Shown here piece by piece: positions 1 to 64,000 of a DNA stretch of 64,000 nt. The notes under the pieces are model-generated. The model saw only the letters and a program-made list of their open reading frames with translations, made no database searches and was not told the DNA's origin. How positions within the stretch are numbered: the stretch's first letter is position 1; each line of letters opens with the position of its first letter. Where the stretch lies: assembly GCA_963714695.1 (NCBI GenBank), contig CAVQPQ010000003.1, positions 616,866 through 680,865 on the forward strand, written 5' to 3'. The position numbers were made by a program, and so were the translations under genes. The stretch is from an uncultured Verrucomicrobiae bacterium. Its GTDB lineage: Bacteria > Verrucomicrobiota > Verrucomicrobiia > Limisphaerales > UBA11358.

Positions 1-107
1 TTCCGGTTCGATTTGGGTTCGGCGGCGGCGGTTGTGCGGCCGACTGCGGGCTGCGGAGGATTTGTAATTCTACCATGACCGGAGGAAAGCACGAAAAATC
101 GATGGGT

Positions 108-128
108 GCTATGGGGTGTTACCCTACC
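108..128 (-). promoter_or_regulatory. Upstream motif copy 1 (GGTAGGGTAACACCCCATAGC on the minus strand)
   Basis: The plus strand reads gctatggggtgttaccctacc. It points leftward toward a possible edge-truncated minus-strand ORF with an ATG at 76. Confidence 0.5.
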
Positions 129-365
129 AGTGAACTTTACGAATCAATCCCGGCGTGGCGGCGACGCCCGTACCCGACCGGGAAATCAGTTGGAGTTCAC
201 ACTTCAGCGTGTCGGGCCGACGCGGAGGGAAACAAACTGAAGCTTGAACTCCAACCTACCCGGCTTGCGTTTCCAAACTGAAACCAAGGGTTTTCCCAGT
301 GGCGGCAAGGAACCCCCTAGTCGCGGCCAAACCTTACGCAGGGTAACAGTAATTATGAACATTAA
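108..365. repeat. 258-bp intergenic module, copy A (paralog of 4689-4946)
   Basis: It aligns colinearly with 4689-4946 at a constant offset of 4581, and most positions are identical. It contains a long hairpin (189-207 pairs with 237-255) and ends at an ATGAACATTA start. Confidence 0.85.
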
Positions 366-501
366 CCGGACACGAGGCAAAACCCTGGTTGGAGGCCGGA
401 GCGTAATTGCTCGCGGAACACAATCTCTCCCGGATTCACAGTTTTCATAACCGGACCTAAAACTCATTTTATCGTCAACCGCCGGAGAAATAATCAACAC
501 T

Positions 502-1590
502 TTGAATACTCCCAATCTTTTCTCTCCCGTTCGTCTGGGCGCGCTGGAAGCGCCCAATCGCATCGTGATGGCTCCGCTCACGCGGATGCGCGCGGGTCCG
601 GGCCGCGTGCCGACGCCGTTGATGGCGGAGTATTATGCCCAGCGGGCGACGGCGGGTTTGATCATCACAGAAGCCACGGCAATTTCCCAGCAAGGCACGG
701 GCTGCCCCAACTCGCCCGGAATCTACACCTACGAACAGATCGCCGGCTGGCAGCGGGTCACCGAGGCGGTGCATTGTGCCGGCGGCCGCATTTTTCTTCA
801 GCTCTGGCACATGGGCCGGATCTCTCATCCGAGCTTCCAACCGGACGGTGGATTGCCGGTCGCGCCCAGCGCCATTGCCCCGCGATCCGGCCAGGCGCTC
901 ACGGAGGACGGAAGGCAGCCTTATGTTACGCCGCGCGCTCTGAAGAAAGAAGAGTTGCCCGGGATTGTGGCGCAGTATGCCGCCGGGGCCAAACACGCCA
1001 AAATCGCCGGCTTCGACGGCGTGGAAATTCACAATGCCGACGGTTATCTGCTGGATCAGTTCCTCTGCGATGGCACGAACCATCGCACCGATTATTACGG
1101 CGGCCTCGTGCGGAACCGCGCCCGGCTCACACTGGAAGTAACCGTAGCCGTTGCCAAGGTATGGGGTGCCGACCGCGTGGGCCTCTGCTTCTCGCCGGGA
1201 GGTGTTTTCAACGACATGTACGATTCGAATCCGCTGGCGACGTTCAGTCATATGTTGCACGAGTTAAATCGCTTCAAACTTGCCTACGCGCACTTGATCA
1301 TGTCCACGGAAGGTGATTTTCGGCATGGCGCGGCGCCGATGTCGCTGGTGGCACTGCGGCACGAGTTTCAAGGGCCGTTGATTGTCGCCAGCGGCTTCAC
1401 TTGCGCGACGGCGACGCAGTGCTTGGAGGAGGGCTTGGCCGATGCCACAGCTTTTGGGCAATTGTTCATTGCGAATCCCGACTTGCCCGAACGTTTCCGG
1501 TTGAAGTCGCCGTTGAACCCGCCGGACGAAACGCCTTTTTATGGCGGAGTGGAAACGGGTTGTCCCGATTATCCGGCGACAGGAAGATGA
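502..1590 (+). CDS. Old Yellow Enzyme family NADH:flavin oxidoreductase (alkene / N-ethylmaleimide reductase-like)
   Basis: 362-aa ORF. The segments LFSPVRLGALEAPNRIVMAPLTRMRA, QLWHMGR and GFDGVEIHNADGYLLDQFL are typical of OYE TIM-barrel flavoenzymes. Confidence 0.9.
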   Translation: MNTPNLFSPVRLGALEAPNRIVMAPLTRMRAGPGRVPTPLMAEYYAQRATAGLIITEATAISQQGTGCPNSPGIYTYEQIAGWQRVTEAVHCAGGRIFLQLWHMGRISHPSFQPDGGLPVAPSAIAPRSGQALTEDGRQPYVTPRALKKEELPGIVAQYAAGAKHAKIAGFDGVEIHNADGYLLDQFLCDGTNHRTDYYGGLVRNRARLTLEVTVAVAKVWGADRVGLCFSPGGVFNDMYDSNPLATFSHMLHELNRFKLAYAHLIMSTEGDFRHGAAPMSLVALRHEFQGPLIVASGFTCATATQCLEEGLADATAFGQLFIANPDLPERFRLKSPLNPPDETPFYGGVETGCPDYPATGR

Positions 1591-1699
1591 AACCGGCTTC
1601 CATTACAAGGTGGCAGAAACCCATCCCTTTCTCATTCGAACCGACCGGTTCGAAATGCGGCCGCCGCGCGAAAGTTTTTTGATGCGTGGCGGAGACCAT

Positions 1700-1940
1700 G
1701 CAGATGTTGGATTTTGATTCGGGTGGACAGTCGTTTATCAACGGGTGGCTACTCTTTCCCCCCTGATCAGCGGCTGTCGCCCGAATCATAGCCAACGTAA
1801 TTTCTTCCCCGTGAACCCGGTCGAGGCGGCAAAGAGGTCGTCCAGAATCAGGAGTTGCGGCGACTGCAAGGAGTGTGCGGATGCGGGCGCCTTGCGTTGT
1901 TCGCCGTTGGACAGGGTGGCCAGCCGGCGGCGGTTGAAAA
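1700..1940 (-). pseudogene. ABC-transporter ATP-binding domain remnant (signature motif plus Walker B, frameshifted)
   Basis: Minus-strand translation gives LSNGEQRK...SPQLLILDD. It then continues in another frame as LDRVHGEEITLAMIRATAADQGGKSSHPL. There is no N-terminal Walker A region and no intact ORF. Confidence 0.35.
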
Positions 1941-2095
1941 CGGAAAGGAAAATGATGAAACTCAAAGCACCGTTTGGCCGGGAAACCCGCTTTGACCAGC
2001 CGATGTGAATTATAACCCGGACCCGGGGACAGCGGTCTCCGGTATCCGGAGCGGTTCGCCCAGCAGGCGTTGGGGCGCAATTCCAAAGCGGTGCA

Positions 2096-2524
2096 TCATG
2101 CCTGCTCGAAACACGCCGAAGTCACCGTGCCATCGCTGGATGATTGGGAGACTCCCGTTGACAATCTTGGCAATTCGTCGGCACATTTTTGTGACTCGAC
2201 CACAGGCAAATCATCCGCAGATAAATTGAAATTGAGCGAAGCAAACCAATGTTTTATCGGGTGTTCTTTGGCATAAACAATTCCGCATGGCGGGATCGGA
2301 AGTCCAATGAAGCGCCCAAGTTCAGCACAAATAAATTCGTTGGAAATGCAGTATTTTGACTTTTCATTATTTTTGGCCTTTGCCTTCAAAAGGCCATTAT
2401 AAGAGAGATGGTCGCCGTCATTGGCGTCTCTTGATTCAGCAATGGACACTATAGAAAAAAGTCCAGCCATAATGATTGACAGAGCTTTTATCATCGGAAA
2501 TGAAGCGTCAATCATGTTTTTCAT
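2096..2524 (-). CDS. Hypothetical protein in a locally AT-richer patch
   Basis: Internal ATG of the 2096-2665 ORF (MKNMIDASFPMIKAL...). Composition clearly differs from the flanks. No confident family assignment. Confidence 0.3.
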   Translation of the reverse strand: MKNMIDASFPMIKALSIIMAGLFSIVSIAESRDANDGDHLSYNGLLKAKAKNNEKSKYCISNEFICAELGRFIGLPIPPCGIVYAKEHPIKHWFASLNFNLSADDLPVVESQKCADELPRLSTGVSQSSSDGTVTSACFEQA

Positions 2525-2741
2525 GGAAAAACGGCATTTTCGGCCAGCGCGTTGCCAAGCCCTACCAAACCACAAAAAAGCGCAATCTGGCGCACCATGA
2601 CCTTTTATTGGCACTGCGGCACATAAGCTGCTATAGTATGGTTGAGTTGTGGTTGCAACAGGCAATCAGCGAACGATATGTAATCATAATAACCCGCCTG
2701 TTGCTTCGTTCACGCCGCAGCGAAAGAAAGAAGAGCAATAA

Positions 2742-3116
2742 ATGAAAAATACAAAAATCACCCGCAAGGCGGGCTTCACCTTGGTGGAAATCATGATTGT
2801 CGTGGCCATTATCGGCCTGTTGGCGGCAATCGCCATTCCCAACTTCGTGAAGGCTCGTGCCTCCTCGCAGGCCAATGCCTGCATCAACAACCTGCGTCAG
2901 ATTGACGGCGCCGCCCAGCAATGGGCGCTGGAAAGAGGCCAGTCCACCGGAGCTGCCATCAACTATCCCAACGACCTGACGCCTTACATCAAGCTGAACT
3001 CGGCCAGCAGCATTCCTCCGTGTCCGGCCGGCGGCACTTATACTGACCCCACCGTCGGTGGTACGCCGCAGTGCTCATTGGGCACCGGGATTACTCCGCA
3101 ACACGTATTGCCGTAA
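2742..3116 (+). CDS. Prepilin-type N-terminal cleavage/methylation domain protein (type IV pilin / pseudopilin-like)
   Basis: The N-terminus KAGFTLVEIMIVVAIIGLLAAIAIPNF matches the G-F-T-L-x-E class III signal followed by a hydrophobic helix. Confidence 0.85.
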   Translation: MKNTKITRKAGFTLVEIMIVVAIIGLLAAIAIPNFVKARASSQANACINNLRQIDGAAQQWALERGQSTGAAINYPNDLTPYIKLNSASSIPPCPAGGTYTDPTVGGTPQCSLGTGITPQHVLP

Positions 3117-3149
3117 TCAACAGCCGAGTTGGTTCATAGGCTCGAGGCG

Positions 3150-3168
3150 AAGGCTTCGGGCCTTTTTT
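3150..3168 (+). terminator. Possible rho-independent terminator after the pilin-like gene
   Basis: AAGGC-ttcgg-GCCTT stem-loop followed by a T run, 34 nt after the stop codon. The stem is short. Confidence 0.4.
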
Positions 3169-3504
3169 GCTCTCAGGCGTGCAATCTCGAAACTGATTAC
3201 CTATGTCACCGCGTCAATCAGTCTGTCGGTGGTGCGCCAGCCTGTTTGCGACGAGAACGGCGCCGGGTTCGGAGCCCCAACAGCGGAGAATCCAACGGCG
3301 CTTTGGTCGCACCATATAATTCTGCGGAGTGACGAAACTTGGCTGCCGAAATGGAGCGGCAAGCTGGGTGGAGTGGAGCGGTGTGCCGTTCGGTCGCGCG
3401 GGAGATGTCCTGGGGCAATCCGGGTTTTATCGCGCGCGCTGGCAATGGTCGGACAGACGAAGCCAATCAAGCCTGTTTGACCAGTGGAATCTTTCCGGAA
3501 GACT

Positions 3505-4083
3505 CTAGCCCGCAGCCAGTTTCCCCTGCGGAAGCAATCCGGCCTGCATGGCAAAACGCACCAGGCCCGGAACATCATGAATGTTCAGGCAGTTCATCAA
3601 CTTCATGCGATGGTATTCGACGGTCTTGGGGCTGACTTTCAGAATCACGCCGATCTGTTTGGTGTTCTGGCCTTCGGCGATGAGTTGGAGAATCTCGCGC
3701 TGACGCCCCGAAAGCTCATCGAGCGGGCTTTTCCGGTCAGCAATCGCTTGCAGGGGAATTTTTTTGAGGAACCGGGTGGAAATTTCCGGGTTCAGGTGAA
3801 TTTCTTTGTTGACCACACGTTGCAGGATCGTCTCGACCTGCTCCGTCCGCGTCTCGGCCTGCTCGGTTCGGATTTCGGCTTGTTCCGTCCGCGTCTTGGC
3901 CAATTCGGTCCGGGTTTCGGCCTGCTCCGTGCGTGTCTCCGCCGATTCTGCCCGGGTCTTGGCCTGCTCCGTGCGTGTTTCGGCCTGCTCCGTCCGGGCT
4001 TCGGCCTGCTCCGTCCGGGCCTCCGCCCGCTTGATTCGCGTCTGATCGCCGGTCACACCCGCATGTTGATCGTTTTTCCCCAT
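3505..4083 (-). CDS. LuxR/FixJ-type HTH regulator with an N-terminal TEQAE(A/T)R heptad-repeat region in place of a receiver domain
   Basis: The C-terminus LSGRQREILQLIAEGQNTKQIGVILKVSPKTVEYHRMKLMNCL is a LuxR-type HTH. Residues ~20-89 are ~10 consecutive 7-aa repeats. Confidence 0.8.
   Translation of the reverse strand: MGKNDQHAGVTGDQTRIKRAEARTEQAEARTEQAETRTEQAKTRAESAETRTEQAETRTELAKTRTEQAEIRTEQAETRTEQVETILQRVVNKEIHLNPEISTRFLKKIPLQAIADRKSPLDELSGRQREILQLIAEGQNTKQIGVILKVSPKTVEYHRMKLMNCLNIHDVPGLVRFAMQAGLLPQGKLAAG
3817..4030. repeat. 21-bp tandem repeat (~10 units) encoding the heptad array
   Basis: Plus-strand units resemble gtccgggcttcggcctgctcc and follow one another back to back. Confidence 0.85.
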
Positions 4084-4421
4084 TTTGCTGCATTACAAAT
4101 CGCGGTTTAAAGAAATGATTGTCTTGTCCTGCAAGCCGCCCGCCGGCGACTTGCCGGATGACAGCTTATGGAGAATGGCTTCGAATACTTTTAACTTCAC
4201 GGTTGATGTCAGTCCAAAGTTCGCCCAATCCGCAACCAACGCTCCGAAAGCGGGTTTGTTTCAGAGTTGGAAGGTTCATCGCCATTGACCACGAGAATGC
4301 GCTGGAACGGATTCGCCCGGTTTCGGGTTGACCTGATCGCTGTTTGTCGTTCCCAGTTTCAAAAGAAGTATTCACAACTTCGAGCGGGCATCAGGCGGTT
4401 AATGCGTTTGACGGTGACTGG

Positions 4422-4619
4422 CTACCCGATCCGCGGGACGCGGATGTCGCCCGAGTGATTGAGAATGCCAAAGGCAAACAACAGCCACACGATGACGCAA
4501 ATCACCACGACGGCGTTGAGAATTTTTTTAATCTTTCCGTCCATCGGGATATAGGTGTTGACCAGCCAGAGCAGCACGCCAATGACGATCAGAGTGACAG
4601 CGAGGGAAATCAGTGACAT
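4422..4619 (-). CDS. Small two-TM membrane protein (Thivi_2564-like family)
   Basis: 65 aa: MSLISLAVTLIVIGVLLWLVNTYIPMDGKIKKILNAVVVICVIVWLL. A GGAGG lies 7 nt upstream, and motif copy 2 lies 70 nt upstream. Confidence 0.7.
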   Translation of the reverse strand: MSLISLAVTLIVIGVLLWLVNTYIPMDGKIKKILNAVVVICVIVWLLFAFGILNHSGDIRVPRIG

Positions 4620-4688
4620 AGATTGCCTCCAATTTGGGTGAGTGTTTTATTATTCATGCTGAAAGCCTAAGCCGAAGAATGGGCGGGC

Positions 4689-4709
4689 GCTATGGGGTGT
4701 TACCCTACC
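4689..4709 (-). promoter_or_regulatory. Upstream motif copy 2
   Basis: gctatggggtgttaccctacc on the plus strand, 70 nt upstream of the minus-strand start at 4619. Confidence 0.6.
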
Positions 4710-4946
4710 AGTGGATTTTGCGAATTCAATCCCGGCGTGACCGCGACGCCCGCGTGCAACCGGAAAATCAGTTGGAGTTCACGCTTCAGCGTGCCGGCCG
4801 GCGAAAAGGGAAACAAGCTGAAGCTTGATCTCCAACCTCTCCGGCTCACGCTGCCAAACTGAGACCAAGGGTTTTCCCAGTGGCGGCAAGGAACACCCTA
4901 GTCGCAGCCAGACCTCGCAGAGGGTAACGGTAATTATGAACATTAT
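4689..4946. repeat. 258-bp intergenic module, copy B
   Basis: See copy A. The hairpin arms lie at 4770-4788 and 4818-4836. The module ends at the ATG (4936) of the FN3 gene. Confidence 0.85.
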
Positions 4947-5517
4947 TCACGAACGCGGAGCGCAACGCGCAAACAATATTTTGCGCCGGCTTTTCAAAAT
5001 TACCGGACTGACAAAACTTCTGGGAAGTTTCTTGATCCTCGCTGCTTTCAGCCCAACCGTTCAGGCCGGGCCAAGCGTCACTTTGGCCTGGAACCGAAGC
5101 ACGAACGCAATCGTTGCGGGTTACAACGTTTATTATGGTGGAGCCAGCGGCGACTATACCAATGAGATTTCCGCCGGCAATGCGACGAAGGCAACCATTT
5201 CCGGTCTGATTCCGGGAACCACCTACTATTTCGCGGCGACAGCGTACGCGTCTTCGGGTTTGGAAAGCGCTTTTTCAGGCGAAGTGTCGTACACCGTGCC
5301 AATCCTTCCCGGAGTGCAGCTCCGCATTACACCCACCCGGCAGTTCATTCTGACCGTGACCGGCCCGGTCGGCCACACGTATGACATCCAGGCGACGCAG
5401 GATTTCATCACCTGGACAGTCATCGGCACTGTGACGGTGGGAACCAACGGTACGTTGAATTTCACCGACACGAACGCGGCGGGTTTTTCAAAGCGCTTCT
5501 ATCGCACACAAGGATGA
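4936..5517 (+). CDS. Secreted fibronectin type III domain protein
   Basis: An internal ATG sits where the repeat module ends. The signal-like segment is LLGSFLILAAFSPTVQA. The FN3 signature is LAWNRSTNAIVAGYNVYYG...GTTYYFAATAY. Confidence 0.75.
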   Translation: MNIIHERGAQRANNILRRLFKITGLTKLLGSFLILAAFSPTVQAGPSVTLAWNRSTNAIVAGYNVYYGGASGDYTNEISAGNATKATISGLIPGTTYYFAATAYASSGLESAFSGEVSYTVPILPGVQLRITPTRQFILTVTGPVGHTYDIQATQDFITWTVIGTVTVGTNGTLNFTDTNAAGFSKRFYRTQG

Positions 5518-6102
5518 CACTGAAATGACCTCCGAGGCAGGGAACTATTGCTGCGATAGTGTGGCAAGATCGCGAAACCGCTCCGCCGTCTCTGGTCAAG
5601 AATTAACGGAAGTTAAAAATATGTCACTCTATCTCAGCCAAAGATGTTGGGGCCGATCATGCCTGCATCTGGCGTCGGCGGTGCGCGCCGGCCACTGGCG
5701 CTGGCATTTCGCCGGCATCGGACGGGAGATTCATTTCACGAGGATAACCCTGAACGGACCCACCACGGCGGGCGGCTGATTATAAAAACGCCGCCCGCCG
5801 GCGGTGGTATAAACAAAAACGAAAATGATGAAACTCAAAGTACAGTTTGGCCGGGAAAGCCGCTTTAATCAACCGATCCGGTGCATCATCCGACCCCGGG
5901 CGCAGTATTCGCCAGGCATCCGGGTTTTGTCACACGCGCTGGCAAACTGCACCCGAAGCGGGCGCCTTCCCTGTTTATTTCGGTTTTCGGGTTCAACATT
6001 GACCACCCAGCGTCCAGGATCGGCCAGCTTCGCCGTCAACCGGTGTTTGATATTGGCTGCCCAAAACCGGGCTGCCGTGTCGGGGCTGGATTCAGCAAGT
6101 CC

Positions 6103-6129
6103 GGCGTGGGGGAAACGCCACCCGGCGCC
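6103..6129 (+). promoter_or_regulatory. Upstream motif copy 3 (degenerate)
   Basis: ggcgtgggggaaacgccacccggcgcc. The surrounding ~90 nt (6040-6130) align with the reverse complement of 8331-8420 upstream of the other orphan receiver operon. Confidence 0.45.
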
Positions 6130-6163
6130 CGCAAGTTTTGCCGGTTTATTATTTATCTTTCTA

Positions 6164-6594
6164 TGAAAGACAACCCCATCTTGCAAGCGGCAGAGTCGGC
6201 CTGCGTGCCAACTCCGCCCCGCCGCATTCTCCTGGTTGATGACGACATTGACCTCCGCCAGCTTTACACCAATGTGCTGGTCCGTTCCGGTTACCGCGTT
6301 GACACCGCCGAAGATGGCGCATCCGGCTGGAAGGCGCTTAATGCCGGTTGCTACGACCTCCTTATCACCGACAACACCATGCCAAGGGTCACGGGCCTGG
6401 ATCTGATCAAAAAATTGCGTTCCGAAGACATGACGCTGTCGGTCATCCTGGCGTCGGGAACGGCGCCGACGGAAGAGCTGAACCGGTGCCCGTGGCTGAA
6501 ACTTGACGCTGTGCTGCCGAAGCCTTTCTCCATCGGCGAGTTGTTGGAAACGGTGAGAGCAGTCCTGCGCGCCACCGACAGTGCCGCCGGGTAA
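6164..6594 (+). CDS. Single-domain response regulator (CheY-like receiver)
   Basis: RILLVDDDIDLRQ...YDLLITDNTMPRVTGLDLIKKLR...LPKPFS. The start is taken at MKDNPIL, and the longer ORF extension overlaps repeat sequence. Confidence 0.85.
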
Positions 6595-6638
6595 TTCGAT
6601 CCACTGCCAGCCACTGGCTGCTGGTTTTACAGCTTTGT

Positions 6639-7280
6639 TCAGGTCGGCGGCGCCGCAATCAAGTCCACCCGGAACGCCTTGATGGCATTGAGCATGAATT
6701 GAATGGCGACGGCCGCCAGCAACAGTCCCATGATGCGGATGGCGATGCTCATCATGATCGGACTCAACCAGCGCGCGCCCCGGGCGGAGATTCTCAAAAT
6801 CAGGTAACTCATCAGCGAAACCGCCACGATGCAGCCGTAAAGCGCGATGTGCTGGGGAATGTCCTTCGCTTCATTCTGGAGCAGAATTGTCGTGGAAATC
6901 GCGCCCGGCCCGGCGAGCATCGGAATGGCCAGCGGCGTCACGGCAACGTCCGTCTTTTCGGTCCCGGCCTTTCTTTCTTCATGGGTTTCCTGGACGCGCG
7001 AACGTTGGGCGCGCACCATGTCCAGCGCCACCATCAGCAGCAGGATGCTGGCGGCGATCTGAAACGCCGGCATGGTGATGCCCATGACCTTGAAGACCAG
7101 TTGTCCGGCCACGGAAAACAACAGGAGAACCCCCGCCGTCACGCAACAAGCCAGCCGCGCCGTGCGGATGCGTTGTTCTGCCGTGTCGTTCGGCGTCATG
7201 GCCAGAAATGCCGGCACGACGGCCAGCGGATCCACAATCACGAAAAGCGAGCTGGCCGCCAGCAAAATGTATTCAAACAA
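6639..7280 (-). CDS. MarC family (UPF0056) integral membrane protein
   Basis: 213 aa with ~6 TM segments. The N-terminus SSLFVIVDPLAVVPAFLAMT is typical of MarC/NAAT family proteins. Confidence 0.85.
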   Translation of the reverse strand: MFEYILLAASSLFVIVDPLAVVPAFLAMTPNDTAEQRIRTARLACCVTAGVLLLFSVAGQLVFKVMGITMPAFQIAASILLLMVALDMVRAQRSRVQETHEERKAGTEKTDVAVTPLAIPMLAGPGAISTTILLQNEAKDIPQHIALYGCIVAVSLMSYLILRISARGARWLSPIMMSIAIRIMGLLLAAVAIQFMLNAIKAFRVDLIAAPPT

Positions 7281-7461
7281 TTTGATGGAACCGAATTAGA
7301 CGCGGATTCCCGTGAAAGTCAATTGATAGAATGACCAGCCGGTGCAGAATCACCTCTCGCATTGGAACAGGTTTGGAATTCTCATCACAGGTGGCAAGGG
7401 ATTTATATTGGGCACGACCCGAAATTATAAACTGAAACATTTTTCGGGTGCTATCCGGCGT

Positions 7462-7590
7462 TCACTCCATTTTCCGACAATCGGAGGCCGGACCAGGCGG
7501 GGCGGAGGCCGCGATGGCGCAGGCGCAGAGGATGAATGCGGCGCAGCCAAAGGAGACGGCCATAAACGAGAAGATGAGGAAAAGCATCAT
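7462..7590 (-). CDS. Possible 42-aa membrane peptide downstream of the receiver gene
   Basis: MMLFLIFSFMAVSFGCAAFILCACAIAA... with a GGAG 8 nt upstream. It starts 22 nt after the upstream stop codon. It is short and unsupported by homology. Confidence 0.25.
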   Translation of the reverse strand: MMLFLIFSFMAVSFGCAAFILCACAIAASAPPGPASDCRKME

Positions 7591-7612
7591 TTTCGGGCTC
7601 CGGATTTCTTTA

Positions 7613-8116
7613 TCACAGCCGCAAACCACCGGCTGATGGCTGGCTCCGCCCGTTTGGCAACGGCGCGATTTGCTCGCGGACGCCATCGGGCACATGCAAG
7701 ACCGCTTGCACCGTTTGCAGTAATTGTTCCGGGGAGACGGGTTTTAGCAGCACGCCGGAAAGCTGAAGCCACGGACTCCGGTTTAACTCCTGTGGCGTCA
7801 TTATTCCCGAGGCCAGAATGACCGGCAACGCCAGACGCGCGGCACGCAGCTTCTTCACCAGCTTCAAGCCGGACAATCTCGGCATATCGAGGTCGGTGAT
7901 CAGAAGATCATAGGTGTGAGCCTGGAGAGCTTTCCAGCCGGCGGTGCTGTCTGCAGCGGCGTCCACCCGATAGCCGTGGCGAATCAACACTTCCGCTCCG
8001 ATTTTGCGGATGCCCGTATCATCATCCACCACGAGGATGCGATGGAACCGATGGGTTGTGCCTGGAGTTGATGCGGTGGCGGCCTTGGCGCCGCGGGTTT
8101 TGAGGAGTTTTTTCAT
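7613..8116 (-). CDS. Single-domain response regulator (CheY-like receiver), paralog of 6164-6594
   Basis: RILVVDDDTGIRK...YDLLITDLDMPRLSGLKLVKKLR...LLKPVS. Confidence 0.85.
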   Translation of the reverse strand: MKKLLKTRGAKAATASTPGTTHRFHRILVVDDDTGIRKIGAEVLIRHGYRVDAAADSTAGWKALQAHTYDLLITDLDMPRLSGLKLVKKLRAARLALPVILASGIMTPQELNRSPWLQLSGVLLKPVSPEQLLQTVQAVLHVPDGVREQIAPLPNGRSQPSAGGLRL

Positions 8117-8304
8117 AGGACTGAAAATAAATTGTCGAGACCCGGCTCAAGAATCACAAAGTGATCGTGTCCGCGAAACTTAAGCAGGCGCCCATTGACG
8201 GCGAGCCGCACAATTCCTTCGGCTTTTTGTCTGCCGCAGGCGTCGTAAACAGCCATGATGACTTCACCAAACGTCAGGTATCGTTTCCTGCAATTGGTTT
8301 TCAT
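8113..8304 (-). CDS. Small hypothetical protein translationally coupled to the receiver gene
   Basis: 63 aa starting at MKTNCRKRYLTFGEV. Its stop overlaps the downstream start as ATGA (8113-8116). Motif copy 4 lies 32 nt upstream. Confidence 0.45.
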   Translation of the reverse strand: MKTNCRKRYLTFGEVIMAVYDACGRQKAEGIVRLAVNGRLLKFRGHDHFVILEPGLDNLFSVL

Positions 8305-8335
8305 GGTATAATTGTAAACGGGAAGCCGCGCGGGC

Positions 8336-8358
8336 GCTATGGGGTGTTTACCCCATAT
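8336..8358 (-). promoter_or_regulatory. Upstream motif copy 4 (palindromic form)
   Basis: gctatggggtgtttaccccatat contains the inverted repeat TATGGGGT-gttt-ACCCCATA. Confidence 0.6.
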
Positions 8359-8885
8359 GCCAGACTTGATGAATCCTGCCCCGACACGGCGGGGCGGCTT
8401 TGGGCGACCAACATTGAACATTGGCTGACGGCAACCGAAAATATTCAACACTCAAGACCCAAATCCGCTATCGCGCGAGCAGGCATCCAACATCCAAGTG
8501 ACCGGCGCAAGAATACTTGGAGGTTCGGTGTTGAATGTTGAACCCGAATTCCGAAGCCGGCGAGGACGGGGGACGAGGCCGGGGCGGAGATGACATGAGT
8601 AGTCGGCGGGCGGGCGCAGCAACTGCCTTCTTTCAAGACACAGAACATTTCCCAACCGCTCGTCCATCCCACTTGGCTGCGGCCGGGACGGCCGCACTCC
8701 GCCAAAGCAGAAACAATCAAATGTCCAACGCGCCTTTCACAAAGGAGTTTGGGACCAAGCAGTATAAATTCAACTGTCCCCAATCCCTCTGTCGCATCCG
8801 TTTGTGTCCATATTCAGGACCAGCCCATGTTCAACTCCTTCGGATAATATATATGGTAATAAAGTGAACGCTGTCTCTCATTCCG

Positions 8886-9089
8886 GTGTATGTTCACGAC
8901 ATGACTATGAATGAGAATACACCGGATCCGACGAAGAAAAACTACGGCACCCGGCCGGCCGTGGGCATACCGGTGCAGGTCCAATGCAACGGTTACAAAT
9001 GCATGGCCTTCCTCGACGGTGAGGGCCGATGGGTGGACCTTTTCAGCCGCCAATTTGTGGACCGGGTCCTGGGCGTGGTTCCCGCTTGA
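8886..9089 (+). CDS. Small hypothetical protein
   Basis: 67-aa ORF preceded by an AT-rich stretch (tatatatggtaataaa). No recognisable family. Confidence 0.3.
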   Translation: MYVHDMTMNENTPDPTKKNYGTRPAVGIPVQVQCNGYKCMAFLDGEGRWVDLFSRQFVDRVLGVVPA

Positions 9090-9217
9090 TGGAACTGACA
9101 GATTCCTGGTTCAACCCTGTGGCGCAAGGCGTGTCGGTTTTTGTCTTGCGGCGCACCGGACGGATTTGACGTCAAGCCATCAAAGCGCAAGCGGAAGCGC
9201 GACGGTTTTTGACATGA

Positions 9218-10846
9218 TCAGTTTCCGGGGGTCTTCGCCCCGTCTGGGATTTTCGTGAAGCCAAAGGTTTTCTGCGCAGGTTCCGGTTTCGGAGCGCCCG
9301 GTTGATCCAGCACTTCCCGCACTTTGCGGGCGAGAGTCGCCGGCGTATAAGGTTTGGACAGGAACTCGGCTCCGGTCTCCAGCATTCCGTGATGCGCAAT
9401 GGTGGCGTCCGTGTATCCTGAAGTGAAGATGACTTTGATGCCGGGGTAGGTTGTTTTCAGCCACTCCGCCATCACTTTGCCGCCCATCAGCGGCATGATG
9501 ACATCGGTGACCACCAGACGAATCGGCGCTCCCTTGTGTTCCCGCGCAACGCGCAACGCATCCTGGCCGTTCGAGGCCGGCAGCACTTCATAACCCTGTG
9601 CGTTCAATGCCCGGCAAGTCAGATGCCTCAAGGGTGGCTCGTCTTCCACGACCAACAGCGTTTCGGTTCCGCGCGGAACCGGCCCGGCTTTGACAGGCTG
9701 CGCCGCGGCATCCAGCGGCTGCTCGACCCGCGGAAAATAAATCTTGAAGGTCGTGCCTCGGCCAATCTCGCTGTAAATGCCGATATGACCGCCGGATTGT
9801 TGGACGATGGTCTGGCAGGTCACCAGACCCAAACCGGTGCCCTTGCCCAATGGCTTCGTCGTGAAAAACGCCTGAAACAAGTGCGCTTTGACTCCCTCAG
9901 TCAAGCCGGTTCCCGTGTCACTGACACTGAGCATCACGTGGTCGCCGGGCATGGCGCCGGGGTGGGTGCGCGTGTAGTTTTCATCAAGCGTGACCTGGTT
10001 GGTGGCAATGGTGAGCTTGCCGCCGTTGGGCATGGCATCGCGGGCATTGACGACCAGATTCATCAGCACCTGCCCCACGTGCCCGGAGTCGGCCTTGATC
10101 CGTCCGGTTTGTTTGCCGGGAACAATCGTCATTTCGATGTTCTCGCCAATGAGCCGCCGCAGCATTTTGTCCAGGCCTTTCACCACGTTATTGAGGTCGA
10201 GCACGACGGGTTGCACCGTTTGTTTGCGGCCGAAGATAAGCAGTTGCTGCGTCAACCCGGCGGCACGCTCCGTGGCGTGCCGGATCTCCTCGGTATGTTC
10301 CCGCAGCGGGCTGTCCGGCCCAAGCCCGGACATGATCAAGCCGTTGTTCCCCATGATGACCCCGAGGATGTTGTTAAAGTCATGAGCCACGCCGGCGGCG
10401 AGCTGGCCGATCACTTCCATTTTTTGCGCGCTGATAAACTGCCCCTCCAGCCGTTTGTATTCGGCGCGCGTTTCGACTTCCAGCATGGCGCGGCGCACCG
10501 CCGGAGCGAGCCGGGCGAGGCATTCCTTCAGGACATAATCCGTCGCCCCGCTCTTGAGCGAATCAACGGCCCGTTCCTCGCCCAGCGTCCCGGACACCAT
10601 GATGACCGGCAGGTCCGGCCACCGGGCGCGCGCGATTTTCAACGCGGACAACCCGTCAAACGCGGGGAGCGTGAAATCCGAAAGGATCAGGTCCATGCCG
10701 CCGCGTTCGAGCGCCGCCACAAAACCATCGCGGCTTTGCACGCAGGTGGTCGCGCAAGTGATGCCATCGGCTTCCAGGGTGGCTTGAACGAGCGCGGCAT
10801 CGTTGGGATCGTCCTCCAGGTGCAGGATGTGGAGCGGGGATTTCAT
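9218..10846 (-). CDS. Hybrid histidine kinase (REC-HisKA-HATPase_c-REC)
   Basis: N-terminal receiver ILHLEDDPND...LILSDFTLPAFDG. H-box GVAHDFNNIL. ATPase segments DTGTGL and GLGL. C-terminal receiver LLVVEDEPP...VVTDVIMP. Confidence 0.9.
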   Translation of the reverse strand: MKSPLHILHLEDDPNDAALVQATLEADGITCATTCVQSRDGFVAALERGGMDLILSDFTLPAFDGLSALKIARARWPDLPVIMVSGTLGEERAVDSLKSGATDYVLKECLARLAPAVRRAMLEVETRAEYKRLEGQFISAQKMEVIGQLAAGVAHDFNNILGVIMGNNGLIMSGLGPDSPLREHTEEIRHATERAAGLTQQLLIFGRKQTVQPVVLDLNNVVKGLDKMLRRLIGENIEMTIVPGKQTGRIKADSGHVGQVLMNLVVNARDAMPNGGKLTIATNQVTLDENYTRTHPGAMPGDHVMLSVSDTGTGLTEGVKAHLFQAFFTTKPLGKGTGLGLVTCQTIVQQSGGHIGIYSEIGRGTTFKIYFPRVEQPLDAAAQPVKAGPVPRGTETLLVVEDEPPLRHLTCRALNAQGYEVLPASNGQDALRVAREHKGAPIRLVVTDVIMPLMGGKVMAEWLKTTYPGIKVIFTSGYTDATIAHHGMLETGAEFLSKPYTPATLARKVREVLDQPGAPKPEPAQKTFGFTKIPDGAKTPGN

Positions 10847-13254
10847 ATTTTAACCCCTTCCTTCGTTGCTTTGCCGCTTTGAACTCCGGGTTCCTCTCTC
10901 CAGGCGGGGGGCGGCGGTTCATCCAGCAATTCCCGCAATTTGCGCGCCAGCGCGGACGGCGTGAACGGCTTTTGCAGCAGCTTCACGCCCTGGTTCAACA
11001 CGCCTTGATGGACGATGGCATTCTCGGTGTAGGCGGAGGTGAAAAGAATCCGGATTTGCGGATATAACGCCCGCGCGCGGTCGGCCAGTTCCTTGCCGCT
11101 CATGTGCGGCATGACGACGTCGGTGAACAACAAATCAATGTGTCCGTTGTCGCGCTGTTGTTTCAGGCTCAAGGCTTCAATGCCATCGGCCGCCGCCAAA
11201 ACCGTGTAACCCAGCCGTCTTAACATGGTCGCCGCCATCTCACGCAAGGCGGGATCGTCCTCGACCAGCAGAATGGTTTCCGTCCCGCGCTGCAAATCAG
11301 GCGAGTCCAGACGCTGGAGGGGAATCTTCGGCGGCGGTTCAACCTGCGGCAGATAAATTTTGAAGGCGGTCCCCCGGCCAAACTCGCTATAGATGGTGAT
11401 GTGCCCGCCGCTTTGCTTGACGATGCCGTAACAGGTGGACAATCCCAAACCCGCGCCCTGGCCAACGCCCTTGGTGGAAAAAAACGGCTCGAACACGTGC
11501 GCTTTCACTTCCGCGCTCATCCCCGTGCCGGTGTCGGTGATCGCCAGCATCACGTAGTCGCCCGGTTTCAATTCCGGAGAACGGCCCACACTGTCCTGGC
11601 CGAACGAGACGTTCGCGGTTTCCAACGTGAGTTTGCCGCCGCCGGGCATGGCATCGCGCGCGTTGATGGCCAGGTTCATGATGACCTGTTCAATCTGTCC
11701 GGCATCCGCCCGCACCGCTTGCAGGCCGGGGGCCGGGACGATCCGCGTATCCACGTCCTCGCCCATGAGATGTTGAAACACGCCTTCCATGTCCGTGATG
11801 ACCTGGTTGAGATTGAGGGTTTCCGGTTGTAGAAATTGCTTGCGGCCATAGGCCAGGAGTTGCCGGGTGAGCATGGCGGCCCGGCCGGCGGCTTTGCTGA
11901 TTTCGGTCGCGTTATTGGCCAGCGGACTCTCTGCGGGAAGATCGTTGAGCAGAAATTCAGCGTGGCCGATGATGGTTGTCAGGATGCTGTTGAACTCGTG
12001 CGCGATGCCGCCCGCCAGTTTGCCGACGGTTTCCATTTTCTGGGATTGAAGCAACTGGGCTTCGATCCGTTTGCGCCCGGTGATGTCGCGGACGACCGCC
12101 TGGAGCACCGGCTGGCCATCCAGTTCCATGGCACTGAGCAGCACGTCGGCGGGGAAGGTCACGCCAGTGTCGGCCCGTTGGTGCATCCACTCGAAGTGGG
12201 CGCTGCCCTTTTCCAGCGCCGTGGCGATCCTCTGGATGGCCAGCGTTTGGGAATCCGTGCCGTCCGGCTGCGACGGCGGCGACACATCGGCGGGGTGCTT
12301 CGTGCAGAACTCCTCCCGGGTCGCGCAGCCGAACATCGCCAGGGTCGCCCGGTTGCAATCGAAAAAGCCCCTCTCATTCAGCAGCATCACCGCATCGCTG
12401 TTCGAATTGTAGAGCGTGCGGAACTTCGTCTCCGAGCGGCGCAGTTCTTCCTCGGTGCGTTTGCGCCCGGTTATTTCCGCTTGCAAGGCCTGGTTGGTTT
12501 TTTCCAGTTCCGCGGTGCGCTGCTGGATCCGTTGTTCCAACTGGTCATAGGACTGGCGCAGGGCTTCTTCCGCCCGCTCGCGCTCGGCAATTTCCCGGGT
12601 CACTCGAAAGATGACGTAACCGGCGATGGCGACCGCGATCAGCATGGCCAGGATTACCAGGCACAGCAGACGCCGTTGAGCCGCCGCCAAGTCGGCTTTG
12701 CTCTGCTTTATGCCCTGCTCGATCTTGTCAGCTTGACACTCGGCGAAGGCGTTCCAGGCGGCGTGATAAACAGCGATCCGTGGCAGAGTGACTTCCGCCA
12801 TCATTTTACGCGCCTCGTCGCGCTGGTGCTCGTCCACCAGCTTCGCCAGAGCTTGCAGATAGCTCTCGACATACGGTTTCCGGGCCGCCTCGATGGCGGC
12901 AAGCAGCCGCTTTTCCTCTTCCGTGTCGAGTCGCGGTTCGATGGCGCGAATCAACCCGGAGATGCGTTCGGTATTGGCGGCCCGCTGGACGAGCAGGCGG
13001 TTGATCTCGTCCGCATCGTCGAGCAAAAAGATCGAGAGCATAAGGCGGCTGTTCAGATTGGAGAGACGGAAGGCCTCGCGGACCATTTGTTCTTCGGACC
13101 AACGATCGAAGACGGCCTCCTGCATCTTTCGATCCAGTTGCCGCAAGTGGTGGACCCCCTGCCAGCCGACGACGAAGAGCGCCGCGGCCAGCAAACAAAA
13201 CGCCGTGACCAATCGAAGCCTGACATCGAAACGCTTCACGACTTTCCCTCCCAT
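10843..13254 (-). CDS. Membrane sensor hybrid histidine kinase (four-helix-bundle sensor, coiled coil, PAS, HisKA, HATPase_c, REC)
   Basis: 803 aa. Two TM segments flank a helical periplasmic region. PAS segment RTLYNSNSDAVMLL. H-box GIAHEFNSIL. C-terminal receiver LLVEDDPALRE...FTDVVMP. It overlaps the next gene by 4 nt. Confidence 0.9.
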   Translation of the reverse strand: MGGKVVKRFDVRLRLVTAFCLLAAALFVVGWQGVHHLRQLDRKMQEAVFDRWSEEQMVREAFRLSNLNSRLMLSIFLLDDADEINRLLVQRAANTERISGLIRAIEPRLDTEEEKRLLAAIEAARKPYVESYLQALAKLVDEHQRDEARKMMAEVTLPRIAVYHAAWNAFAECQADKIEQGIKQSKADLAAAQRRLLCLVILAMLIAVAIAGYVIFRVTREIAERERAEEALRQSYDQLEQRIQQRTAELEKTNQALQAEITGRKRTEEELRRSETKFRTLYNSNSDAVMLLNERGFFDCNRATLAMFGCATREEFCTKHPADVSPPSQPDGTDSQTLAIQRIATALEKGSAHFEWMHQRADTGVTFPADVLLSAMELDGQPVLQAVVRDITGRKRIEAQLLQSQKMETVGKLAGGIAHEFNSILTTIIGHAEFLLNDLPAESPLANNATEISKAAGRAAMLTRQLLAYGRKQFLQPETLNLNQVITDMEGVFQHLMGEDVDTRIVPAPGLQAVRADAGQIEQVIMNLAINARDAMPGGGKLTLETANVSFGQDSVGRSPELKPGDYVMLAITDTGTGMSAEVKAHVFEPFFSTKGVGQGAGLGLSTCYGIVKQSGGHITIYSEFGRGTAFKIYLPQVEPPPKIPLQRLDSPDLQRGTETILLVEDDPALREMAATMLRRLGYTVLAAADGIEALSLKQQRDNGHIDLLFTDVVMPHMSGKELADRARALYPQIRILFTSAYTENAIVHQGVLNQGVKLLQKPFTPSALARKLRELLDEPPPPAWREEPGVQSGKATKEGVKI

Positions 13255-13330
13255 TCGACGGAATCAGCCCGCCCGGCGGGTTCCCGGAAAGCAGTCCTGA
13301 GAATGTGGCGGCTGATCATACCCGGTTGTT

Positions 13331-14893
13331 TCATGAAGGCGCTGTTTCCGGCGTGGCATCCAGCATCTCGCGCACTTTGCGGGCCAGCGTTGCGGGCGCA
13401 TACGGCTTGGGCAGAAACGCAACTTCTGTTTCAAGCTTGCCGCGGCGGGTCATGGCGTCTTCCGTGTACCCGGACGTGAACAGAATTTTGAGATCGGGAT
13501 AAGTTGTTTTCAGCCATTCCGCCATCACCTTGCCGCCCATCACCGGCATGATGACATCGGTGACCGCCAGACGAATCGGCGCTCCCTTGTGTTCCCGCGC
13601 CACGCGCAACGCATCCTGGCCGTTGTTCGCGCGCAGGACGTGGTAGCCTTGCGCTTCCAACACATCCGCAACCAGATGACGCACGGAAGGCTCGTCTTCC
13701 ACGACCAGCAGCGTTTCCGTCCCGCGCGGAAGCGGCCCGGCGTTGATGGCCTGCGCCGCGGCACCCAAAGGCTGCTCGACCCGCGGAAAATAAACCTTGA
13801 AGGTCGTGCCTTTGCCCACCTCGCTGTAAACGCCAATGTGGCCGCCGGATTGTTGGACGATGGTCTGGCAGGTCGCCAGGCCCAAACCGGTGCCCTTGCC
13901 ACTGGGCTTCGTGGTGAAAAAGGCTTCAAACAAACGCGCTTTGACCTCCCCGGTCATGCCGGTTCCCGTGTCACTGACCGTTAGCATCGCGTAGTCGCCG
14001 GGCTTTGCGCCCGGGTGGGTGTCGCTTTCATCGAGCGTGACCTGGTTGGTGGCAATGGTGAGCTTGCCGCCGTTGGGCATGGCATCGCGGGCATTGACGA
14101 CCAGATTCATCAGCACCTGCCCCACGTACCCGAAGTCGGCCTTGATCCGTCCGGTTTGCCTGCCAGGAACAATCGTCATTTCGATGTTATCACCAATGAG
14201 CCGCCGCAACATTTTGTCCAGGTCTTTCACCGTGTCATTGAGGTCGAGCACAACGGGCTGCACTGTTTGTTTGCGGCTGAAGATGAGCAGTTGCTGCGTC
14301 AGCCCGGCGGCACGCTTCGACGCGTGCCGGATCTCCTCGGTATATTCCCGCAGCGGACCGTCCGGCCCAAGCCTGGACATGATCATGTCGCTGTAACCCA
14401 TGATGACCCCGAGGATGTTGTTGAAGTCATGGGCCACGCCGCTGGCGAGCTGGCCGACCACTTCCATTTTTTGCGCGCTGATAAACTGCCCCTCCAGCCG
14501 CCTGTGTTCGGCGCGCGTCTCGACTTCCTGCATGGCGCGGCGCACCGCGGGGACGAGACGTGAGAGATGTGTTTTCAGGACATAATCCGTCGCGCCGGTC
14601 TTGAGCGAATCAACGGCCCGCTCCTCGCCCAGCGTCCCGGACACCATGATGACCGGCAGGTCCGGCCACCCGGCATGGGCGATTTTCAACGCGGACAACC
14701 CGTCAAACGCGGGCAGCGTGAAATCCGAAAGAATCAGGTCAATGCCGCCGTGTTCGAGCGCCGCCACAAAATCATCGCGGCTTTGCACGCAGGTAATCGC
14801 GCAAGGGATGCCATCGGCTGCCAGGGTGGATTGAACGAGCGCGGCATCGTTGGGATCGTCCTCCAGGTGCAGGATGTGGAGTGGGAATTTCAT
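13331..14893 (-). CDS. Hybrid histidine kinase (REC-HisKA-HATPase_c-REC), close paralog of 9218-10846
   Basis: Colinear with 9218-10846 and identical at most residues by eye (MKFPLHILHLEDDPNDAALVQ...). Confidence 0.9.
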   Translation of the reverse strand: MKFPLHILHLEDDPNDAALVQSTLAADGIPCAITCVQSRDDFVAALEHGGIDLILSDFTLPAFDGLSALKIAHAGWPDLPVIMVSGTLGEERAVDSLKTGATDYVLKTHLSRLVPAVRRAMQEVETRAEHRRLEGQFISAQKMEVVGQLASGVAHDFNNILGVIMGYSDMIMSRLGPDGPLREYTEEIRHASKRAAGLTQQLLIFSRKQTVQPVVLDLNDTVKDLDKMLRRLIGDNIEMTIVPGRQTGRIKADFGYVGQVLMNLVVNARDAMPNGGKLTIATNQVTLDESDTHPGAKPGDYAMLTVSDTGTGMTGEVKARLFEAFFTTKPSGKGTGLGLATCQTIVQQSGGHIGVYSEVGKGTTFKVYFPRVEQPLGAAAQAINAGPLPRGTETLLVVEDEPSVRHLVADVLEAQGYHVLRANNGQDALRVAREHKGAPIRLAVTDVIMPVMGGKVMAEWLKTTYPDLKILFTSGYTEDAMTRRGKLETEVAFLPKPYAPATLARKVREMLDATPETAPS

Positions 14894-14939
14894 TTTTTCT
14901 CCTTGATGTTTTCAATGGGTGATGTGATGTGAAACAGGA

Positions 14940-15375
14940 CGCTTCGGGTGCACCCTGAAATCAGGGATGACGTCCGCCTTCACCATGAACCTCCTGGGAG
15001 CGCCGGCGTCCCGCCGGCCAGTCGGGAGCCGAAAACCGGAATTCGCCGGCGAGACGCCGGCGCTCCCAGGAACTGCGCCCTGAACCGGCGCTGGCACGTA
15101 GCGCCGACTTCCAAGTCTGCTGGATCGCGGGTTTCCAAACCCGCTGCTGGTGCAACGTCTGGTGCCTGCCGACTTGGAAGTCGGCGACCAGCCCCGAAAG
15201 TTTTCGGGGTACACAGGTTTGGAAACCCGCGCTACAAGAGGTTCATGGTGAGGGCGGGCGTAAACACCAACTCCACTGATCCGGAACCATGCAGTCGAGG
15301 CGGCCGAACAACACGCATGGGACAGGCGTCGCGCCTGTCCTGCTGCATCATTCCGGCTGATAGCGTCGAGGAAGC
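14940..15375. repeat. Cluster of REP-like palindromic elements of at least two families
   Basis: Hairpin 14993-15071: cctgggagcgccggcgtc...gacgccggcgctcccagg. A second family (gccgacttccaagtc / gacttggaagtcggc and gggtttccaaaccc / ggtttggaaaccc) follows at 15100-15235. Confidence 0.75.
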
Positions 15376-15882
15376 TCATTTTTCAACCTCTTCCTTCGTT
15401 GCTTTGCCGCTTTGAACTTCGGTTTCTTCTTCCAAGGCGATGGGCGGTTCATTGATGGCCGCCCAAAAAATGCCGAGCAGTTTGACCGCTTTCATGAACT
15501 CGGCGAAATCCACGGGCTTCACCACGTAGGCGTTGACCCCGTGCCGGTAACACTCGGCCACGTCCGGCGTTTCGCGCGAGGATGAAAGCACGACCACGGG
15601 CAGGATCTTCAATTGCTTGTCGGCCTTGATAATCTTCAATACTTCCAGCCCGCTGACCTTGGGCAGCTTGAGATCCAGCAGCACCAGGACGGGAAGGCTG
15701 GCCGCGCGGGTTTTGAATTTCCTCCGGCAATAAAGATAATCCAGCGCCTCCGCGCCGTCGTGGACAACCGCGACCGTGTTGGCCAGATTATGCTCCGCCA
15801 GCGCGGCCAGCGTCAGTTCCACGTCCTGTGGATCGTCTTCGACCAGCAGGATTTTTTTGATGCACAATATTTCAGTGTTCAT
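15376..15882 (-). CDS. Single-domain response regulator (Rcp1-like receiver)
   Basis: KILLVEDDPQDVELT...VLLDLKLPKVSGLEVLK...NAYVVKPVDF. Confidence 0.85.
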   Translation of the reverse strand: MNTEILCIKKILLVEDDPQDVELTLAALAEHNLANTVAVVHDGAEALDYLYCRRKFKTRAASLPVLVLLDLKLPKVSGLEVLKIIKADKQLKILPVVVLSSSRETPDVAECYRHGVNAYVVKPVDFAEFMKAVKLLGIFWAAINEPPIALEEETEVQSGKATKEEVEK

Positions 15883-15933
15883 TCAGACCTCCGTTTTTGA
15901 GTCGGGCGCAAATTGAGGACACTACCGCCATTT

Positions 15934-16050
15934 TCCACCCTCTCCGCCAACGAAGTTGGGGGAGAGGGACGGGGAGAGGTGGTGCGTTTAAATTCAAATC
16001 CCCTCACCCCGACCCTCTCCCCGCTCGGGCGGGGAGAGGGAGTTGGGAGT
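15934..16050. repeat. GGGGAGAGGG / CCCTCTCCCC hairpin repeat element
   Basis: caccctctccgcc...ggggagaggg...accctctccccgctcgggcggggagaggg. It belongs to the same family as 63150-63362. Confidence 0.6.
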
Positions 16051-16181
16051 GTCAAGCTGCGCCGCTTCAATGCTGACAACTCAGTTGATTTCAGGACCGA
16101 TTTGGCATTGGCACGGTGAAGCGGTCCCGCAGGGCGGGACCGCGCTCCGCCGTCATTGGTGAAATGGATTTCAATATTCAT

Positions 16182-17822
16182 TCATGCCTCGATGGGTTGT
16201 TTGGGGATGGAAAAGTAAAACGTCGCGCCGCCGTCCACCACGCCTTCCGCCCAGGTCCGGCCGCCGTGCCGGTGAATGATGCGCTGGACGTTCGCCAGGC
16301 CGATGCCCGTGCCCTCAAACTGGTCCTGGCTGTGCAGGCGTTGGAACACGCCGAACAGTTTCCCGGCATATTGCGGATCGAAACCCACGCCGTTGTCGCG
16401 GATGAAGAAAACCGGGGTGTTGGAGTCCTGGAGTTTTGGCGTATTGGAATTTTGGGTTGAAGCCACCGCTCCAGTACTGCACTTCTCCATTGCTCCAATC
16501 TCAATCTTTGCCCCGGCGCGGGCGCCCTCCGGGGCGTAGGCCTCTCCTGGCCGGAGGCCGGTGAACTTCACCGCATTGGAAATCAGATTGACCAGCGCCA
16601 TTCGCAGCAGGGCGCGGTCGGCCCGCACCGCCGGCAGCGGATGGATATTCCACGTGATATTCCGCCCTTTTGTCTCCGCCTTGAAATCGCCCAGGGTCTC
16701 CCGGACCAGTTCGTCGAGATGAATTTCCGTCTTGTGCAATGCCGCCCGCCCGACGCGCGAGAAATCCAGCAGGTCGTCAATCAAATCCCCCATCCGTTTG
16801 GCCGACTGGGAAATAATTGTCAGGTGCCGGAGACTTTCTTCTGAAAGCGCCGGCCCGGCGTCTTTTTGCAGCAGGTCCACGAAGCCCATGACATGGCGCA
16901 GCGGCGCGCGCAAATCGTGGGAGACGGAATAACTGAACGCCTCCAATTCCTCATTGGCGGCTTGCAGTTGCGCCGTGCGTTCGACAACCCGCCGCTCCAG
17001 TTCCGCATTAAGAACGCGGACTTGTCCCTCCGCCTGTTTGCGCTCCGTGATGTCACGCGCCACTTTCGATGCGCCGATGACTTTGCCGCTGGCATCCTTG
17101 ATCGGTGATGCCGTGACCGAGACATCAATCAGCCGTCCGTCCTTGGTTTGCCGCCGCGTCTCAAAGTGCTCCACACTTTCGCCGCGCTTGATCTTCTCCA
17201 GAATTTGATTTTCCTCATCGTGCCGGTCGGCGGGAATCAGCCGCAGGATGGAAGCCCCCAGCATCTCGCTGGCGGCATGGCCAAAAATCTTTTCCGCGCC
17301 TTTATTCCAACTGTTGATGATGCCTTTCAGGTCTTTGCCGATGATGGCGTCGTCCGAAAACTCGACGATGGCCGCCATCCGGATTGAAACGGTTTCCGCC
17401 AGCTTGCGCACCGTGATGTCACGAATGTTGCATTGAATTACTTTTTTGTTGCCGGCTTGATAGACGTTGCTGACAAACTCCACGGCAATCTTGCGGCCAT
17501 CCTTCGTTTCCAGCGGCAGGTCTTCATAGCGCACATACCTGTCCCGTTGGAGCCGCTCCAGCATGGCTTGATTGGACACAATGTCCTTGAACGGACTCAG
17601 CTCGCCGACGGTTTTGCCAACCATTTCACCGCGGGAAAATCCCAATAGCTTGACCAGGAAAGGGTTCACGTCGTTGATGCGCCCCGTGTCAACGTCCAAA
17701 ATCAGGATGCCATCCCTCGCCGCTTCAAACAGCCGGCGATAACTGAGTTCGGAGGCGCGGAGCGCCCGCTCCATTCGCGCCTCGTTACCGATTATGTTCT
17801 CGTTATGATGATCCTCCTTCAC
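16182..17822 (-). CDS. PAS/PAC sensor histidine kinase (2 PAS domains, HisKA, HATPase_c carrying an insertion)
   Basis: GTG start. PAS segments SYRRLFEAARDGILILD and AIVEFSDDAIIGKD. H-box SVSHDLRAPL. ATPase GTGIGLANV. Confidence 0.9.
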   Translation of the reverse strand: MKEDHHNENIIGNEARMERALRASELSYRRLFEAARDGILILDVDTGRINDVNPFLVKLLGFSRGEMVGKTVGELSPFKDIVSNQAMLERLQRDRYVRYEDLPLETKDGRKIAVEFVSNVYQAGNKKVIQCNIRDITVRKLAETVSIRMAAIVEFSDDAIIGKDLKGIINSWNKGAEKIFGHAASEMLGASILRLIPADRHDEENQILEKIKRGESVEHFETRRQTKDGRLIDVSVTASPIKDASGKVIGASKVARDITERKQAEGQVRVLNAELERRVVERTAQLQAANEELEAFSYSVSHDLRAPLRHVMGFVDLLQKDAGPALSEESLRHLTIISQSAKRMGDLIDDLLDFSRVGRAALHKTEIHLDELVRETLGDFKAETKGRNITWNIHPLPAVRADRALLRMALVNLISNAVKFTGLRPGEAYAPEGARAGAKIEIGAMEKCSTGAVASTQNSNTPKLQDSNTPVFFIRDNGVGFDPQYAGKLFGVFQRLHSQDQFEGTGIGLANVQRIIHRHGGRTWAEGVVDGGATFYFSIPKQPIEA

Positions 17823-17902
17823 AGTCCCGCTCCATCATGAGTTTTGGCTTACAAACTTTTTCGTGAGTTTCGGCCAGGATAATACGCCGGGAAGCTGGCG
17901 GG

Positions 17903-17927
17903 CGATATGGGGTGTTTACCCCATGCC
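17903..17927 (-). promoter_or_regulatory. Upstream motif copy 5 (palindromic form)
   Basis: cgatatggggtgtttaccccatgcc, 81 nt upstream of the start at 17822. Confidence 0.6.
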
Positions 17928-18094
17928 CAATTTGACGAATCCAGCCCCGGGTTCGATTACGAGAACGAGGACGACGACGAGGACGAAGACCCTGGACCGA
18001 TGCTCAACTGGACGCTCCCACCGTAGCGGCGCCCGGTGGGTTCTGGAAAACTCATGGTGTGGCTTGGTTGTATTTTGTTTTGTCAGGCCCGAAG

Positions 18095-18652
18095 TCATTC
18101 CGGCGGATGGTTTCCCGGCGCGCGTGCCCAGGCCGGTTGTTTCGCAAATGGGGCAATCAAGTTCCGGATGGAGTCAATGGGGTCATCAAGTTTCGGATAG
18201 AGCTTGTGGAAGCACTCGGGACAAATGCCGTGGGAGAAGGTGGCCTCGGAATGGCTCGCAATGTACGCCTCGACTTGCTTCCAATAACCCCGGTCATCCC
18301 GGATTTTTTTGCAGTTGGCACAAATCGGCAACAGGCCGCTCAACTGTTTCACCCGGGCCAGGGCCATTTGCAGTTCCGAGATCAAACGCTCCAGCTCGAT
18401 CTGATGGACTTCCAATTCGTGGACGTGCCGCGCCGTGTCGGCTGCGGATTGCGGAGTTTGTTGTTGCGCTTGGAGCCAATCTTCGGCGTGGCGGCGCAGT
18501 TCCCGCCCCGGGTTTATCGAAGGGTCGGCGTTGTTCGCGGGCCGGTCCGGTTTCTTTTTCATGGCTTGGCTTGTTTTTGTGGCGGCGGCCATCCTTGGCT
18601 GCCGTATCATCCGGCTTCCAGCCGGGTGTTTATGCAAGAGGCATTCTTTCAT
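18095..18652 (-). CDS. Coiled-coil protein with a C-terminal Cys-rich CxxC...H...CxxC module
   Basis: LLPICANCKKIRDDRGYWKQVEAYIASHSEATFSHGICPECFHKLY. An ATG at 18652 overlaps the kinase stop codon as ATGA. Alternative starts lie at 18658, 18610 and 18562. Confidence 0.6.
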   Translation of the reverse strand: MKECLLHKHPAGSRMIRQPRMAAATKTSQAMKKKPDRPANNADPSINPGRELRRHAEDWLQAQQQTPQSAADTARHVHELEVHQIELERLISELQMALARVKQLSGLLPICANCKKIRDDRGYWKQVEAYIASHSEATFSHGICPECFHKLYPKLDDPIDSIRNLIAPFAKQPAWARAPGNHPPE

Positions 18653-20598
18653 GCGCACCTCGTCTCTTCGTTTGCTGGTGTCCCGGGCGGCAGGATGCCG
18701 CCGGATACGGCAGGCAAGATGCCCGCCGCTACCGCCGCAGGCAAAGTGAACAGGAACTTCGCGCCCTGCCCGGGACCGTCGGATTCCACCCAGATTCGTC
18801 CCTCGTACAACTCCACGATGCGTTTGATCAGCGCCAGCCCCATGCCCATGCCTTCCGTCTTGGGGTTGAGCTTTTCAAACAAGCCGAACACCTTGTCATG
18901 GTAGCGCGGATCTATGCCCGCGCCGTTGTCGCGCACAAAAAACACCGTCTCCGCTCCACGCGGCTCGACGCCAATCTCGACGCGCGGCTTGGGCTGGTCC
19001 CCCACGAACTTGCAGGCGTTCTCCACCAGGTTCTGCCAGATTTCCACCAGACGCGGCCGGTCGCCTTCCAAAACCACGGCGGCATCAGCCACCTGCACCT
19101 CCGCGCTGCTGATGATGATGCGTCCGGCCACCAGCCCGACGGCCTCCCGCGCCAGTTCTTGGAAGGTGACCCGCGCGGGCGGATTGGACTGGCGGCCCAC
19201 GCGCACCAGATTCAGCAGTTCATCGAGCAACTGGCCCATTTTGTCCGCCGCGTTGTGCATGAAGATTAAATCCTGCTTGACCCGTTCCGTGTCCGGCCCG
19301 GCCATATCCTCCTCCAGATAGCCGAGAAAGGTCTTTATCGTCACCAACGGAATTTTCAGGTCATGGGATACGGTGTAGGTGAAGCGTTCCAGCTCGGTGT
19401 TCTTCTCCATCAACCCCCTTTCCTGGCGTTTGCGCTCCGTGATGTCGCGAAAAGTCCAGATCCTTCCGAAATCCTTTCCGGCCTTGTCCCGGACGGGCGA
19501 CGAGTAACGGTCCAGGACCGTTTCATCAATCAAATCAATTTCATCCCGGCTGACTTCGTCGGGATGGGAATAAAGATAGGCGATTTTCCCGGCAAACTCC
19601 CCGGGATTTTTCGCCCGGCTCGTGACAAATCGAACCTGCGCGGCATCATCCTGGTTCCCGGCAAGATGCGGGGGAATTTTCCACAGTTCGTCCAGGCGCT
19701 GGTTCCGGAGGATTTGCTTTCCCTGATTGTCCACCACCAAAATCCCGTCCAGCGCCGAGTCCACTTGCGCTTCCAGCAAAGCGGTTTTCCAGCGTAATTC
19801 TTCCTCCGCCCGTTTGCGCTCCGTGATGTCACGCGCCACTTTCGATACGCCGATGACTTTGCCGCTGGCATCCTTGATCGGTGATACCGTGACCGAGACA
19901 TCAATCAGCCGTCCGTCCTTGGTCTGCCGCACCGTCTCAAAGTGCTCCACATTTTCGCCGCGCCTGATCTTCTCCAGAATTTGATTTTCCTCATCGTGCC
20001 GGTCGGCGGGAATCAGCCGCAGGATGGAAGCCCCCACCATCTCGCTGGCGGCATGGCCGAAAATCTTTTCCGCGCCTTTATTCCAACTGTTGATGATGCC
20101 GTTCAGGTCTTTGCCGATGATGGCGTCGTCTGAAGATTCGATGATCTCAGCCAGCCGGATCGTCGTTTGCTCTGCCTCTTTGCGCACCGTGATGTCGCGG
20201 ATGTTGCATTGAATTACTTTTTTGTTGCCGGCTTGATAGACGTTGCTGACAAACTCCACGGCAATCTTGCGGCCATCCTTCGTTTCCAGCGGCAGGTCTT
20301 CATAGCGCACATACCTGTCCCGTTGGAGCCGCTCCAGCATGGCTTGATTGGACACAATGTCCTTGAACGGACTCAGCTCGCCGACGGTTTTGCCAACCAT
20401 TTCACCGCGGGAAAATCCCAATAGCTTGACCAGGAAAGGGTTCACGTCGTTGATGCGCCCCGTGTCAACGTCCAAAATCAGGATGCCATCCCTCGCCGCT
20501 TCAAACAGCCGGCGATAACTAAGTTCGGAGGCGCGGAGCGCCTGCTCCGTTCGCGCCTCGTTACCGATTATGTTCTCGTTATGATGATCCTCCTTCAC
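18649..20598 (-). CDS. PAS/PAC sensor histidine kinase (3 PAS domains, HisKA, HATPase_c)
   Basis: 649 aa. The first ~270 aa are nearly identical to those of 16182-17822. H-box TVSHDLKIPL. ATPase MGMGLALIK. Confidence 0.9.
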   Translation of the reverse strand: MKEDHHNENIIGNEARTEQALRASELSYRRLFEAARDGILILDVDTGRINDVNPFLVKLLGFSRGEMVGKTVGELSPFKDIVSNQAMLERLQRDRYVRYEDLPLETKDGRKIAVEFVSNVYQAGNKKVIQCNIRDITVRKEAEQTTIRLAEIIESSDDAIIGKDLNGIINSWNKGAEKIFGHAASEMVGASILRLIPADRHDEENQILEKIRRGENVEHFETVRQTKDGRLIDVSVTVSPIKDASGKVIGVSKVARDITERKRAEEELRWKTALLEAQVDSALDGILVVDNQGKQILRNQRLDELWKIPPHLAGNQDDAAQVRFVTSRAKNPGEFAGKIAYLYSHPDEVSRDEIDLIDETVLDRYSSPVRDKAGKDFGRIWTFRDITERKRQERGLMEKNTELERFTYTVSHDLKIPLVTIKTFLGYLEEDMAGPDTERVKQDLIFMHNAADKMGQLLDELLNLVRVGRQSNPPARVTFQELAREAVGLVAGRIIISSAEVQVADAAVVLEGDRPRLVEIWQNLVENACKFVGDQPKPRVEIGVEPRGAETVFFVRDNGAGIDPRYHDKVFGLFEKLNPKTEGMGMGLALIKRIVELYEGRIWVESDGPGQGAKFLFTLPAAVAAGILPAVSGGILPPGTPANEETRCA

Positions 20599-20678
20599 AG
20601 TCCCGCTCCATCATGAGTTTTGGCTTACAAACTTTTTCGTGAATTTTGGCCAGGATAATACGCCGGGAAGCTGGCGGG

Positions 20679-20703
20679 CGATATGGGGTGTTTACCCCAT
20701 GCC
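20679..20703 (-). promoter_or_regulatory. Upstream motif copy 6 (palindromic form)
   Basis: Same sequence as copy 5, displaced by 2776 bp, 81 nt upstream of the start at 20598. Confidence 0.6.
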
Positions 20704-20754
20704 TGGATGGTTGTGAATCCAGCCGCGACCCGGCCCGGAGGTAACGGCGGCCAT

Positions 20755-20840
20755 CCTGGGAGCGCTGGCGTCTCGCCGGCGTGTTTCGTGGCAAAGCATT
20801 TCCCCATCTGCTCGCCGCCGGGACGGCGGCGCTCCCAGGA
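20755..20840. repeat. REP-like hairpin element (cctgggagcgc...gcgctcccagg family)
   Basis: cctgggagcgctggcgtctcgccggc ... gccgggacggcggcgctcccagg forms an inverted repeat. Confidence 0.7.
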
Positions 20841-20842
20841 GG

Positions 20843-21112
20843 TCAACCCGACGTTGAATGTTCGGAGTGACTGTCGTCCGGGCGCAGGAGGTTTTTTACC
20901 GCCGCCAGCAGATCGTCATTGGAAAACGGCCACTGTAGCATGGCGTCGGGTTTTAACCACGGCTTTCGGGCAATTTCATCCAGGGGCAAAGATCTTGTGG
21001 CCATGATGACCGGGATCGCCATGCGCGCGGAACGCAGCTTCTCGATCATTTCCAGGCCGGTCATTTTGGGCATTGTGTTATCAGTGATGGCGAGGTCGTA
21101 GTGGCCGCCGAG
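20843..21112 (-). pseudogene. 5'-truncated receiver-domain remnant (paralog of the orphan response regulators)
   Basis: The frame reads GGHYDLAITDNTMPKMTGLEMIEKLRSARMAIPVIMAT...KPWLKPDAMLQWPFS. The region with the N-terminal acidic pair is absent, and an in-frame stop lies just upstream. Confidence 0.6.
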
Positions 21113-21205
21113 GTAACTGTAGGAGAAGAGGTAACGAGGCTCAAATTTCCATAAAAAGATTCATTTAGTGCCTCCTCACGTCGTCTCCCGCTGTTTTAAC
21201 GGCAG

Positions 21206-21883
21206 CTAAACAATGGTCAACTGGACGCTGTTCTCAATGATTCCCTCGCTGATGGCGTAGCGGGTGAGTCCGGCGGTGTCGTGGACGTCGAGCTTGCTCA
21301 TGACCTTCTCGCGATGTTTCTCGACGGTCTTGATGCTGATGCCCAATTCCGCGGCCGTTTCCTTGTTGGCCTTGCCTTCGGCAATCAGTTGGAGCACCTC
21401 CATCTCGCGCGAGGTCAACCGGGCGGCTTTCTGGTTGAGCCGTCCCGCGCGGTCAGGCGATTTCGGGTTGAGACGATCAAGACGTTTGGCAACCATGGGG
21501 CCGTAAAACGTTTTTCCTTTTTGGACTTCCCGGATCGCATCGCACACCACGTGAGAAGAGTTTTGTTTGAGCAGAAATCCCATGGCGCCGGACTCGGTTG
21601 CGTTTTTGACATACGCGTCATCACTGTGCGCGGAAAGAATGACCACTTTGGTGGCAGGGACGGCTTTGAGCGCCTGGCGGGTGGCTTCCAAACCATTGAG
21701 CAGCGGCATGGCGATATCCATCAGCACCACGGCGGGACGAAGTTTTTTGACCAGGGCGACCGCCTGACGGCCGTCTTGCGCCTCGCCGACCACGTGAATA
21801 TCTTTTTCCAGCTCCAGCATCTTGCGAAATCCCTCGCGCACAATCGTATGGTCTTCTGCCAGCAGGACGGTGATTTTTTTCAT
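21206..21883 (-). CDS. NarL/FixJ-family response regulator (REC plus LuxR HTH)
   Basis: ITVLLAEDHTIVREG...VVLMDIAMPLLNG and LTSREMEVLQLIAEGKANKETAAELGISIKTVEKHR. Confidence 0.9.
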   Translation of the reverse strand: MKKITVLLAEDHTIVREGFRKMLELEKDIHVVGEAQDGRQAVALVKKLRPAVVLMDIAMPLLNGLEATRQALKAVPATKVVILSAHSDDAYVKNATESGAMGFLLKQNSSHVVCDAIREVQKGKTFYGPMVAKRLDRLNPKSPDRAGRLNQKAARLTSREMEVLQLIAEGKANKETAAELGISIKTVEKHREKVMSKLDVHDTAGLTRYAISEGIIENSVQLTIV

Positions 21884-22023
21884 AGAAATTCAGGGATTAA
21901 CTGAGATTAAGATTAAGCATACGATTAAGATTACAATTTGGGGGGAATACCTGCGGTTTCTTAATCTTAATCCTGCTCATAATCGTAATCCAAATCAGTT
22001 CTGTTTGGTTCCAGCTGGCTCCA

Positions 22024-23178
22024 TCAGCGGGTTTTAGCCCCCTCCGCGCGGCCATTGCCGGGCGGAATTTGCGCAAAAATGGTCGTGCCTTTGCCGGGTG
22101 CGGATTCGACAGTGAATTTGCCGCCGACCATCTCCAATCGTTCCCTCATCCCGAGCAGCCCGAGGCGTTTGCCGCCATTGGCGTGCAAGGTGCGTTCCAC
22201 GTTAAAGGATTTGCCGTCGTCTTTGATTTTCAGGCCAATGCCACCCGGCAGTTTCTGGATGGTCACTTCCACCCGGCTGGCCCGGGCATGGCGGGCCACA
22301 TTGGTGAGCGCCTCCTGGGCGACGCGAAAGAGCACCGTTCGTTTGGCCGCGTCCAATCGTTCCACCGCCGCGAAGGCCGTCAAATGAACACGCACGCCCG
22401 TCCGCGCGGTAAAGCTTTTCATGAACGAATGCAGGGCGGGAATCAACCCCAGGTCGTCCAGCACCGTCGGGCGCAGTTCCCGGGCGAACCGGTGCACGAT
22501 GTCCACCGATTTTTCCACGAGCCGCTGGGTGCTGGAGATTTTTTTCTGGAGGCCCTTGTGGTTGAGCGTGGATTCGTTTTTCAAGGAAGCCAGCCGGATA
22601 TTGATGCCTGTCAAGGTCTGGGCGATTTGATCATGCAGTTCGCGGCTGATCATCTTGCGCTCTTCCTCCTGGGCCGACAGCAGCTGGCGGGACAGCAGCC
22701 GCAATTGTTCCTGCATGTGCCGCGACTGCTCCAGCAACTGGCTGTAGTGTTGCTCGCTCTTTCGGAGGGACTCCTCCACCAATTTGCGCTGGAGAATCTC
22801 CCGTTGCAAGTGCCGGTTTGAGGCGATCAGATCCAAGCTGCGCTGGATGAGCGACTGATTTAGTTGTACCAGTTGGTCATTGTCCTCCCGGGCCGCGCGA
22901 TGCGTTTTCTCGATGGGAGTAATGGCCTCGGCAAAAAAAGTCCCCGCCCGCCGGATCATCCGTTTCCGGGTGCCGGGCGAATGGCCCGGCAATATCAGGG
23001 TGGTCAGCGCCTGCTCATGGAACCGGGCGAGATCCAGCGTCTCCAAACCCAGGTCCATGGCCCGGCGTCCCAGCCCCTGCGCCGTCCCGCGCGGCGGGTT
23101 CGCCTGTGGACCTTCTTTCAGGTGTTTGCGCAGCGCCGCGACATATCGTTGCGCCAGCCCGTTTAGTTTACGTGCCAT
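22024..23178 (-). CDS. Sensor histidine kinase, HisKA_3 (NarX/DegS-like) plus HATPase_c
   Basis: H-box ISRELHDQIAQTL. ATPase KDDGKSF...GLLGMRERLEMVGG. The start at 23178 is chosen by alignment with the upstream paralog. A GTG at 23220 is an alternative. Confidence 0.85.
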   Translation of the reverse strand: MARKLNGLAQRYVAALRKHLKEGPQANPPRGTAQGLGRRAMDLGLETLDLARFHEQALTTLILPGHSPGTRKRMIRRAGTFFAEAITPIEKTHRAAREDNDQLVQLNQSLIQRSLDLIASNRHLQREILQRKLVEESLRKSEQHYSQLLEQSRHMQEQLRLLSRQLLSAQEEERKMISRELHDQIAQTLTGINIRLASLKNESTLNHKGLQKKISSTQRLVEKSVDIVHRFARELRPTVLDDLGLIPALHSFMKSFTARTGVRVHLTAFAAVERLDAAKRTVLFRVAQEALTNVARHARASRVEVTIQKLPGGIGLKIKDDGKSFNVERTLHANGGKRLGLLGMRERLEMVGGKFTVESAPGKGTTIFAQIPPGNGRAEGAKTR

Positions 23179-23191
23179 TTTAGGTGCTGCT

Positions 23192-23905
23192 TTACGTCCT
23201 ATTGTGAATTCCGAATTCACGAGCGAACCGTTTTATGCTTTTTACTGATTTATCCACCAGTCGCTGCGTGCTGACAATCTCTTTCTTGAGGCCGCTGGCG
23301 TTGATCGCGGCCTCCTTTTTCAACGTCAACAGGCGGACATTGATGCCCAGCAACGTCTGGGCAATCTCATCATGCAGGTCGCGGCTGATTTTCTTTCGTT
23401 TGTCCTCCTGCGCCGACAGAATCTGGTGCGTCAGGCGCTGCAAATGTTTTTGCAGGTGAAGTGATTCTTTCAACAGTTTCCGGGAGTGTTCCCCGCTTTT
23501 CTTGAGGGCCTGCTCCACGGACTTGCGCTGAGCGACGTCCTGCTTCAGGGAACGATGGGAGGCCACCAGGTCCGCCGTGCGCCGGCCCAGCGTCCGGTTC
23601 AGCCGGCTCAAGCGAACGTTGGCCTCGAGTGCGGCGCAATGCGTTTCTTCAATCGGAGTGATTGCCTCGGTAAAAAAAATCTCCGCCCGCCTGATGATCC
23701 CATCTTTGCTGCGGGAGGCTTCCAGCGTGGCGAGCGCGTCCTCGTGAATCCTGGCCACGTCCAATGTTTCCAGATTGAGATCCGCGGCCTGGCGTCCCAG
23801 CGCCAGCGCCGTCCCGCACGGCGGTTTCGCCCGCGAACCTTGCTTCAGGTGTTTTCGCAAGGCTGTCGCATATCGTTGCGACAACGCGGTCAACTTTCGT
23901 TTCAT
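23192..23905 (-). CDS. Kinase paralog retaining the N-terminal domain and HisKA_3 H-box but lacking HATPase_c
   Basis: Colinear with 22024-23178 up to ...VKSIKRFARE, including ISRDLHDEIAQTL. It then diverges (FGIHNRT) and stops 13 nt before the next start codon. Confidence 0.6.
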   Translation of the reverse strand: MKRKLTALSQRYATALRKHLKQGSRAKPPCGTALALGRQAADLNLETLDVARIHEDALATLEASRSKDGIIRRAEIFFTEAITPIEETHCAALEANVRLSRLNRTLGRRTADLVASHRSLKQDVAQRKSVEQALKKSGEHSRKLLKESLHLQKHLQRLTHQILSAQEDKRKKISRDLHDEIAQTLLGINVRLLTLKKEAAINASGLKKEIVSTQRLVDKSVKSIKRFAREFGIHNRT

Positions 23906-24004
23906 GTTGTATGCCGGATTCAAGCGCGGCATCACCGGGATGCATTGATCCCTCAACGGCGCGCCGCCAATCCAACACCACTATCAGGCACCGGCTTCAA
24001 TCTG

Positions 24005-24028
24005 TATATGGGGTGAACACCCCATAGC
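24005..24028 (+). promoter_or_regulatory. Upstream motif copy 7 (most symmetric: TATGGGGTG-aa-CACCCCATA)
   Basis: Lies in a divergent intergenic region, 84 nt upstream of the plus-strand start at 24112 and 100 nt upstream of the minus-strand start at 23905. Confidence 0.6.
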
Positions 24029-24111
24029 AAATGGCCGGGCTGGCGCGTAACCTGCCCTGCCAACAAATGGAAAACCGGAATGCCGACACGTAGCGCAATG
24101 CCTCAACCAGG

Positions 24112-24579
24112 ATGAGCGAACATCAAAAACATACGGAGTTTCTGCGGCATTGCCTTCGCTACGGCGACAGCGCCGAGCACCAGGAGCTGGAGAAAGAGAT
24201 CACGCGGATTCAGCGCGACGAGCACTGTGTGCAACGCGCGGTGTGGCTCATGGCCATCTTGACTGCGCTCGCGGTGGCCGGCCTGGGCTATCCAGCGATC
24301 CTGGTGGAGAATTTTCCTTACAGCGCCCCGCAATTCATCGTAAACCTCGTTTGTGTGCTCGGTCTGGCATCGCTGCTTTGTCTGCTGGTTTTTATGGGCC
24401 TCGGGATGGTTTATCGCAGAATGCTGGACCAGCGGCGGGAGAAATCTCGTCAGTTGGTCACGAAGCTGCTGGCGTCCCGCCTGGGCAAGCAGGCTGCCAC
24501 ACCCTTGCAAGACAATCGTGCCGGCGCGGGAGATGGCAAAATCGTCCGGGTCGCCAATGAGTCAATGGTTCTCCAGTAA
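24112..24579 (+). CDS. Hypothetical membrane protein
   Basis: 155 aa with two clear hydrophobic helices (AVWLMAILTALAVAGLG, IVNLVCVLGLASLLCLLVFMGLG). It directly precedes the ATPase gene. Confidence 0.55.
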   Translation: MSEHQKHTEFLRHCLRYGDSAEHQELEKEITRIQRDEHCVQRAVWLMAILTALAVAGLGYPAILVENFPYSAPQFIVNLVCVLGLASLLCLLVFMGLGMVYRRMLDQRREKSRQLVTKLLASRLGKQAATPLQDNRAGAGDGKIVRVANESMVLQ

Positions 24580-24650
24580 AGATTGAATCGGTCGCATGTC
24601 CGGCTCATGGCCGGCGAACAGGTCCGAAAGAAACAAGAAACTATCCGCAC

Positions 24651-27021
24651 ATGGTCATGCCGCTTGCTCCACCCCTTGCTGCGCCTGCCGCGGTTGCTGC
24701 GGCCAGCGATTCGCCTGACGGTCTCACGAGCGATGAGGCCCGCCGCCGGTTGGACCAGTTCGGTCCCAACTCCATGCCCGATACGTCCTCGCATCCGGCG
24801 CGAAGGGCGATTGAAAAACTGTGGGCGCCCATCCCCTGGATGTTGGAAGCGGCGATCGTGCTGGAGTTGGTGCTCGGCAAGTGCGTTGAAGCCGGGATTA
24901 TCGCGGTGCTTTTGTTGTTCAACGCCGCGCTTGGATTTTTTCAGGAGGGGCATGCCCAAGCAACGCTCGCCGCCCTGAAAAAACGGCTGGCGATGACCGC
25001 CTCGGTCCGTCGCGACGGCGCGTGGAAGAATCTCCCGGCCGCCGGCCTGGCGCCGGGGGACATCGTGAAGCTGTCACTCGGTGGCGTCGTCGCTGCGGAC
25101 GTGAAGCTGATCGAGGGAAACGTCCTGCTCGATCAATCCATGCTCACCGGTGAATCAATCGGCGCCGAAGCGGGCCCGGAGTTCCAAACTTTTGCCGGGG
25201 CATTGGTGCGCCGAGGCGAGGCGGTCGCCAGAGTTACGGCGACGGGAATCCACACGAAGTTCGGTCGCACGGCCGAGTTGGTCCGCACGGCCCATGTCGT
25301 CAGTTCGCAGCAAAAGGCCGTGTTGCGCGTGGTGCGCAATCTCGCGGTGTTCAACGGCTTCCTGATAATCATTCTCGTGGCGTATGCCCTGGGCCATGCG
25401 ATGCCGGGGCGCGAGATCATCCCTTTGGTTTTAACGGCGATTCTGGCATCCATTCCCGTTGCGCTGCCGGCCACGTTCACGCTGGCAGGCGCGCTGGGGG
25501 CGCGTGCATTGGCGCGTCAGGGCGTCTTGCCCACACGCCTCTCGGCCGTGGACGAAGCGGCGTCAATTGATGTGCTATGCGCCGACAAGACCGGGACGCT
25601 CACTCGCAATCAGCTTTCAGTAACCTTGGTTCGCCCGATGCCGGGCTTTGACGAGTCGCACGTTTTGACGATGGCGGCGCTCGCCAGCTCCGACGGTGGA
25701 CAGGATCCCGTAGATGGTGCCATTCGTTCCGCCGCCGCGCGGAAAGTCGCTGTCAATCCGCCCAAACTCCTTCACTTCGTGCCGTTCGATCCCGCGACGA
25801 AAATGTCCGAGGCGACGGCGACTGATCCAAGCCTTGGAACCGTGCGCATCATCAAGGGTGCCTTCACCGCCGTCGGCCCGCTCGCGGCTCCTTCACCCAT
25901 CGCGACGGCGGCAGCGAACGAACTGGAAACAAAAGGTTTTCGCGTGCTGGCGGTCGTGGCGGGACCGCCTGCGGCGATGCAGTTGCTGGGATTGATCGCG
26001 CTTGGCGACCCGGCCCGCGAAGATTCCGCCGCCCTGGTCACGGAACTGAAATCACTCGGCATCCGCACGGTGATGGTGACCGGCGATGCTCCAGCAACGG
26101 CGGCAATTGTAGCTCATGCCGTCGGTCTGGATGGCGCGGTGTGTCCACCCGGACCGTTACCAGAACAAAGTCCGTCCTGAAGATTTCGTCGTGTTTGCCG
26201 GCGTCCTGCCCGAAGACAAATTCAAACTGGTGAAAGCGTTTCAACAAACGGGCAACATCGTCGGCATGTGCGGCGACGGCGCCAACGACGCGCCCGCGCT
26301 GCGCCAGGCGCAAATGGGAATCGCGGTTTCGACGGCAACCGATGTCGCCAAGTCCGCCGCCGGCATGGTGCTCATCAATCCCGGACTTGCCGGCATTGTT
26401 TCCGCCGTCAAGGAAGGACGCATCACGTTCCAGCGCATTCTGACGTACACGCTGAATTCCGTGACCAAGAAGATAGTGCAGGTGCTGTTCCTGGGCGTCG
26501 GCCTCATTATGACCGGGCACGCGATTCTCACTCCCATGCTGATGATCATCGTGATGATGGCGGGTGATTTGCTCGGCATGTCGTTGACCACCGACAATGT
26601 CCGGCCTTCCTTGCTGCCAAATAATTGGCGCATCGGCGCCCTGACCATCGCGGGCATTTTCATGGGTGTTTCCGAACTCGCGTTCTGCGGCGGCGCGCTC
26701 GCCTTCGGACATTTCCGCATGGGCCTGGGCATCGCCACTTTGCAGACGCTGGCGTTCTTCGTCCTGGTTTGCGGAAACCAGGCAACCATGTATGCGGTGC
26801 GCGCCCGCGGGCGAATTTGGTCATCGCCCCGTCCCAGCCGCTGGCTCGTCTTGTCTTCCGTCACCGATCTGGGGATCGCCTTGACACTGGCCGGCTGCGG
26901 CTGGCTCATGCTGCCGCTGCCGTTCTGGGTGTTGGGCAGCGTGTTAGTCGGGGCTTTTGCCTTCGCCTTCGTCTTGGATTTGGCGAAGGTTTCAGTATTT
27001 AGTCGCTTAAAGATCACATAA
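24651..27021 (+). pseudogene. P-type ATPase (type III H+-ATPase-like) split by a +1 frame change near 26140-26175
   Basis: First frame: TGES, CADKTGTLT, MVTGD. Second frame: FAGVLPEDKF, GMCGDGANDAPAL and the C-terminal TM helices. The two ORFs overlap at 26116-26180. Confidence 0.8.
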
Positions 27022-27183
27022 AGCTGAATCAACTTGCGGGCGGGCGCCTTCGATGATGCCCGGTAGCAGCCCGTTAAAAAAGTAGGAGCCGACGTGAGGA
27101 GGCTTTGAACCAACGCCCATGGCCGGAGGAATTTGAGCCTCGTTACCTCGGCTCCTGCAAGATAACGAATTTTTGAACGGGCC

Positions 27184-27204
27184 GGTAGGGTTACACCCCA
27201 TAGC
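27184..27204 (+). promoter_or_regulatory. Upstream motif copy 8
   Basis: ggtagggttacaccccatagc followed by gcccgcaag, as in copy 3. Confidence 0.6.
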
Positions 27205-27224
27205 GCCCGCAAGATGGTCAGGCA

Positions 27225-27407
27225 ATGCTCTGGGCCGTGGAAAATAAAACCTGGCTCACCGAAGTGGAAGTTGCGGCTTGCATTATGGCGGTGGCAATGA
27301 CCGCGTTCACTTTAATGGTTGCTCATGCCCTGTGGAAGAGCCTAGCCGGCGACAACGATAAGAACACTTTTGCCGTCAGGTTGGCGGCGAACCAAAACAA
27401 AAAATAA
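27225..27407 (+). CDS. Possible small membrane protein
   Basis: 60-aa ORF with one hydrophobic helix, 21 nt downstream of motif copy 8 and upstream of the CsbD-family gene. No homology support. Confidence 0.3.
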   Translation: MLWAVENKTWLTEVEVAACIMAVAMTAFTLMVAHALWKSLAGDNDKNTFAVRLAANQNKK

Positions 27408-27428
27408 CAAATCACGAACTATTATATT

Positions 27429-27635
27429 ATGACCACACTCGAAATCAAAGGCGACTGGAACATCACCAAGGGCAAGCTGAAACAAAAATGGGCCAAGCTT
27501 ACTGATAATGATCTCCGTTACACCGAAGGCCGGCAGGAAGAACTGGTTGGCCGGATTCAAAAGCTCACCGGCGAAACCCGTGAAGTGGTCGAAAACGCGA
27601 TCAAGGAATCTTGCTCCCCCTGTTGCTGCAAATAG
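27429..27635 (+). CDS. CsbD family general stress protein
   Basis: EIKGDWNITKGKLKQKWAKLTDNDLRYTEGRQEELVGRIQKLTGETRE matches the CsbD pattern. Confidence 0.85.
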   Translation: MTTLEIKGDWNITKGKLKQKWAKLTDNDLRYTEGRQEELVGRIQKLTGETREVVENAIKESCSPCCCK

Positions 27636-28070
27636 GCTGTCAATGCGCGGGCGGCAGGCAGGGCGGCGCCGCCGCGCCGGCGGGCATGATGGCGCCTGCG
27701 AACCACGCTTTGAAATCCAGCCGCTCATTGACTCCGGGCGGCTGGCGCATTTTTCGGGGAAAATTCTCATGCGTCGGAGCGCCAGTCGCCTCGTTTCTCC
27801 GGCCAACAACACGGCCTTCGCGCGGGCGTTCCGACCGGTGAAAATAAAACCAGGCTTTGATTTCCGGACAGCATCCGCTATAATTGTTTCATCGCTGGCA
27901 TTTGAAGTGGGGCAGCAGACACACCCGGATGATGGGCTGCCAGCGTCTCCAAGTTGCCCGTCGTCCCCTTCTGAGCGCCGCGGTGGCCGGCGTTTTGTCT
28001 GTCGCCACCTTCTTTTCCAAAACCATTCCCGTGCTTGTCGGCGATGCCGGCTTGGTGCTAACGTCTCGCC

Positions 28071-28259
28071 ATGCCGACGCTGGAACTCAAGCCAACGCAC
28101 AAAGTTGTCACCGCCTATTACGACAACTTGGCGAAATTCGCCAAACTCGGCATCAAGCACAAAACCGCCGTCCGCTCCGCGTTTCAGGAATTGCTGGAAC
28201 ACTGCGCCCGCCAGTTCGATTGGAAACTCGTTCCCGAATACGCCATCAAACGCAAAGGC
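28071..28259 (+). pseudogene. N-terminal remnant resembling the start of large restriction-modification methylase/helicase fusion proteins
   Basis: MPTLELKPTHKVVTAYYDNLAKFAKLGIKHKTAVRSAFQELLEHCARQFDWKLVPEY is recalled by eye from such enzymes. After ~63 aa the ORF runs into simple repeats. Confidence 0.35.
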
Positions 28260-28314
28260 CTGCAGGAATCGCCGACGCTGCGAGCAGCCCGGTCACCAGC
28301 CAGGAAACCGCCCA

Positions 28315-28374
28315 AATCAAACCGGATCAAACTGAATCAAACCAAATCAAACCAAATCAAACCGAATGAAAACA
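28315..28374. repeat. Six tandem 10-bp units (AATCAAACCN)
   Basis: aatcaaaccg gatcaaactg aatcaaacca aatcaaacca aatcaaaccg aatgaaaaca, with an exact 10-nt period. Confidence 0.9.
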
Positions 28375-28437
28375 CCGCCAGCCAGCCAGCGGGAAGGACA
28401 TGTGATCAGTCCCCGGCTGAACCGGGCCTCGAACCGT

Positions 28438-28459
28438 GGTAGGGTTACACCCCATAAGC
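28438..28459 (+). promoter_or_regulatory. Upstream motif copy 9
   Basis: ggtagggttacaccccataagc, 87 nt upstream of the dodecin start. Confidence 0.6.
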
Positions 28460-28545
28460 AAAGGATCGGCCCGGCCCGTAATTTGTGAACTGAAAAATTG
28501 AATGGCGGAATCCGTTAACGGCAACCAAACACAAAAAAACCGAAT

Positions 28546-28755
28546 ATGAAAGACCCGGTCTATAAACTCATCGAACTCACCGGCACCTCCACCACTTCCA
28601 TTGAAGATGCGGTGGACAAGGCCATCAAACGCGCGCACAAAACCATAAAGAACCTGCGGTGGTTCCAAGTGATCGAAACGCGCGGCAGCATCGAAAAAGG
28701 GAAGGTTCATCACTGGCAGGTGACCATCAAAATCGGCTTCACCGTGAATGAATGA
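28546..28755 (+). CDS. Dodecin family protein
   Basis: VYKLIELTGTSTTSIEDAVDKAIKRAHKTIKNLRWFQVIETRGSIEKGKVHHWQVTIKIGF parallels bacterial dodecins. Confidence 0.85.
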   Translation: MKDPVYKLIELTGTSTTSIEDAVDKAIKRAHKTIKNLRWFQVIETRGSIEKGKVHHWQVTIKIGFTVNE

Positions 28756-28792
28756 TCGGGCAGAAATGCGCGAAACCAAGTGAAGAACAATC

Positions 28793-28990
28793 ATGCCTCA
28801 AGGCGATAAATCCAGCTACACCGACAAACAGAAACGGCAGGCGGCACACATCGAAGCCGGCTACGGGAAAAAAGGTGTCAGCGTGAAAACCGCAGAAGCT
28901 CGCGCTTGGGCCACCGTGAACCAACTCACCGGCGGCGGAAAAAAGAGCGGCTCTGGCAGGAAGAATCACAAGATGATGCCAGTAGTATGA
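28793..28990 (+). CDS. Small basic conserved protein (stress-associated, unnamed family)
   Basis: MPQGDKSSYTDKQKRQAAHIEAGYGKKGVSVKTAEARAWATVNQ. Its stop overlaps the grpE start as ATGA. Confidence 0.55.
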   Translation: MPQGDKSSYTDKQKRQAAHIEAGYGKKGVSVKTAEARAWATVNQLTGGGKKSGSGRKNHKMMPVV

Positions 28991-29535
28991 ACCCTGAATT
29001 TCCCAATCCTCCGGCCACTGAACTGGAGCCAAACGCCACTCTGGTCGAGACCACGGCCACGGAGTCGGATGCGCTCCTGAAGGATCTCGCCGAACAAAAA
29101 GATTTGCATTTGCGCCTGGCCGCCGACTTTGAGAATTTCAAGCGGCGCAGCCGGCGGGAAAGCGAGACCCGCGCGGCCGCGCAAAAGGAATCTTTCATCG
29201 TTGAACTGTTGCCGGTCATTGACAACCTCGAACGGGCTTTGGCCTCCGGCGCATCGCGGGACTCCGCGCTGTTTCATCAAGGGGTGGATATGACGTTGCA
29301 ACAATTGCAACAATTGCTCCGCCAGCACGGCGTCGAGAGTGAGGAAATCGTTGGCCAGCCGTTCGACCCGCACCGGCATGAAGCGCTTTCGCGAGGCCAT
29401 GATCCGGCTCAACCCGACCACGCCATTCTCTCGGTGCTCCAGCGCGGCTATCATCGGGGTGAGAAGATGGTTCGACCGGCCAAAGTGGTGGTGAACGACC
29501 TGACGCCTTCCAAGCCCGCCCGCCATGCCCGTTGA
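28987..29535 (+). CDS. grpE: Nucleotide exchange factor GrpE
   Basis: [17 protein letters not shown]...[12 protein letters not shown]...FDPHRHEAL...[16 protein letters not shown]. Confidence 0.9.
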
Positions 29536-30043
29536 ATTTAAAGACTATTACCGGGTCCTCGGAGTGTCTCCGAAGGCATCGGACGAGGAAATCAAGAAGG
29601 CTTTCCGGACGCTTGCCCGGAAGTATCATCCCGATGTCGCCAAAGACAAAAAGATGGCGGAGGAAAAATTCAAGGAAGTCAACGAGGCCAATGAAGTCTT
29701 GAGCCATCCGGAGAGTCGCAGAAAATATGACCAGTTGGGCGCGAATTGGAAAACCGGCGCGGAATCGCGTCCCCAGCCGGACTGGGCTGGAGGCCGGTCC
29801 GCCGGTTGGGGAGGGCGGGTTCAAGAAGACGAATTCCAATTCGAGGGCACGGGTTTCAGTGATTTTTTTGAACAGTTTTTTGGCGGTCGCGCCGGCCGGT
29901 CTCGCGGCGGTTCGCCGTTTGAACACTTTGGCGCTGCGAACGGCAGCGATGAACCCGAGGCGGCGCTCCGAGGCCGGGATATTCAAGGGGACATTCTTAT
30001 CACTCTCGATGAAGTGGTTAAGCCCTCTAAACAGAGTGTGTGA
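29525..30043 (+). CDS. J-domain protein (CbpA/DnaJ-like) lacking the C-terminal substrate-binding domains
   Basis: [32 protein letters not shown] plus a G/F-rich region. It ends shortly after [16 protein letters not shown], where CTD I normally begins. Confidence 0.8.
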
Positions 30044-30143
30044 GGGCCGGAACAGTAAAGCTTCCTCGTTCGCCTGCGCCTTTTCGTTCCACAATTTAGC
30101 GCCAGCCGGATCAGTTTTTCCGGGAGCGTCTCCAATGAAGCAC

Positions 30144-30164
30144 GGTAGGGTTACACCCCATAGC
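30144..30164 (+). promoter_or_regulatory. Upstream motif copy 10
   Basis: ggtagggttacaccccatagc, 79 nt upstream of the start at 30243. Confidence 0.6.
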
Positions 30165-30242
30165 AAAAAACCGCCCGCCAGCGTAGTTTCGCCAAATTGG
30201 CAGGCACAACCGCAAACCAAACACGCAACGAAAATCATAATT

Positions 30243-30689
30243 ATGAATAATAAAACATGGGTCATCACCTTCCTTTCCATCGCCGCTTTTGCGGTCGGGT
30301 GCGACAAACAGCAAACCACTTCCCAGCAGATCGAGACGGTCAAAACCGAAACCAAACAAGCCGCGCAGGACATAAAGGATTACACCTTCGCGCAAAAGGA
30401 CGAATTTGTTAAAACCATGCAGGGTCAGTTGGACGCTCTTAACAAGGACTTGGACCAGATCTCCGCCAAAATCGAAAGCTCCAGCGACGCGGTCAAGGCT
30501 GAGGCCAAACCCAAACTCCAGGCATTGCGCGACCAAGCGGCCCAATTGAACAAACAACTGGCCGATGCCCAGAACGCCACCGAGTCCACTTGGGACAGCG
30601 TCAAAGCCGGCTGCTCGAAGGCTTACGATGCGACGAAGGACGGTTTCAACCAGGCCCGCCAGTGGGTGAGTGATAAAATCGCGCCTTGA
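30243..30689 (+). CDS. Helical lipoprotein (apolipoprotein / LEA-like composition)
   Basis: Lipobox FLSIAAFAVGC. The remainder is K/Q/A/D-rich and predicted helical. Confidence 0.65.
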   Translation: MNNKTWVITFLSIAAFAVGCDKQQTTSQQIETVKTETKQAAQDIKDYTFAQKDEFVKTMQGQLDALNKDLDQISAKIESSSDAVKAEAKPKLQALRDQAAQLNKQLADAQNATESTWDSVKAGCSKAYDATKDGFNQARQWVSDKIAP

Positions 30690-30760
30690 GGTGAGAGGGG
30701 AAACGTTGTGAATAAAACAGCAAGCCAAAAAACATAAACATCAAAAATGAAAGAAACGAT

Positions 30761-31111
30761 ATGAAAAAAACATCTGTAAACACGGGCCAACCCCTCAAGG
30801 TGTTGACGTTGATCCTCTGCCTCGGCGCGATGCCAGTGCTCCTGGGCGTGACCGGCTGTACCACCGGCAGCCGCTACGAGCAAAGCTCGGGTGAACGAAT
30901 TGACGACCATAACACTTCTTCCCGCGTCCGGGCCGCGCTGGCAGACGACTCGCAATACAAGTACGACGGCGTCAACGTGGAAACGTTCAAGGGTGTGGTT
31001 CAGTTGAGCGGCTTTGTCAACACGAGGGACCAGAAAAACCGGGCCGGGGATATTGCCAGGCAAGTCAGTGGCGTGCATGATGTCGAAAACAACATCACCG
31101 TCAAAGAGTGA
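30761..31111 (+). CDS. BON domain lipoprotein (OsmY-like)
   Basis: Lipobox LLGVTGC. BON segment VNVETFKGVVQLSGFVNTRDQKNRAGDIARQVSGVHDVENNITV. Confidence 0.85.
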   Translation: MKKTSVNTGQPLKVLTLILCLGAMPVLLGVTGCTTGSRYEQSSGERIDDHNTSSRVRAALADDSQYKYDGVNVETFKGVVQLSGFVNTRDQKNRAGDIARQVSGVHDVENNITVKE

Positions 31112-31256
31112 TCGAATCGAGAAAGTTGCATTCGCAACACGCCGACAGTGGAATCCCCGCTGTCGGCGCGTTGACAGCGGGTGGAAACTAAGCCGGAATG
31201 AACTGCCCGAGGAGGTTCGCCGGTTGCTCAATTGCGAGTTGGATTATAATGGTTTC

Positions 31257-31277
31257 GGTAGGGTAACACCCCATAGC
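31257..31277 (+). promoter_or_regulatory. Upstream motif copy 11
   Basis: ggtagggtaacaccccatagc, 74 nt upstream of the start at 31351. Confidence 0.6.
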
Positions 31278-31350
31278 GCACGCGCTGCTTCTTGATTTAG
31301 TGTCAGCCGGTCAGGCAACCAACCACGCCTGCCCCAAATAAAGGAATTAC

Positions 31351-31872
31351 ATGAAAACCAAACTCATTCTGCTCGCCATCCGCAGTTCTCTGGCGCTGGC
31401 CGCGCCCGCATTGCTGGCGCAAGATACCAACACCAACGGCACCAACATCCTCACCCAAACCTGGAAATACCAAAAAGCGTTTGAAAACGACCGGTCGTTG
31501 GGCGAACGATCCCTTCTTCCTCCCGGGCTTAAGGAAAAGTTGAAACTCACCGACGACCAGAGAACCGATCTGAAGCCAATCGAGGCTGACTTTGCCAAAA
31601 CCTGCGAGGAATACCAGACTGCCAACCAACCCCGGATTGACGCCGCCGAGGAGGCGAACCGGCAGGCGCGCGCAGCGAAAGACACGGCACAAATAGAGGC
31701 AGCGCGCAAACAGTTGCAACAGGTCTGGGCCGGTCTCCGCCCATACCGGGTGGCCGCCGTCAATCAAATCAGGCCTCTGCTGACGCCGGATCAACTCGCG
31801 ATTTTGGACGATCCGAAGAACCGGTGGCGCGAAAATCATGGTCAGGAAGCGAATGATCCGTCTGCGAATTGA
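31351..31872 (+). CDS. Periplasmic LTXXQ-motif protein (Spy/CpxP-like)
   Basis: Signal peptide plus LKLTDDQRTDLKPI and LLTPDQLAILDD motifs. Confidence 0.65.
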   Translation: MKTKLILLAIRSSLALAAPALLAQDTNTNGTNILTQTWKYQKAFENDRSLGERSLLPPGLKEKLKLTDDQRTDLKPIEADFAKTCEEYQTANQPRIDAAEEANRQARAAKDTAQIEAARKQLQQVWAGLRPYRVAAVNQIRPLLTPDQLAILDDPKNRWRENHGQEANDPSAN

Positions 31873-31986
31873 ATCATGACGGCGATGCCGGAAAAGAAGC
31901 CCTTGAAAAGTCTTCATTTGCCGGGAGATTCTGCAAACTGAGGTCGGGCTGAATCAGTCTTCGCCGAACCATTGCCCAAAATACAC

Positions 31987-32007
31987 GGTAGGGTTACACC
32001 CCATAGC
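31987..32007 (+). promoter_or_regulatory. Upstream motif copy 12
   Basis: ggtagggttacaccccatagc, 79 nt upstream of the start at 32086. Confidence 0.6.
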
Positions 32008-32085
32008 GAAGGACCAGCCCGCAACGTACCGTGCTGCTCGTACAAAAACATCAATTAACGCAACAACAACCGAAAGTAAAAGCAA

Positions 32086-32868
32086 ATGAAAATGAAATCA
32101 ACTTACACACTCGCGCTCCTGGCAGCCACGAGCGCCCTGTTAGTCACCAGCCCATCCGTGCGCGCCTCCGATACGGACAGCCGCATCGAGTCATCCGCCG
32201 CAAAGTCGTATGTTTTCAAAACCTACCTCAAGGATGATTCCATCAAGACTGTATCCAAAGACGGTGCCGTCACCCTGAGCGGAACGGTGACCAAAGCGTC
32301 CGACAAGTCCCTGGCCCAGGACACCGTGGCGAGCCTGCCCGGCGTCATTAGCGTGGACAATCAACTGCTGGTCAGCGGCGAACAACCCGCTGAACATTCA
32401 GACACGTGGATCGGCCTGAAAGTGAAATCCGCACTCCTGTTCCATCGCAATGTGAGCGCCACCGGCACCACCGTGGAGGTGAAAGACGGCGTCGTCATCT
32501 TAACCGGTGAAGCCAGCAATCTGGCGCAAAAGGAACTCACCACCGAATACGCCAAGGATATTGACAATGTCAAAGCGGTCGTGAATGACATGACGATTGC
32601 CAAGACTCCGGCAACGCCAGACGCAACCACCGGCGACAAGATTGATGACGCCTCCATCACCGCCCAGGTCAAATCGTCGTTGCTGTCGCACCACTCGACC
32701 AGCGCCCTGAAAACGTCGGTTTCAACGACGGATGGCGTGGTGACGTTAGGCGGCATTGCCAAAAACGCCGCCGAAAAGAGCCTGGTCACCAAACTTGTCA
32801 CCGACATCAACGGTGTGAACAGTGTGATCAACAACATGACCATCGCCGTGCCGGTGGCCAGCAACTAA
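32086..32868 (+). CDS. Periplasmic protein with three BON domains (OsmY-like)
   Basis: Signal peptide. Three repeats of the pattern (V/T)...DG(A/V)V(T/I)L(S/T/G)G...(A/L)...(V/I)xx(V/I)(D/N)N. Confidence 0.85.
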   Translation: MKMKSTYTLALLAATSALLVTSPSVRASDTDSRIESSAAKSYVFKTYLKDDSIKTVSKDGAVTLSGTVTKASDKSLAQDTVASLPGVISVDNQLLVSGEQPAEHSDTWIGLKVKSALLFHRNVSATGTTVEVKDGVVILTGEASNLAQKELTTEYAKDIDNVKAVVNDMTIAKTPATPDATTGDKIDDASITAQVKSSLLSHHSTSALKTSVSTTDGVVTLGGIAKNAAEKSLVTKLVTDINGVNSVINNMTIAVPVASN

Positions 32869-32943
32869 ATTGACAGATTGCTGTTGGCTGGTGCGAAAGC
32901 GCGCCAGCCCGCAGTGACCAAAGCAAGCTAATAGGAAAATCTT

Positions 32944-33096
32944 ATGTTATACACAATTGCGGTAGTATTGCTCGCTCTGTGGCTACTTGGCCTGGTGACC
33001 AGTTACACAATGGGCGGGTTTATTCACATCCTGCTGGTCGTTGCCATTGTCATGGTGCTCGTCAACCTCATCTCCGGGCGCAAGCGGCTGAATTAA
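32944..33096 (+). CDS. lmo0937-family small membrane protein (not in the supplied ORF track because it is under 60 aa)
   Basis: MLYTIAVVLLALWLLGLVTSYTMGGFIHILLVVAIVMVLVNLISGRKRLN, read directly from the sequence. Confidence 0.7.
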   Translation: MLYTIAVVLLALWLLGLVTSYTMGGFIHILLVVAIVMVLVNLISGRKRLN

Positions 33097-33136
33097 AAAA
33101 AGCTGCCAACCGAAGAAAAGAAACTACAGATTCAAT

Positions 33137-33352
33137 ATGAATGCAAAAAACATTGTCGCAGTCGTCCTGGTCACTCTGGGCATCGTGGTGCTCGCTTATT
33201 CCGGCATCACCTTCACGACCCCTGGAAAACCTGTCGAGTTCCTCGGAATGCACTTTGCAACCACAGACAGCCACTTTATCCCGCCCGTCGTCGGGGCGCT
33301 TGCGCTCGTCGGCGGAATCGTGTTGTTGGTTGTGAATCCCAAGCGGGTCTGA
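33137..33352 (+). CDS. Small two-TM membrane protein
   Basis: 71 aa with N- and C-terminal hydrophobic helices. Confidence 0.5.
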   Translation: MNAKNIVAVVLVTLGIVVLAYSGITFTTPGKPVEFLGMHFATTDSHFIPPVVGALALVGGIVLLVVNPKRV

Positions 33353-33636
33353 TGAGTGGAGTCGAAGCGGTTACCGGCATGAAAGTAAAAATATTCGAAG
33401 TCGTTCTTCATAAGCTGCCCTCCGGCAAGTCGCCGGCGACAGCTTTGGAAGAGCAGATCAACGAGTTCCTCTCACAACACCCGGACCTGCGGTTGGTAAC
33501 CACGCACATGAGCACCCTGGTCACGCCCGCCGAGCCGAATGCCATGCCCAAAACCGAGGAATCCTCCATCATCATTTTCTGCACCCTGTTCTATACCGAC
33601 CACGGAACGAGTGATGCCGCTTTATGCAGACCCTGA
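33352..33636 (+). CDS. Hypothetical protein
   Basis: ORF abutting the previous stop codon. An alternative start (MKVKIFEV) lies at 33379. No family recognised. Confidence 0.3.
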   Translation: MSGVEAVTGMKVKIFEVVLHKLPSGKSPATALEEQINEFLSQHPDLRLVTTHMSTLVTPAEPNAMPKTEESSIIIFCTLFYTDHGTSDAALCRP

Positions 33637-33800
33637 AGCTCATTTGCCTGACCATCCTCCAACTGGTCAAACAGGTCTGGTTCCTTCCCCAATCGTTTGC
33701 GAATGCCGTCAAGCAAAGACGGGCGCGGTCTGTCTGGAACGAACACGAAGTCGAACGGCTCGACCGGATACGCAACCCGTCAAAGTATCTGGGAAAGTGA
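33624..33800 (+). CDS. Possible 58-aa protein (not in the ORF track)
   Basis: MQTLKLICLTILQLVKQVWFLPQSF...NEHEVERLDRIRNPSKYLGK. It overlaps the previous ORF end by 13 nt. Confidence 0.3.
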   Translation: MQTLKLICLTILQLVKQVWFLPQSFANAVKQRRARSVWNEHEVERLDRIRNPSKYLGK

Positions 33801-33984
33801 TTACAAATTCATTGTTTACATGGACTTTAGCGTTCATGAGAGTTGATTTTAAAACCGGCTCTTTTCCCGTTTACTCGGATCCAAGTCGCGGTTACGACGG
33901 AAAAGAATTTGGCGGAACTTTTTTCCCATTAGTGCCGGGGACATTCCCCGTACGATTTTCAACCATCGGGTCACCGTTTCATAC

Positions 33985-35511
33985 TCACGCCCACAACTGG
34001 CGATCCAGCGAGCGATATTGAATCGCTTCCGATATGTGGTCGCTCAGGATTTTTTCCGAGCCGGCCAGGTCGGCGATCGTACGCGCCACCTTCAAAATCC
34101 GGTCGTAGGCCCGGGCGCTCAAATTCAAATCGGCCATCGCGTGCTTGAGCAGTTCCTTGGTCGCCTCGTCCAACGCGCAGAATTCCTTGAGTTCCTTCGG
34201 ACCCATGATCGCGTTGCAGGTGATTTTCCGCTTGTGCGCAAATCGCGTCTGCTGCCGTTTCCGCGCTTGGACGACGCGCTCGCGGATTTGCGCCGAGGTC
34301 TCGCCCGTGCGGTCGCCGGCGATCTCCCGGAATTTCACCTGCGGCACTTCCACATGCAAATCAATCCGATCCAGCAACGGCCCCGAAATCCGGCCCAGAT
34401 AATTTTGGATTTCGCGCGGCGAACTTTTTGATTCGCCGGGCATTTTGCCGTCCGGTGTCGGGTTCATCGCCGCGACGAGCATGAATTGTGACGGAAAGGT
34501 CATCGTGCCCGCCGCGCGCGAAATCGTCACGCGGCCTTCTTCCAGCGGCTGGCGCATCGTCTCCAGCACGCTGCGTTTGAACTCCGGCAGTTCGTCCAGA
34601 AACAACACGCCGTTGTGCGCCAGCGAAATTTCGCCGGGCGTCGGATTGATGTTGCCGCCGAGCAAACCGGCGTCGCTCGCCGTGTGATGCGGCGTGCGAA
34701 ATGGCCGGCGCGTTACCAGCGCCTGGCCCGGCCCCAGCAAACCAACGATGCTGTGAATCTTCGTGGTTTCGAGCGCTTCGTCCAAAGTCAGCGGCGGCAG
34801 AATCGTCGGCAGCCGCTTGGCGAGCATGGATTTGCCGGTGCCGGGCGGACCGATGAGCAGCGCGTTGTGTCCGCCGGCGGCGGCAATTTCCAGGGCGCGC
34901 TTCACATTCTCCTGGCCTTTGACCTCGGCGAAATCCAAGTCGTCGTCATGCGTTTGATCGAAAATTTTGGCAATGTCCACCTTGGTCGGCGCGATTTTGA
35001 TTTCGCCTTCCAGAAAGCCGGCGGCCTCGCGCAAATTCTGCACCGGGATGACTTGCAAGCCCTCAACGACCGCGGCCTCGGCGGCGTTTTCCGCCGGCAC
35101 GAGCACGCCGATCTTGCCTTCGGCTTTGGCGCGCAGGGCGACGGGCAAAACGCCCTTGCACGGGCGCACCGCGCCGGTCAGCGCGAGTTCGCCCACGATG
35201 ACAAAATTGTCGAGCTGGTCGGTTTCGACTTGTTCGCTGGCGGCCAGCATGCCGACGGCGATGGGCAGATCAAAGCTCGGCCCCTCCTTTTTCACGTCGG
35301 CGGGCGCGAGATTGATGGTGGTGCGCCCCATCGGAAATTTGAAACCGGAATTCGTGAGCGCGGTCGAGACCCGGTCGCGCGATTCCTTCACCGCGGCGTC
35401 CGGCAGGCCGACGATGACGACGATGCTGTCACCAAAACCGCAGTTGACCTCGACTTCAACCGCGTAGGCGTCAATGCCGTTCAAGGCGGCGGAGCAAACC
35501 CTGGTAAGCAT
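33985..35511 (-). CDS. comM: YifB/ComM family Mg-chelatase-like AAA+ ATPase
   Basis: MLTRVCSAALNGIDAYAVEVEV...LLIGPPGTGKSMLA...GVLFLDELPEF. The 106-aa N-terminal extension in the ORF track overlaps the neighbour's conserved leader and is rejected. Confidence 0.9.
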   Translation of the reverse strand: MLTRVCSAALNGIDAYAVEVEVNCGFGDSIVVIVGLPDAAVKESRDRVSTALTNSGFKFPMGRTTINLAPADVKKEGPSFDLPIAVGMLAASEQVETDQLDNFVIVGELALTGAVRPCKGVLPVALRAKAEGKIGVLVPAENAAEAAVVEGLQVIPVQNLREAAGFLEGEIKIAPTKVDIAKIFDQTHDDDLDFAEVKGQENVKRALEIAAAGGHNALLIGPPGTGKSMLAKRLPTILPPLTLDEALETTKIHSIVGLLGPGQALVTRRPFRTPHHTASDAGLLGGNINPTPGEISLAHNGVLFLDELPEFKRSVLETMRQPLEEGRVTISRAAGTMTFPSQFMLVAAMNPTPDGKMPGESKSSPREIQNYLGRISGPLLDRIDLHVEVPQVKFREIAGDRTGETSAQIRERVVQARKRQQTRFAHKRKITCNAIMGPKELKEFCALDEATKELLKHAMADLNLSARAYDRILKVARTIADLAGSEKILSDHISEAIQYRSLDRQLWA

Positions 35512-35827
35512 GGGGAATGGTTGCGCCAGCCAGTGGGAAATGCAACCGGGATTTTTGGCAACGCGAAAGACCCTGATCCGACCGGCTCGAAAAGGGTGTC
35601 TGATACAAGCATGAATCATCGCGCCGGACTGTGGCTGATGGTGTGCCAAGTGAAAAGGGTTGGGAAGGGGGGTGAAATGATGGTTGCAAAAGGGTTGCAA
35701 AGGATGTGCAAACGAGATGCGGAAGAATTGCTGGCGGCAAGTGGGTTGCGCCTTCTGCTCGTCCGTCCCCGGCCCGGGGTTTTTGAAGCTTGTTTCGGTC
35801 GGGCATGACGTGTAGAGGGTAGGCCGC

Positions 35828-38050
35828 ATGAATCAATTCACGCGCCGGGTTTTGTTTCTCCTGTTTTTTTTATCCGGGTTTTGCAGCCTCGCGTATCAGG
35901 TAGTCTGGACACGCATGGCTTTTGCGTCTTTCGGGATCATTACTCCGGTGCTCTCCGTGGTGCTTTCGGTGTTCATGCTGGGACTGGGGGTGGGTTCATG
36001 GGCGGGTGGGTGCTGGATCTCCGGCTTGGTCCGGAGAACGGGCCGGTCAGCCATCATCTTTTACGCCTTTGCCGAACTGTTGATCGGGGTGGGCGCGTTT
36101 GCGGTTCCGAAGTTGTTCGCCTTGGGCGAGCACACTTTGCTGGCAACCGGTCAGACGGATTCATTCCGTTATCTGTCGCTTTCGGCCCTGGTCCTGACGG
36201 CCGCCATTCTGCCCTGGTGTGTGTGCATGGGCACAACCTTCCCCTTCATGATGGCCTACATCCGGGAGCAGTACCGTGACGACACGCAAAGTTTCAGTTT
36301 TCTTTACCTCGCGAATGTGCTTGGCGCCATGAGCGGGACATTACTGACGGCGGTCGTCTGGGTGGAAATCCTGGGATTCCGCCACACCCTTTGGCTGGCG
36401 GCCGCCAGTAACTTCACCATTGCCACCATCGGCGTCGCTCTGGGCTGGCGGCGGCATCCGGCGGTCGTCCCGCAGGAAAAGGCCGGGCACCCGGCCCCTG
36501 ACACCGGATCGCCACGTTCTCCGATGCTTCCGGGATGGATGATCAAGGTGATTTTGTTTGCAACCGGTTTTGTCGCCATGGCCATGGAGGTGGTTTGGAC
36601 CCGTGCATTCACACCGGTCTTGAAAACCCAGGTGTATTCCTTCGCTCTGATTGTTTTCACCTATTTGGGGGCCACTTTTCTTGGCTCGTTGATGTATCGC
36701 CGGGATCTGCGAAGGCATTGTCCCCGTTCGATTGGGAAATTGATTTCCGCGCTGGCGATCACGGTTTTTCTGCCGGTACTGGCCAACGATTCGCGGCTGG
36801 TGACGGCACATTTCTGGACCAGTTCCATGGATGCAGTCAGCGCGATGATTGTACTGGCCAGCCTTTGCCCTTTTTGCGCTTTGTTGGGTTATTTGACCCC
36901 GGGCCTGATTGATGAGTATGGAGCCGGTCGGCCGAAAAACGCCGGACAGGCCTACGCCATCAATGTCCTGGGCTGCATCCTGGGTCCGCTCTTCGCCTGC
37001 TATGTATTACTTCCCCGCTGTAGCGAGCGTCATGCCTTGATTCTACTCAGCCTGCCGTTTCTGGCGCTGGGCTTCTTTCTTTACCAACCCCGTTTCCAGT
37101 GGCAACGCTGGGGGATGGGATTCGCCACCGGAGCGGTGCTCGTCTGGGCCGCGTTCTTCTCCGAAGATTTTGAAGGGATGCTGTCAAAAAGCGCCAAGCA
37201 CACCGTTATCCGGCGGGATTACACCGCGTCGGTTATTTCCTTCGGCGAAGGCTCGGAGCGGTTTCTGCTGGTCAATGGCATTGGCATGACCCGGTTGACG
37301 CCCATTACCAAGTTCATGGCCCATTTGCCACTGGCTTTTCACAATGGCCGCCCGGAATCGGCTCTGATCATCTGTTTCGGCATGGGCACAACCTATCGCT
37401 CGGCCTTGAGTTGGAAGCTCCAGACCACCGCCGTGGAACTGGTGCCTAGCGTGATGAATGCTTTTGGATTTTATCATCCGGATGCGGCGCGCTTTGTCAA
37501 CGACCCCAACGGACGAATTGTCATTGATGATGGCCGGCGTTATCTCAACCGTATCACCAATAAATTCGACGTCATCGTGGTTGACCCGCCGCCACCGGTT
37601 GAAGCGGCCGGTTCCAGTCTGCTCTTTTCCCGGGAGTTCTGCGTTCTGGCCCGACAACATTTGAAGCCCGGCGGTATTCTTCAATTATGGTATCCCGGTG
37701 GGAACGACAACACCACGGCCGAAGCCGTCGTCCGCGCGGTCCGTGAGTCGTTTCCCTGCATGCGCTGCTTCCCATCAATGGAAGGCGGAGGCCTGCATCT
37801 GCTCGCCTCCTCGGAACCCATCGAGATGCAGACCGCTGCAGCCTTGGCGGCGAACATGCCCGCCGCCGCAAAAACCGATTTGTTAGAGTGGAGCCCTTCC
37901 CCCAATTTGCCAGGTTATTTAAACTTGGTTGTCGCGCACGAAATTCCCATCAAAAATCTCTTAAATTCCAACCCTAAAGTTCAAATCACCGATGACCACC
38001 CCTTCAACGAGTATTATCTGTTACGGCAGTTGGGCCTGGGTTGGCGCTGA
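35828..38050 (+). CDS. Polytopic membrane protein fused to a spermidine-synthase-fold (class I SAM-dependent transferase) domain, tandem copy 1
   Basis: 740 aa. N-terminus FFLSGFCSLAYQVVWTRMAF plus ~12 hydrophobic segments. C-terminal domain ICFGMGTTYRS...FDVIVVDPPPPVEAAGSSLLFSREF...LKPGGILQLW. Confidence 0.85.
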   Translation: MNQFTRRVLFLLFFLSGFCSLAYQVVWTRMAFASFGIITPVLSVVLSVFMLGLGVGSWAGGCWISGLVRRTGRSAIIFYAFAELLIGVGAFAVPKLFALGEHTLLATGQTDSFRYLSLSALVLTAAILPWCVCMGTTFPFMMAYIREQYRDDTQSFSFLYLANVLGAMSGTLLTAVVWVEILGFRHTLWLAAASNFTIATIGVALGWRRHPAVVPQEKAGHPAPDTGSPRSPMLPGWMIKVILFATGFVAMAMEVVWTRAFTPVLKTQVYSFALIVFTYLGATFLGSLMYRRDLRRHCPRSIGKLISALAITVFLPVLANDSRLVTAHFWTSSMDAVSAMIVLASLCPFCALLGYLTPGLIDEYGAGRPKNAGQAYAINVLGCILGPLFACYVLLPRCSERHALILLSLPFLALGFFLYQPRFQWQRWGMGFATGAVLVWAAFFSEDFEGMLSKSAKHTVIRRDYTASVISFGEGSERFLLVNGIGMTRLTPITKFMAHLPLAFHNGRPESALIICFGMGTTYRSALSWKLQTTAVELVPSVMNAFGFYHPDAARFVNDPNGRIVIDDGRRYLNRITNKFDVIVVDPPPPVEAAGSSLLFSREFCVLARQHLKPGGILQLWYPGGNDNTTAEAVVRAVRESFPCMRCFPSMEGGGLHLLASSEPIEMQTAAALAANMPAAAKTDLLEWSPSPNLPGYLNLVVAHEIPIKNLLNSNPKVQITDDHPFNEYYLLRQLGLGWR

Positions 38051-38306
38051 TTCGCTCTTAACCTGAGCCGACAAAACTTAGTTCCGACAGGGATTTGAAT
38101 TGGATGACTCGCCCGCCAGTTCGCCAGGCGCAACTGCGGCACGACTTCACCGAAGCCGATTATGATGTAGCAGCGTTCAGCAGACCGCCGCATCTCTTTT
38201 CCATGTTTTTTCAGATGGCGGCGCTCTGCCGAAAGCCGCTGCATTCCCCGGCCCAAGGTTTTTGAAGCTTGTCCCGGGCGGGCATGACGTGTAGAGGGTA
38301 GGCCGC

Positions 38307-40525
38307 ATGAATCAATTCACGCGCCGGGTTTTGTTTCTCCTGTTTTTTTTATCCGGGTTTTGCAGTCTCGCTTATCAGGTGGTATGGACGCGCATGGCCT
38401 TTGCCTCGTTCGGCATCATCACTCCGGTGCTTTCCGTGGTGTTGTCGGTCTTCATGCTGGGACTGGCCGCCGGTTCCTGGGCGGGCGGGCGATGCATTGT
38501 TTCACTGGTTGAGAAAACCGGGCTTTCGGCGGTCGTCTTTTACGCGGGCGCGGAATTTTTGATCGGACTGGGCGCGTTCGCGGTTCCCAAATTATTTGCC
38601 ATGGGCGAGCACATTTTGCTGGCCGCGGGTCAAACCAATTCCATCGGCTACCTTTCCTTGTCGGCCCTGGTTCTGGCGTTTTCCATTCTGCCCTGGTGCC
38701 TGTTCATGGGGACAACCTTTCCCCTGATGATGGCTTACATCCGGGAGCGGGACTGTAAAAACACGGAAAGTTTCAGCTTTCTCTATCTGGCCAACGTGTT
38801 GGGGGCGATGAGCGGCACGCTTTTGACCGCCGTGGTTCTGGTCGAACTGTTGGGATTCCGCCACACGCTTTGGGTGGCGGCCGCCGGCAATTTCACCATC
38901 ACCTTCATCGGAGGTTGTCTGGGCTGGAAACAACGAGATTTTGCGGCCAGGGGCTTGACGGAGGCGGATAATTCAGCCGGGCCGGGCAACCCGCCCTCCG
39001 CTGGCCCTTCCCGCAGCCGGCTGATCAAATGGATTTTGTTTTCGACGGGTTTTGGCGCAATGGCCATGGAAGTGGTTTGGACGCGCGCGTTCACGCCGGT
39101 TTTGAAAACACAGGTGTATTCCTTTGCCCTGGTCGTCTTTACCTATCTGGGCGCAACGTTTGCCGGCTCGTGGTGGTATCGCCATCATCTCAGAAATAAG
39201 TCACCTTGGCCGGTGGCAACACTGATGGCGCTGCTCGTGATCGCCGTTTTTCTTCCCGTGGCAGTCAACGACCCCAGAATTGTGAACATGGACTGGATGT
39301 TTACCGTCTATGTCGGCAGCGCGATGATGGTGCTGGCGAGCATCGTACCGCTTTGTGCCATCCTGGGGTATTTGACGCCGAGTTTGATTGACGGATATGC
39401 CGGCGGCCAGCCCGGCCTTGCCGGCGAGGCTTATGCCATCAATGTTCTCGGTTGCATTTTGGGGCCGTTGTTCGCCTGCTATGTTCTGTTGCCTTGGATG
39501 GGCGAGTCCTGCGCGCTGATGATTCTCAGCCTGCCTTTTTTGGCGTTTTATTTTCTTGGTTGGAAATCGCTACCCATGGGACAACGCCTGTTTTCGAGTC
39601 TGGCCGCTGGCGCGCTCGCGAGCTATTCATTGTTTTTCCCACACAACTATCAAGATTATGTGTCGAGGCAATCCAGCCGGATGGAAGTGCGGCGGGACTA
39701 TGCCGCCTCGGTCATTTCCGCCCAGGTGGTGGGCGGCAAGGTGCTTTTGGTTAATGGCATCGGCATGACCAAACTGACGCCGATCACCAAATTCATGGTT
39801 CATTTGCCGCTGGCTTTTCATCTAGGAAAACCTGAATCGGCGCTGATCATCTGCTTCGGCATGGGCACCAGCTACCGGTCGGCATTGAGCTGGGACATTG
39901 ATACCACAGCGGTGGAATTGGTGCCCAGCGTGACGAAGGCGTTCGGATTTTACCACACCAACGCGGCGCAAATTCTGGCCAATCCCAAAGGACACGTCGT
40001 GATTGACGACGGGCGGCGTTTTCTTCGACGCACCCGGGAAAAATTTGACGTGATTGTGATTGACCCGCCGCCACCGGTGGAAACTGCCGGGTCCAGCCTC
40101 CTTTTTTCCGCGGAATTTTACGCCCTGGCCAAACAGCATTTGAACCCGCACGGAATTCTCCAGGCTTGGTTCCCCGGGGAGATCGGGTGACCACGCAAGC
40201 CGCCTTGCGCTCCATTCACGACGCGTTCCCCCACGTGCGTTGTTTTCATTCCGTGGAAGGCTGGGGCATGCACATGCTGGCGTCAATGGATCCCGTCGAA
40301 GTGCCGACCCCCGAACAACTCCTGGTGCGCATGCCCGCCAGTGCAAGCAACGACTTGTTGGAATGGTCCGACGCCCGTGATTTGCCTGCGTATGTGGGAC
40401 AGGTGGTTTTGCGCGAGGTCCCCGTTGAAAAAAGCCTCAACCCGGATTCCGCAATTCAAATCACCGATGACCATCCCCTCAACGAATACTTCCTGTTGCG
40501 ACAGAAGGGCCTGTTTGAATACTGA
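38307..40525 (+). pseudogene. Tandem copy 2 of the same family, interrupted by a 1-nt frame change in a C4G4 run (40172-40179)
   Basis: ORF 38307-40190 ends ...ILQAWFPGEIG*. ORF 40166-40525 continues the homology (DRVTTQAALRSIHDAFPHVRCF...) in another frame. Confidence 0.8.
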
Positions 40526-40691
40526 CGTCCCTTCGCTGCCGGCACATCCGGCGCCGGACCTGGCGAGCCGGTGGACAGACTGCAACTCGACGCAAAGCCG
40601 TTCGCGCAGGCATTGTTTGCTGAAAACGACCTGAGTTATTGGAAGGATTGAAGCTTGTATGAACCGATCAACGCGTGTAGTTGTAAACTCC

Positions 40692-42896
40692 ATGAATCAA
40701 TTCACGCGCCGGGTTTTGTTTCTCCTGTTTTTTTTATCCGGGTTTTGCAGTCTCGCTTATCAGGTGGTATGGACGCGCATGGCCTTTGCCTCGTTCGGCA
40801 TCATCACTCCGGTGCTTTCCGTGGTGTTGTCGGTCTTCATGCTGGGACTGGCCGCCGGTTCCTGGGCGGGCGGGCGATGCATTGTTTCACTGGTTGAGAA
40901 AACCGGGCTTTCGGCGGTCGTCTTTTACGCGGGCGCGGAATTTTTGATCGGACTGGGCGCGTTCGCGGTTCCCAAATTATTTGCCATGGGCGAGCACATT
41001 TTGCTGGCCGCGGGTCAAACCAATTCCATCGGCTACCTTTCCTTGTCGGCCCTGGTTCTGGCGTTTTCCATTCTGCCCTGGTGCCTGTTCATGGGGACAA
41101 CCTTTCCCCTGATGATGGCTTACATCCGGGAGCGGGACTGTAAAAACACGGAAAGTTTCAGCTTTCTCTATCTGGCCAACGTGTTGGGGGCGATGAGCGG
41201 CACGCTTTTGACCGCCGTGGTTCTGGTCGAACTGTTGGGATTCCGCCACACGCTTTGGGTGGCGGCCGCCGGCAATTTCACCATCACCTTCATCGGAGGT
41301 TGTCTGGGCTGGAAACAACGAGATTTTGCGGCCAGGGGCTTGACGGAGGCGGATAATTCAGCCGGGCCGGGCAACCCGCCCTCCGCTGGCCCTTCCCGCA
41401 GCCGGCTGATCAAATGGATTTTGTTTTCGACGGGTTTTGGCGCAATGGCCATGGAAGTGGTTTGGACGCGCGCGTTCACGCCGGTTTTGAAAACACAGGT
41501 GTATTCCTTTGCCCTGGTCGTCTTTACCTATCTGGGCGCAACGTTTGCCGGCTCGTGGTGGTATCGCCATCATCTCAGAAATAATCGTCGGCACTCGCTG
41601 GCGGAACTGATTGGCTGGCTGACGGTGGCGGCCTTCCTCCCCGTCCTGGTCAATGATCCCCGATTCGTGAAGGCGAACTGGCTCTATAGCGCCGATCTCA
41701 TCAGTACGGTTATTGTGCTGGCCAGCATTTGCCCGCTCTGCGCGATCCTGGGTTATCTGACTCCGAGCCTGATTGATGAATACTCGGCTGGCCGGCCGGC
41801 TGATGCCGGCGAAGCTTATGCGATCAATGTCCTCGGTTGCATCTTGGGACCGTTGTTCGCATCCTATATTTTGCTGCCTTGGATCAGCGAGCGATATGCG
41901 TTGATCGTCCTCGGCCTGCCTCTGGCGGTGTTTTACATCCTCAGTTGCAAATCACTGTCTTGGCCGAAACGCCTGGGATGGGGGCTTGGCACCCTGGTGG
42001 CACCGGTCCTGGCGCTGTTTTTTTCACGGGATTTTGAAGGCTTGCTGCTGAGTCAGAACAATAACATGGTTGTCCGGCGTGATTACGCCGCTTCCGTCAT
42101 TTCCTTTGGCAAAGGATTGGACAAAAAACTGCTGGTTAACGGCATGGGCATGACCTCCCTGACGCCGATCACCAAATTCATGGTTCATTTGCCGCTGGCT
42201 TTTCATCCAGGAAAACCTGAATCGGCGCTGATCATCTGCTTCGGCATGGGCACCAGCTACCGGTCGGCATTGAGCTGGGACATTGATACCACAGCGGTGG
42301 AATTGGTGCCCAGCGTGACGAAGGCGTTCGGATTTTACCACACCAACGCGGCGCAAATTCTGGCCAATCCCAAAGGACACGTCGTGATTGACGACGGGCG
42401 GCGTTTTCTTCGACGCACCCGGGAAAAATTTGACGTGATTGTGATTGACCCGCCGCCACCAGTTCAGGCTGCGGGTTCCAGCCTGCTCTATTCCAGGGAA
42501 TTTTATGCGTTGGCCAGAGAACATCTCAAGCCCGGCGGCATCCTCCAGATGTGGTTCCCGGTGGGAGAGAACGTGACGGAACAGGCCATCGTTCGTTCCA
42601 TCCACGAGTCGTTCCCTTACGTGCGTTACTTTCCATCCGTAGAAGGCTGGGGCCTTCATATGCTGGCTTCTGGGGAACCCATCGAAACGCTTGACGCAAA
42701 CCAATTGGCAGCGCGAATGCCGGAAGGGGCAAAAACAGACATGATGGAATGGACTTCCGCCCGGGATGTGCCCTATTACATCGGGTTGGTGATATCCCAC
42801 GAAATCCCCCCCCAAAAAATCCTCAACCCCGACCCCGCAATCCACATTACCGACGACCAACCCTTTAACGAATATTATTTGCTTCGAGAGTTGTAA
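40692..42896 (+). CDS. Tandem copy 3 of the same family
   Basis: The start is taken at the conserved MNQFTRRVLF. An upstream ATG at 40659 is an alternative. The first 296 aa are identical to copy 2. Confidence 0.85.
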   Translation: MNQFTRRVLFLLFFLSGFCSLAYQVVWTRMAFASFGIITPVLSVVLSVFMLGLAAGSWAGGRCIVSLVEKTGLSAVVFYAGAEFLIGLGAFAVPKLFAMGEHILLAAGQTNSIGYLSLSALVLAFSILPWCLFMGTTFPLMMAYIRERDCKNTESFSFLYLANVLGAMSGTLLTAVVLVELLGFRHTLWVAAAGNFTITFIGGCLGWKQRDFAARGLTEADNSAGPGNPPSAGPSRSRLIKWILFSTGFGAMAMEVVWTRAFTPVLKTQVYSFALVVFTYLGATFAGSWWYRHHLRNNRRHSLAELIGWLTVAAFLPVLVNDPRFVKANWLYSADLISTVIVLASICPLCAILGYLTPSLIDEYSAGRPADAGEAYAINVLGCILGPLFASYILLPWISERYALIVLGLPLAVFYILSCKSLSWPKRLGWGLGTLVAPVLALFFSRDFEGLLLSQNNNMVVRRDYAASVISFGKGLDKKLLVNGMGMTSLTPITKFMVHLPLAFHPGKPESALIICFGMGTSYRSALSWDIDTTAVELVPSVTKAFGFYHTNAAQILANPKGHVVIDDGRRFLRRTREKFDVIVIDPPPPVQAAGSSLLYSREFYALAREHLKPGGILQMWFPVGENVTEQAIVRSIHESFPYVRYFPSVEGWGLHMLASGEPIETLDANQLAARMPEGAKTDMMEWTSARDVPYYIGLVISHEIPPQKILNPDPAIHITDDQPFNEYYLLREL

Positions 42897-43065
42897 CCGC
42901 TCAAATTCCCCAGGCTGACAACAACGAGGAGGCCGGCCAGAGGGCGCAGGGTTTGCCGCCATTCGCACCGAGTACGGGGTTGGGTGATCTGCATGACAGA
43001 TTGATTCCGGCCCTAGGTTTTTGAAGCTTGTCCCGGGCAGGCATGACGTGTAGAGGGTAAGCCGC

Positions 43066-45285
43066 ATGAACCAATTCATACGACGGGTTTTGTTTTCCCT
43101 GTTTTTTTTGTCCGGTTTTTGCAGCCTCGTCTATCAGGTCGTTTGGACGCGCATGGCCTTTGCCTCGTTCGGGATCATTACTCCGGTTCTGTCCGTGGTG
43201 CTCTCGGTCTTCATGCTGGGACTGGCGGTGGGCTCCTGGGGCGGAGGCCGGTTCATCGCCGTACTGGTGCAAAAGACCGGGATGTCGGCAGCCATCTTTT
43301 ACGCCCTGGCGGAAACGGTGATTGGGGTGGGGGCCTTTGCAGTTCCAAGGCTGTTTACGGCGGGGGAGCATTTTCTGCTGGCGACTGGCCAGACCAATTC
43401 GGTGAGTTATCTGGCCTTTTCAGCACTGGTATTGGCGGCGTCAATATTGCCGTGGTGCGTGTGCATGGGGGCGACGTTTCCGTTGATGATGGCGTACGTG
43501 CGGGAACGGGAGCGCGGGAGCACGGAAAGTTTCAGTTTTTTGTATCTGGCCAATGTGCTGGGGGCGATGAGCGGGACAATAATTACAGCCGTGGTGTTGG
43601 TGGAGTTGTTGGGATTTCGGCACACGTTGTGGCTGGCGGCGGCGGGGAACTTCAGCATTGCGATGATCAGTGGGTGGCTGGGGTGGCGGCTGCGTGGTTC
43701 CATCGCCAGTCTCCCACGGGAGGCGAAAGGTCCTCCGGCGGGAGCGGCTGACCAACGGCGGCCCGGTTTGTCCAGCCGGTGGATCAAATGGATATTGTTT
43801 ACAACGGGATTTGGCGCGATGGCGATGGAGGTGGTTTGGACGCGGGCGTTCACCCCGGTGTTGAAGACGGAGGTGTATTCGTTTGCGATGATCGTGTTCA
43901 CGTATTTGGGGGCGACTTTCTTAGGTTCATGGCGGTATCGGCGCGATCTCAAAAAAAAATCATTGTGGCCGGCGGCCAAGTTGATTGCGCTTTTGACCAT
44001 TGCGGTTTTCCTGCCCATCCTGGCCAGCGACCCCACGTTCGTGAGGATGGACTTGACGGAATCAAAATATGTCACCAGCGCGATCATTGTCCTGGCCAGC
44101 ATCTGTCCGTTTTGTGCCGTTCTGGGTTATCTGACCCCCAGCCTGATTGACGCATACGCCACCGGCTCTCCGGCAGTGGCGGGCCGGGCCTATGCGCTCA
44201 ACGTTCTCGGTTGCATTTTGGGGCCGCTCTTCGCGTCCTATGTTTTGCTGCCGTGGGTGGGCGAGCGATCCGCCATCATTGTGCTCAGCCTGCCCTTTCT
44301 TGGGTTTTATTTACTTTGCGGGAAATCCCTGACTCATCGGTGGCGCTGGGGATTCGGACTGGCGGCCGGCACGACTCTGGCCTGGTCCTGGTTTTGCTCG
44401 GGAGACTTTCAAAGTTTTGTATCGAGCAACGGGAAAGAAACCGTGGTGCGAAGAGACTATGCCGCAGAGGTCATTTCCTGTTATGAAGGGGACGGCAAAC
44501 GTCTTTTGGTCAATGGCATTGGCATGACCGTCTTGACTCCCATCACCAAATTCATGGTTCATTTGCCGCTGGCTTTTCATCAGGGAAAACCGGAATCGGC
44601 CCTGGTTATTTGTTTCGGCATGGGCACTACTTATCGTTCCGCTTTGAGCTGGGATATTGACACCACGGCGGTGGAACTGGTGCCGGGTGTGACGAAGGCT
44701 TTTGGATTTTATCACGCGGATGCGGCACAGGTGCTCAACAATTCCAAGGGCCGCATTGTTGTGGATGACGGGCGGCGCTTTCTGATGCGGACCCGGCAAA
44801 AGTTTGACGTGATTGTCATTGACCCGCCGCCACCGCCGGAAGCGGCGGGTTCCAGCCTGCTCTATTCCAAAGAATTTTATGAGCTCGCCCGGCAACACAT
44901 GAAACCCCACGGGATTCTCCAGGCGTGGTTTCCGCGTGGGGAGGCGGTGACCGTTCAGGCCGTCGTCCGGTCCCTCCAGGATTCATTTCCGTATGTCCGT
45001 TGTTTTCTTTCCGCGGAAAAATGGGGTGTTCATTTGCTGGCTTCCGCGGAGCCAATCGAAATGCTCGAGGCGCAGCAGCTTGCGGCGCGGATGCCCGCCA
45101 AGGCAAAGCAGGATTTGTTGGAATGGGATCCTTCCCAGGAGGTGTCTGCTTACATCGAACGGGTCGTTACCAACGAATATTCCGTCCCCACCATCCTCAA
45201 CCCCAACCTCAAAGTCCAAATTACCGATGACCACCCATTCAATGAATATTTCCTGCTGCGGCGGTCGGGTCTGTATGGGCATTGA
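43066..45285 (+). CDS. Tandem copy 4 of the same family
   Basis: 739 aa: MNQFIRRVLFSLFFLSGFCSLVYQVVWTRMAF...VIVIDPPPPPEAAGSSLLYSKEF. Confidence 0.85.
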   Translation: MNQFIRRVLFSLFFLSGFCSLVYQVVWTRMAFASFGIITPVLSVVLSVFMLGLAVGSWGGGRFIAVLVQKTGMSAAIFYALAETVIGVGAFAVPRLFTAGEHFLLATGQTNSVSYLAFSALVLAASILPWCVCMGATFPLMMAYVRERERGSTESFSFLYLANVLGAMSGTIITAVVLVELLGFRHTLWLAAAGNFSIAMISGWLGWRLRGSIASLPREAKGPPAGAADQRRPGLSSRWIKWILFTTGFGAMAMEVVWTRAFTPVLKTEVYSFAMIVFTYLGATFLGSWRYRRDLKKKSLWPAAKLIALLTIAVFLPILASDPTFVRMDLTESKYVTSAIIVLASICPFCAVLGYLTPSLIDAYATGSPAVAGRAYALNVLGCILGPLFASYVLLPWVGERSAIIVLSLPFLGFYLLCGKSLTHRWRWGFGLAAGTTLAWSWFCSGDFQSFVSSNGKETVVRRDYAAEVISCYEGDGKRLLVNGIGMTVLTPITKFMVHLPLAFHQGKPESALVICFGMGTTYRSALSWDIDTTAVELVPGVTKAFGFYHADAAQVLNNSKGRIVVDDGRRFLMRTRQKFDVIVIDPPPPPEAAGSSLLYSKEFYELARQHMKPHGILQAWFPRGEAVTVQAVVRSLQDSFPYVRCFLSAEKWGVHLLASAEPIEMLEAQQLAARMPAKAKQDLLEWDPSQEVSAYIERVVTNEYSVPTILNPNLKVQITDDHPFNEYFLLRRSGLYGH

Positions 45286-45297
45286 TTCGCATTTGAA

Positions 45298-46548
45298 ATG
45301 GACACGCGCCGAAAATTTCCTTCACCCTTGGACCTGAATCATCTGCGAGCAGCCCTTCGTCTGGCGCAGCGCGGTTATGGCACGACGTCGCCGAATCCGA
45401 TGGTAGGCGCGGTGCTGGTGAGGAACGGCCGAATCATCGGGCGCGGCTGGCACCGGCGCGCAGGCTTGCCGCACGCGGAAATCGAGGCGCTCCGCGACGC
45501 GCAAAAACGCGGCCATCCGGCAAAGGGCGCGACGCTTTACGTGACGCTCGAACCGTGTTGCACGCACGGACGCACGCCGCCTTGCACGGAAGCCCTCGTC
45601 GCGGCAGGAATCAAACGCGTGGTTGTCGGCACAACGGATCCGAATCCAACACATGCCGGCCGGGCTTTCAAAATTTTGCGCCGGGCAGGAATTGAAGTCA
45701 CGCCGCCTGGAAGCGCTGGTGTCCCGCCAGCCAGTCCCTCGATTCGCAACCCGGCAACTCGCCGGCAAGACGCCGGCACCCCCAGGGGGGACACTCTTGC
45801 AGCCGAATGCGAGCGATTGAACGAGGCTTTTAACCATTGGATTGTTCATCGTACACCGTTCGTCACCGTCAAAGCAGCCATGACGCTGGATGGCAAAATC
45901 GCCACGGCCACCGGCGAGTCGAAATGGATTACGGGCGAAAAAGCGCGGGCGCACGGCATGAAATTGCGTCGGGGCAGCGATGCGGTTCTCGTCGGGATCA
46001 ACACGATTTTGGCGGACAACCCGAGCCTTACGGCAAGGACGAAGATGGAAGGTGACAGATGGAAGATGGGCAAACAACTTCGGCGCATCGTTCTGGATTC
46101 GATGGCGCGGACACCGTTGACGGCGAAAGTGGTAAGCGACCAGCACGCGGCGCTGACAACCATCGTCGTGAGTAAATCAGCCCCGAAGAATCACGTTGCC
46201 GCCTTGTCGAAACGCGTAAATGTTGTCATCGCGCCATTGAAACAATCCGCAATCCGCAAATCGCAATCGCAAATTGACTTGCGCTGGCTGCTAAAAAAAT
46301 TGGGCGCGGAAAACGTGACGAGCCTGCTGGTAGAAGGCGGCGGGGAGGTGAACGCTTCGTTTTTGCTCGGCGGTTTCGCGCAGCGTGTGGCGTTTTTCTA
46401 CGCGCCGAAAATTCTGGGCGGACGTGATTCGCGCAAAGCCGTCGCAGGCGAAGGCGCCCGGAGCCTGGCGGAGACGATTCAGCTTCGAGATGTCGAGTGG
46501 AAGCGGCTTGGATCGGATTTGTTGCTCAAGGCGCGGGTCATTCCGTAG
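45298..46548 (+). CDS. ribD: Bifunctional riboflavin biosynthesis protein RibD (deaminase/reductase) carrying a repeat-derived insertion
   Basis: HAEIEAL...TLEPCCTHGRTPPC deaminase motif. TVKAAMTLDGKIA and SLLVEGGGEV reductase motifs. Extra segment PPGSAGVPPASPSIRNPATRRQDAGTPRGD between the domains. Confidence 0.9.
   Translation: MDTRRKFPSPLDLNHLRAALRLAQRGYGTTSPNPMVGAVLVRNGRIIGRGWHRRAGLPHAEIEALRDAQKRGHPAKGATLYVTLEPCCTHGRTPPCTEALVAAGIKRVVVGTTDPNPTHAGRAFKILRRAGIEVTPPGSAGVPPASPSIRNPATRRQDAGTPRGDTLAAECERLNEAFNHWIVHRTPFVTVKAAMTLDGKIATATGESKWITGEKARAHGMKLRRGSDAVLVGINTILADNPSLTARTKMEGDRWKMGKQLRRIVLDSMARTPLTAKVVSDQHAALTTIVVSKSAPKNHVAALSKRVNVVIAPLKQSAIRKSQSQIDLRWLLKKLGAENVTSLLVEGGGEVNASFLLGGFAQRVAFFYAPKILGGRDSRKAVAGEGARSLAETIQLRDVEWKRLGSDLLLKARVIP
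45706..45789. repeat. REP-like hairpin element inside ribD (same family as 14993-15071 and 20755-20840)
   Basis: cctggaagcgctggtgtcccgccagc ... gccggcaagacgccggcacccccagg forms an imperfect inverted repeat. Confidence 0.75.
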
Positions 46549-46615
46549 CGGCACCCCGGCAGAGTGCCGCCATTTTTAAATCAAATTTGCGGCGCCCTTC
46601 CGAGACGCCGCTACG
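46546..46615. repeat. REP-like inverted repeat between ribD and ribE
   Basis: gtagcggcaccccggcagagtgccgcc ... gcggcgcccttccgagacgccgctac. Confidence 0.55.
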
Positions 46616-46663
46616 AAGCAAAGGCGGCTCGACAGGGTCTTGCTTCACCGCTAATTTCCCAAA

Positions 46664-47281
46664 ATGTTCACAGGCATTGTTGAAGAAGCAGGAACCGTTG
46701 AGCGCATCAAGCCCACGGCCAAATCCATTGAACTGACCGTGCGCGCCAACGTCACCGGACGCGGGCTGAAGCTGGGCGGCAGTCTGGCGGTGAATGGCTG
46801 TTGTCTGACGGCGGTAAAAGTTTCTCCACGCGGAAAATTCAAGCTCGCACGATTTGATCTGCTCCAGGAAACGTGGCGGCGCACCAACCTGCAATTCGCC
46901 CAGCCCGGCGCACTCGTGAATCTGGAACGTCCGCTGCGCGCGAATGGTGAGTTCGGAGGGCATTTTGTGACCGGCCATATTGACGGCGTCGGCAAAATCA
47001 TCCGTTGGGAACGCGCCGGCCAGGATCACGTGCTCGACATCGCCGCGTCGCCGGACGTGATGCGTTACATCGTTTTCAAAGGCTCGATCGCGGTGGACGG
47101 CATCAGCCTGACCGTCGCGGGCGCGCAGAAAAATAGCTTTCGCATCTGGATTATCCCGCACACCTACGAAATCACGGCGCTGCGCGAACGAAAAGTCGGC
47201 GACGCGGTGAATTTGGAAGCCGACCTCCTCGGCAAATACACGGAAAAGTTCATCGCGGCGCGCGGCAATGGGCGGCCTTGA
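46664..47281 (+). CDS. ribE: Riboflavin synthase alpha chain
   Basis: MFTGIVEEAGTVERI...LGGSLAVNGCCLTAV...GSIAVDGISLTV duplicated barrel pattern. Confidence 0.9.
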   Translation: MFTGIVEEAGTVERIKPTAKSIELTVRANVTGRGLKLGGSLAVNGCCLTAVKVSPRGKFKLARFDLLQETWRRTNLQFAQPGALVNLERPLRANGEFGGHFVTGHIDGVGKIIRWERAGQDHVLDIAASPDVMRYIVFKGSIAVDGISLTVAGAQKNSFRIWIIPHTYEITALRERKVGDAVNLEADLLGKYTEKFIAARGNGRP

Positions 47282-47913
47282 CGGTAGCGGAGCTTGGTTC
47301 CTGGTTGGAAAAGTTTGTGATACCGGCCGCTTTTGGTAAAGACAGTGCCCAGACGTTTGCGGCGTAGCGGATGTGGCAGCGTGCCGAAGATGACCTCACG
47401 GCTTAAGGCCTGCATCCGCTGCAAGATGTCCTGAGTCTCTTTCCAGTTCACGATGGCCGCCCGCAGTGCTTGATATTGCTTGATATTGCTCTTGGTCGTG
47501 ATTGCCGTTATCGCTATTCTCGCCGCCTTGTTGTTAGGGCACCACTACTCCAGCCTTTCAAATTTGACCGCCTCCACCTGCCCGCACCATCCGCTCGGCG
47601 CCAACAAAGGCCATCACGAGCCAGCCTTGTAAAATGCCATGATACGAACCACAGATTTTCGTGTGCTTCGTACTGCTATCTGTGAAAATTTTGTTTTCTT
47701 GCGCAATTTTTCCAACGCAGAGGCGCGGAGAACGCGGAGTTTCGCAGAGTTTAATTTCCTCCGCGGTTCTCGGCGACCTCCGCATCTCTGCGTTAATGCT
47801 TCCAAGCGTTTGGTTGCGGCCATTGCCGCGCTAAGTATTTCGTAGTTCGTCTCAACCCAATCACCTGCCCAAGTTCAGCTTGGTTTTTCCACGAATTGAG
47901 CTAGATTGACGAT

Positions 47914-48237
47914 ATGAAAACGTTCTTCCTGATTTTGGTCGCGGTCGGATTGCTTGTGGCCGGTTGCGACAAAAGCAAATACGGTTCGGTTCAAGACAAC
48001 AAAAAGGCGTTGGATTACGGGAACACCCTGGTCAACGCAAAAAAAACGGCGGACAAGACGATTGACGTTGCGGCTCTCAACCAGGAAGTGCAACTGTTCT
48101 ATGTGCAGGAAGGACGTTACCCGAAAACGCTCGAGGAATTGACGCCCGGTTACATCTCCAAAATTCCGCCCGCACCCCTCGGTTACAAAATTGATTATGA
48201 CGCGACCAAGGGCGAGGTGAAAGTGGTGAAGCAGTAA
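47914..48237 (+). CDS. Small lipoprotein, hypothetical
   Basis: Lipobox GLLVAGC. 107 aa. Confidence 0.55.
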   Translation: MKTFFLILVAVGLLVAGCDKSKYGSVQDNKKALDYGNTLVNAKKTADKTIDVAALNQEVQLFYVQEGRYPKTLEELTPGYISKIPPAPLGYKIDYDATKGEVKVVKQ

Positions 48238-48242
48238 AAATT

Positions 48243-50561
48243 TTAGAGTGACAGGTAGGTCAGCACCTGCACTTCTTTTTTGAAGACCAGCTCGATGGAG
48301 TTATCCTGGAACCGAAAGTAAACGGGCGCGCGGTCTTGATAATGATCCCACATGATGCGTCCATTTTTCGGATTGATGCGCGCGATGTGGAGGCAGGGTG
48401 GTTTTTGCAATCCTTCCAGCGTGTCGCTCAAGACTTCCGCGTCGGTGGGGTTGGGGTCATACGACTGGACGGTGTAAATATACTTGCCCGACAGGTAGCA
48501 AATATAACCGCCGGGTTTAACGCTCCACAAGATCTTGCCGGTCCGGGGATCAACTTTGAGGAGAACCGCTTCTGTGGATTTTGTTATGTCAATCTGGCGG
48601 GCATATTTGATGTCATCCGGGTTGCCGGTGGTGGTGTTGACATACACCATTCCCTGATCGTCGAAAAACAAGCCCACGACGCCGATGGACGGCAACCGCC
48701 AGCGCGCGTTGCCGGTGGCCAGGTCGTAGGCGCTCAAAACCGCCTGATCAAAAACGTAAAGCAGGTTGCCGTGCTCGACGCACGGGCCGGCGCCGAATTG
48801 CGGTTCGGCTTCGCCAAATCCACGTTGGCCGGCGGAGATGGGGTAAGTGAGTGAGGCTTCCCAAAGTTTTTTGTTCGCCTTGTCGAAGACGATGACGCTT
48901 CTGCCCGCAGCGAGAACATTTACGGTTTTCAACGTGAACAACTGGGGCGGTCCAATCACTTCGCCGGTCCAGTCGGGGGTGCCCGTTGAATCCGGCCGGT
49001 GGAGAGTAACCTGATAACGGCTTTGGTCTTCCGAAACATTGCCGCCGCCGTTGTTGCGTTGCATTTCGTTCAGCATTTCATTGGCGGCCTCCGTTGAATT
49101 GGCAACCGACAGATCGCCGTTGAGCGCGGATTTTTTCGGCGGCGCTTTCATCGCCTCGCGCGTGACGATGTGTTCCTCAAGCAAACGCACCGCGATCTGC
49201 AAATAACCATTTTGGTCGGGAACGAGCGTGAAAGGGGCGTCTGCTCTTCGAGGTTTCCTGGCGTTGGCCGGCCGGGGGCGGCCCGGGTTGTTGTCCTTGA
49301 GTTCGGCCATGATTTGTTGTTCGTGAATCTCGTTGGCAAGCAGCGCCGGCAACGCAATCCGTCCGGGCAAATTCAAATTCTGGGCCTGTTCCGCAAACTT
49401 TTGCGCGTCGGGCGGTTGGCCGGCGGCGGCGCCCGGGGTGGAATTTCCTGAACTTCCGCCGGTGTTTTGCGTGGAAGTAACGGTAACCGCACCCGGATCG
49501 TGAAATTCCTCCGTGTGTTCCGCGCCGTTCGCGAGGCTGATGTGCGTGATGGACGGCGCACCCGCCCCGGTTCCCGGCACCAGCAACTCATCCGGGCGCG
49601 AAACCAGTTCGCCGTGGAATTGCGGCAGCGGGATATCCTGCAAAATCCTGCCGGTGTCCCAATCGTAATGCATGAGCTTGTCCGGCCTGACCACCCAAAT
49701 GTTCTGGCCGGAAACGTGCAGCGACAGCCCGTGTTGAAGCGCGATTTTTGCCCCCCGCTCCTGCGACCCCGGCGGCGGAGCCGGGAAGCCTTCGCCCGAT
49801 TGGTTTTCACGCGCACGCAAATCATTTTCCCATTTGATGACTTCGGCGATCTGGTCCTTGGTGATCAGTTCCAGCGACCAGACGGGCTTTTTCGTTTTCA
49901 GGTCGTAACGCGCCAGGGTGCCGCCGTGCAAAAAAACAATCTGGTCTTTGCCAACCAATTGCGTAGCGCCCGAATACGCGCGGTCGGTATCGTCAAAACG
50001 CGCGGAAAAATGCGGATGCGGCACCGAACCGAACCAAGCATACCAAGTCCAGAAGCCAAGGACCAAAGCCAGGACGGCGCCCAGCGAACTCAAAATCAAT
50101 CCGGCCTTCCGCCAGAACCGCGCTTGCACCCGGAATTTTTGCCCGGCATAAACCGGCGCGGCGACGCCCTGCAATTCAGCCTTGCTCTTGCAAAGCGGCG
50201 AACAAAAGAAGCCGAACAGTTCCAGGCACTGCGGACAGATTGGTTTCCCGCAGATGGCGCATTTTTCCGTCACCCGCGTGTTGCGATGCCTCGAGCAATA
50301 CCCGGAAACGGGCGCGGCTTGCGGCGGTTCCGGCGTTTTCTCCTCACGCGAAATTCTCAGTTGCGAGGCCACTGGCGCGGCGGGTGGCGGCGGCGAAGCG
50401 GTGTTGGGAAATTGTTTCGCGATTTCGTCACGGACCAGCTCGTTGATATAATCCGATGAATCCAGACCGCAGTTCTGGCAGACGAAGCGCATCGGATTCT
50501 GCGCCATTTCCGGAGTGACCTCAAAACTATACTTTGCGCCGCAGGAACATTGGATTTTCAT
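48243..50561 (-). CDS. Zinc-ribbon / single-TM / PQQ-like beta-propeller protein
   Basis: N-terminal MKIQCSCGAKYSF...FVCQNCG and CAICGKPICPQC. TM segment AGLILSSLGAVLALVLGFWTWYAWF. The C-terminal region has repeated ...G.ll(a/v)(y/l)D..TGk..W motifs. Confidence 0.7.
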   Translation of the reverse strand: MKIQCSCGAKYSFEVTPEMAQNPMRFVCQNCGLDSSDYINELVRDEIAKQFPNTASPPPPAAPVASQLRISREEKTPEPPQAAPVSGYCSRHRNTRVTEKCAICGKPICPQCLELFGFFCSPLCKSKAELQGVAAPVYAGQKFRVQARFWRKAGLILSSLGAVLALVLGFWTWYAWFGSVPHPHFSARFDDTDRAYSGATQLVGKDQIVFLHGGTLARYDLKTKKPVWSLELITKDQIAEVIKWENDLRARENQSGEGFPAPPPGSQERGAKIALQHGLSLHVSGQNIWVVRPDKLMHYDWDTGRILQDIPLPQFHGELVSRPDELLVPGTGAGAPSITHISLANGAEHTEEFHDPGAVTVTSTQNTGGSSGNSTPGAAAGQPPDAQKFAEQAQNLNLPGRIALPALLANEIHEQQIMAELKDNNPGRPRPANARKPRRADAPFTLVPDQNGYLQIAVRLLEEHIVTREAMKAPPKKSALNGDLSVANSTEAANEMLNEMQRNNGGGNVSEDQSRYQVTLHRPDSTGTPDWTGEVIGPPQLFTLKTVNVLAAGRSVIVFDKANKKLWEASLTYPISAGQRGFGEAEPQFGAGPCVEHGNLLYVFDQAVLSAYDLATGNARWRLPSIGVVGLFFDDQGMVYVNTTTGNPDDIKYARQIDITKSTEAVLLKVDPRTGKILWSVKPGGYICYLSGKYIYTVQSYDPNPTDAEVLSDTLEGLQKPPCLHIARINPKNGRIMWDHYQDRAPVYFRFQDNSIELVFKKEVQVLTYLSL

Positions 50562-50567
50562 GCGCGT

Positions 50568-51179
50568 CTAGGGTTTGGGGTTAAGCAGCACGACCCCGGG
50601 TGCGGCGGGGAGCGAAAACGTCAGTTGCGCCGGGCTGGGCTGCACGCTGCCGTCGCAAAGAAGAAAATTGCCGCCGTATTTGTGGTGGTTGTTGCCCGGC
50701 GGTTTTCCGTTTGTGGAAAAAGCAAATTCACCCGCGGCTTTGGGCTGCGTGTCCACCTGCCGGTCGGACATCAGGACGCTTTGCGGCGTGTCGAGCCGTC
50801 GGCTCATGTAGTAGGCGTAGCTGATCTTGTGTTTGGCGAGCGGTTCGCCGGACGGAATCTGCGGGTCCCGGCCGCCGGGGCAGATGAAAATAGAGGTGTC
50901 CGCCGTGTAGCGCGGCACGAGTTCATCCAGCACCGCCTCGGAAGTCGCCGCATTGGTGTTTTGCGGCAGCCGGCCGCCGAAGTCATTCGCGTAAATCTGC
51001 ATCGCCAGATAAATTTTCTGCAGATTGTCCGCGCAAAGTTTTTTTTGCGAACGCTGGCGGCTGGCCGAACCGAATCCATAAAGCATTACCGACATGACAA
51101 TCATCAGCGCCAGGACGATGAGGAGTTCAAGCAACGAGAAACCGGCGGCCGGGCAGCCATGACGTGGGACGGGTTTCAT
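50568..51179 (-). CDS. Prepilin-type N-terminal methylation domain protein with an H-X9-DG motif (DUF1559-like)
   Basis: AGFSLLELLIVLALMIVM at the N-terminus and HHKYGGNFLLCDGS near the C-terminus. Confidence 0.85.
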   Translation of the reverse strand: MKPVPRHGCPAAGFSLLELLIVLALMIVMSVMLYGFGSASRQRSQKKLCADNLQKIYLAMQIYANDFGGRLPQNTNAATSEAVLDELVPRYTADTSIFICPGGRDPQIPSGEPLAKHKISYAYYMSRRLDTPQSVLMSDRQVDTQPKAAGEFAFSTNGKPPGNNHHKYGGNFLLCDGSVQPSPAQLTFSLPAAPGVVLLNPKP

Positions 51180-51352
51180 ACCGGCTTTTTAGCGGAATCC
51201 GGCGCGCATGACAATGGAAACCCGCCACCCGCGCAACTTCCCGGCAGCGCATCCGCGAAGGCTACGTATTTCCGTCAATCTGCGCCACGACCCTCCGGCG
51301 GTGGCGCGGTCAAAGTGGCGAAGCAATGATTTTAAAGGGACGGAAGCCGGCA

Positions 51353-53074
51353 TCATTTTGGAATTTGCGCGGAACGCGGAGCCGGTGATTTCAAGGCATA
51401 GACGGAAACCGTTTCCGGCGGCACAGGGCCAAAGGCGAATGGCAGCGGCCCCTCGGCTGCCGCAAAAAAACCGGCGCCCGCTGGTCTGCTCCACGTCGTC
51501 AGCCAGCGCGGGCCGGAAACGGCAATCGTCCCCTTCAATGCTGATGTCCCTGAATTCACCGGGAACAGGCTGGTGTTGTTCTCCGGCACAACGAGAGTAT
51601 CGCCGGGTTTCAACGCGGAATGTCTTATGTCCAGCGGCAACGCGCCCAGCGCGTCCATGTAAAACTGGAATCCCCAGTGTCCCTGGAACCACAAGACTCC
51701 CGGTTCACGCCCATATCCATATTTGACGCCAGCCTGTTGCGCGCTCTGTCGGACAGCCAAAGCGAGACAAAAATCCGCGCGCGTCACCAGCAGCGCCAGC
51801 ACGGCCCCGGTCGCAAGGCAGATGGCCGCGCTGGGCGGCCGGGTTTTCCACCCTGTCAAAACTTTTTGATCCCAACGCCGCGCGAGCAAAATCCCCACCG
51901 CCGGCACCATGGGCAGCAGGGACCGCCCGTTGACGGTCCAGTTGAAAAACGCCGCGAACAAAAAAGTTCCCCACACCCACAAAGCCAGCAACCAGGAACG
52001 CGCATCACGCCGGCCCAGGACATCTGCCACCGCCATTGCCAGCACGCCCAGGCCAACGACCGCCCAGAAGATGATTTGAAATTCCACGGAAATTGGCGGG
52101 ATATTCTGAATCGCACCGTTTTTCAACAGTGATCCGACCAAATAATTTGCCGCCGCCAGCAGAACCGATCCGCCGGCGAACAGGGCCAGCACTCGCATCC
52201 GCCACAGCCGGGGCGCGAAGAATATCACAACGGCCAGACAGCCGCCGGTGAAAGTCAACGCGGTCAAACCCGAGGCGATTTTTGGCCCCCCAAGAAACCC
52301 TTTCGCAAATTTGGCGTAATCGGTCGCTTCGGACAGGAGCGCATGACCGTAAAGCGCCCGGGTGACCCATTGATAGGCACACAACGCTGCCAGCGGGATC
52401 AGCAGACACGCAATCCACCGTCCCGACCGGCGCTTTTCAATCAGCCCGCAAGCGGCCAGCAATGGAATGAGGCAGGCGCCGAAGTATTTCGTCAGCGCCG
52501 CCAGCGCAATCAACAGGCTGGCGCCGCACAACCGCCAAATGTCATCGCGCTCCAGTCCTTCCAGCCACAAAACGACGGCCCAAATCCAAAACGCCAGCAT
52601 CGTCACGTCGCACATCACCGTCGTGGCCGAAACCAAAAAAACCGGCGTGAATAAAGTGGCGAGCGCCGCCAGCATTGGTGAATGGCAAAAGCGGCACGCC
52701 AGCCGGTGCGTTCCCAAAATCGCCGCGACCGCCGGCAGTAAAAAGGCGAAATGTAGCGCGAACTCACTCCAGCCAACTATTTCCGCCGCTAGCGCGAGGT
52801 AATAACCGGCCAAGGGCGGATTTTGCGTCACCCACCACATCGGCTCCGCGGTTCCATACCAATTGACCTTGAAACCATACGGATCCGCCGGATGCGCGTG
52901 AATTTGCTGCGCCGTCCAGATGAAAAGCGGATCGTCAATATTGAACGGTTTGGCCAGAAATGGCGCCAGCGCAGCGAACACCACCAGCAACAGCGTCCAA
53001 TTCGGGTGCCGCGCCAGCCAGCGGCCTGTTTGGTTCAACCACTCTTTGCCTGAAGGCGGTGTTGGAGCTACCAT
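51353..53074 (-). CDS. GT-C fold membrane glycosyltransferase (ArnT / family 39-like)
   Basis: Start taken at MVAPTPPSGKEW. LAKPFNIDDPLFIW, ~12 TM segments and a soluble C-terminal domain. The upstream 118 aa of the tracked ORF are antisense to guaA and its upstream region. Confidence 0.7.
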   Translation of the reverse strand: MVAPTPPSGKEWLNQTGRWLARHPNWTLLLVVFAALAPFLAKPFNIDDPLFIWTAQQIHAHPADPYGFKVNWYGTAEPMWWVTQNPPLAGYYLALAAEIVGWSEFALHFAFLLPAVAAILGTHRLACRFCHSPMLAALATLFTPVFLVSATTVMCDVTMLAFWIWAVVLWLEGLERDDIWRLCGASLLIALAALTKYFGACLIPLLAACGLIEKRRSGRWIACLLIPLAALCAYQWVTRALYGHALLSEATDYAKFAKGFLGGPKIASGLTALTFTGGCLAVVIFFAPRLWRMRVLALFAGGSVLLAAANYLVGSLLKNGAIQNIPPISVEFQIIFWAVVGLGVLAMAVADVLGRRDARSWLLALWVWGTFLFAAFFNWTVNGRSLLPMVPAVGILLARRWDQKVLTGWKTRPPSAAICLATGAVLALLVTRADFCLALAVRQSAQQAGVKYGYGREPGVLWFQGHWGFQFYMDALGALPLDIRHSALKPGDTLVVPENNTSLFPVNSGTSALKGTIAVSGPRWLTTWSRPAGAGFFAAAEGPLPFAFGPVPPETVSVYALKSPAPRSAQIPK

Positions 53075-53173
53075 GCGCGTGTTGTTTAGCCGAGTCCGGC
53101 AGAGGTGAAAACATTTTTCGCTCGCCAAAAATGCACGGGACGGGCAAAGAATGTACCTCGGTCTTTTGATTTC

Positions 53174-54715
53174 ATGAACGAACAAATCGTTATTTTGGAT
53201 TTCGGGTCGCAATACACGCAGGTTATCGCGCGCCGCATCCGCGAGTGCAACGTGTATTCGATCATTCTGCGCTACGACACGCCGGCTGTGGAAATCGCCG
53301 CGTTGAAGCCGGGCGGAATCATTCTGTCCGGCGGCCCGTCCAGCGTTTATGCCCCGGACGCGCCGCTGCCGGACAAAAATATTTTCACGCTCGGCGTGCC
53401 CGTGCTCGGCATCTGCTACGGCGTGCAACTATTCGCCCAATTTCTCGGCGGCCAGGTCGAGAAAGGGCGAAAGCGTGAATACGGCAAAGGCACGCTCACG
53501 GTAAAGGACGCAGCGTGCGCGCTGTTCGGCCAGCTGCCGAAAACAATGCAGGTCTGGAATTCGCACGGCGACAAGCTCACGAAACTGCCGAACGGTTTCA
53601 AGTCGGTCGCCGTCACGGAAAACTCCGAATACGCAGCCATCGAAAATCGCGCCCGGAAATTTTTCGGCCTGCAGTTTCATCCCGAAGTCGTCCACACGCC
53701 GCGCGGGAAGGAAATTGTCGCCAATTTTGTCCACCAGATTTGCGGCTGCGGCAAAAACTGGACGATGCGCAGCTATGTCGAGCAGGCCATCGGCGAAATC
53801 CGTGCGCAAGTCGGTGGGGAAAAGGTCATTCTCGGCCTGAGCGGCGGGGTGGATTCGAGCGTGGCCGCTGCGCTGTTGAACAAAGCCATCGGCGACCAAT
53901 TGACCTGCATCTTTGTCAACAACGGCGTGCTCCGCGCCGGGGAGGCGGAAGTAGTGCGGGAGGTTTTCGGGCGCCATTTCAAAATCAAATTGCAATACGA
54001 AGACGCCGCGAAGCTGTTTTTGAAACGGCTCCAAGGCGTGACCGAACCCGAACGCAAACGGAAAATCATCGGCAAGACATTCATCGAAGTTTTTCAGGCG
54101 GCGACGAAACGCGCCGGCCAGGCGAAGTTCCTCGCCCAAGGCACGCTCTATCCCAACGTCATCGAATCCGTGCCCATTGCCGGCAATCCAGCCGCGATGA
54201 TCAAGAGCCACCATAACGTCGGCGGCCTGCCGAAGAGCATGAAGTTTCAACTCGTCGAACCGCTGAAACGCCTGTTCAAGGACGAAGTGCGCAAGCTCGG
54301 ATTGGAACTGGGCCTGCCGCAGGAAATCGTATTACGCCAGCCGTTCCCCGGTCCCGGCCTGGCGGTGCGCATCCTGGGTGAAGTGACGCCGGCTCGACTG
54401 AAGATACTGCGCAATGCCGATGCCATCGTGGTCGGCGAAATGAAGGACAGTGGCTGGTATCACAAAATCTGGCAGAGCTTCGCGGTGTTGCTGCCCGTGC
54501 GCAGCGTGGGAGTGATGGGCGACGAGCGGACGTATGATTACACCATCGCCATCCGCGCCGTGGAATCGCAGGACGGCATGACGGCAGATTGGGTGAAACT
54601 CCCCTATGGATTGCTGGAGAAACTCGCCAGCCGCATCATCAACGAAGTGAAAGGCGTGAACCGCTGCGTCTTCGACATCACGAGCAAGCCGCCGGGGACG
54701 ATTGAGTGGGAGTGA
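53174..54715 (+). CDS. guaA: GMP synthase (glutamine-hydrolysing)
   Basis: [36 protein letters not shown] and the C-terminal KPPGTIEWE. Confidence 0.95.
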
Positions 54716-54726
54716 CCGCTGTCGCA

Positions 54727-56373
54727 ATGGCAACCATCCATTTACTTCAAAAAAAAGGCCTGCTCTGGTTTGAATGGATTTTGGCAGTTTGCGCCACCGT
54801 TGCCGCAATTTTGTTGCACGTGATTTTCCTGACGCATGCCGGCGGATTGTGGCGCGACGAGGCCGGTTTTGTCCGACTGGCCACGCTGCCATCTTTGCAC
54901 GACACGTGGGGGATGTTGACGCACGATCATTGTCCCATCCTATTGCCGTCCATCATTCGCGGGTGGTGCGCCCTGGGATGGGGAGAAACGGATTTTGGCC
55001 TGCGCATTTTGGGATTCATCATCGGGCTGCTGCTGCTGGCGGCATTTTGGTCGGCAAGCCGGATTATGCGGCGAGGAGTTCCGTTGCTCCCGCTGGCGCT
55101 GGCCGCCTTGAACGTGACGATCATTCGTTCTGGAGATTCCCTGCGCAGTTATGGTCTCGGTTGCGCGCTGAACGTCCTGACGCTGGCGTTGTTGTGGCGC
55201 GTGGCGCGAAAGCCGACATTTGCCAATGTTGTGCTGGGAGCATTGGCGGCTGTGTGCAGCGTTCAATGTCTTTACCAGAATGCATTTTTTGTGCTGGCAG
55301 CCTGCTCCGGCGGCATCGTGGTTTGTGCCAGGGGCCACCGTTGGCGTGACACGCTTTGGCTTCTGGGCCTCGGGTTGCTGGCTGCCGCATCGCTGGTTCC
55401 CTACGTCCCAAACATTCTTAAGGCTCAGGAATGGTATGTGCTCGAAAAAGCCGGCTTTGACTTTTCGATGGGCTGGAAAAATTTTTCAACCGCTGTGGGT
55501 TTCCAATTGCCAGGACTCAATTGGCTGTGGCTGGCCCTGTGTCTGTCAGCGATGGGGATGTCCTTACCGGTTGCTTCGCCACGCGCCCAGCCGGTTTCAG
55601 ACAGTGCCCACCGGGATTTGATCTTGTTTGGCGCAGTGGCGCTGGTTGTGGGAGTGGCAAGTTTCATCATTTTCCTCAAGCTGGCCGATCTTCCGACGCA
55701 ACCATGGTATTACTTGCCACTGATGGTGTTTGTTGCGATGTGCCTTGATGCCATTTTGCCGGGGTGCCACCACTGGGCGCGGCTTGCGGTGACCGCGTTG
55801 GCAACGGTTGCAACCATCGCATCCCTTCTGTTTGGAACCCCTGCGCTAGAGTGCCGCCAGACCAATGTGGATATCATCGCTTCGCGCCTGATCAAAGAGG
55901 CGGCGCCCAATGATTACATCATTGTTCATCCATGGTACTTCGGTGTCAGTTTCGAGCGCTACTACCAGGGGGCCGCGCCTTGGAACACACTGCCACCACT
56001 GGAAGACCACGGCCTGCACCGCTACAACCTGGTCAAAGCCAAAATGCAGATGGAAAATCCCATTCAGCCGGTATTGGATAAAATCGCTTTGACACTTCAA
56101 TCCGGCAATCGCGTTTGGGTCATCGGTTTTATCCCCATCTCCCACACGCCGCCGCCGGATCTAAACCCCGCGCCGAACAACCCTTGGAGCTGGTATGATG
56201 AATCATACTCACAGATATGGGGCGCCAAAGTCGGTTACTTTATTGCCAGTCACGCAAGCCAGGGCGCGGTGGTCACCATTCCTTCCGGCCGTTGTGTGAG
56301 TGCAGATGAAGATTTGCCAGTCGTGTTGATCGCCGGCTGGCAGTCCCCGTCATCGTCAATCCCCTCGCAATGA
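54727..56373 (+). CDS. Polytopic membrane protein, possibly GT-C-like
   Basis: ~11 hydrophobic segments followed by a soluble C-terminal domain. An alternative GTG start at 54706 overlaps the guaA stop. Confidence 0.55.
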   Translation: MATIHLLQKKGLLWFEWILAVCATVAAILLHVIFLTHAGGLWRDEAGFVRLATLPSLHDTWGMLTHDHCPILLPSIIRGWCALGWGETDFGLRILGFIIGLLLLAAFWSASRIMRRGVPLLPLALAALNVTIIRSGDSLRSYGLGCALNVLTLALLWRVARKPTFANVVLGALAAVCSVQCLYQNAFFVLAACSGGIVVCARGHRWRDTLWLLGLGLLAAASLVPYVPNILKAQEWYVLEKAGFDFSMGWKNFSTAVGFQLPGLNWLWLALCLSAMGMSLPVASPRAQPVSDSAHRDLILFGAVALVVGVASFIIFLKLADLPTQPWYYLPLMVFVAMCLDAILPGCHHWARLAVTALATVATIASLLFGTPALECRQTNVDIIASRLIKEAAPNDYIIVHPWYFGVSFERYYQGAAPWNTLPPLEDHGLHRYNLVKAKMQMENPIQPVLDKIALTLQSGNRVWVIGFIPISHTPPPDLNPAPNNPWSWYDESYSQIWGAKVGYFIASHASQGAVVTIPSGRCVSADEDLPVVLIAGWQSPSSSIPSQ

Positions 56374-56525
56374 AACCGCCTCCAGCACACGCTTCGTCGA
56401 GTTGTGCCCCGCCTCACCCGCCAGCCGACGGGAATGATTAAGCGGGAATAACCGGGCGCGATTTTTTTCTGGTTTGCCGGGCGGCGTGGGTTTAATCTGG
56501 GCACACAGTCAACCTATGCCGGCTT

Positions 56526-57038
56526 ATGGATATTGTTTTTAATTGCCCCCATTGCGAACAGGAACTGGCCGTGGACAACTCCGGCGCGGGCTCGGAAATC
56601 CAGTGCCCGTCGTGCGGAGAGAAAATCATGATTCCGGCGGAACCCGCGCCGCCCGCTCTGGAATCCGCTCCGCAGGCACACGCCGGCATGGGCCATCAGG
56701 CCGGCCACAGCATAGCCTCCTCCGCCGCCGCCAAAATCGAGATGCATCTCAAGGTGCCTGTGCGCGACAAGCCGGGTGAAGTGCTTATTGCCAAACCGAA
56801 ACCGCCGTTGGAGGCGGTGGTCAGGGGCGCCGGTAAAAAAATCCGGGTTCGGACGATTCGCCATTCCCAATGCATCGAAGCGGGCCACGACAAGTTTGAC
56901 GAGAAAGTCACGGAATTTTTGAATGAAATCGGCGAGACCAATCTCATTGTCGCCCACACCATCAGTTACACGCACTTCAACGTCGGCACACAAAAGATCC
57001 TGACGGATTATGGCCTGATGATATTGTATCGGGGATGA
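56526..57038 (+). CDS. Zinc-ribbon protein, hypothetical
   Basis: FNCPHCEQELAV...IQCPSCGEKIMIP. Confidence 0.5.
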   Translation: MDIVFNCPHCEQELAVDNSGAGSEIQCPSCGEKIMIPAEPAPPALESAPQAHAGMGHQAGHSIASSAAAKIEMHLKVPVRDKPGEVLIAKPKPPLEAVVRGAGKKIRVRTIRHSQCIEAGHDKFDEKVTEFLNEIGETNLIVAHTISYTHFNVGTQKILTDYGLMILYRG

Positions 57039-57089
57039 TTCTGCCGGCACCGCCTTGACTTGCCGATTGGGGGTCGTTACTGTCGCTGC

Positions 57090-58079
57090 ATGAACCGCCG
57101 GTTTGGTTTGTTGCTTGTAGGCATTGCGTGCATGGTGCTGTTTCCGTTTCGCGCGCCCGCGCCGTTGTTATACGTCCCGGGTGAAGGCTGGTATTACGAG
57201 CCGTATGGCCAGAATGTCAAATGGCAGCGCGCCCGCGCCAAGGACCAATTGGACGTTGCGGAACAGGCCTTCAACAAGAAAGACTACGCCACCGCGCTCC
57301 ATGCCGCGCACCGCGTTTTGCGCGTGTGGCCGTTGTCGGACTACGCGCCGGACGCGGAATATTTCATCGGCCGTTGCCTGGAGGCGAAGGGCAACGATGA
57401 GGCCGCGTTCAAGGCCTACCAAAACATCATTGAAAAATATCCGCGCAGCAGCCGCTATGAAGACGTGATCTGGCGGCAGTATGAAATCGCCAACCGTTTC
57501 CTCGGCGGCGAATGGTTCAGAATCTGGGGCACCATTCCGCTTTACTCCTCGATGGATCAAACCGCCGAAATGTTCGGCAAAATCGTCAACAACGGCCCTT
57601 ACAGCGACGTCGCCCCGCACGCGCAATTGCGCGCCGGTGCCGCGCGCGAAAAGCAGAAAAATTATCCCGACGCGGTAAAGGCTTACGAAACCGCCGCCGA
57701 CCGTTACCACGACCAGCCGGCCATCGCCGCCGACGCATTGTTCCGTGAAGGCGTTTCGTATGCGCGACAGGCGGCAACGGCTGAATACGATCAAAACACC
57801 GCCGCGCAGGCGATTGCGTCGTTCACCGATTTCATGACGCTTTTTCCCGGCGACCAGCGCGTGCCGGAGGCGCAAAAATCCATTGCCGTGCTTAAGGCCG
57901 AACAGGTGCACGGCAACTTTCAAATTGCGCAATTCTACGAAAAGAGCAAAAAATGGAATGGCGCGCTGGTTTATTACAACGAAGTGTTGCAACTGGATCC
58001 GAATTCGCCCTACGCCGCGTCCGCGCGCCAGCGCATTGAATCCCTAAAACCCCACATTCAAGCGGCAACCGCCAACTGA
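57090..58079 (+). CDS. TPR lipoprotein resembling outer membrane assembly factor BamD
   Basis: Signal-like N-terminus. AEQAFNKKDYATALHAAHRVLRVWPLSDYAPDAEYFIGRCLEAKG and further TPR-like repeats. Confidence 0.65.
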   Translation: MNRRFGLLLVGIACMVLFPFRAPAPLLYVPGEGWYYEPYGQNVKWQRARAKDQLDVAEQAFNKKDYATALHAAHRVLRVWPLSDYAPDAEYFIGRCLEAKGNDEAAFKAYQNIIEKYPRSSRYEDVIWRQYEIANRFLGGEWFRIWGTIPLYSSMDQTAEMFGKIVNNGPYSDVAPHAQLRAGAAREKQKNYPDAVKAYETAADRYHDQPAIAADALFREGVSYARQAATAEYDQNTAAQAIASFTDFMTLFPGDQRVPEAQKSIAVLKAEQVHGNFQIAQFYEKSKKWNGALVYYNEVLQLDPNSPYAASARQRIESLKPHIQAATAN

Positions 58080-58082
58080 TCT

Positions 58083-58595
58083 ATGCGCCTGCCGGGAATG
58101 ATTGCCATTGGCGCGGCGGCGGGGTTGCTCGCCGGATGCGCCGGTTATCACCTCGGTCCGGTTAATGGCGCCATCGCCGGCGAAAAGTCGATTGAAGTTT
58201 TGCCGTTCAACAACCAGACCCTGCAACCGCGGCTCGGCGACGCGGTGACGCAGGCGCTGCGCGAACAGCTCCAGACCGACGGCACCTACCACCTCGCCAC
58301 GCACAGCGGCGGCAACATTGTCGTCAGCGGCGTGATTACGCACTACAATCGTGAAGGGTTGGGCTATTTGAGCAACAACGTCGCAACGACGGAGGATTAC
58401 CGGATTGGCATCGTAGCCCACGTCACTGCGCACGAACTCGCCACGGGTAAAGTGGTGTTCGAGAAAGACGTGAAAGGTTACACCCTGGTTCAGGTGGGCA
58501 CGGATTTGGCGGACGCGGAACGCCAATCAGTGCCGCTGCTGGCGGAGGACTTGGCGCGCAACATCACGGAATTGCTGGCCGAAGGCGCGTGGTGA
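58083..58595 (+). CDS. LptE-like lipoprotein
   Basis: Lipobox LLAGCAGYHLG followed by a small alpha/beta domain pattern. It starts 3 nt after the upstream stop. Confidence 0.55.
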   Translation: MRLPGMIAIGAAAGLLAGCAGYHLGPVNGAIAGEKSIEVLPFNNQTLQPRLGDAVTQALREQLQTDGTYHLATHSGGNIVVSGVITHYNREGLGYLSNNVATTEDYRIGIVAHVTAHELATGKVVFEKDVKGYTLVQVGTDLADAERQSVPLLAEDLARNITELLAEGAW

Positions 58596-58676
58596 AAACA
58601 GTTGAATCGGTTGAAATTGATTCTTATGCTGTTTTGTCTTTTGTAACGAACAACCGAAAATAAATCATCAACCATT

Positions 58677-59063
58677 ATGACCAAGAACATCTCCAAATTC
58701 ACAGTCCTGGGCCTGCTTGCCGCGGCTCTTGTCGCAATGCCAGTGTTGTCCCGCGCGGACGGCACAAACGCGCCGGCGGCGTCCGACCAATCCACACCGG
58801 CCAAGCCCAAGAAAGCCAGCCTGCCCTTCCATGGCAACCTGAACGCGGTGGACACGAACGCGAAGACGCTTTCCGTGGGTACGCTGATGTTGCAAATCAC
58901 ATCCGTCACCAAGATCACCCTGGACGGGCAGCCGGCCACCCTGTCGGATGGCGTGGTGGGAGAACCGGTCAGTGGCACTTACATCAAGCTTGACAATGGC
59001 AAGCTCAACGCGCTCTCCGTGCGTTTCGAAGGCAAAGTCAAAAAGACAACCAACAACTCGTAA
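58677..59063 (+). CDS. Secreted hypothetical protein
   Basis: Signal peptide LLAAALVAMPVLSRA. 128 aa. Confidence 0.5.
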   Translation: MTKNISKFTVLGLLAAALVAMPVLSRADGTNAPAASDQSTPAKPKKASLPFHGNLNAVDTNAKTLSVGTLMLQITSVTKITLDGQPATLSDGVVGEPVSGTYIKLDNGKLNALSVRFEGKVKKTTNNS

Positions 59064-59086
59064 TCAGCAGGATTTTTTGAAGCTTG

Positions 59087-59113
59087 AAGGCGGGCGGCAA
59101 CGTCCGCCTTTTT
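59087..59113 (+). terminator. Rho-independent terminator
   Basis: AAGGCGG-gcggcaacgt-CCGCCTT followed by TTT. Confidence 0.65.
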
Positions 59114-59210
59114 CATTGCCAGACATCCGCTAAAAACACTAAAAACAGCAATAGAATCAATTCTTTAGTGAGTTTTAAGACTTCCAGAAAAGCGCCAGTG
59201 CTAAAGCCTA

Positions 59211-60210
59211 GAGCAGATTAAATAAAACTGTAGCCATAATGCCTGGGGTGTGGCAGACTGGGGGCATGAAAACCATCTCCTTGGATTTGCGGGAACGGAT
59301 TCTGGCCACTTACGATGCCGATGAGGGCACCCGTGAGGAGGAGGCCCGCCGTTACCGGGTTTCGTTGGGCCTGGTCAAGAAGCTCCTCCAACAGCGCCGC
59401 CGCCTTGGCGACATCCGCCCCCAACATCACCGCTCTGGCTGCAAACCCCGCATTGTCGCCAGCCATCAACACCAGTTGCGGACGCTGTTGGCTAAACAGC
59501 CCGACCTGACCCTCAAGGAACTGCGTGCCGCCACGGGTCTGGCCTGCACCCTGCCGGCCATCCACTACGTCCTGATCCGGCTGGGACTGACATATAAAAA
59601 AAGACGCTCCGGGCTTGTGAGCAAGACCGTCCCGACATCCAGCGAGCACGGCGGTCTTGGCGGCGGCAGCAAGCCAGCTTCGCTCCGGCGCGGCTGGTCT
59701 TCCTCGACGAATCGGGCGCGAAAACCAACATGACCCGTCGCTGTGGCCGTGCCCAACGCGGCGAGCGGGTCCACGCCAGCCAGCCCTACGGCCATTGGCA
59801 AACCACCACGATGCTCTCTTCCATCCGGCTGGATGGTTCCACCGCCTGTATGACGATTGAAGGGGCCACGGACACGGAAGTGTTCCAGAGCTATGTGCGG
59901 GAGCTGTTGTGCCCAACGCTACATCCGGGCAACGTGGTCGTGATGGACAACCTTTCGCCCCACAAGCACGCCCCCACCTTGCGATTGATCGAACAGACCG
60001 GGGCGGCGGTCCGGTTCCTGCCGGCCTATTCGCCGGATTTGAACCCGGTTGAGAAAATGTGGAGCAAGGTGAAGCAGTTCTTGCGAAGTGCGCAGGCGCG
60101 CACTGGGAAGGAACTCCAGACGGCCATCGCCGCCGTCTTGGCCTGCGTCACCGCCCAAGACGCCATGAACTGGTTCGCTTCGTGTGGCTACAGTTTCATT
60201 TAATCTGCTC
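59211..60210 (+). mobile_element. IS630-family insertion sequence, apparently intact
   Basis: Terminal inverted repeats: gagcagattaaataaaactgtagcca (left) and tggctacagtttcatttaatctgctc (right), with one mismatch. TA flanks both ends (59209-59210 and 60211-60212). Confidence 0.9.
59266..60203 (+). CDS. IS630-family DDE transposase, two frames joined by a putative -1 frameshift at A7 (59596-59602)
   Basis: Frame 1: MKTISLDLRERI...LTYKK. Frame 0 continues KKTLRACEQDRPDIQRARRSW...LVFLDESGAKTNM...VVVMDNLSPH...PDLNPVEKMW. There are 34 residues between the second D and the E. Confidence 0.8.
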
Positions 60211-60296
60211 TAGTGCTAAAAAGTCCACGCATTTCAGAGACGTTTAAGGGTAATTATATACTTGACTCACCATAGGCTTTGTGCGATATTTGGGGT

Positions 60297-61271
60297 ATGA
60301 AAAACGACAACAAGTTCCCCGAAACACTGACAGGCGCAATCAAATACTTTGCGGACGCTGACAGGGCGTTGCAGTTCATGGTTTCGATTCGCTGGCCCGA
60401 CGGCAACGCAACCTGCCCTTGCTGCAATTCCACCAAGGCGACTTTCCTTGCCACGCGCAAAGTTTGGAAGTGCCGCGATTGCGGCAAACAGTTTTCCGTC
60501 AAGGCCGGAACGATTTTTGAGGACAGCGCCCTTGGCTTTGATAAATGGCTTCCCGCTTTCTGGATGATTGTGAACGCCAAAAACGGAATCAGTTCGTGCG
60601 AGCTTGCCCGCGCTTTGGGCGTCACCCAAAAGACCGCTTGGTTCATGCTTCACCGCATCCGGCTGGCCATGCAAAACGGCGGCATTGAAAAACTTTCGGG
60701 CGAAGTTGAAGCTGACGAAACTTATATCGGCGGCAAAGTTCGCAGCATGAACAACCAGCAGAAATGCAAACGCGGTCGCGGCACTGGTGGCTCTGGCAAA
60801 GAGATTGTCATGGGACTTTTGGAGCGCGGCGGCAAAATCAAATTGAAGCACGTTGCGAATGCCAAACGCTACACCGTTCAAGCCGAAGTCCGTCAGAATG
60901 TCGAAGCCGGTTCGCAAGTGTTCACCGATGCGTTGCGCTCTTACAACGGATTGAATCAGGATTACGTTCATCAAGCCATTGACCATGCGCGGGAATATGT
61001 TCGCGGCAACGTCCACACCAACGGGCTTGAAAACTTTTGGAGCCTGCTCAAGCGCGGGATTCGCGGGACATATATCAGCGTTGAACCTTTTCATTTGTTT
61101 CGTTATCTGGATGAGCAAGCGTTCCGTTTTAATGAGCGCGAAAACACTGACTCTGGCAGATTCCTAAAGGGCATCATCGGCATCATCGGAAAGCGGTTGC
61201 AATATGCGAAACTCATAGGCGCACAAGGCAGTAATGGTTTTACGACGCCAGAATCGTGGCAAGCGGCGTAA
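60297..61271 (+). CDS. IS1595-family (ISXO2-like) transposase
   Basis: N-terminal zinc ribbon CPCCNSTK...WKCRDCGKQFS. GEVEADETYIGGK...VFTDALRSYNGL...TNGLENFWSLLKRGIRGTY. The element ends were not identified. Confidence 0.85.
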   Translation: MKNDNKFPETLTGAIKYFADADRALQFMVSIRWPDGNATCPCCNSTKATFLATRKVWKCRDCGKQFSVKAGTIFEDSALGFDKWLPAFWMIVNAKNGISSCELARALGVTQKTAWFMLHRIRLAMQNGGIEKLSGEVEADETYIGGKVRSMNNQQKCKRGRGTGGSGKEIVMGLLERGGKIKLKHVANAKRYTVQAEVRQNVEAGSQVFTDALRSYNGLNQDYVHQAIDHAREYVRGNVHTNGLENFWSLLKRGIRGTYISVEPFHLFRYLDEQAFRFNERENTDSGRFLKGIIGIIGKRLQYAKLIGAQGSNGFTTPESWQAA

Positions 61272-61272
61272 A

Positions 61273-61419
61273 TCATAGGCTTTTCCGCTTCTCTTTTCTG
61301 ACCTTTTTGTATGCCTGTTCGCGCCGATCAATCTCTGCTTTCGGCACGGAGACGATTTTCTTTGTGAACTGCCGGAATTTCTCAAACGGTGTTTCGGATG
61401 CTGGATGTTTTTCGGCCAT
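61273..61419 (-). CDS. Possible 48-aa basic protein (not in the ORF track)
   Basis: MAEKHPASETPFEKFRQFTKKIVSVPKAEIDRREQAYKKVRKEKRKSL. No homology claim. Confidence 0.25.
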   Translation of the reverse strand: MAEKHPASETPFEKFRQFTKKIVSVPKAEIDRREQAYKKVRKEKRKSL

Positions 61420-61508
61420 ATTATTTTTTTGCTATTTTAGGGAAACTGGCCGCCAATGCCAACCACATGCTTTTCCCCGCCTTTTTGTTTTTCCCTTGTG
61501 GCTTTGAA

Positions 61509-61643
61509 ATGCCAACCGCCAATCGCTGCATAAAGTCGCGCACACGATTGAAAAGTCCAATCATCCCCGTCTCAAAAGGTGGCAGCAACACCGCTCGCAA
61601 CATCGAACTTCTTTGTGAAACCTGCAGTCGTTCAAAAAGTGCT
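61509..61643 (+). pseudogene. HNH endonuclease remnant
   Basis: SPIIPVSKGGSNTARNIELLCETCSRSK resembles DHIIPxSKGG...N.xLLCxxCNxxK. The catalytic DH is missing, and there is no full-length ORF. Confidence 0.4.
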
Positions 61644-62136
61644 TCATCCCAGTTGGGCTGTTGCGTTCGCCAAAGCCTCCGGGCGGTTTTAATGTCAGGC
61701 CGATCTTGCTCGGCGGCGCGCGTCGTTTTTTTTATAGCTCAGACCGAGTTGTTCCAGACGGTGCCACAAAGCGGTGATGCCAATGGAAACTTTCAGGTCC
61801 TCCAGACACCGTTTTTGGAGTTCGCTCAAGGTCAGATCCGCCTGCGCCCCAATCCAACGGCGTAGGGTTCGGTCATGCTTTTCCAGGCGGGAGTGCCGGT
61901 AACCGCCGATCTGTTTGGGCCGGCACTCGCCGGTCAGACGGTGCTGCTTCCAAAAACGCTCCACGCTTTTGCGGCTGACGCCAAAACGCCGGCAAACGTC
62001 GCCGGTGCCTGCCCCGCGCTCCCGCGCGGCGATAATCCGCTGTCGCAAATCCTGACTCAAAGGACGCATAATTCCCTTTTCATAAAAAGAGAATAGCAGG
62101 AGATACCGAATACGTCTATTTAAATAGAAAATGCTC
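61620..62136 (-). mobile_element. Truncated IS630-family element (HTH part only)
   Basis: ORF 61695-62069 (MRPLSQDLRQRIIAARERG...LSYKKN) ends at an A8 run. The -1 frame continues KKTTRAAEQDRPDIKTARRLW, then homology is lost. The terminal IR gagcattttctatttaaatagac follows a TA at 62137-62138. Confidence 0.7.
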
Positions 62137-62346
62137 TAGCAACTTTCAAACTGAACAAGCCGCCGCCGTCCTCGTCCTCGTTTATTGATGTAGCGTCGGC
62201 GCTGTGCGCCGATTCGTTCGAGCCACAGGCTCGACACTACAACTTCTACAGCTGTTCTCGTCCTGGTTTATTGAATATGGAAACCAGGAATGCAGGAGTG
62301 AAGCCGGTTCATGGCTTCATGGATTCCTTATTGAACCCAAAGCGGC

Positions 62347-63114
62347 TTATTCAAAGCTCGTGGCCGCGCCGCTCTTGGATTTGATCCATTTGTCGAAGTC
62401 CGCCTGGCTTTCGACGGTGAGGTAGCCGCCGGACATGGCGGAATGGCCGTTGCCGCACAATTGCGCGCAGTTGATCTGGTATTTGCCGATGGTCGTGGGC
62501 GTGAACCAGACCGGAACGCGCAGGCCGGGTATCGCGTCCTGACAAACCCGCATGGCGATGATTTTCAGCGAATGCACCACGTCCTTGGAGCCGAGGTAAA
62601 TGATGACCGGCTTGTTGACGGGCACGTGAATTTCATTGAGCAACTGGATGTTGTCCTTGCTGGCCGGGTCGGCCGGGTCCATGCCGAATACGTTGTCCAG
62701 CGTGACGAACTTCATGTCCTGTTTGCCGAACACGCCGTCCGGACCGGGGTAACGGACATTCCATGCGAATTGTTGCGCAACAACTTGGATGACGGTGGAT
62801 TCGCTTGGCGACGGGAAATGAGCCACCTGACGCGCCCAAAGCGGCCCGGCCACAAATATCAACAGCACGGCCTCGACGCCGGCCACGGCGAGTTCGAGAT
62901 AATTCGAGGCATGACTGCGGACGCCCACGTAATCGGCCTTGGGATTGCGCGAACTGCGAAAACGACGGAGCACGTAGAAGAAATAAATGATCCAGCCGAT
63001 AAACAGCGCCAGCATCAGGCAATGAACGTAAATGATGAGGTCATCAACGCCCTGGCCGTTGGTCGAGGCCAGCGGCGGCAAACCCAGGAATTTTTCACCA
63101 AACCATTGCTTCAT
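62347..63114 (-). CDS. coxB: Cytochrome c oxidase subunit II
   Basis: Two N-terminal TM helices plus a cupredoxin domain with DVVHSLKI and CAQLCGNGHSAM (CuA ligand pattern). Confidence 0.85.
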   Translation of the reverse strand: MKQWFGEKFLGLPPLASTNGQGVDDLIIYVHCLMLALFIGWIIYFFYVLRRFRSSRNPKADYVGVRSHASNYLELAVAGVEAVLLIFVAGPLWARQVAHFPSPSESTVIQVVAQQFAWNVRYPGPDGVFGKQDMKFVTLDNVFGMDPADPASKDNIQLLNEIHVPVNKPVIIYLGSKDVVHSLKIIAMRVCQDAIPGLRVPVWFTPTTIGKYQINCAQLCGNGHSAMSGGYLTVESQADFDKWIKSKSGAATSFE

Positions 63115-63149
63115 AAAATCGGTTTCCCGACATTTTCAGCGGAGTCAAA

Positions 63150-63362
63150 GTTCACGTCCGCCCTCACCCCGGCCCTCTCCCCCGGGGAGAGGGGGCGCCA
63201 AGTTGCGTCGCTGGATAATTCCATCGTTTTTTCGTGCCTTCTCCGTGTCTGTATCCATTGGCAAATGGACATACGATAATACGACGTGATGGCATGTCCA
63301 AAATTCGGCGAACGATTCTCCCTCTCCTGGGGGAGAGGGCCGGGGTGAGGGCGGATGTGGTC
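63150..63362. repeat. Pair of inverted GGGGAGAGGG-type hairpin elements
   Basis: cacgtccgccctcaccccggccctctcccccggggagaggg and the reverse complement of ccctctcctgggggagagggccggggtgagggcggatgtgg are near-identical. Confidence 0.7.
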
Positions 63363-63439
63363 ACTGATTTCATGATCACATCTGAAGAAACCTGTTTCAT
63401 ATCCTGTCAACCATTGAGAATGTTGAGAAACCATAAAAA

Positions 63440-63703
63440 TTACTCGACTGGCTTGGATGGCGTCGCCTCACCGTCATCCGGCGGAGTCCGGCGCGCGACG
63501 TGAACGAAGAAAACGACGACGCAGATCAACACGGAGAGAACGAAACCGAGCAAGGTGACGATGCCCCAGTTCATGCCCACCGCCAGCGGCGAATCAGTTC
63601 TGCCGGTGCAGGCCGCGCAGGCCAGCAACGATGACGGCACGATGGCGATTGCGCCAGCGAAGGCGGCGAGAGTGGCCTTCAAAAGTTTGCGAAACGATTT
63701 CAT
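63440..63703 (-). CDS. Small membrane protein (two TM segments)
   Basis: Start at MKSFRKLLKATLAAFAGAIAIV, overlapping the upstream stop as ATGA. Confidence 0.45.
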   Translation of the reverse strand: MKSFRKLLKATLAAFAGAIAIVPSSLLACAACTGRTDSPLAVGMNWGIVTLLGFVLSVLICVVVFFVHVARRTPPDDGEATPSKPVE

Positions 63704-63909
63704 AAGTAGCTCACGTTTTTGAGTTTTTTCAGAAAATACCGGCCATAAAAAATCAGCGCGACCGCCCCAATCAGCGAACTGACGCCGAAGAACACGTCCT
63801 TTTTCATCCCGCCGGCGGAAAGGCTGCTGACCAGCAGCCACACGCCGCACCCCAGTGCCAGTCCGCTGGAAAGGGTGATGAAAACGATATGGAAGGCTTT
63901 AAGGGACAT
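63700..63909 (-). CDS. Small membrane protein (two TM segments)
   Basis: MSLKAFHIVFITLSSGLALGCGVWLLV...IGAVALIFYGRYFL. It overlaps the upstream gene end. Confidence 0.5.
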   Translation of the reverse strand: MSLKAFHIVFITLSSGLALGCGVWLLVSSLSAGGMKKDVFFGVSSLIGAVALIFYGRYFLKKLKNVSYL

Positions 63910-64000
63910 GTTGAATATGGACCAGGCTGTTCGGCGACAGGGACCAGATGGTCAGGCCCATCAGGCCCGCGAAGAAAATCGCGGTGAAACCCAGGACCAG
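63899..64000 (-). CDS. 3' end of a membrane protein gene running off the window
   Basis: Open frame LVLGFTAIFFAGLMGLTIWSLSPNSLVHIQHVP* on the minus strand. Confidence 0.3.
   Translation of the reverse strand: MVLGFTAIFFAGLMGLTIWSLSPNSLVHIQHVP

Follow-up and report, generated by a model that had tools for sequence, protein, structure and literature searches.

In Mycobacterium tuberculosis, the genes of the DosR regulon cluster near the autoregulated operon of their regulator, and divergent transcription units share one box. The regulators of the LiaSR/VraSR and DesKR systems of Firmicutes recognize inverted repeats that overlap the -35 region or lie immediately upstream of it, and autoregulate their own operon. 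The stress-protein families dealt with here are under the control of sigma factors of the SigB, RpoS or EcfG type in other phyla, and the -10 element of SigB and SigF reads GGGTAT. The DosR box, TTSGGGACTWWAGTCCCSAA, is a 20-bp palindrome of the LuxR family with an outer G-run and C-run (PMC2275270), while in SigB signalling it is the RsbU domain that receives the input from the stressosome (PMC9237108).

The window analyzed here is a stretch of 64,000 nucleotides from an uncultured Verrucomicrobiae bacterium, whose genome is described as soil verrucomicrobial. It harbors 11 distinct copies of a box (12 when the palindrome at 24007-24028, being bidirectional, is scored twice) against 0 expected by chance, and shuffled window sequences returned 0.00 matches. 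This box is most likely the marker of an undescribed general stress regulon governed by a response regulator and not by a sigma factor. Seven of the copies belong to an asymmetric class A and four to class B, ATGGGGT[A/G]AACACCCCAT, which is palindromic or nearly so and in its palindromic form, ATGGGGTG-WW-CACCCCAT, a perfect 8-2-8 repeat. The half-sites of class A lie one base closer together than those of the palindrome, all 20 positions being invariant, and in 78 sites chosen by the right half and the -10 only, the left half retains its GG at 96% and 90%. Response-regulator sites are usually less strict than this, which may indicate that another protein, or region 4 of sigma, reads the box too.

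The initial annotation had described an island of 6.6 kb on the plus strand in which most genes carry their own copy of the motif. Five copies of GGTAGGGT[T/A]ACACCCCATAGC, with 0-2 mismatches to GGTAGGGTTACACCCCATAGC, are indeed present on that strand (starts 27184, 28438, 30144, 31257 and 31987), each heading a transcription unit, and all the listed genes share their orientation; the statement thus holds per transcription unit but not per gene (5 boxes for some 14-15 ORFs). Nor does the island delimit the motif cluster, since the boxes are distributed over 108-32007, approximately 33 kb in which genes for sensor kinases and response regulators are also densely packed, and 33-64 kb has none. 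All the proposed family assignments came out above thresholds in Pfam/NCBIfam HMM searches. Box 1 (GGTAGGGTTACACCCCATAGC, 27184-27204) is followed by a -10-like AATGCT (27224-27229) with a predicted start site near 27236, and its unit comprises a membrane ORF of 56-60 aa (27225/27237-27407) and CsbD (27429-27635; 55.5 bits). Box 2 (GGTAGGGTTACACCCCATAAG, 28438-28458; -10 TAATTT, 28479-28484; predicted start near 28491) heads dodecin (28546-28755; 103 bits), a basic protein of 65 aa (28793-28990), GrpE (28987-29535; 142 bits) and a DnaJ J-domain protein (29525-30043; 92.6 bits) that, at only 172 aa, is not a full DnaJ. Behind box 3 (30144-30164; -10 TAGTTT, 30184-30189; predicted start near 30196) lie a helical lipoprotein, now assigned to the sll1863 family of stress response proteins (30243-30689; 60.9 bits, cutoff 35), and a lipoprotein with a single BON domain (30761-31111; 74.8 bits), and behind box 4, a GGGTAA variant (31257-31277; -10 TAGTGT, 31298-31303; predicted start near 31310), an LTXXQ (Spy/CpxP-like) periplasmic protein (31351-31872; 28.8 bits, cutoff 24.3). 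The unit of box 5 (31987-32007; -10 TACCGT, 32027-32032; predicted start near 32039) consists of a triple-BON, OsmY-like protein (32086-32868; 147 bits, three domains), an lmo0937/DUF5670 peptide (32944-33096; 64 bits) and further ORFs of 71 aa (33137-33352), 94 aa (33352-33636) and 58 aa (33624-33800).

Outside the island, a perfect class B palindrome, ATGGGGTG-AA-CACCCCAT (24007-24028), faces both directions, with -10-like hexamers 22 nt off each side (TAACCT on the plus strand, GATAGT on the minus strand), and separates a divergent kinase/regulator operon (21206-23956, minus strand) from a protein of 155 aa (24112-24579) with a P-type cation ATPase (24651-27021) behind it. The operon that this box heads begins with HK3b (23192-23905), which encodes an RsbU_N-like region and HisKA_3 without an ATPase domain; its paralogue HK3a (22024-23178) is a histidine kinase, apparently cytoplasmic, whose weakly RsbU_N-like N-terminus precedes HisKA_3 (H182) and HATPase_c; and RR1 (21206-21883) is a response regulator of the NarL/FixJ type, a canonical phospho-receiver with the conserved Asp56 joined to a GerE/LuxR HTH, whose nearest solved relatives are VraR/LiaR, DesR, NarL and DevR. 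The remaining boxes are on the minus strand. A class B box at 20680-20701 (CATGGGGTAAACACCCCATATC; -10 TATTAT) heads a PAS histidine kinase (18649-20598), its duplicate at 17904-17925 heads another (16182-17822), and a third at 8336-8357 (-10 TACAAT, with a leaderless ATG 6 nt past it) precedes a conserved ORF of 63 aa (8113-8304) and a receiver-only regulator (7613-8116). One class A box (4689-4709) heads a small membrane protein of the THIVI_2564 family (4422-4619), downstream of which a LuxR-type HTH protein without receiver (3505-4083) lies on the same strand; for the other (108-128), the downstream gene extends past the window start.

The same 20-mer occurs exactly in at least 118 genome tiles of 8 kb each, with unrelated flanks, from Verrucomicrobiota, Lentisphaerae/Victivallales, Kiritimatiellae, Planctomycetota (Pirellulales, Phycisphaerae, Sedimentisphaerales) and Hydrogenedentes. 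Among the matches listed, the first ORFs after 137 boxes include BON (15), sll1863/HBM-like (8), AMPK1_CBM (6), OsmC and Ice_binding (5 each), and CsbD, DUF883, PRC and YflT (3 each), and the non-homologous genes behind the box form 71 clusters. SOD, SPFH and DUF5670 are also found downstream of it in other phyla, and lmo0937 genes are headed by it in other PVC genomes as well. The proposal of an uncharacterized general stress regulon marked by the motif thereby gains strong backing from comparative genomics.

The geometry of these promoters bears on what the box does. A TAnnnT hexamer begins 20-22 nt past the 20-mer in 99 of 135 independent contexts with variable flanks (control offsets give 0-4), and in 44 of the same 135 an ATG stands at +32 to +35, i.e. 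6-9 nt past the hexamer, all among the matches listed, which points to leaderless mRNAs. Because the -10 and the leaderless ATGs keep a fixed spacing, the box is predicted to span approximately -52 to -32, with its center near -43. Class B boxes show the same -10 spacing, the palindromic ones having a -10 on each side, and no canonical -35 was found in the island. The motif is best explained as the putative operator of an activator-dependent promoter, neither a sigma-specific -35/-10 pair nor an RNA element.

That the motif acts in RNA, as a hairpin (GGGU-UAC-ACCC) at which transcripts are processed or terminated between genes, or else as a mobile repeat of the REP/MITE kind, is extremely unlikely. 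The copies are nearly identical, the core can fold into a hairpin of 4-6 bp, and a simple scan gave one terminator-like match on the minus strand (31989-32003); however, the coding strand has no T-run, the box also sits in divergent intergenic regions, and no Rfam match to it was obtained even at E<=1. The fixed -10 and leaderless ATGs place it upstream of the transcript, the unrelated flanks leave no larger mobile unit, and conservation across phyla before those 71 clusters of non-homologous genes (among the matches listed) speaks against this reading.

It is very unlikely that the motif is a promoter element recognized by a dedicated alternative sigma factor, analogous to SigB, RpoS or EcfG and with its gene elsewhere in the genome, as the initial annotation had suggested. 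In its favor are the control of these gene families by such factors in other phyla, the unusual invariance of the box, which reaches into the -35 position with its promoter-proximal end, CATAGC, and the resemblance of GGGTAA/GGGTTA within it to the -10 of SigB/SigF. Yet the box is palindromic or pseudo-palindromic, is predicted to work bidirectionally at 24007 and reaches to approximately -52; the -10 at fixed spacing is of the housekeeping type, TAnnnT, rather than GGGTAT or CGTT; and the start site deduced from the leaderless ATGs, 33 nt past the box, means that GGGTWA cannot be the -10. There is likewise no conserved element 12-17 nt upstream of the box. As for the cognate sigma factor that had been anticipated, no such gene is annotated in the window (1-60 kb) or recurs in the box-linked loci; what does recur there is the two-component system with its pair of HisKA_3 kinases and NarL-type regulator.

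This linkage is seen from either side. Homologues of RR1 or HK3 occur in 30-odd of the at least 118 box tiles, including those of Kiritimatiellae (RR1 62-65% identical), Phycisphaerales and Spartobacteria, with approximately 20-25 of the matches at orthologue level. Conversely, 80 metagenome loci picked solely by HK3a homology (525 kb) yielded 82 distinct boxes, where a back-of-envelope estimate gives <0.01 by chance; their positions peak directly upstream of the operon and directly after RR1, and under strict thresholds a box falls within -1300 to +3200 in 16 of the 27 kinase loci having both flanks. The HTH of RR1 is nearly invariant across phyla, matching the invariance of the box. The assignment of the regulator rests on genomic linkage, which conserved synteny could partly explain in close relatives.

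It is unlikely, although less so than the two alternatives above, that the box is read by a factor other than RR1, be it a paralogous LuxR-type HTH protein, a pair of paralogues dividing classes A and B between them, or an unlinked regulator. The paralogue exists in two forms, the receiver-less one at 3505-4083 of the window and a full RR2 in other genomes; a division of labor would place one paralogue on class A (effector genes) and the other on class B (signalling genes). GerE-only or RR2 paralogues of 67-87% identity are present in approximately 12 box tiles (among the matches listed), themselves downstream of boxes, and their recognition helix is nearly that of RR1 (SPKTVEYHR versus SIKTVEKHR). 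Class B boxes, like the RR2/GerE-only genes, are confined to Verrucomicrobiota tiles among the matches listed, and in the window signalling genes follow all four class B boxes, and effector-type genes all six class A boxes with a known downstream gene. Across genomes, however, regulators and effectors are mixed downstream of class B, and in distant phyla class A boxes are linked to RR1 and HK3 with no RR2 seen, an absence that in 8-kb tiles is weak evidence.

We therefore regard as probable a DosR-like general stress regulon of the PVC superphylum in which RR1 would be the box-binding activator of primary-sigma promoters. The apparently cytoplasmic HK3b/HK3a pair, encoded beside RR1, would phosphorylate it, presumably in response to stresses, and phosphorylated RR1 would bind the box as a dimer. 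The promoters, ordered as a box of 20-21 bp, a GC-rich spacer, the housekeeping-type TAnnnT and a predicted start approximately 7 nt past the -10, lack a usable -35, so that bound RR1 may be expected to recruit RNA polymerase with the primary sigma factor in the style of class II activators, i.e. to activate rather than repress; the transcripts would be leaderless or carry an A-rich leader. The palindromic box of the regulator's own operon would provide positive autoregulation. The putative regulon would cover general, osmotic and envelope stress, comprising here the CsbD, dodecin-GrpE-J protein, sll1863-type, BON/OsmY-like, Spy-like, lmo0937 and THIVI_2564 genes and elsewhere OsmC, DUF883, YflT, PRC, SOD and ice-binding-like genes, conserved across the superphylum and tending to group around the regulator genes.

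This arrangement resembles the DosR/DevR-DosS/DosT system in joining a NarL/LuxR-family response regulator to HisKA_3-type kinases, in the G-run/C-run layout of a box that stands upstream of several dozen stress or dormancy genes, and in the clustering of regulon genes near a regulator operon, predicted to be autoregulated, with a box shared by divergent units; DevR is, moreover, among the solved relatives of RR1. It differs in the box itself (ATGGGGTG-WW-CACCCCAT or the asymmetric GGTAGGGTWACACCCCATAG), in kinases whose N-terminus is RsbU_N-like where those of the DosR system have GAF-haem domains, in its effectors (BON, CsbD, sll1863, Spy-like and GrpE/J versus USPs, HspX and nitroreductases) and in its host, the PVC superphylum rather than Actinobacteria, and DevR stands further from RR1 in sequence than VraR/LiaR and DesR do. 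With SigB of Bacillus, RpoS of E. coli and PhyR-NepR-EcfG of Alphaproteobacteria it shares effectors (CsbD, OsmY/BON, OsmC, DUF883/ElaB, PRC-barrel, SOD and YflT, the general stress protein 17M) and an organization in many small units, each with its own promoter, and the kinase N-terminus weakly resembles the signal-receiving domain of RsbU; in contrast to these systems, a housekeeping-type -10 is combined here with a palindromic operator in place of the -35 rather than with a sigma-specific -35/-10, and a two-component system takes the place of a sigma/anti-sigma module as the linked regulator. Of the solved structures, those nearest to RR1 come from the LiaSR/VraSR and DesKR systems (VraR, 5hev, E=8e-44; DesR, 4ldz, E=3e-29), which likewise pair NarL-family regulators with HisKA_3 kinases, with an inverted-repeat site near the -35 and, as predicted here, autoregulation of their own operon. 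Their kinases, however, sense envelope or temperature stress at the membrane and serve small regulons, whereas the kinase pair described here appears to be cytoplasmic, with one member devoid of an ATPase domain, and the predicted regulon is a broad one, conserved from phylum to phylum.

All 14-15 open reading frames (ORFs) of the stress-gene island at 27184-33800, in a window that comes from a metagenome-assembled genome, lie on the plus strand, and the family assignments made for them in the initial annotation are borne out, since CsbD, dodecin, GrpE, BON, LTXXQ, lmo0937 and sll1863 all score above the curated HMM cutoff. The island encodes CsbD (27429-27635), dodecin (28546-28755), a basic protein of 65 aa that matches no family, GrpE (28987-29535), a 172 aa J-domain protein from which the remainder of DnaJ is absent, a helical lipoprotein (30243-30689) recognized by the NCBIfam model 'sll1863 family stress response protein', a single-BON lipoprotein (30761-31111), an LTXXQ/Spy-like protein that passes narrowly (31351-31872; 28.8 bits against a cutoff of 24.3), a triple-BON OsmY-like protein (32086-32868), an lmo0937/DUF5670 peptide (32944-33096) and three more small ORFs. 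Three of these products fall below the NCBIfam equivalog cutoffs, namely those for full-length DnaJ (DnaJ_bact, 124 bits against 377), OsmY (83 against 174) and Spy (23.5 against 174); judged by sequence, the J-domain, OsmY-like and Spy-like proteins belong to the families of the E. coli proteins without being orthologous to them. Situated between the CsbD unit and the promoter motif of dodecin, a 123 aa ORF (28071-28442) has neither a Pfam match nor a motif of its own and closes with a tandem repeat of 10 bp, AATCAAACCG, in 5.7 copies (28312-28371). In a strain variant (L005:1-960; ENA ERZ25039466 contig_69687), AT-rich DNA with an HTH_3 (XRE-type) gene replaces the dodecin motif together with the 5' end of that gene, and the GrpE/J unit is there devoid of the motif. 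Just to the right of the island in the window (35828-45285) are three tandem paralogous genes without the motif, whose products of ~740 aa all contain a spermine/spermidine synthase domain.

The proposal that most genes of the island carry their own copy of this 20-21 bp motif, hereafter the box, is right as to the five copies and wrong as to the genes: the consensus GGTAGGGT[T/A]ACACCCCATAGC occurs five times, starting at 27184, 28438, 30144, 31257 and 31987 (and not once in shuffled sequence), and since one to five consecutive genes follow each copy, it is each transcription unit that carries one. The observation is also larger than claimed, given that the window holds 11 distinct boxes spanning 108-32007, with none in 33-64 kb. 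Seven are asymmetric (class A) and four are palindromic or nearly so (class B, of the form ATGGGGT[A/G]AACACCCCAT). Downstream of the class B boxes in the window lie signalling genes, comprising two PAS histidine kinases on the minus strand (16182-17822 and 18649-20598) and a 63 aa ORF followed by a receiver protein (7613-8304), while the box at 24007-24028, a perfect palindrome (ATGGGGTG-AA-CACCCCAT), stands between two divergent units, the minus-strand operon of two kinases and a regulator (21206-23956) and, on the plus strand, the genes for a 155 aa protein and a P-type cation ATPase (24112-27021). Signalling genes are densely packed from 3.5 to 24 kb, where hybrid kinases, receivers and two LuxR-type helix-turn-helix (HTH) proteins are encoded.

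Several further features of the window deserve mention in their own right. The two PAS kinase genes, taken with their upstream regions (16182-17925 and 18649-20701, minus strand), are near-identical in box and -10 element and, for no fewer than 80 residues, at the N-terminus, and look like a recent tandem duplication. Two class A boxes on the minus strand (108-170 and 4689-4755) have in common ~45 nt of upstream flank, GGGATTGA(A)TTCG.AAA..., which is absent at all other copies; this likeness points to a local duplication. At position 26164, inside 24651-27021, the window has one A more than the near-identical contig L001, and the P-type cation ATPase, intact in L001 and L003 (789 aa), is split into two ORFs; the extra A reflects a fault of assembly or else a genuine frameshift. 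Finally, a 76 aa ORF (20843-21073, minus strand) consists of the C-terminal half of a receiver domain only, with similar fragments in the related loci L029, L045, L087 and L102.

Conservation of the box reaches far beyond this genome. When the exact 20-mer GGTAGGGTWACACCCCATAG was scanned across one genome per species, it was found in at least 118 tiles of 8 kb, which, among the matches listed, belong to Verrucomicrobiota (Limisphaerales/Pedosphaera types, Akkermansiaceae, Opitutae, Spartobacteria), to Planctomycetota (Pirellulales, Phycisphaerae, Sedimentisphaerales) and to other groups (Lentisphaerae/Victivallales, Kiritimatiellae, one Hydrogenedentes bin and a few oddly labelled bins). The flanks of the 135 distinct contexts among these matches have nothing in common except a TAnnnT hexamer, which starts 20-22 nt past the 20-mer in 99 of the 135 (control offsets give 0-4), and an ATG starting at +32 to +35 in 44 of them, i.e. 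6-9 nt past TAnnnT. A -10 element and the initiation codon of a leaderless mRNA would be expected at these positions. The -10 is spaced in the same way at class B as at class A boxes, and where a palindromic box separates divergent genes it is accompanied by a -10 on either side. About one third of the class A boxes in L009-L126 drive apparently leaderless ORFs, with the ATG 6-9 nt past the -10, and the remaining class A contexts have A-rich leaders with no obvious Shine-Dalgarno sequence.

A sigma-70 promoter has its -10, TAnnnT, ~7 nt from the start site and a -35, TTGACA, 16-18 nt further upstream, whereas at a class II activator-dependent promoter the activator site overlaps the -35 and is centred near -41.5. 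Because of the -10 position and the leaderless starts, the box is predicted to extend from about -52 to about -32 and to be centred near -43, where it would take the place of the -35 in the manner of a class II activator site. For the island boxes the -10 elements and predicted starts are AATGCT and ~27236 (box 27184), TAATTT and ~28491 (28438), TAGTTT and ~30196 (30144), TAGTGT and ~31310 (31257), and TACCGT and ~32039 (31987). A simple promoter scan detected no canonical -35/-10 promoters upstream of the island genes; the -35 position is occupied by TAGCGn, and terminator-like matches in a simple scan of the island did not exceed the shuffle expectation.

The same geometry bears on the idea, put forward in the initial annotation, that a dedicated sigma factor of the SigB, RpoS or EcfG type reads the box. 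Promoters of the SigB/SigF or EcfG type combine a -35 of GTTTAA or GGAAC with a -10 of GGGTAT or CGTT at a spacing of 12-17 nt, and no such arrangement was found across the 135 contexts among the matches listed. Against this mechanism, which we consider unlikely and do not retain, stand the absence of any conserved element upstream of the box in the profile of these contexts, the TAnnnT form of the -10 with the box replacing the -35, and the dimer-type symmetry of the box together with its linkage to two-component genes; furthermore, no sigma factor gene is annotated in the window between 1 and 60 kb. Two variants were rejected separately: a SigB-like -35 lying 12-17 nt upstream of GGGTWA, represented by a few GGATTC-like hexamers that are unconserved over the 135 contexts among the matches listed, and sigma-54, whose GG-N10-GC spacing misfits the box on motif inspection alone. 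It is likewise unlikely that the box is an RNA hairpin or a mobile repeat, for it precedes the start sites inferred here and is found in divergent intergenic regions, its flanks are unrelated and it matches no Rfam family (the whole window gave no match at the gathering threshold, nor did the island at E<=1; ARAGORN reported no tRNA).

In other genomes too, the genes that follow the box are of stress types. The first ORFs downstream of 137 boxes among the matches listed form 71 sequence clusters, and their Pfam tally comprises BON (15), sll1863/HBM-like (8), AMPK1_CBM (6), OsmC and Ice_binding (5 each), CsbD, DUF883, PRC barrel, YflT, MlaA and HisKA_3 kinases (3 each) and PAS kinases (2), to which the sequence clusters add the THIVI_2564 small membrane protein family (7). 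Downstream genes in phyla other than Verrucomicrobiota include YflT and Fe/Mn superoxide dismutase in Lentisphaerae, DUF5670 in Pirellulales, an SPFH protein in Kiritimatiellae and an ice-binding-like protein in Victivallales. Since the same families belong to the SigB regulon of Bacillus, the RpoS regulon of E. coli and the EcfG regulon of Alphaproteobacteria, comparative genomics gives good support to the initial suggestion that the island would form part of an uncharacterised general stress regulon, with stress-type genes downstream of the box across phyla.

We infer that the protein that binds the box is most plausibly sought in the operon beside the perfect palindrome, which encodes the NarL-type response regulator RR1 (21206-21883; PF00072, PF00196) and the adjoining kinases HK3a (22024-23178; HisKA_3, HATPase_c) and HK3b (23192-23905; HisKA_3), all on the minus strand. 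RR1 joins a receiver domain (PF00072, 92 bits), whose D56 and K106 are nearly invariant across the orthologue alignment, to a C-terminal GerE/LuxR HTH (PF00196, 67.8 bits); its closest relatives of solved structure in the PDB are VraR/LiaR, DesR, NarL and DevR, and its HTH is almost constant from Verrucomicrobiota to Kiritimatiellae, which matches the constancy of the operator. HK3a has a HisKA_3 domain (46.9 bits) with an invariant H182 and an ATPase domain (HATPase_c, 53.3 bits). HK3b, which also occurs at L064:2531-3274, has only the first half of such a kinase (HisKA_3, 40.8 bits), the ATPase domain being absent, and may be a pseudo-kinase partner; the HK3b-HK3a pair is kept as far as Kiritimatiellae. 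No sensor domain is recognizable in the kinases beyond a weakly RsbU_N-like N-terminus (PF08673, 15-19.6 bits against a cutoff of 25.5), and the same domain is precomputed on many homologues of HK3a at 80-87% identity, in a homologue search that returned close relatives only (79-96% identity). In B. subtilis the RsbU_N domain takes in the stressosome signal via RsbT (PMC9237108). The window contains neither RsbT nor STAS genes.

Box symmetry, linkage seen from the box side, linkage seen from the protein side and the domain architecture of RR1 all point to RR1, with HK3a and HK3b, as the candidate regulator. The class B box is a perfect 8-2-8 palindrome of dimer type, and in 78 sites chosen by their right half and -10 only, the left half keeps the mirrored GG (96% and 90%). 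In tblastn searches, RR1/HK3 homologues appeared in 30-odd of the at least 118 tiles, about 20-25 of them at orthologue level, including those of Kiritimatiellae, Phycisphaerales and Spartobacteria; the Kiritimatiellae RR1 is 62-65% identical, with both kinases adjoining, and in Spartobacteria two divergent boxes lie between the kinase and its neighbour gene. Conversely, 80 metagenome loci picked by HK3a homology alone (49-76% identity, 525 kb) hold 82 distinct boxes, where a back-of-envelope chance expectation is below 0.01, and the boxes are most frequent immediately before the operon and immediately behind RR1.

A second potential reader is a LuxR-type HTH paralogue of RR1, also linked to boxes, whose recognition helix is almost the same. 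In the window copy (3505-4083, minus strand) a low-complexity, coiled-coil-like TEQAE[A/T]R repeat takes the place of the receiver domain; elsewhere the orthologues are complete response regulators. Among the matches listed, both the class B boxes and this paralogue are confined to Verrucomicrobiota tiles, which suggests a second tier specific to this lineage, in which palindromic boxes may sit on signalling genes and asymmetric ones on effectors, read by the two paralogous LuxR-type proteins. We put this forward as a hypothesis, because the genes downstream of class B boxes are mixed across genomes, a fact that also ruled out class B as a regulator-only box. The left half-site of class A lies nearer by one base than it does in the palindrome, and none of the 20 positions varies across phyla, a stricter conservation than at most response-regulator sites; CATAGC, at the promoter-proximal end, overlaps the -35 position and may be a target of sigma region 4 as well.

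The mechanism that appears most likely from the sequence comparisons is a response-regulator-activated promoter class kept across the PVC superphylum (Verrucomicrobiota, Lentisphaerae, Kiritimatiellae and Planctomycetota). Stress signals would lead HK3a to phosphorylate RR1, perhaps relayed by the nearby box-controlled PAS and hybrid kinases and with HK3b, devoid of an ATPase domain, acting as partner or modulator; an RR1 dimer on the box at about -43 would then recruit polymerase with the primary sigma factor to promoters with a good -10 and no -35, and positive feedback would arise through the palindromic box that precedes the RR1 operon. A wider reading, to which we give somewhat less than an even chance, is that the general stress response of the PVC superphylum is a two-component switch and not an alternative sigma factor, two-tiered in Verrucomicrobiota; this switch may consist of an RsbU_N-type HisKA_3 kinase pair and a NarL-type regulator acting on a 20-bp operator that is letter-perfect across phyla. 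Verrucomicrobiota, Planctomycetota and their relatives are abundant in soil, peat and water, and our literature search returned no relevant description of the box sequence or of a PVC general stress regulon, and no general stress regulator described for these phyla or their relatives. The analysis provides a precise cis-element, a predicted start for each unit and a named candidate regulator with its kinase pair, so that for any PVC genome a simple search for the pattern should suffice to list the regulon.

Among known systems, mycobacterial DosR is, by analogy, the closest counterpart, yet it is not the same system. Both combine a NarL-family regulator with HisKA_3 kinases, and the DosR system is autoregulated, with regulon genes that cluster near the regulator. 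The two differ, however, in box sequence, kinase input domains, gene content and phylum: DosS and DosT are GAF-haem kinases, whereas HK3a and HK3b lack a GAF domain, and the Dos box, TTSGGGACTWWAGTCCCSAA, a 20-bp palindrome of a G-run and a C-run (PMC2275270), shares this layout alone with the box described here (ATGGGGTGWWCACCCCAT or GGTAGGGTWACACCCCATAG). The general stress responses governed by sigma factors, on the other hand, are alike in gene content and would be unlike in mechanism.

Follow-up and report, generated by a model that had tools for sequence, protein, structure and literature searches.

Evidence for patchwise recombinational homogenisation between tandem fused MFS/spermidine synthase-like paralogs of an uncultured Verrucomicrobiae bacterium

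How do two neighbouring genes come to share long blocks of identical DNA, when the sequence between these blocks is clearly diverged? The question is raised by a locus of an uncultured Verrucomicrobiae bacterium (GCA_963714695.1, CAVQPQ010000003.1:616866-680865), analysed here over a stretch of 64,000 nt, hereafter the window. The genome is of the Limisphaerales type, from an uncultured soil/peat Verrucomicrobium, and upstream of ribD the locus carries a tandem array of four paralogs of the "fused MFS/spermidine synthase" family (NF037959):

35828-38050, plus strand: copy 1 (c1), 740 aa, an ORF with Pfam Spermine_synth and NCBIfam NF037959 matches, outside the identical blocks
38307-40525, plus strand: copy 2 (c2), ORFs 38307-40190 and 40166-40525, read in the window as 627 aa followed by a shifted tail
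40176-40179, plus strand: run of four G in c2 (five G in three other assemblies), from assembly comparison
40692-42896, plus strand: copy 3 (c3), 734 aa, a mosaic according to the informative-site map and to sliding identity to L010_3/L013_1 versus L010_1
43066-45285, plus strand: copy 4 (c4), 739 aa, an ORF with a Pfam match, outside the identical blocks

Here and below, L numbers designate the assemblies and related loci used for comparison. The c1 gene shares 68-70% nucleotide identity with the other copies and has L042_1 as its ortholog, c2 is orthologous to L010_1, L086_1p and L087_1p across all available length, and the orthologs of c4 are L010_2 (for its 3' part) and L086_3. All copies are under purifying selection (dN/dS about 0.15-0.3), which indicates, at the level of substitution patterns, that all four encode functional proteins. 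The frameshift of c2 in the window corresponds to a 1-nt deletion in the G run; the extra G is present in L001, L002 and L003, the three assemblies in which c2 is intact and encodes 739 aa. The same frameshift is found in a second noisy contig, P0060. It is probably a homopolymer sequencing error in the window. Rfam searches gave no match, either with a permissive E-value over 33-48 kb or at the gathering threshold over the whole window, no tRNAs were found, and a promoter and terminator scan of the array showed no enrichment over shuffles, leaving nothing usable on transcription units. A link between the array and the upstream YifB/ComM-like gene was dropped, since relatives do not preserve the synteny of the two.

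With respect to the encoded proteins, c3, c1 and c4 score 65.7, 58.5 and 63.2 bits, respectively, against the NF037959 HMM, all above its cut-off of 40. The N-terminal domain is predicted to be polytopic, with about 13 TM helices within aa 3-444, and the modelled C-terminal domain matches SpeE structures (1uir, TM 0.66, E=7e-11). SpeE possesses a glycine-rich GGGxG loop and a D-x-x-D-P catalytic motif. Assignment to canonical SpeE was rejected, both on scores against TIGR00417 and PRK00811 (55.6 bits for a cut-off of 249.55, and 69 bits for a cut-off of 260, respectively) and on the motifs: in the alignment, GGGEG of Thermus thermophilus SpeE is replaced by FGMGT and DLTDP by DPPPP, with the second Asp missing. 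The paralogs are described here as putative membrane-anchored, aminopropyltransferase-like or spermidine-synthase-like proteins. A literature search on the biology of the fused MFS/spermidine synthase family or on its concerted evolution returned nothing relevant.

The c2 and c3 genes alternate between identical blocks (A and C) and diverged segments (B and D, the latter being the 3' parts):

38306-39199, plus strand: block A (block 1) in c2, 0 mismatches against 40691-41584, dS=0
39200-39773, plus strand: segment B of c2, diverged (c3 counterpart 41585-42158), each copy with its own orthologs
39774-40075, plus strand: block C (block 2) in c2, 1 mismatch in 302 nt, at the offset of 2385 nt
40691-41584, plus strand: block A in c3, c2-type at 147 consecutive informative sites
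42159-42460, plus strand: block C in c3, c2-type at 50 consecutive informative sites

An earlier note on this DNA, made from the sequence alone, had described an 893-bp identity between 38307-39199 and 40692-41584 and a 302-bp one between 39774-40075 and 42159-42460 with a single mismatch. Both are borne out, block A comprising 894 nt from 38306/40691 (gene position -1 to nt 893, with an offset of 2385 nt between the copies) and the lone mismatch of block C lying at 39823/42208; a C/T polymorphism among assemblies is also found inside block C, at 39880. The identical antisense ORFs that the note listed follow merely from the underlying DNA being identical. As it had also stated, the roughly 570 bp between the blocks and the 3' ends are diverged: c2 and c3 are 46-86% identical in 50-nt windows over the 574 nt of segment B, and about 50-70% identical in segment D when a 1-nt indel is allowed. 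The sliding-window profile shows sharp blocks rather than a smooth decay of identity. Within the window, blocks A and C have no further copies beyond the corresponding parts of c1 and c4, at about 74-81% identity. Block A encodes aa 1-298, covering predicted TM helices 1-8 and a disordered loop (the helix map being taken from an AF2 model), and segment B encodes aa 299-489, with predicted TM helices 9-13 and the N-terminal beta sub-domain. Block C (gene nt 1468-1769, aa 490-590) is predicted to encode that half of the Rossmann fold which binds SAM, as far as the DPPPP loop.

Identity had been proposed to begin exactly at the ATG because the leaders differ. The leaders do differ, but identity opens one base upstream of the ATG. 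Two leader types are present in the array:

35769-35827, plus strand: type I leader of c1 (repeat families D3/D5 and leader alignment)
38248-38306, plus strand: type I leader of c2 (repeat families D3/D5 and leader alignment)
40633-40691, plus strand: type II leader of c3 (leader alignment and L086 start region)
43007-43065, plus strand: type I leader of c4 (repeat families D3/D5 and leader alignment)

Apart from a short core (TTGAAGCTTGT ... CGTGTAG), type II is unrelated to type I; its orthologs are the leaders that precede L010_2, L016_3, L013_1 and L086_2. The 5' limit of identity at the start codon is therefore explained by the leaders of c2 and c3 being non-homologous.

The contrast between blocks and segments is most evident at synonymous sites. 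Between c2 and c3, dS is 0 in block A (225 synonymous sites) and 0.014 in block C, versus 1.16 in segment B (dN 0.36) and 1.10 in segment D, while the other paralog pairs have a dS of 0.9-1.9 throughout. The homogenised part of the gene thus consists of two segments, about 54% of its length, the remainder having a dS above 1. A GENECONV-type test, which the earlier note had proposed, was carried out as a site permutation in our own implementation rather than with the GENECONV program (987 polymorphic sites, 10,000 permutations). The matching runs of c2 and c3 span 320 and 68 polymorphic sites. No permutation gave a run above 35, so that P<1e-4 for each block, and the longest run in any other pair is at most 8 polymorphic sites. 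A possible conversion between c1 and c2 at the 5' end (98% identity over the first 60 nt) was weak (P=0.03) and was not retained; this similarity is better explained by conservation, as the same leader and start region are kept across species.

Phylogenetic placement changes along the gene in the same manner. In segments B and D, segment NJ trees and sliding identity associate c2 of the window with L010_1, c3 with L010_3/L013_1, c4 with L010_2 and c1 with L042_1, whereas c3 clusters with c2-type sequences in blocks A and C. Read along c3, informative sites are c2-type (147 sites), then mostly c3-type, then c2-type again (50 sites) and finally c3-type, so that the gene is composed of a c2-type block A, a c3-type segment B, a c2-type block C and a c3-type segment D (A2-B3-C2-D3). 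Together, block-wise identity, the dS contrast, the permutation tests and phylogenetic incongruence support recombinational homogenisation between these tandem paralogs.

Pairwise MAFFT scanning of related genomes revealed comparable tracts elsewhere. Copies 1 and 2 of L010 are identical from -1 to +820, copies 1 and 3 of L016 from -18 to +1877, the c2 and c3 counterparts of L086 from the contig start (nt 750) to nt 874, and the copies of L087 over nt 684-877. The ends and partners of these tracts differ, and several likewise open near the start codon. L086, which is about 90% identical to the window, already has the A2-B3-C2-D3 mosaic of c3, and in its block C the paralogs are 92-97% identical, compared with about 90% for the orthologs of the window and L086. 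The paralogs are thus closer to each other there than the orthologs are, which points to repeated conversion after the split. Judged from these alignments, the c3 mosaic predates the split from this relative and has been re-homogenised since. The earlier note had read the patchwork as recent gene conversion or unequal recombination between tandem paralogs. Homologous exchange is supported. A lone unequal crossover does not suffice, because the leader, the middle segment and the 3' end of c3 are still of its own type; nor does one recent event, because the mosaic exists in L086 and was re-homogenised afterwards, and because analogous tracts occur elsewhere. What the sequence comparisons describe is ongoing, partial concerted evolution and not a single event.

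As to polarity, c2 is c2-type over its whole length, and c3-type bodies found elsewhere (L010_3, L088_2 and L013_1) bear other heads; the comparison favours a movement of c2-type sequence into c3. Wherever a genome contains a c2-type gene, the head of this gene has already become uniform with that of a partner copy, and it is on parsimony that c2 would be the donor of block A. Four shared-derived sites suggest that the latest event in block C ran from c3 to c2. Conversion of blocks A and C may have taken a single patchy event or two separate ones.

One could instead suppose that c3 is a very recent duplicate of c2, whose middle and 3' end were overwritten by c3-type DNA, imported horizontally or derived from a lost copy. 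This would likewise leave identical and diverged parts arranged as they are today, and a reshuffling of heads and bodies between genomes is evident: the order is c2-c3-c4 in the window, and a c2-type gene, a c4-type body and a c3-type body in L010. However, c3 has its own type II leader and an upstream intergenic region orthologous to those of the second L010 gene and L086_2, and the closest donor found for B or D is only about 85-90% identical. In addition, L086 is collinear with the window (c2 3' end, c3, c4) at 90% identity and has the same mosaic, so that the c3-type body lies at an inherited position. With L086, the c3-type B and D segments are thus already seen, in part, to follow the species phylogeny at this place in the array, which speaks against a recent duplicate. 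We consider a recent duplication quite improbable on these grounds.

Reciprocal unequal crossing-over between misaligned copies, which generates hybrid genes and changes in copy number, has two observations in its favour. Copy number ranges from 1 to at least 4 across the relatives, and one short-read contig (L005) opens in the middle segment of c2, crosses block 2 and leads directly to the c3 3' end, as expected of a hybrid produced by deletion inside the 252-nt identical stretch. This join may equally be such a c2/c3 hybrid or a mis-traversal of the 302-nt repeat by a k=127 assembler. Moreover, an intact c2 beside a c3 whose leader, middle and tail are its own requires no fewer than four points of exchange, more than a single crossover provides, and crossing-over of this kind is highly unlikely to account for the array.

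The indel in the c2 homopolymer points to an error-prone long-read assembly of the window, and the blocks could in principle result from collapse or cross-polishing of paralogs. Against this, the same mosaic is present in ENA assemblies from three other samples (L001, L002 and L003), one of which is a different strain with 49 SNPs in the neighbouring gene, and related species have their own tracts with different end points. Independent short-read contigs also start exactly 127 nt, the k-mer length, inside the block ends (L005 for block 1, L006 and L007 for block 2), thereby breaking as they would at true repeats. Because the mosaic recurs across assemblies and the contigs break in this way, we judge from independent long and short assemblies that the repeat is very probably genuine and an artefact unlikely, to the point of being scarcely credible as the source of both blocks.

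Purifying selection alone, without recombination, is refuted: the protein regions best conserved across the family do lie in blocks A and C, but 225 and 74 synonymous sites with 0-1 differences are beyond the reach of selection at the protein level, the same regions have a dS of about 1 in other paralog pairs and of 0.3-0.4 between orthologs, and the unconserved disordered loop in block A (aa 207-240) is identical too.

Two specialised systems were also considered and rejected. Programmed cassette variation of the pilE/pilS or vlsE type does not fit four full-length copies that all possess a start codon preceded by a conserved leader; nor was high-frequency mosaic variation found, as the window, L001, L002 and L003 share one mosaic and the sole variant is the putative L005 hybrid contig. 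As for a diversity-generating retroelement, the 208 (B) and 138 (D) mismatches involve the four bases roughly equally, are enriched at third codon positions and show no adenine bias.

We therefore return to homologous exchange, and regard it as very probable that recombination, acting on direct repeats out of register, has time and again transferred two stretches of the gene between the old paralogs c2 and c3. These would be the 5' 894 nt (TM helices 1-8) and a 302-nt piece for the SAM-binding core, with the remainder left unexchanged. The process would presumably involve RecA-type strand invasion, or template switching at a stalled fork, using the sister chromosome or the same one. Exchanges would open and close where the paralogs are already most alike, i.e., in the first 180 nt or so and in conserved islands at nt about 720-870, 1440-1650 and 1740-1770. 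The three internal tract ends of the window do fall in conserved islands or structural loops. This could not be extended into a general rule, as the L010 tract ends mid-helix and the L016 tract (nt 1877) in a poorly conserved stretch. The c3 mosaic, in which a c3-type body bears the head and the SAM core of c2 type, would have arisen before the lineages split, and its renewal since then would explain why block A is at present 100% and block C 99.7% identical. The pattern would be accounted for by gene conversion of the non-reciprocal kind or by a double exchange; RecA dependence, non-reciprocity, the direction in which the latest events ran and any benefit under selection are likewise inferred.

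It is conceivable, if unlikely, that the array does not merely undergo recombination but works as a system for shuffling modules, with selection acting on the mosaic architecture itself. Fixed joints would then lie at the gene start and at nt about 720-890, 1440-1500 and 1740-1770, the latter ones in or near loops between structural elements. The modules (a TM1-8 head, TM9-13 with the beta sub-domain, the SAM core and the C-terminal lobe) would be reassorted among paralogs and species, head and SAM core being kept uniform, and the TM9-13 and C-terminal modules being specific to each paralog and perhaps to its substrate.

Several known systems resemble the exchange between c2 and c3. Recurrent conversion maintains within-genome near-identity of tufA/tufB and other prokaryotic paralogs (Wang & Chen 2018, PMC6053082). 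There, as here, paralogs are more alike than orthologs and synonymous sites are homogenised. In contrast, only two segments are concerned here, the copies are in tandem, the family is absent from the 26 genes listed in PMC6053082, and the time depth is that of species or genera as far as shown, compared with hundreds of millions of years in that study. In Helicobacter pylori, intragenomic recombination among babA, babB and babC yields chimeras with one paralog at the 5' end, from near the start codon, and another as the body (PMC4552749), and heads and bodies are reassorted in the present family too. The bab genes lie at scattered loci and code for adhesins exposed to the host; they are tied to phase variation via CT repeats, and their chimeras differ from isolate to isolate (PMC4552749). 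The genes described here, in contrast, stand in tandem and code for enzyme-like proteins of the inner membrane, a switch based on simple repeats was not seen, and one mosaic is common to four assemblies of the population. In repetitive families of Mycobacterium tuberculosis, short-tract conversion between paralogs is reported to be visible only with long-read assemblies (PMC13061034, PMC12046097). Repeats break short-read contigs in both cases; the present case differs in family and organism, and it has long tracts, of 0.3-1.9 kb, which are tied to the 5' end of the gene. Lastly, chimeric genes arise from paralog-to-paralog deletions in E. coli evolution experiments (PMC13626634). The L005 contig, possibly an assembly path error, resembles this type of chimera, in which one repeat unit is lost, while the main finding here, unlike those deletions, retains both copies.

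The mechanism is hence a known one, ordinary bacterial gene conversion, and the c2/c3 mosaic reveals no new one; it is the gene family that is new for it. The locus provides a well-resolved natural case in which paralogs with saturated synonymous divergence still swap 0.3-0.9-kb tracts, repeatedly and in several lineages. For the widespread fused MFS/spermidine synthase family, trees and ortholog calls depend on the segment used, and short-read MAGs break or mis-join at array loci. The chimeras, which are evidently tolerated, mark module boundaries and could guide domain-swap work on the function of this family.

The window carries, at 35828-45285 on the forward strand, four genes of about 2.2 kb each arranged head-to-tail (copies c1 to c4), each preceded by a leader of about 60 nt that belongs to one of two classes:

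33985-35829, minus strand: YifB/ComM-family Mg-chelatase-like AAA ATPase gene (TIGR00368, E=1e-189), divergent and adjoining c1
35769-35827, 38248-38306 and 43007-43065, plus strand: type I leader, upstream of c1, c2 and c4, respectively
40633-40691, plus strand: type II leader, upstream of c3, non-homologous to type I
35828-38050, plus strand: c1, gene of the four-copy array
38307-40525, plus strand: c2, gene of the four-copy array
40692-42896, plus strand: c3, gene of the four-copy array
43066-45285, plus strand: c4, gene of the four-copy array

The start-to-start distances c1-c2, c2-c3 and c3-c4 are 2479, 2385 and 2374 nt. Directly downstream lies ribD-ribE, a placement kept in many related genomes, in contrast to the YifB/ComM-like neighbor, which is not kept beside the array in relatives; the longest ORF of the latter gene (614 aa) overlaps the c1 start, and gene callers give a 508-aa version in other assemblies. 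The apparent source of the window is a 1.16-Mb contig in a Verrucomicrobiia MAG. In a scan of species-representative genomes, its relatives fall among peat and soil MAGs of Verrucomicrobiota/Limisphaerales, aa identity reaching 76-78% at most; most have a single copy, and only some have arrays. At one related locus, an unrelated 645-aa gene with a secreted-looking product (L010:12416-14353) separates the last array copy from ribD. Contigs with a Verrucomicrobia-type array gene, some also with ribD/ribE neighbors, are additionally held by MAGs labelled Bifidobacteriaceae, Sulfotelmatobacter, Limnocylindrales, Methylomirabilota or Baltobacteraceae (loci L021, L033, L034, L039, L045, L046, L066, L074, and L084), which probably reflects binning or labelling errors of public MAG sets.

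All four copies encode proteins of ~735-740 aa that match Pfam Spermine_synth at aa ~494-620 and exceed the curated cut-off of NCBIfam NF037959, "fused MFS/spermidine synthase". In the AlphaFold model of c3 (pLDDT 83, pTM 0.79), aa 3-444 contain ~13 long helices; a small beta sub-domain comes next and then a Rossmann-type domain, which superposes on aminopropyltransferases (1uir, E=7e-11). Canonical SpeE identity is ruled out, since the array proteins score far under the cut-off of the SpeE equivalog models and have FGMGT and DPPPP in place of the SpeE motifs GGGxG and DxxDP (c3 aa 516-521 and 586-590; window ~42237-42254 and ~42447-42461). Among 66 homologs, F517, G518, M519, G520, T521, D586, P587, P589, and P590 of c3 are invariant and P588 is conserved in at least 90%. 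The array family may lie outside the classical aminopropyltransferases.

Copies c2 and c3 share two blocks, offset by 2385 nt: 38306-39199 equals 40691-41584 (block A, 894 nt, no mismatch), and 39774-40075 equals 42159-42460 (block C, 302 nt, one mismatch at 39823/42208), which bears out the coordinates and counts of the earlier note. Between the blocks (segment B), c2-c3 identity is 46-86% per 50-nt window, and past block C (segment D) it returns to the level of any pair (68-71% overall). In a site-permutation test of our own in the spirit of GENECONV, the type of test that the earlier note had proposed (987 polymorphic sites, four copies, 10,000 permutations), c2-c3 matching runs reached 320 and 68 polymorphic sites, versus a permutation maximum of 35 and at most 8 for every other pair. 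The identity is block-wise rather than smooth, as had been claimed: block A has a c2-c3 dS (Nei-Gojobori) of 0 for 225 synonymous sites and block C one of 0.014, versus 1.16 and 1.10 in segments B and D.

The orthology of the window copies was read in segments B and D, from trees and sliding identity. There, the ortholog of c2 is L010_1 (~93% nt), those of c3 are L010_3 and L013_1 (~85%), that of c4 is L010_2 and that of c1 is L042_1. Orthologs differ by dS 0.17-0.42 versus 0.9-1.9 for paralogs, and the four paralogs hence long predate these species. Blocks A and C of c3 nonetheless resemble c2-type genes. Informative sites were those with one state in c2 and its ortholog and another in the c3 ortholog; along them, c3 shows 147 consecutive c2-type sites, then mostly c3-type states, then 50 consecutive c2-type sites, then c3-type states again. 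This alternation is the signature of gene conversion; together with the dS contrast and the incongruence of blocks and flanks, it supports and refines the gene conversion or recombination reading of the earlier note.

The 5' limit of the tract is set at -1 by the c3 leader, which, as noted before, differs from that of c2. Orthologs of the type II leader precede L010_2, L016_3, L013_1, and L086_2. Both classes share the core TTGAAGCTTGT...CGTGTAG and are without Rfam match, and window c1 and L010_1 do not differ in the final ~60 nt of the type I leader, although orthologs of these genomes have dS 0.2-0.4 at synonymous sites; the leader is probably a conserved element of the promoter or 5'-UTR. 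Identity had been said to begin exactly at the ATG; the block does start at -1, but the first 22 nt are equal in all copies, so that the true junction may lie anywhere from -1 to +23. The inner tract ends (nt 893, 1468, and 1769) fall at edges of the gene's most conserved islands and in predicted loops of the c3 AlphaFold model (aa 297-302, 490-492, and 586-595), a placement that fails for some tracts in relatives.

Every array with a c2-type gene has its own tract. Identity runs from -1 to +820 between copies 1 and 2 of L010, save one mismatch, from -18 to +1877 between the non-adjacent copies 1 and 3 of L016, and over nt 684-877 between the L087 copies. L086, which is collinear with the window across c2-c3-c4 at ~90% identity, has c2 and c3 counterparts identical from nt 750 (contig start) to nt 874, again 127 nt at a contig end. 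Segment typing gives window c3 and L086_2 the same architecture (c2-type A and C, c3-type B and D), and the mosaic is thus older than the split of these lineages. Further conversion has since taken place in both, very recently in the window lineage, so that "recent", as the earlier note had it, holds for this re-conversion and not for the mosaic itself. Elsewhere, c3-type bodies carry other heads (L010_3, L088_2, and L013_1) and c4-type bodies carry c2-type heads (L010_2 and L088_1). Window 38307-45285 and L010:5249-12199 have, after their first gene, an orthologous intergenic region and type II leader, but body order is c2, c3, c4 in the former and c2-type, c4-type, c3-type in the latter, which indicates that whole 3' bodies or heads were exchanged between array positions. 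Heads and bodies have therefore been reassorted more than once, centered on a junction at nt ~820-893.

Homologous recombination between misaligned direct repeats, with a non-reciprocal outcome, would be the simplest account. Blocks A and C could stem from one event with the middle patch restored or from two; in L086, block C is older than block A (block-C paralogs are 92-97% identical there, L086/window orthologs ~90%), which favors separate events. For the origin of the mosaic, entry of c2-type sequence into c3 is the best reading. The shared window block-C sequence has four derived states whose only other occurrence is in the L086 c3 ortholog (~0.4 expected by chance, a rough estimate), a hint that the latest block-C event was a back-conversion from c3 to c2. 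Two-way exchange would fit the dS between window c2 and its ortholog, higher in A (0.37) and C (0.31) than in B (0.18) and D (0.17).

That c3 is instead a recent duplicate into which B and D were imported later would also give c2-like blocks, but is disfavored, as c3 has inherited its position and leader and collinearity is kept. An assembly artefact is very unlikely as the source of the identical blocks, judging from contigs of independent assemblies. Exact-protein look-up retrieved the locus in other assemblies, and the mosaic is as in the window in three ENA assemblies from other samples, L001 (506-kb contig), L002, and L003. L002 is a distinct strain, with 49 differing sites in the YifB/ComM-like gene (34003-35483) and 12 in the c4 3' end and beyond (44530-45352), but only one SNP and an indel from c1 to mid-c4 (~9 kb) and essentially none in c1-c3, a patchiness suggesting recent recombinational replacement or a sweep over the array. 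Short-read contigs begin 127 nt before the end of block A (L005) or block C (L006 and L007), the expected break of a k=127 assembler at a true repeat. Copy 2 reads GGGG at 40176-40179 versus GGGGG in three other assemblies, the missing G cutting it to 627 aa; the shift recurs in a second, visibly error-prone contig (P0060, with truncated c3, P0003) and alongside either allele of a SNP at 39880, and probably reflects a homopolymer error in long-read assembly, not a pseudogene.

A single unequal crossover cannot have made the pattern, although L005:1-1100 (GCA_052916085.1, JBLFKW010247415.1) may show a product of one: it follows window 39073-39823 and then 42461 onward, from the c2 middle segment through block C to the c3 3' end, without mismatch to c2 before the switch or to c3 after it. 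The switch lies inside a 252-nt identical stretch; either that sample has a c2/c3 deletion hybrid or the repeat was traversed wrongly. Pure protein selection cannot yield the dS contrast, and the unconserved disordered loop at aa 207-240 lies in block A; a DGR is excluded by the mismatch spectrum, and cassette-type programmed variation fits poorly with full-length, constrained copies and a uniform population.

That paralogs in bacteria undergo gene conversion is well established. It has been described for tuf and other genes (PMC6053082), for chimeric bab genes of Helicobacter pylori, in which 5' exchanges lie close to the start codon (PMC4552749), and for Mycobacterium tuberculosis repeat families. 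Our literature search found no report of it for the fused MFS/spermidine synthase family. The process is hence a known one, bacterial paralog conversion, and what is new is the family in which it is found; noteworthy are the sharp partial tracts between paralogs of saturated dS and their recurrence across lineages.

Follow-up and report, generated by a model that had tools for sequence, protein, structure and literature searches.

Short palindromic repeats that insert in frame into protein-coding genes are already known. Rickettsia RPEs are palindromes that lie in frame in apparently functional genes (Ogata et al. 2000, summarised in PMC3733652). According to Di Nocera et al. (2013, PMC3733652), intragenic GTAG/CGTC REPs are most numerous in Opitutus terrae, a Verrucomicrobium; a genome can harbor several REP families, GTGG head variants are among them, REP dimers contribute 20-30 amino acids within known genes such as those for UvrD-type helicases, and REPs also extend over gene 3' ends. 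REPINs are mobilised by RAYT transposases (Bertels and Rainey 2011, PMC3116915; Nunvar et al. 2010, PMC2817692).

Here we analyse a palindromic insert in ribD of an uncultured Verrucomicrobiae bacterium (GTDB Verrucomicrobiota, Verrucomicrobiia, Limisphaerales, UBA11358). The window, i.e. the whole stretch of 64,000 nt that was analysed, corresponds to forward-strand positions 616,866-680,865 of contig CAVQPQ010000003.1 (GCA_963714695.1), and all relatives used for comparison are metagenome assemblies. The gene and its main insert, a member of a repeat family designated F1, are:

45298..46548, + strand: ribD, bifunctional riboflavin deaminase/reductase, 416 amino acids, intact ORF with three repeat-derived inserts
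45706..45786, + strand: F1 palindromic element in ribD, an inverted pair of REP-like units, 81 bp, in frame, codons P137-R163, encoding the peptide PGSAGVPPASPSIRNPATRRQDAGTPR

Like RPEs, F1 in ribD is a short, in-frame, peptide-adding palindrome of coding-compatible length with open frames. Host phylum and lifestyle differ, and here a single loop shows turnover of at least seven families and arms held at consensus at synonymous sites, neither of which was found in the literature examined on RPEs. Given the different phylum and the GC-rich F1 consensus, homology to RPEs appears unlikely. The REPs of O. terrae are closer in that they belong to the same phylum, share the GTGG head with a second family of the ribD site (F4) and also have a UvrD-type helicase as host. 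The F1 head, however, is neither GTAG nor CGTC, the two heads that define the described REP superfamilies (PMC3733652); the searched parts of that paper and its supplements name neither ribD nor pdxJ, nor do they describe different families using one and the same orthologous site. F1 resembles REPINs in consisting of two inverted units that form one long hairpin and in being non-autonomous, dispersed and free of target duplications, but it differs from them as no RAYT was found in the scanned ORFs and loci, its spacer varies in length and sequence, and about 9% of the young copies are intragenic. With bacterial MITEs (Correia/NEMIS, ERIC, Nezha; PMC10969869) it shares small size, terminal inverted repeats and a location in genes or co-transcribed with them, whereas it has no target-site duplication, conserved interior or uniform length. 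Thus, in-frame palindromic insertion as such is known; what goes beyond it is the turnover of many families in one loop, the heptamer loops, the PdxJ slot and the frozen arms.

The usual view of an in-frame palindrome is that of a rare and isolated accident which the protein tolerates. In ribD the same codon-level position is filled in nearly every relative by interchangeable, unrelated families, and the vitamin-B6 enzyme PdxJ behaves alike, which turns an anecdote into a measurable system, a natural experiment on where proteins absorb 20-30 extra residues. Such loci could show how selfish repeats make and keep intragenic 'landing pads', with cassette turnover set against point substitutions. 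Inserts of this kind also make the encoded proteins longer, give rise to spurious 'hypothetical proteins' and disturb alignments and phylogenies of Verrucomicrobiota genes.

The insert and its place in RibD

The product of the window ribD comprises a deaminase domain (residues 14-112, E 1e-21) and a RibD_C reductase domain (187-410, E 1.3e-50) according to Pfam. The zinc motifs HAE and PC..C are unchanged across homologs, with H59, A60, E61, C87 and C96 being invariant, so that the protein combines zinc deaminase motifs with RibD_C, as is characteristic of bifunctional RibD. It is 100% identical to the RibD of one NCBI metagenome-assembled genome (P0001), and its relatives in the PDB include B. 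subtilis RibG (2b3z, E = 1.6e-76). The original prediction had described a hairpin element of about 84 bp within ribD that does not break the frame, and both points are borne out: relative to empty alleles, F1 and its flanks add a net 84 bp or 28 codons, the ORF is intact, and the gene evolves under purifying selection (gene-wide pN/pS ~0.2). The arms span 45706-45731 and 45761-45786 (~26 nt apiece) and enclose a loop of 29 nt (45732-45760). A scan of positions 43000-48500 against Rfam at E <= 1 gave zero matches, neither to the FMN riboswitch nor to any other known RNA family.

In distant Verrucomicrobiota orthologs the site is empty and reads GIEV-V(H/S)G(I/V)L-xDEC. The alignment with RibG (2b3z) equates its residue 134 with query residue 135 and its residue 136 with query residue 165, and solved RibD structures likewise lack the segment. 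As neither the distant orthologs nor these structures contain a counterpart, the segment is an insertion, confirming the proposed lineage specificity. Its position has to be revised: rather than forming an interdomain linker, as suggested originally, the insert lies within the deaminase domain, in the loop that follows its last β-strand (GIEV) and precedes its last long helix (LAAECERLNEAFNHW). The short linker helix reported in A. baumannii RibD (PMC3668577) comes about 20 residues later. This placement is based on the alignment to solved structures and on a poor AlphaFold2 model built with 69 close homologs (mean pLDDT 59). The three inserts have pLDDT values below 50 in that model (residues 139-164 in the case of F1), but other segments fall below 50 too, making this weak support for a surface loop. 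The F1 copy is probably translated as a predicted unstructured surface loop that the enzyme tolerates.

Yeast mitochondrial genes host mobile GC-rich palindromes, including 'byp' elements that ribosomes skip. The ribD insert is similar in being a GC-rich mobile palindrome that has colonised coding sequence, but, to judge from its sequence, it appears to be translated rather than bypassed. Translational bypass was rejected because all variants keep the reading frame and substitutions are mostly synonymous.

The origin of the window from a metagenome-assembled genome raises the issue of an assembly chimera at the repeat, or of ribD being a pseudogene. The same insert with an orthologous loop is, however, present in 67 independent clusters from JGI, ENA and NCBI assemblies, and the open frame, the invariant catalytic motifs and the pN/pS ratio of ~0.2 argue against a pseudogene, leaving an artefact or dead gene hardly credible. 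The k-mers that assemblers use for final contigs are longer than the F1 arms, which also counts against an assembly artefact.

The F1 repeat family

F1 elements consist of two inverted units of ~26 nt (arms of ~26-28 nt) separated by a variable spacer. Each unit opens with the 9-nt head CCTGGGAGC, after which comes a small hairpin, GCCGGCG-TCY-CGCCGGC, with a 7-bp stem and a 3-nt loop; F1 thus presents both the 20-40 bp GC-rich imperfect palindrome of a REP unit and the arrangement as inverted doublet. Arms of 27-28 nt are 86-96% complementary and yield long hairpins with folding energies between -64 and -68 kcal/mol (z scores between -6.6 and -8.2). The intergenic copies reported in the original prediction were recovered:

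14992..15071, no strand assigned: intergenic F1 copy, near-perfect arms and the common 'master' loop of the family, fold -67.8 kcal/mol, z -8.2
20754..20840, no strand assigned: intergenic F1 copy with a different loop, fold -63.8 kcal/mol, z -6.6

The former is the first in a cluster of three palindromes (14992-15236), the latter is neighbored by genes for a PAS histidine kinase and a response regulator. The arm motif occurs six times in the window (three elements with two arms each) against 0.57 expected occurrences, a count reached in 0 of 100 shuffles, and metagenome contigs contain at least 120 F1 copies with perfect arms. Lengths range from 69 to 94 bp, and the loops are variable; apart from one recurrent 'master' loop the interiors are mostly unrelated. 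The length is a multiple of three in 45 of 80 copies (p = 2e-5), and the common 78-bp form is free of stops in all six frames. A phage origin was considered and dismissed, as a perfect-arm copy was found in just one IMG/VR contig.

How often the family lands in coding DNA, a question raised together with the original prediction, can be answered for the copies with perfect arms: 7 of 80 are intragenic, in frame and Pfam-confirmed, and ~91% lie outside recognisable genes. The hosts are a UvrD/AddA-type helicase, a PSCyt/DUF1549/DUF1553 protein, PdxJ (twice), a LuxE-like protein, a methyltransferase and RibD. A further candidate, a palindrome in a comM/Mg-chelatase-like gene (34927-35007), turned out to be just a weak 16-nt inverted repeat in a normal linker, and the ORF's long N-terminal extension proved spurious.

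Around 73 distinct F1 copies we found no target-site duplication, flanking motif, direct repeat or conserved dinucleotide. F1 begins with CCTGGGAG and carries no GTAG or CGTC head, whereas GTAG...CTAC ends are found in the co-resident families F2 and F7, and GTGG in F4. A Pfam scan of 20 window ORFs revealed neither a RAYT nor another transposase, the matches being limited to response regulators, kinases, a DDE_3 fragment and an HNH ORF, and a crude regular-expression search for the HUH/Y motifs of RAYT over all sampled loci gave zero matches. Because no transposase was found, we infer the mobility of F1 solely from its dispersed copies.

Family turnover at the ribD site

We surveyed the insertion site (site 1) in 120 close RibD homolog clusters. 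It is occupied in 115 of them, by at least seven palindromic families or composites: F1 in 67 clusters, F2 in 15, F3 in 13, F4 in 10, F5, alone or with F4, in five, F7, alone or with F4, in three, and F6 and an F1+F7+F4 hybrid in one each, while five are empty. The F2 and F4 inserts sampled as DNA are near-perfect hairpins (-47 to -77 kcal/mol), an F5 insert folds with -42 kcal/mol, and arms of F2, F3, F4, F6 and F7 also occur outside ribD. The composites combine F7+F4, F5+F4 or F1+F7+F4; P0017 and P0032 have nested inserts within an F1 arm, and L004, P0020 and P0080 retain collapsed remnants that form no hairpin.

If the inserts are masked, the non-F1 alleles nest among the F1 alleles. The masked sequences of L001 (F7) and P0028 (F1) are 95% identical, with F1 pairs going down to 75%, and the DNA of L001 and L081 is ~97% identical up to the element edge. 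L113 and L203 share 98-100% identity along much of their length, but none of the three sites matches between them and the flanks diverge for 15-60 nt, a mosaic that indicates recombination tracts. In view of the nesting and the mosaic alignments, simple vertical inheritance of each family was rejected. Empty alleles may result from precise excision, or they may be ancestral alleles that were retained and moved by recombination.

These observations bear on the suggestion that ribD tolerates the element or has exapted it as a linker. In favor of exaptation, with the encoded peptide being a useful flexible RibD segment, the arm peptides are conserved like the rest of the protein (mean pairwise identity 0.80 and 0.76 vs 0.81) and all four changes in the left arm of the window's F1 are synonymous. 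However, in relatives that are 85-95% identical elsewhere the site holds unrelated peptides of at least seven families, remnants or nothing, pN of the loop (0.24) is 2.3 times the gene-wide value, the modeled pLDDT of residues 139-164 is below 50, and selection on the peptide cannot account for conservation of the arms at synonymous sites. Exaptation at the protein level is thus very unlikely, and of the two options in the original prediction tolerance is probably the correct one.

Our preferred reading, with a probability of roughly 70%, is that selfish repeats are tolerated, pile up in a small number of permissive loops and displace one another there. The insertion of F1 into ribD, in the loop from GIEV to the last helix, dates to an ancestor of a Limisphaerales subclade. 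The ribD segment is one copy of this palindromic repeat, which is dispersed and non-autonomous, and, once resident, would be almost the sole spot in the gene where gain or loss of DNA is harmless. Because such changes would do harm elsewhere in the gene, later elements are proposed to survive only in or beside the resident; in-frame deletions would trim older parts of the insert, and homologous recombination would carry the resulting alleles between lineages. The expected outcome is near-permanent occupancy with turnover of families, and the same process may operate at two heptamer loops of the reductase domain and at one loop of PdxJ. The 'harmless landing pad' is a proposed mechanism; the same pattern would arise if incoming palindromes targeted resident ones directly.

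Targeting in the strict sense, i.e. transposition machinery that directs elements to the exact position or to resident palindromes, with selection among survivors playing a minor role, is an explanation we regard as doubtful. It would fit the right junction CCCYAC|CAA, beside the LA(D/N)EC codons, that is common to F2, F4 and F7, the clustering of intergenic palindromes (14992-15236), the F1 copies within loops of other palindromes (in the flanks of L085, L098, L122 and L142) and the documented role of REPs as insertion-sequence targets (PMC1525189). On the other hand, the 73 independent F1 copies have no conserved flanking motif or duplication, the empty site is non-palindromic, host genes and sites are unrelated, and neither the Pfam scan of the 20 window ORFs nor the motif scan of sampled loci identified a transposase.

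Stem conservation and further loops

We compared substitution rates in eight F1-bearing ribD genes. The whole gene has pS 0.50 and pN 0.10, and the F1 loop has pS 0.47 and pN 0.24 (pN/pS ~0.5). In the arms pS is 0.15, with values of 0.00-0.06 among six of the eight genes. In most lineages the ribD arms are thus held at the family consensus at synonymous sites, indicating that what is being conserved is the DNA rather than the peptide. The arms may have been frozen by gene conversion, with the numerous copies in the genome as donors, or by selection for the hairpin, and the ribD and PdxJ slots provide a clean test between the two.

The window lineage departs from this pattern. Its F1 copy is degraded, with eight mismatches between the arms, every one a transition; seven positions differ from the family consensus, of which six are GC-to-AT transitions, and the sense strand folds with -43.4 kcal/mol (z -1.9). 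Arm constraint has lapsed in this lineage, and the ribD hairpin is decaying via GC-to-AT transitions.

Selection of a strong nucleic-acid hairpin at the ribD site, for which any family can supply the stem, would also account for frozen arms. Such a hairpin might make translation pause ahead of the last deaminase helix, protect the mRNA, or serve as a site of DNA binding or topology. The slot is nearly never empty (115 of 120 RibD clusters), and one PdxJ loop is occupied in all 120 homolog clusters sampled, by about ten element families; near-universal occupancy, together with frozen arms, is also expected from a functional hairpin. The arms are frozen at synonymous sites though the loop dates the copy to the divergence of the genes, and L209 keeps a perfect 26-bp stem via three compensatory pair changes, with a covariation score reached by 8 of 500 shuffles. 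However, these compensatory changes are all in one lineage and could be explained by a single conversion by a subfamily copy, and in the window copy most of the sense-strand stability is gone while the gene is still constrained. The site is empty in five close clusters and in many orthologs that are more distant, hairpin-less remnants persist in L004, P0020 and P0080, and the other two sites of ribD are mostly direct heptamer arrays that form no hairpin. We therefore consider a functional hairpin unlikely. The broader proposal, that RibD, PdxJ and probably other housekeeping loops of Limisphaerales are maintained hairpin slots for which families compete while the stem is selected, as the frozen arms and the compensatory pair changes would suggest, is rather improbable as well; if it is true, structured DNA or RNA within coding sequence would form a functional layer rather than merely tolerated junk, and the slots could pace translation or steer mRNA fate or local DNA topology.

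Under the preferred reading of tolerated, mutually replacing repeats the two loops of the reductase domain would host inserts in the same way. They contain:

46243..46272, + strand: site 2, degenerate heptamer array CAATCCG / AATCGCA, 4.4 copies (TRF), peptide SAIRKSQSQ, variable reductase-domain loop
46041..46069, + strand: site 3, degenerate heptamer array GAAGATG, period 7, 4.1 copies (TRF), peptide TKMEGDRWKMG, variable reductase-domain loop

The site 2 array had been noticed as a second, simple-repeat-like stretch; it is a genuine 7-nt tandem repeat, but not a separate curiosity, being one of two loops that host dispersed heptamer families. Orthologs carry perfect (AATCCGC)4, (AATCGGC)4, (ACTCCGC)4, (CTCGACC)4 or (GTCACCC)4 arrays or a single F2 unit at site 2, and perfect (GGCAGAT)4, (AGTCCAA)4, (CAATGCC)4 or (GAAGTCG)4 arrays or a palindrome at site 3, the array at the latter position having been overlooked in the original prediction. 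Cyanobacterial STRR are dispersed heptanucleotide tandem repeats as well. Unlike these, the arrays found here also make up the arms of palindromic elements, and those sampled cluster in two loops of ribD, where one ortholog has a different unit from the next.

An additional element, likewise overlooked at first, lies directly 3' of ribD:

46544..46615, no strand assigned: different palindromic repeat dimer with GTAG...CTAC ends

At its position related contigs have other families or nothing, and in the window the stop codon of ribD, TAG, is part of the GTAG head of the dimer.

An F1 palindrome in frame within ribD

The ribD gene of the window is intact and codes for 416 aa with two Pfam domains, a cytidine-deaminase-type domain (residues 14-112) and a RibD_C reductase domain (residues 187-410). 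An NCBI MAG has an annotated RibD identical to this protein, and the closest genomes are Verrucomicrobiota MAGs, Limisphaerales for the most part, from soils and peat. As originally described, a palindrome (family F1) lies in frame in this gene, starting exactly at codon P137 and ending at R163, with two further copies in intergenic DNA.

45298-46548, + strand: ribD
45706-45786: F1 palindrome in ribD, 81 bp (site 1)
14992-15071: F1 copy between genes, near-perfect hairpin (-67.8 kcal/mol, z -8.2)
20754-20840: F1 copy between genes, near-perfect hairpin (-63.8 kcal/mol, z -6.6)
46243-46272: degenerate heptamer array in ribD, about four 7-nt units (site 2)
46041-46069: degenerate heptamer array in ribD, about four 7-nt units (site 3)

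The window contains six matches to the F1 arm motif (three elements with two arms each), compared with 0.57 expected by chance. The ribD copy is eroded, with eight arm mismatches, every one a transition, and its sense strand folds with only -43.4 kcal/mol (z -1.9); the ribD region gave no Rfam match.

More distant Verrucomicrobiota orthologs have an empty site (GIEV-V(H/S)G(I/V)L-xDEC), and residues 134 and 136 of B. subtilis RibG (PDB 2b3z) align with residues 135 and 165 of the query. The segment, missing from both, is thus an insertion, with a net gain of 28 codons. [quoted passage not shown] An AlphaFold2 model shows a strand at 133-135, a helix at 163-185 and pLDDT values below 50 for residues 139-164, but is poor overall (mean pLDDT 59).

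Scanning metagenomes for perfect F1 arms returned at least 120 stretches. Among the perfect-arm matches listed, copies are 69-94 bp long and read CCTGGGAGCGCCGGCGTC-YCGCCGGC, a variable spacer of 20-45 nt, and GCCGGCGR-GACGCCGGCGCTCCCAGG; by this layout each arm consists of a 9-nt head and a small 7-bp hairpin, and the arm pair forms the long hairpin. One spacer, CAGTCGGGAGCCGAAAACCGGAACTC, giving an element of 78 bp, turns up repeatedly in either orientation and is similar to the spacer of the ribD copy. Lengths are divisible by three in 45 of 80 copies (p = 2e-5), and the 78-bp form lacks stop codons in all six frames. Just one viral contig carries F1, and neither a target-site duplication nor a flanking motif was found around the matches listed. 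Since we found no transposase (Pfam on 20 window ORFs; HUH/Y motif scan of sampled loci) and no GTAG/CGTC tag in F1, we call the family REPIN-like without assigning it to the REP/REPIN families.

The survey of coding regions placed seven of the 80 perfect-arm copies listed in frame within Pfam-confirmed genes, which encode a UvrD/AddA-type helicase-nuclease, a PSCyt/DUF1549/DUF1553 protein, PdxJ (two contigs), a LuxE-like enzyme, a methyltransferase and RibD. Di Nocera et al. (PMC3733652) reported that intragenic REPs are most numerous in the Verrucomicrobium Opitutus terrae, that dimers encoding 20-30 aa make up more than half of them, and that many lie in DNA repair genes; Rickettsia palindromic elements are summarised there as well. 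The F1 hosts match this account, so that in-frame insertion of a palindrome is a known kind of event, of which our finding itself is another case.

Repeat families at RibD and PdxJ loops

Alignment of the 120 best RibD homolog clusters (72-100% identity) revealed that the peptides at site 1 are translations of differing palindromic repeats.

Occupancy of ribD site 1 in the 120 best RibD clusters
F1, PGSAGVPPAS..RRRDAGAPR: 67
F2, GKGRARHSVRAV..RRAEDCAPYQ: 15
F3, FGVPRSRG..RLKAGLQT: 13
F4, WWGERPREP..GSSGASPHQ: 10
F5 with or without F4, RRHVGALKSGDMSPHSK: 5
F7 with or without F4, KVGSSRRDDRTAQRAVPTK: 3
F6, SPSPGLRPPSPPAGERDGVRG: 1
F1+F7+F4 hybrid: 1
Empty: 5

Among inserts sampled as DNA, those of F2 and F4 form near-perfect hairpins (-47 to -77 kcal/mol), that of F5 likewise folds as a hairpin (-42 kcal/mol), and arms of F2, F3, F4, F6 and F7 were found elsewhere in the sampled loci too. 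Both F2 and F7 are bounded by GTAG...CTAC, and F4 has the GTGG variant noted for O. terrae.

Starting from an F1 match in PdxJ, we aligned the 120 best homolog clusters of this protein (80-100% identity). The loop between HTGAFAEEF and ELQRLISGAKQAH carries an element in all 120, drawn from about ten families, among them F1 read in a different frame, an AGKMPALP variant, F4-, F5- and F7-type elements, a GAPNSDSAR palindrome that RibD has too and a heptamer-armed palindrome. In two sampled contigs an F6-type insert (SPSP..GERAGERG / GRGEGEG) adjoins an in-frame F1, within a UvrD/AddA-type helicase gene (L102, 645-4646, - strand) and a methyltransferase gene (L162, 4286-5308, - strand), which suggests that further genes contain multi-family repeat nests.

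The second stretch, originally described as a simple repeat (site 2), is indeed repetitive, but it is a 7-nt array belonging to dispersed repeat families; the array at site 3 had been missed. Orthologs have perfect arrays of differing units at both loops (AATCCGC, AATCGGC, ACTCCGC, CTCGACC or GTCACCC at site 2; GGCAGAT, AGTCCAA, GGTCCAA, CAATGCC or GAAGTCG at site 3), replaced in certain orthologs by a single F2 unit or another palindrome. Across about 646 kb of Verrucomicrobia DNA that we sampled, there are 16 perfect heptamer arrays, ten of them within ribD genes. Outside ribD the units form both arms of palindromes, e.g. (GTCGAGR)n-loop-(CTCGACC)n (-66 and -81 kcal/mol), which identifies the ribD arrays as members of dispersed repeat families as well. 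Both loops vary in length relative to B. subtilis RibG, where they are shorter by 6 and 7 residues. Small hairpin inserts, e.g. NRPSLGSYGPAG and SDESRARDKSRC, interrupt the arrays at site 3 of contig L113 and at site 2 of the homologs P0055, P0058 and P0119.

Constraint and turnover at site 1

Nei-Gojobori counting in eight F1-bearing ribD genes yielded a pS of 0.50 and a pN of 0.104 for ribD with the variable sites excluded, 0.47 and 0.24 for the F1 loop, and 0.15 (0.00-0.06 among six of the eight genes) and 0.08 for the F1 arms. The loop values indicate that the F1 copy is as old as the gene divergence and that its peptide is weakly constrained; exaptation of the peptide as a linker is not supported. 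Mean protein identity is 0.80 and 0.76 in the arms, 0.56 in the loop and 0.81 in the remaining protein. An artefact or pseudogene is ruled out by 67 independent clusters with the orthologous loop sequence, invariant catalytic motifs and a pN/pS of ~0.2.

The arms stay at the family consensus, silent positions included, which fits gene conversion from many genomic copies and also selection on the stem. In one lineage (L209) three base pairs differ, each changed on both sides, and a perfect 26-bp stem is therefore retained; as all three changes occur in L209 alone, one conversion event with a subfamily copy as donor explains them equally well. The window lineage is an outlier, with six of seven arm changes being GC-to-AT transitions and all four changes of the left arm synonymous.

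After masking of the variable sites, non-F1 alleles are nested inside the F1 group: identity is 95% between L001 (F7) and P0028 (F1), and 92% both between P0085 (F2) and P0062 (F1) and between P0116 (F5+F4) and P0018 (F1), while F1-F1 pairs go down to 75%. The DNA of contigs L001 and L081 is ~97% identical right up to the element, F7 in one and F1 in the other. Contigs L113 and L203 share 98-100% identity across long segments and differ at all three variable sites, each with a diverged flank of 15-60 nt on one side, a pattern typical of short recombination tracts that transfer alleles from one lineage to another. Composites (F7+F4; F5+F4; truncated F1, then an F7 end and an F4 half; extra inserts within an F1 arm) show that elements land in or beside resident elements, and remnants in L004, P0020 and P0080 show in-frame collapse of inserts.

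The best-supported reading treats F1 and the other families as selfish palindromic repeats, compatible with coding, that are tolerated in a few permissive surface loops. Once occupied, a loop would be the sole place in the gene where more insertions or in-frame deletions are harmless; surviving insertions would accumulate there and displace each other, and recombination would shuffle the alleles. Incoming elements that target resident palindromes directly would give the same picture. The re-use of orthologous coding loops by many families, their turnover and the silent-site freezing of arms go beyond the described cases and merit a systematic survey.

Other repeats and genes in the window

A palindromic repeat dimer of another kind (46544-46615), bounded by GTAG...CTAC, starts within the last codons of ribD, so that the stop codon TAG is part of the GTAG head; at this position other families (L081, L006, L007) or nothing (L082, L003, L005) occur in related contigs. 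Directly upstream of ribD (35828-45285) lie four tandem paralogs of a ~740-aa spermidine-synthase-like membrane protein (66-84% aa identity), of which related contigs show just one copy upstream of ribD. The intergenic region 14992-15236, between hybrid histidine kinase and response regulator genes, holds three different palindromes (F1 and two others). A PAS histidine kinase (16182-17822, - strand) has ~30 extra residues within its HATPase_c domain, which coincide (16420-16455, 16527-16559) with 4.5 tandem copies of the 8-nt unit TTGGAGTT and a small palindrome and are probably a further repeat-derived in-frame insert. A palindrome with 31-nt arms (18594-18718) overlaps the stop codon and the final ~28 codons of another PAS histidine kinase gene (18649-20598, - strand), and a 21-bp tandem repeat (3830-4031; 9.6 copies, 70% matches) encodes a 7-residue peptide repeat in a LuxR/GerE-type ORF (3505-4083, - strand). 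Finally, the window contains a DDE_3 (IS630-like) transposase fragment (59730-60203) and a small HNH-endonuclease ORF (61389-61865); contig L207 has a DDE_3 gene near ribD too.
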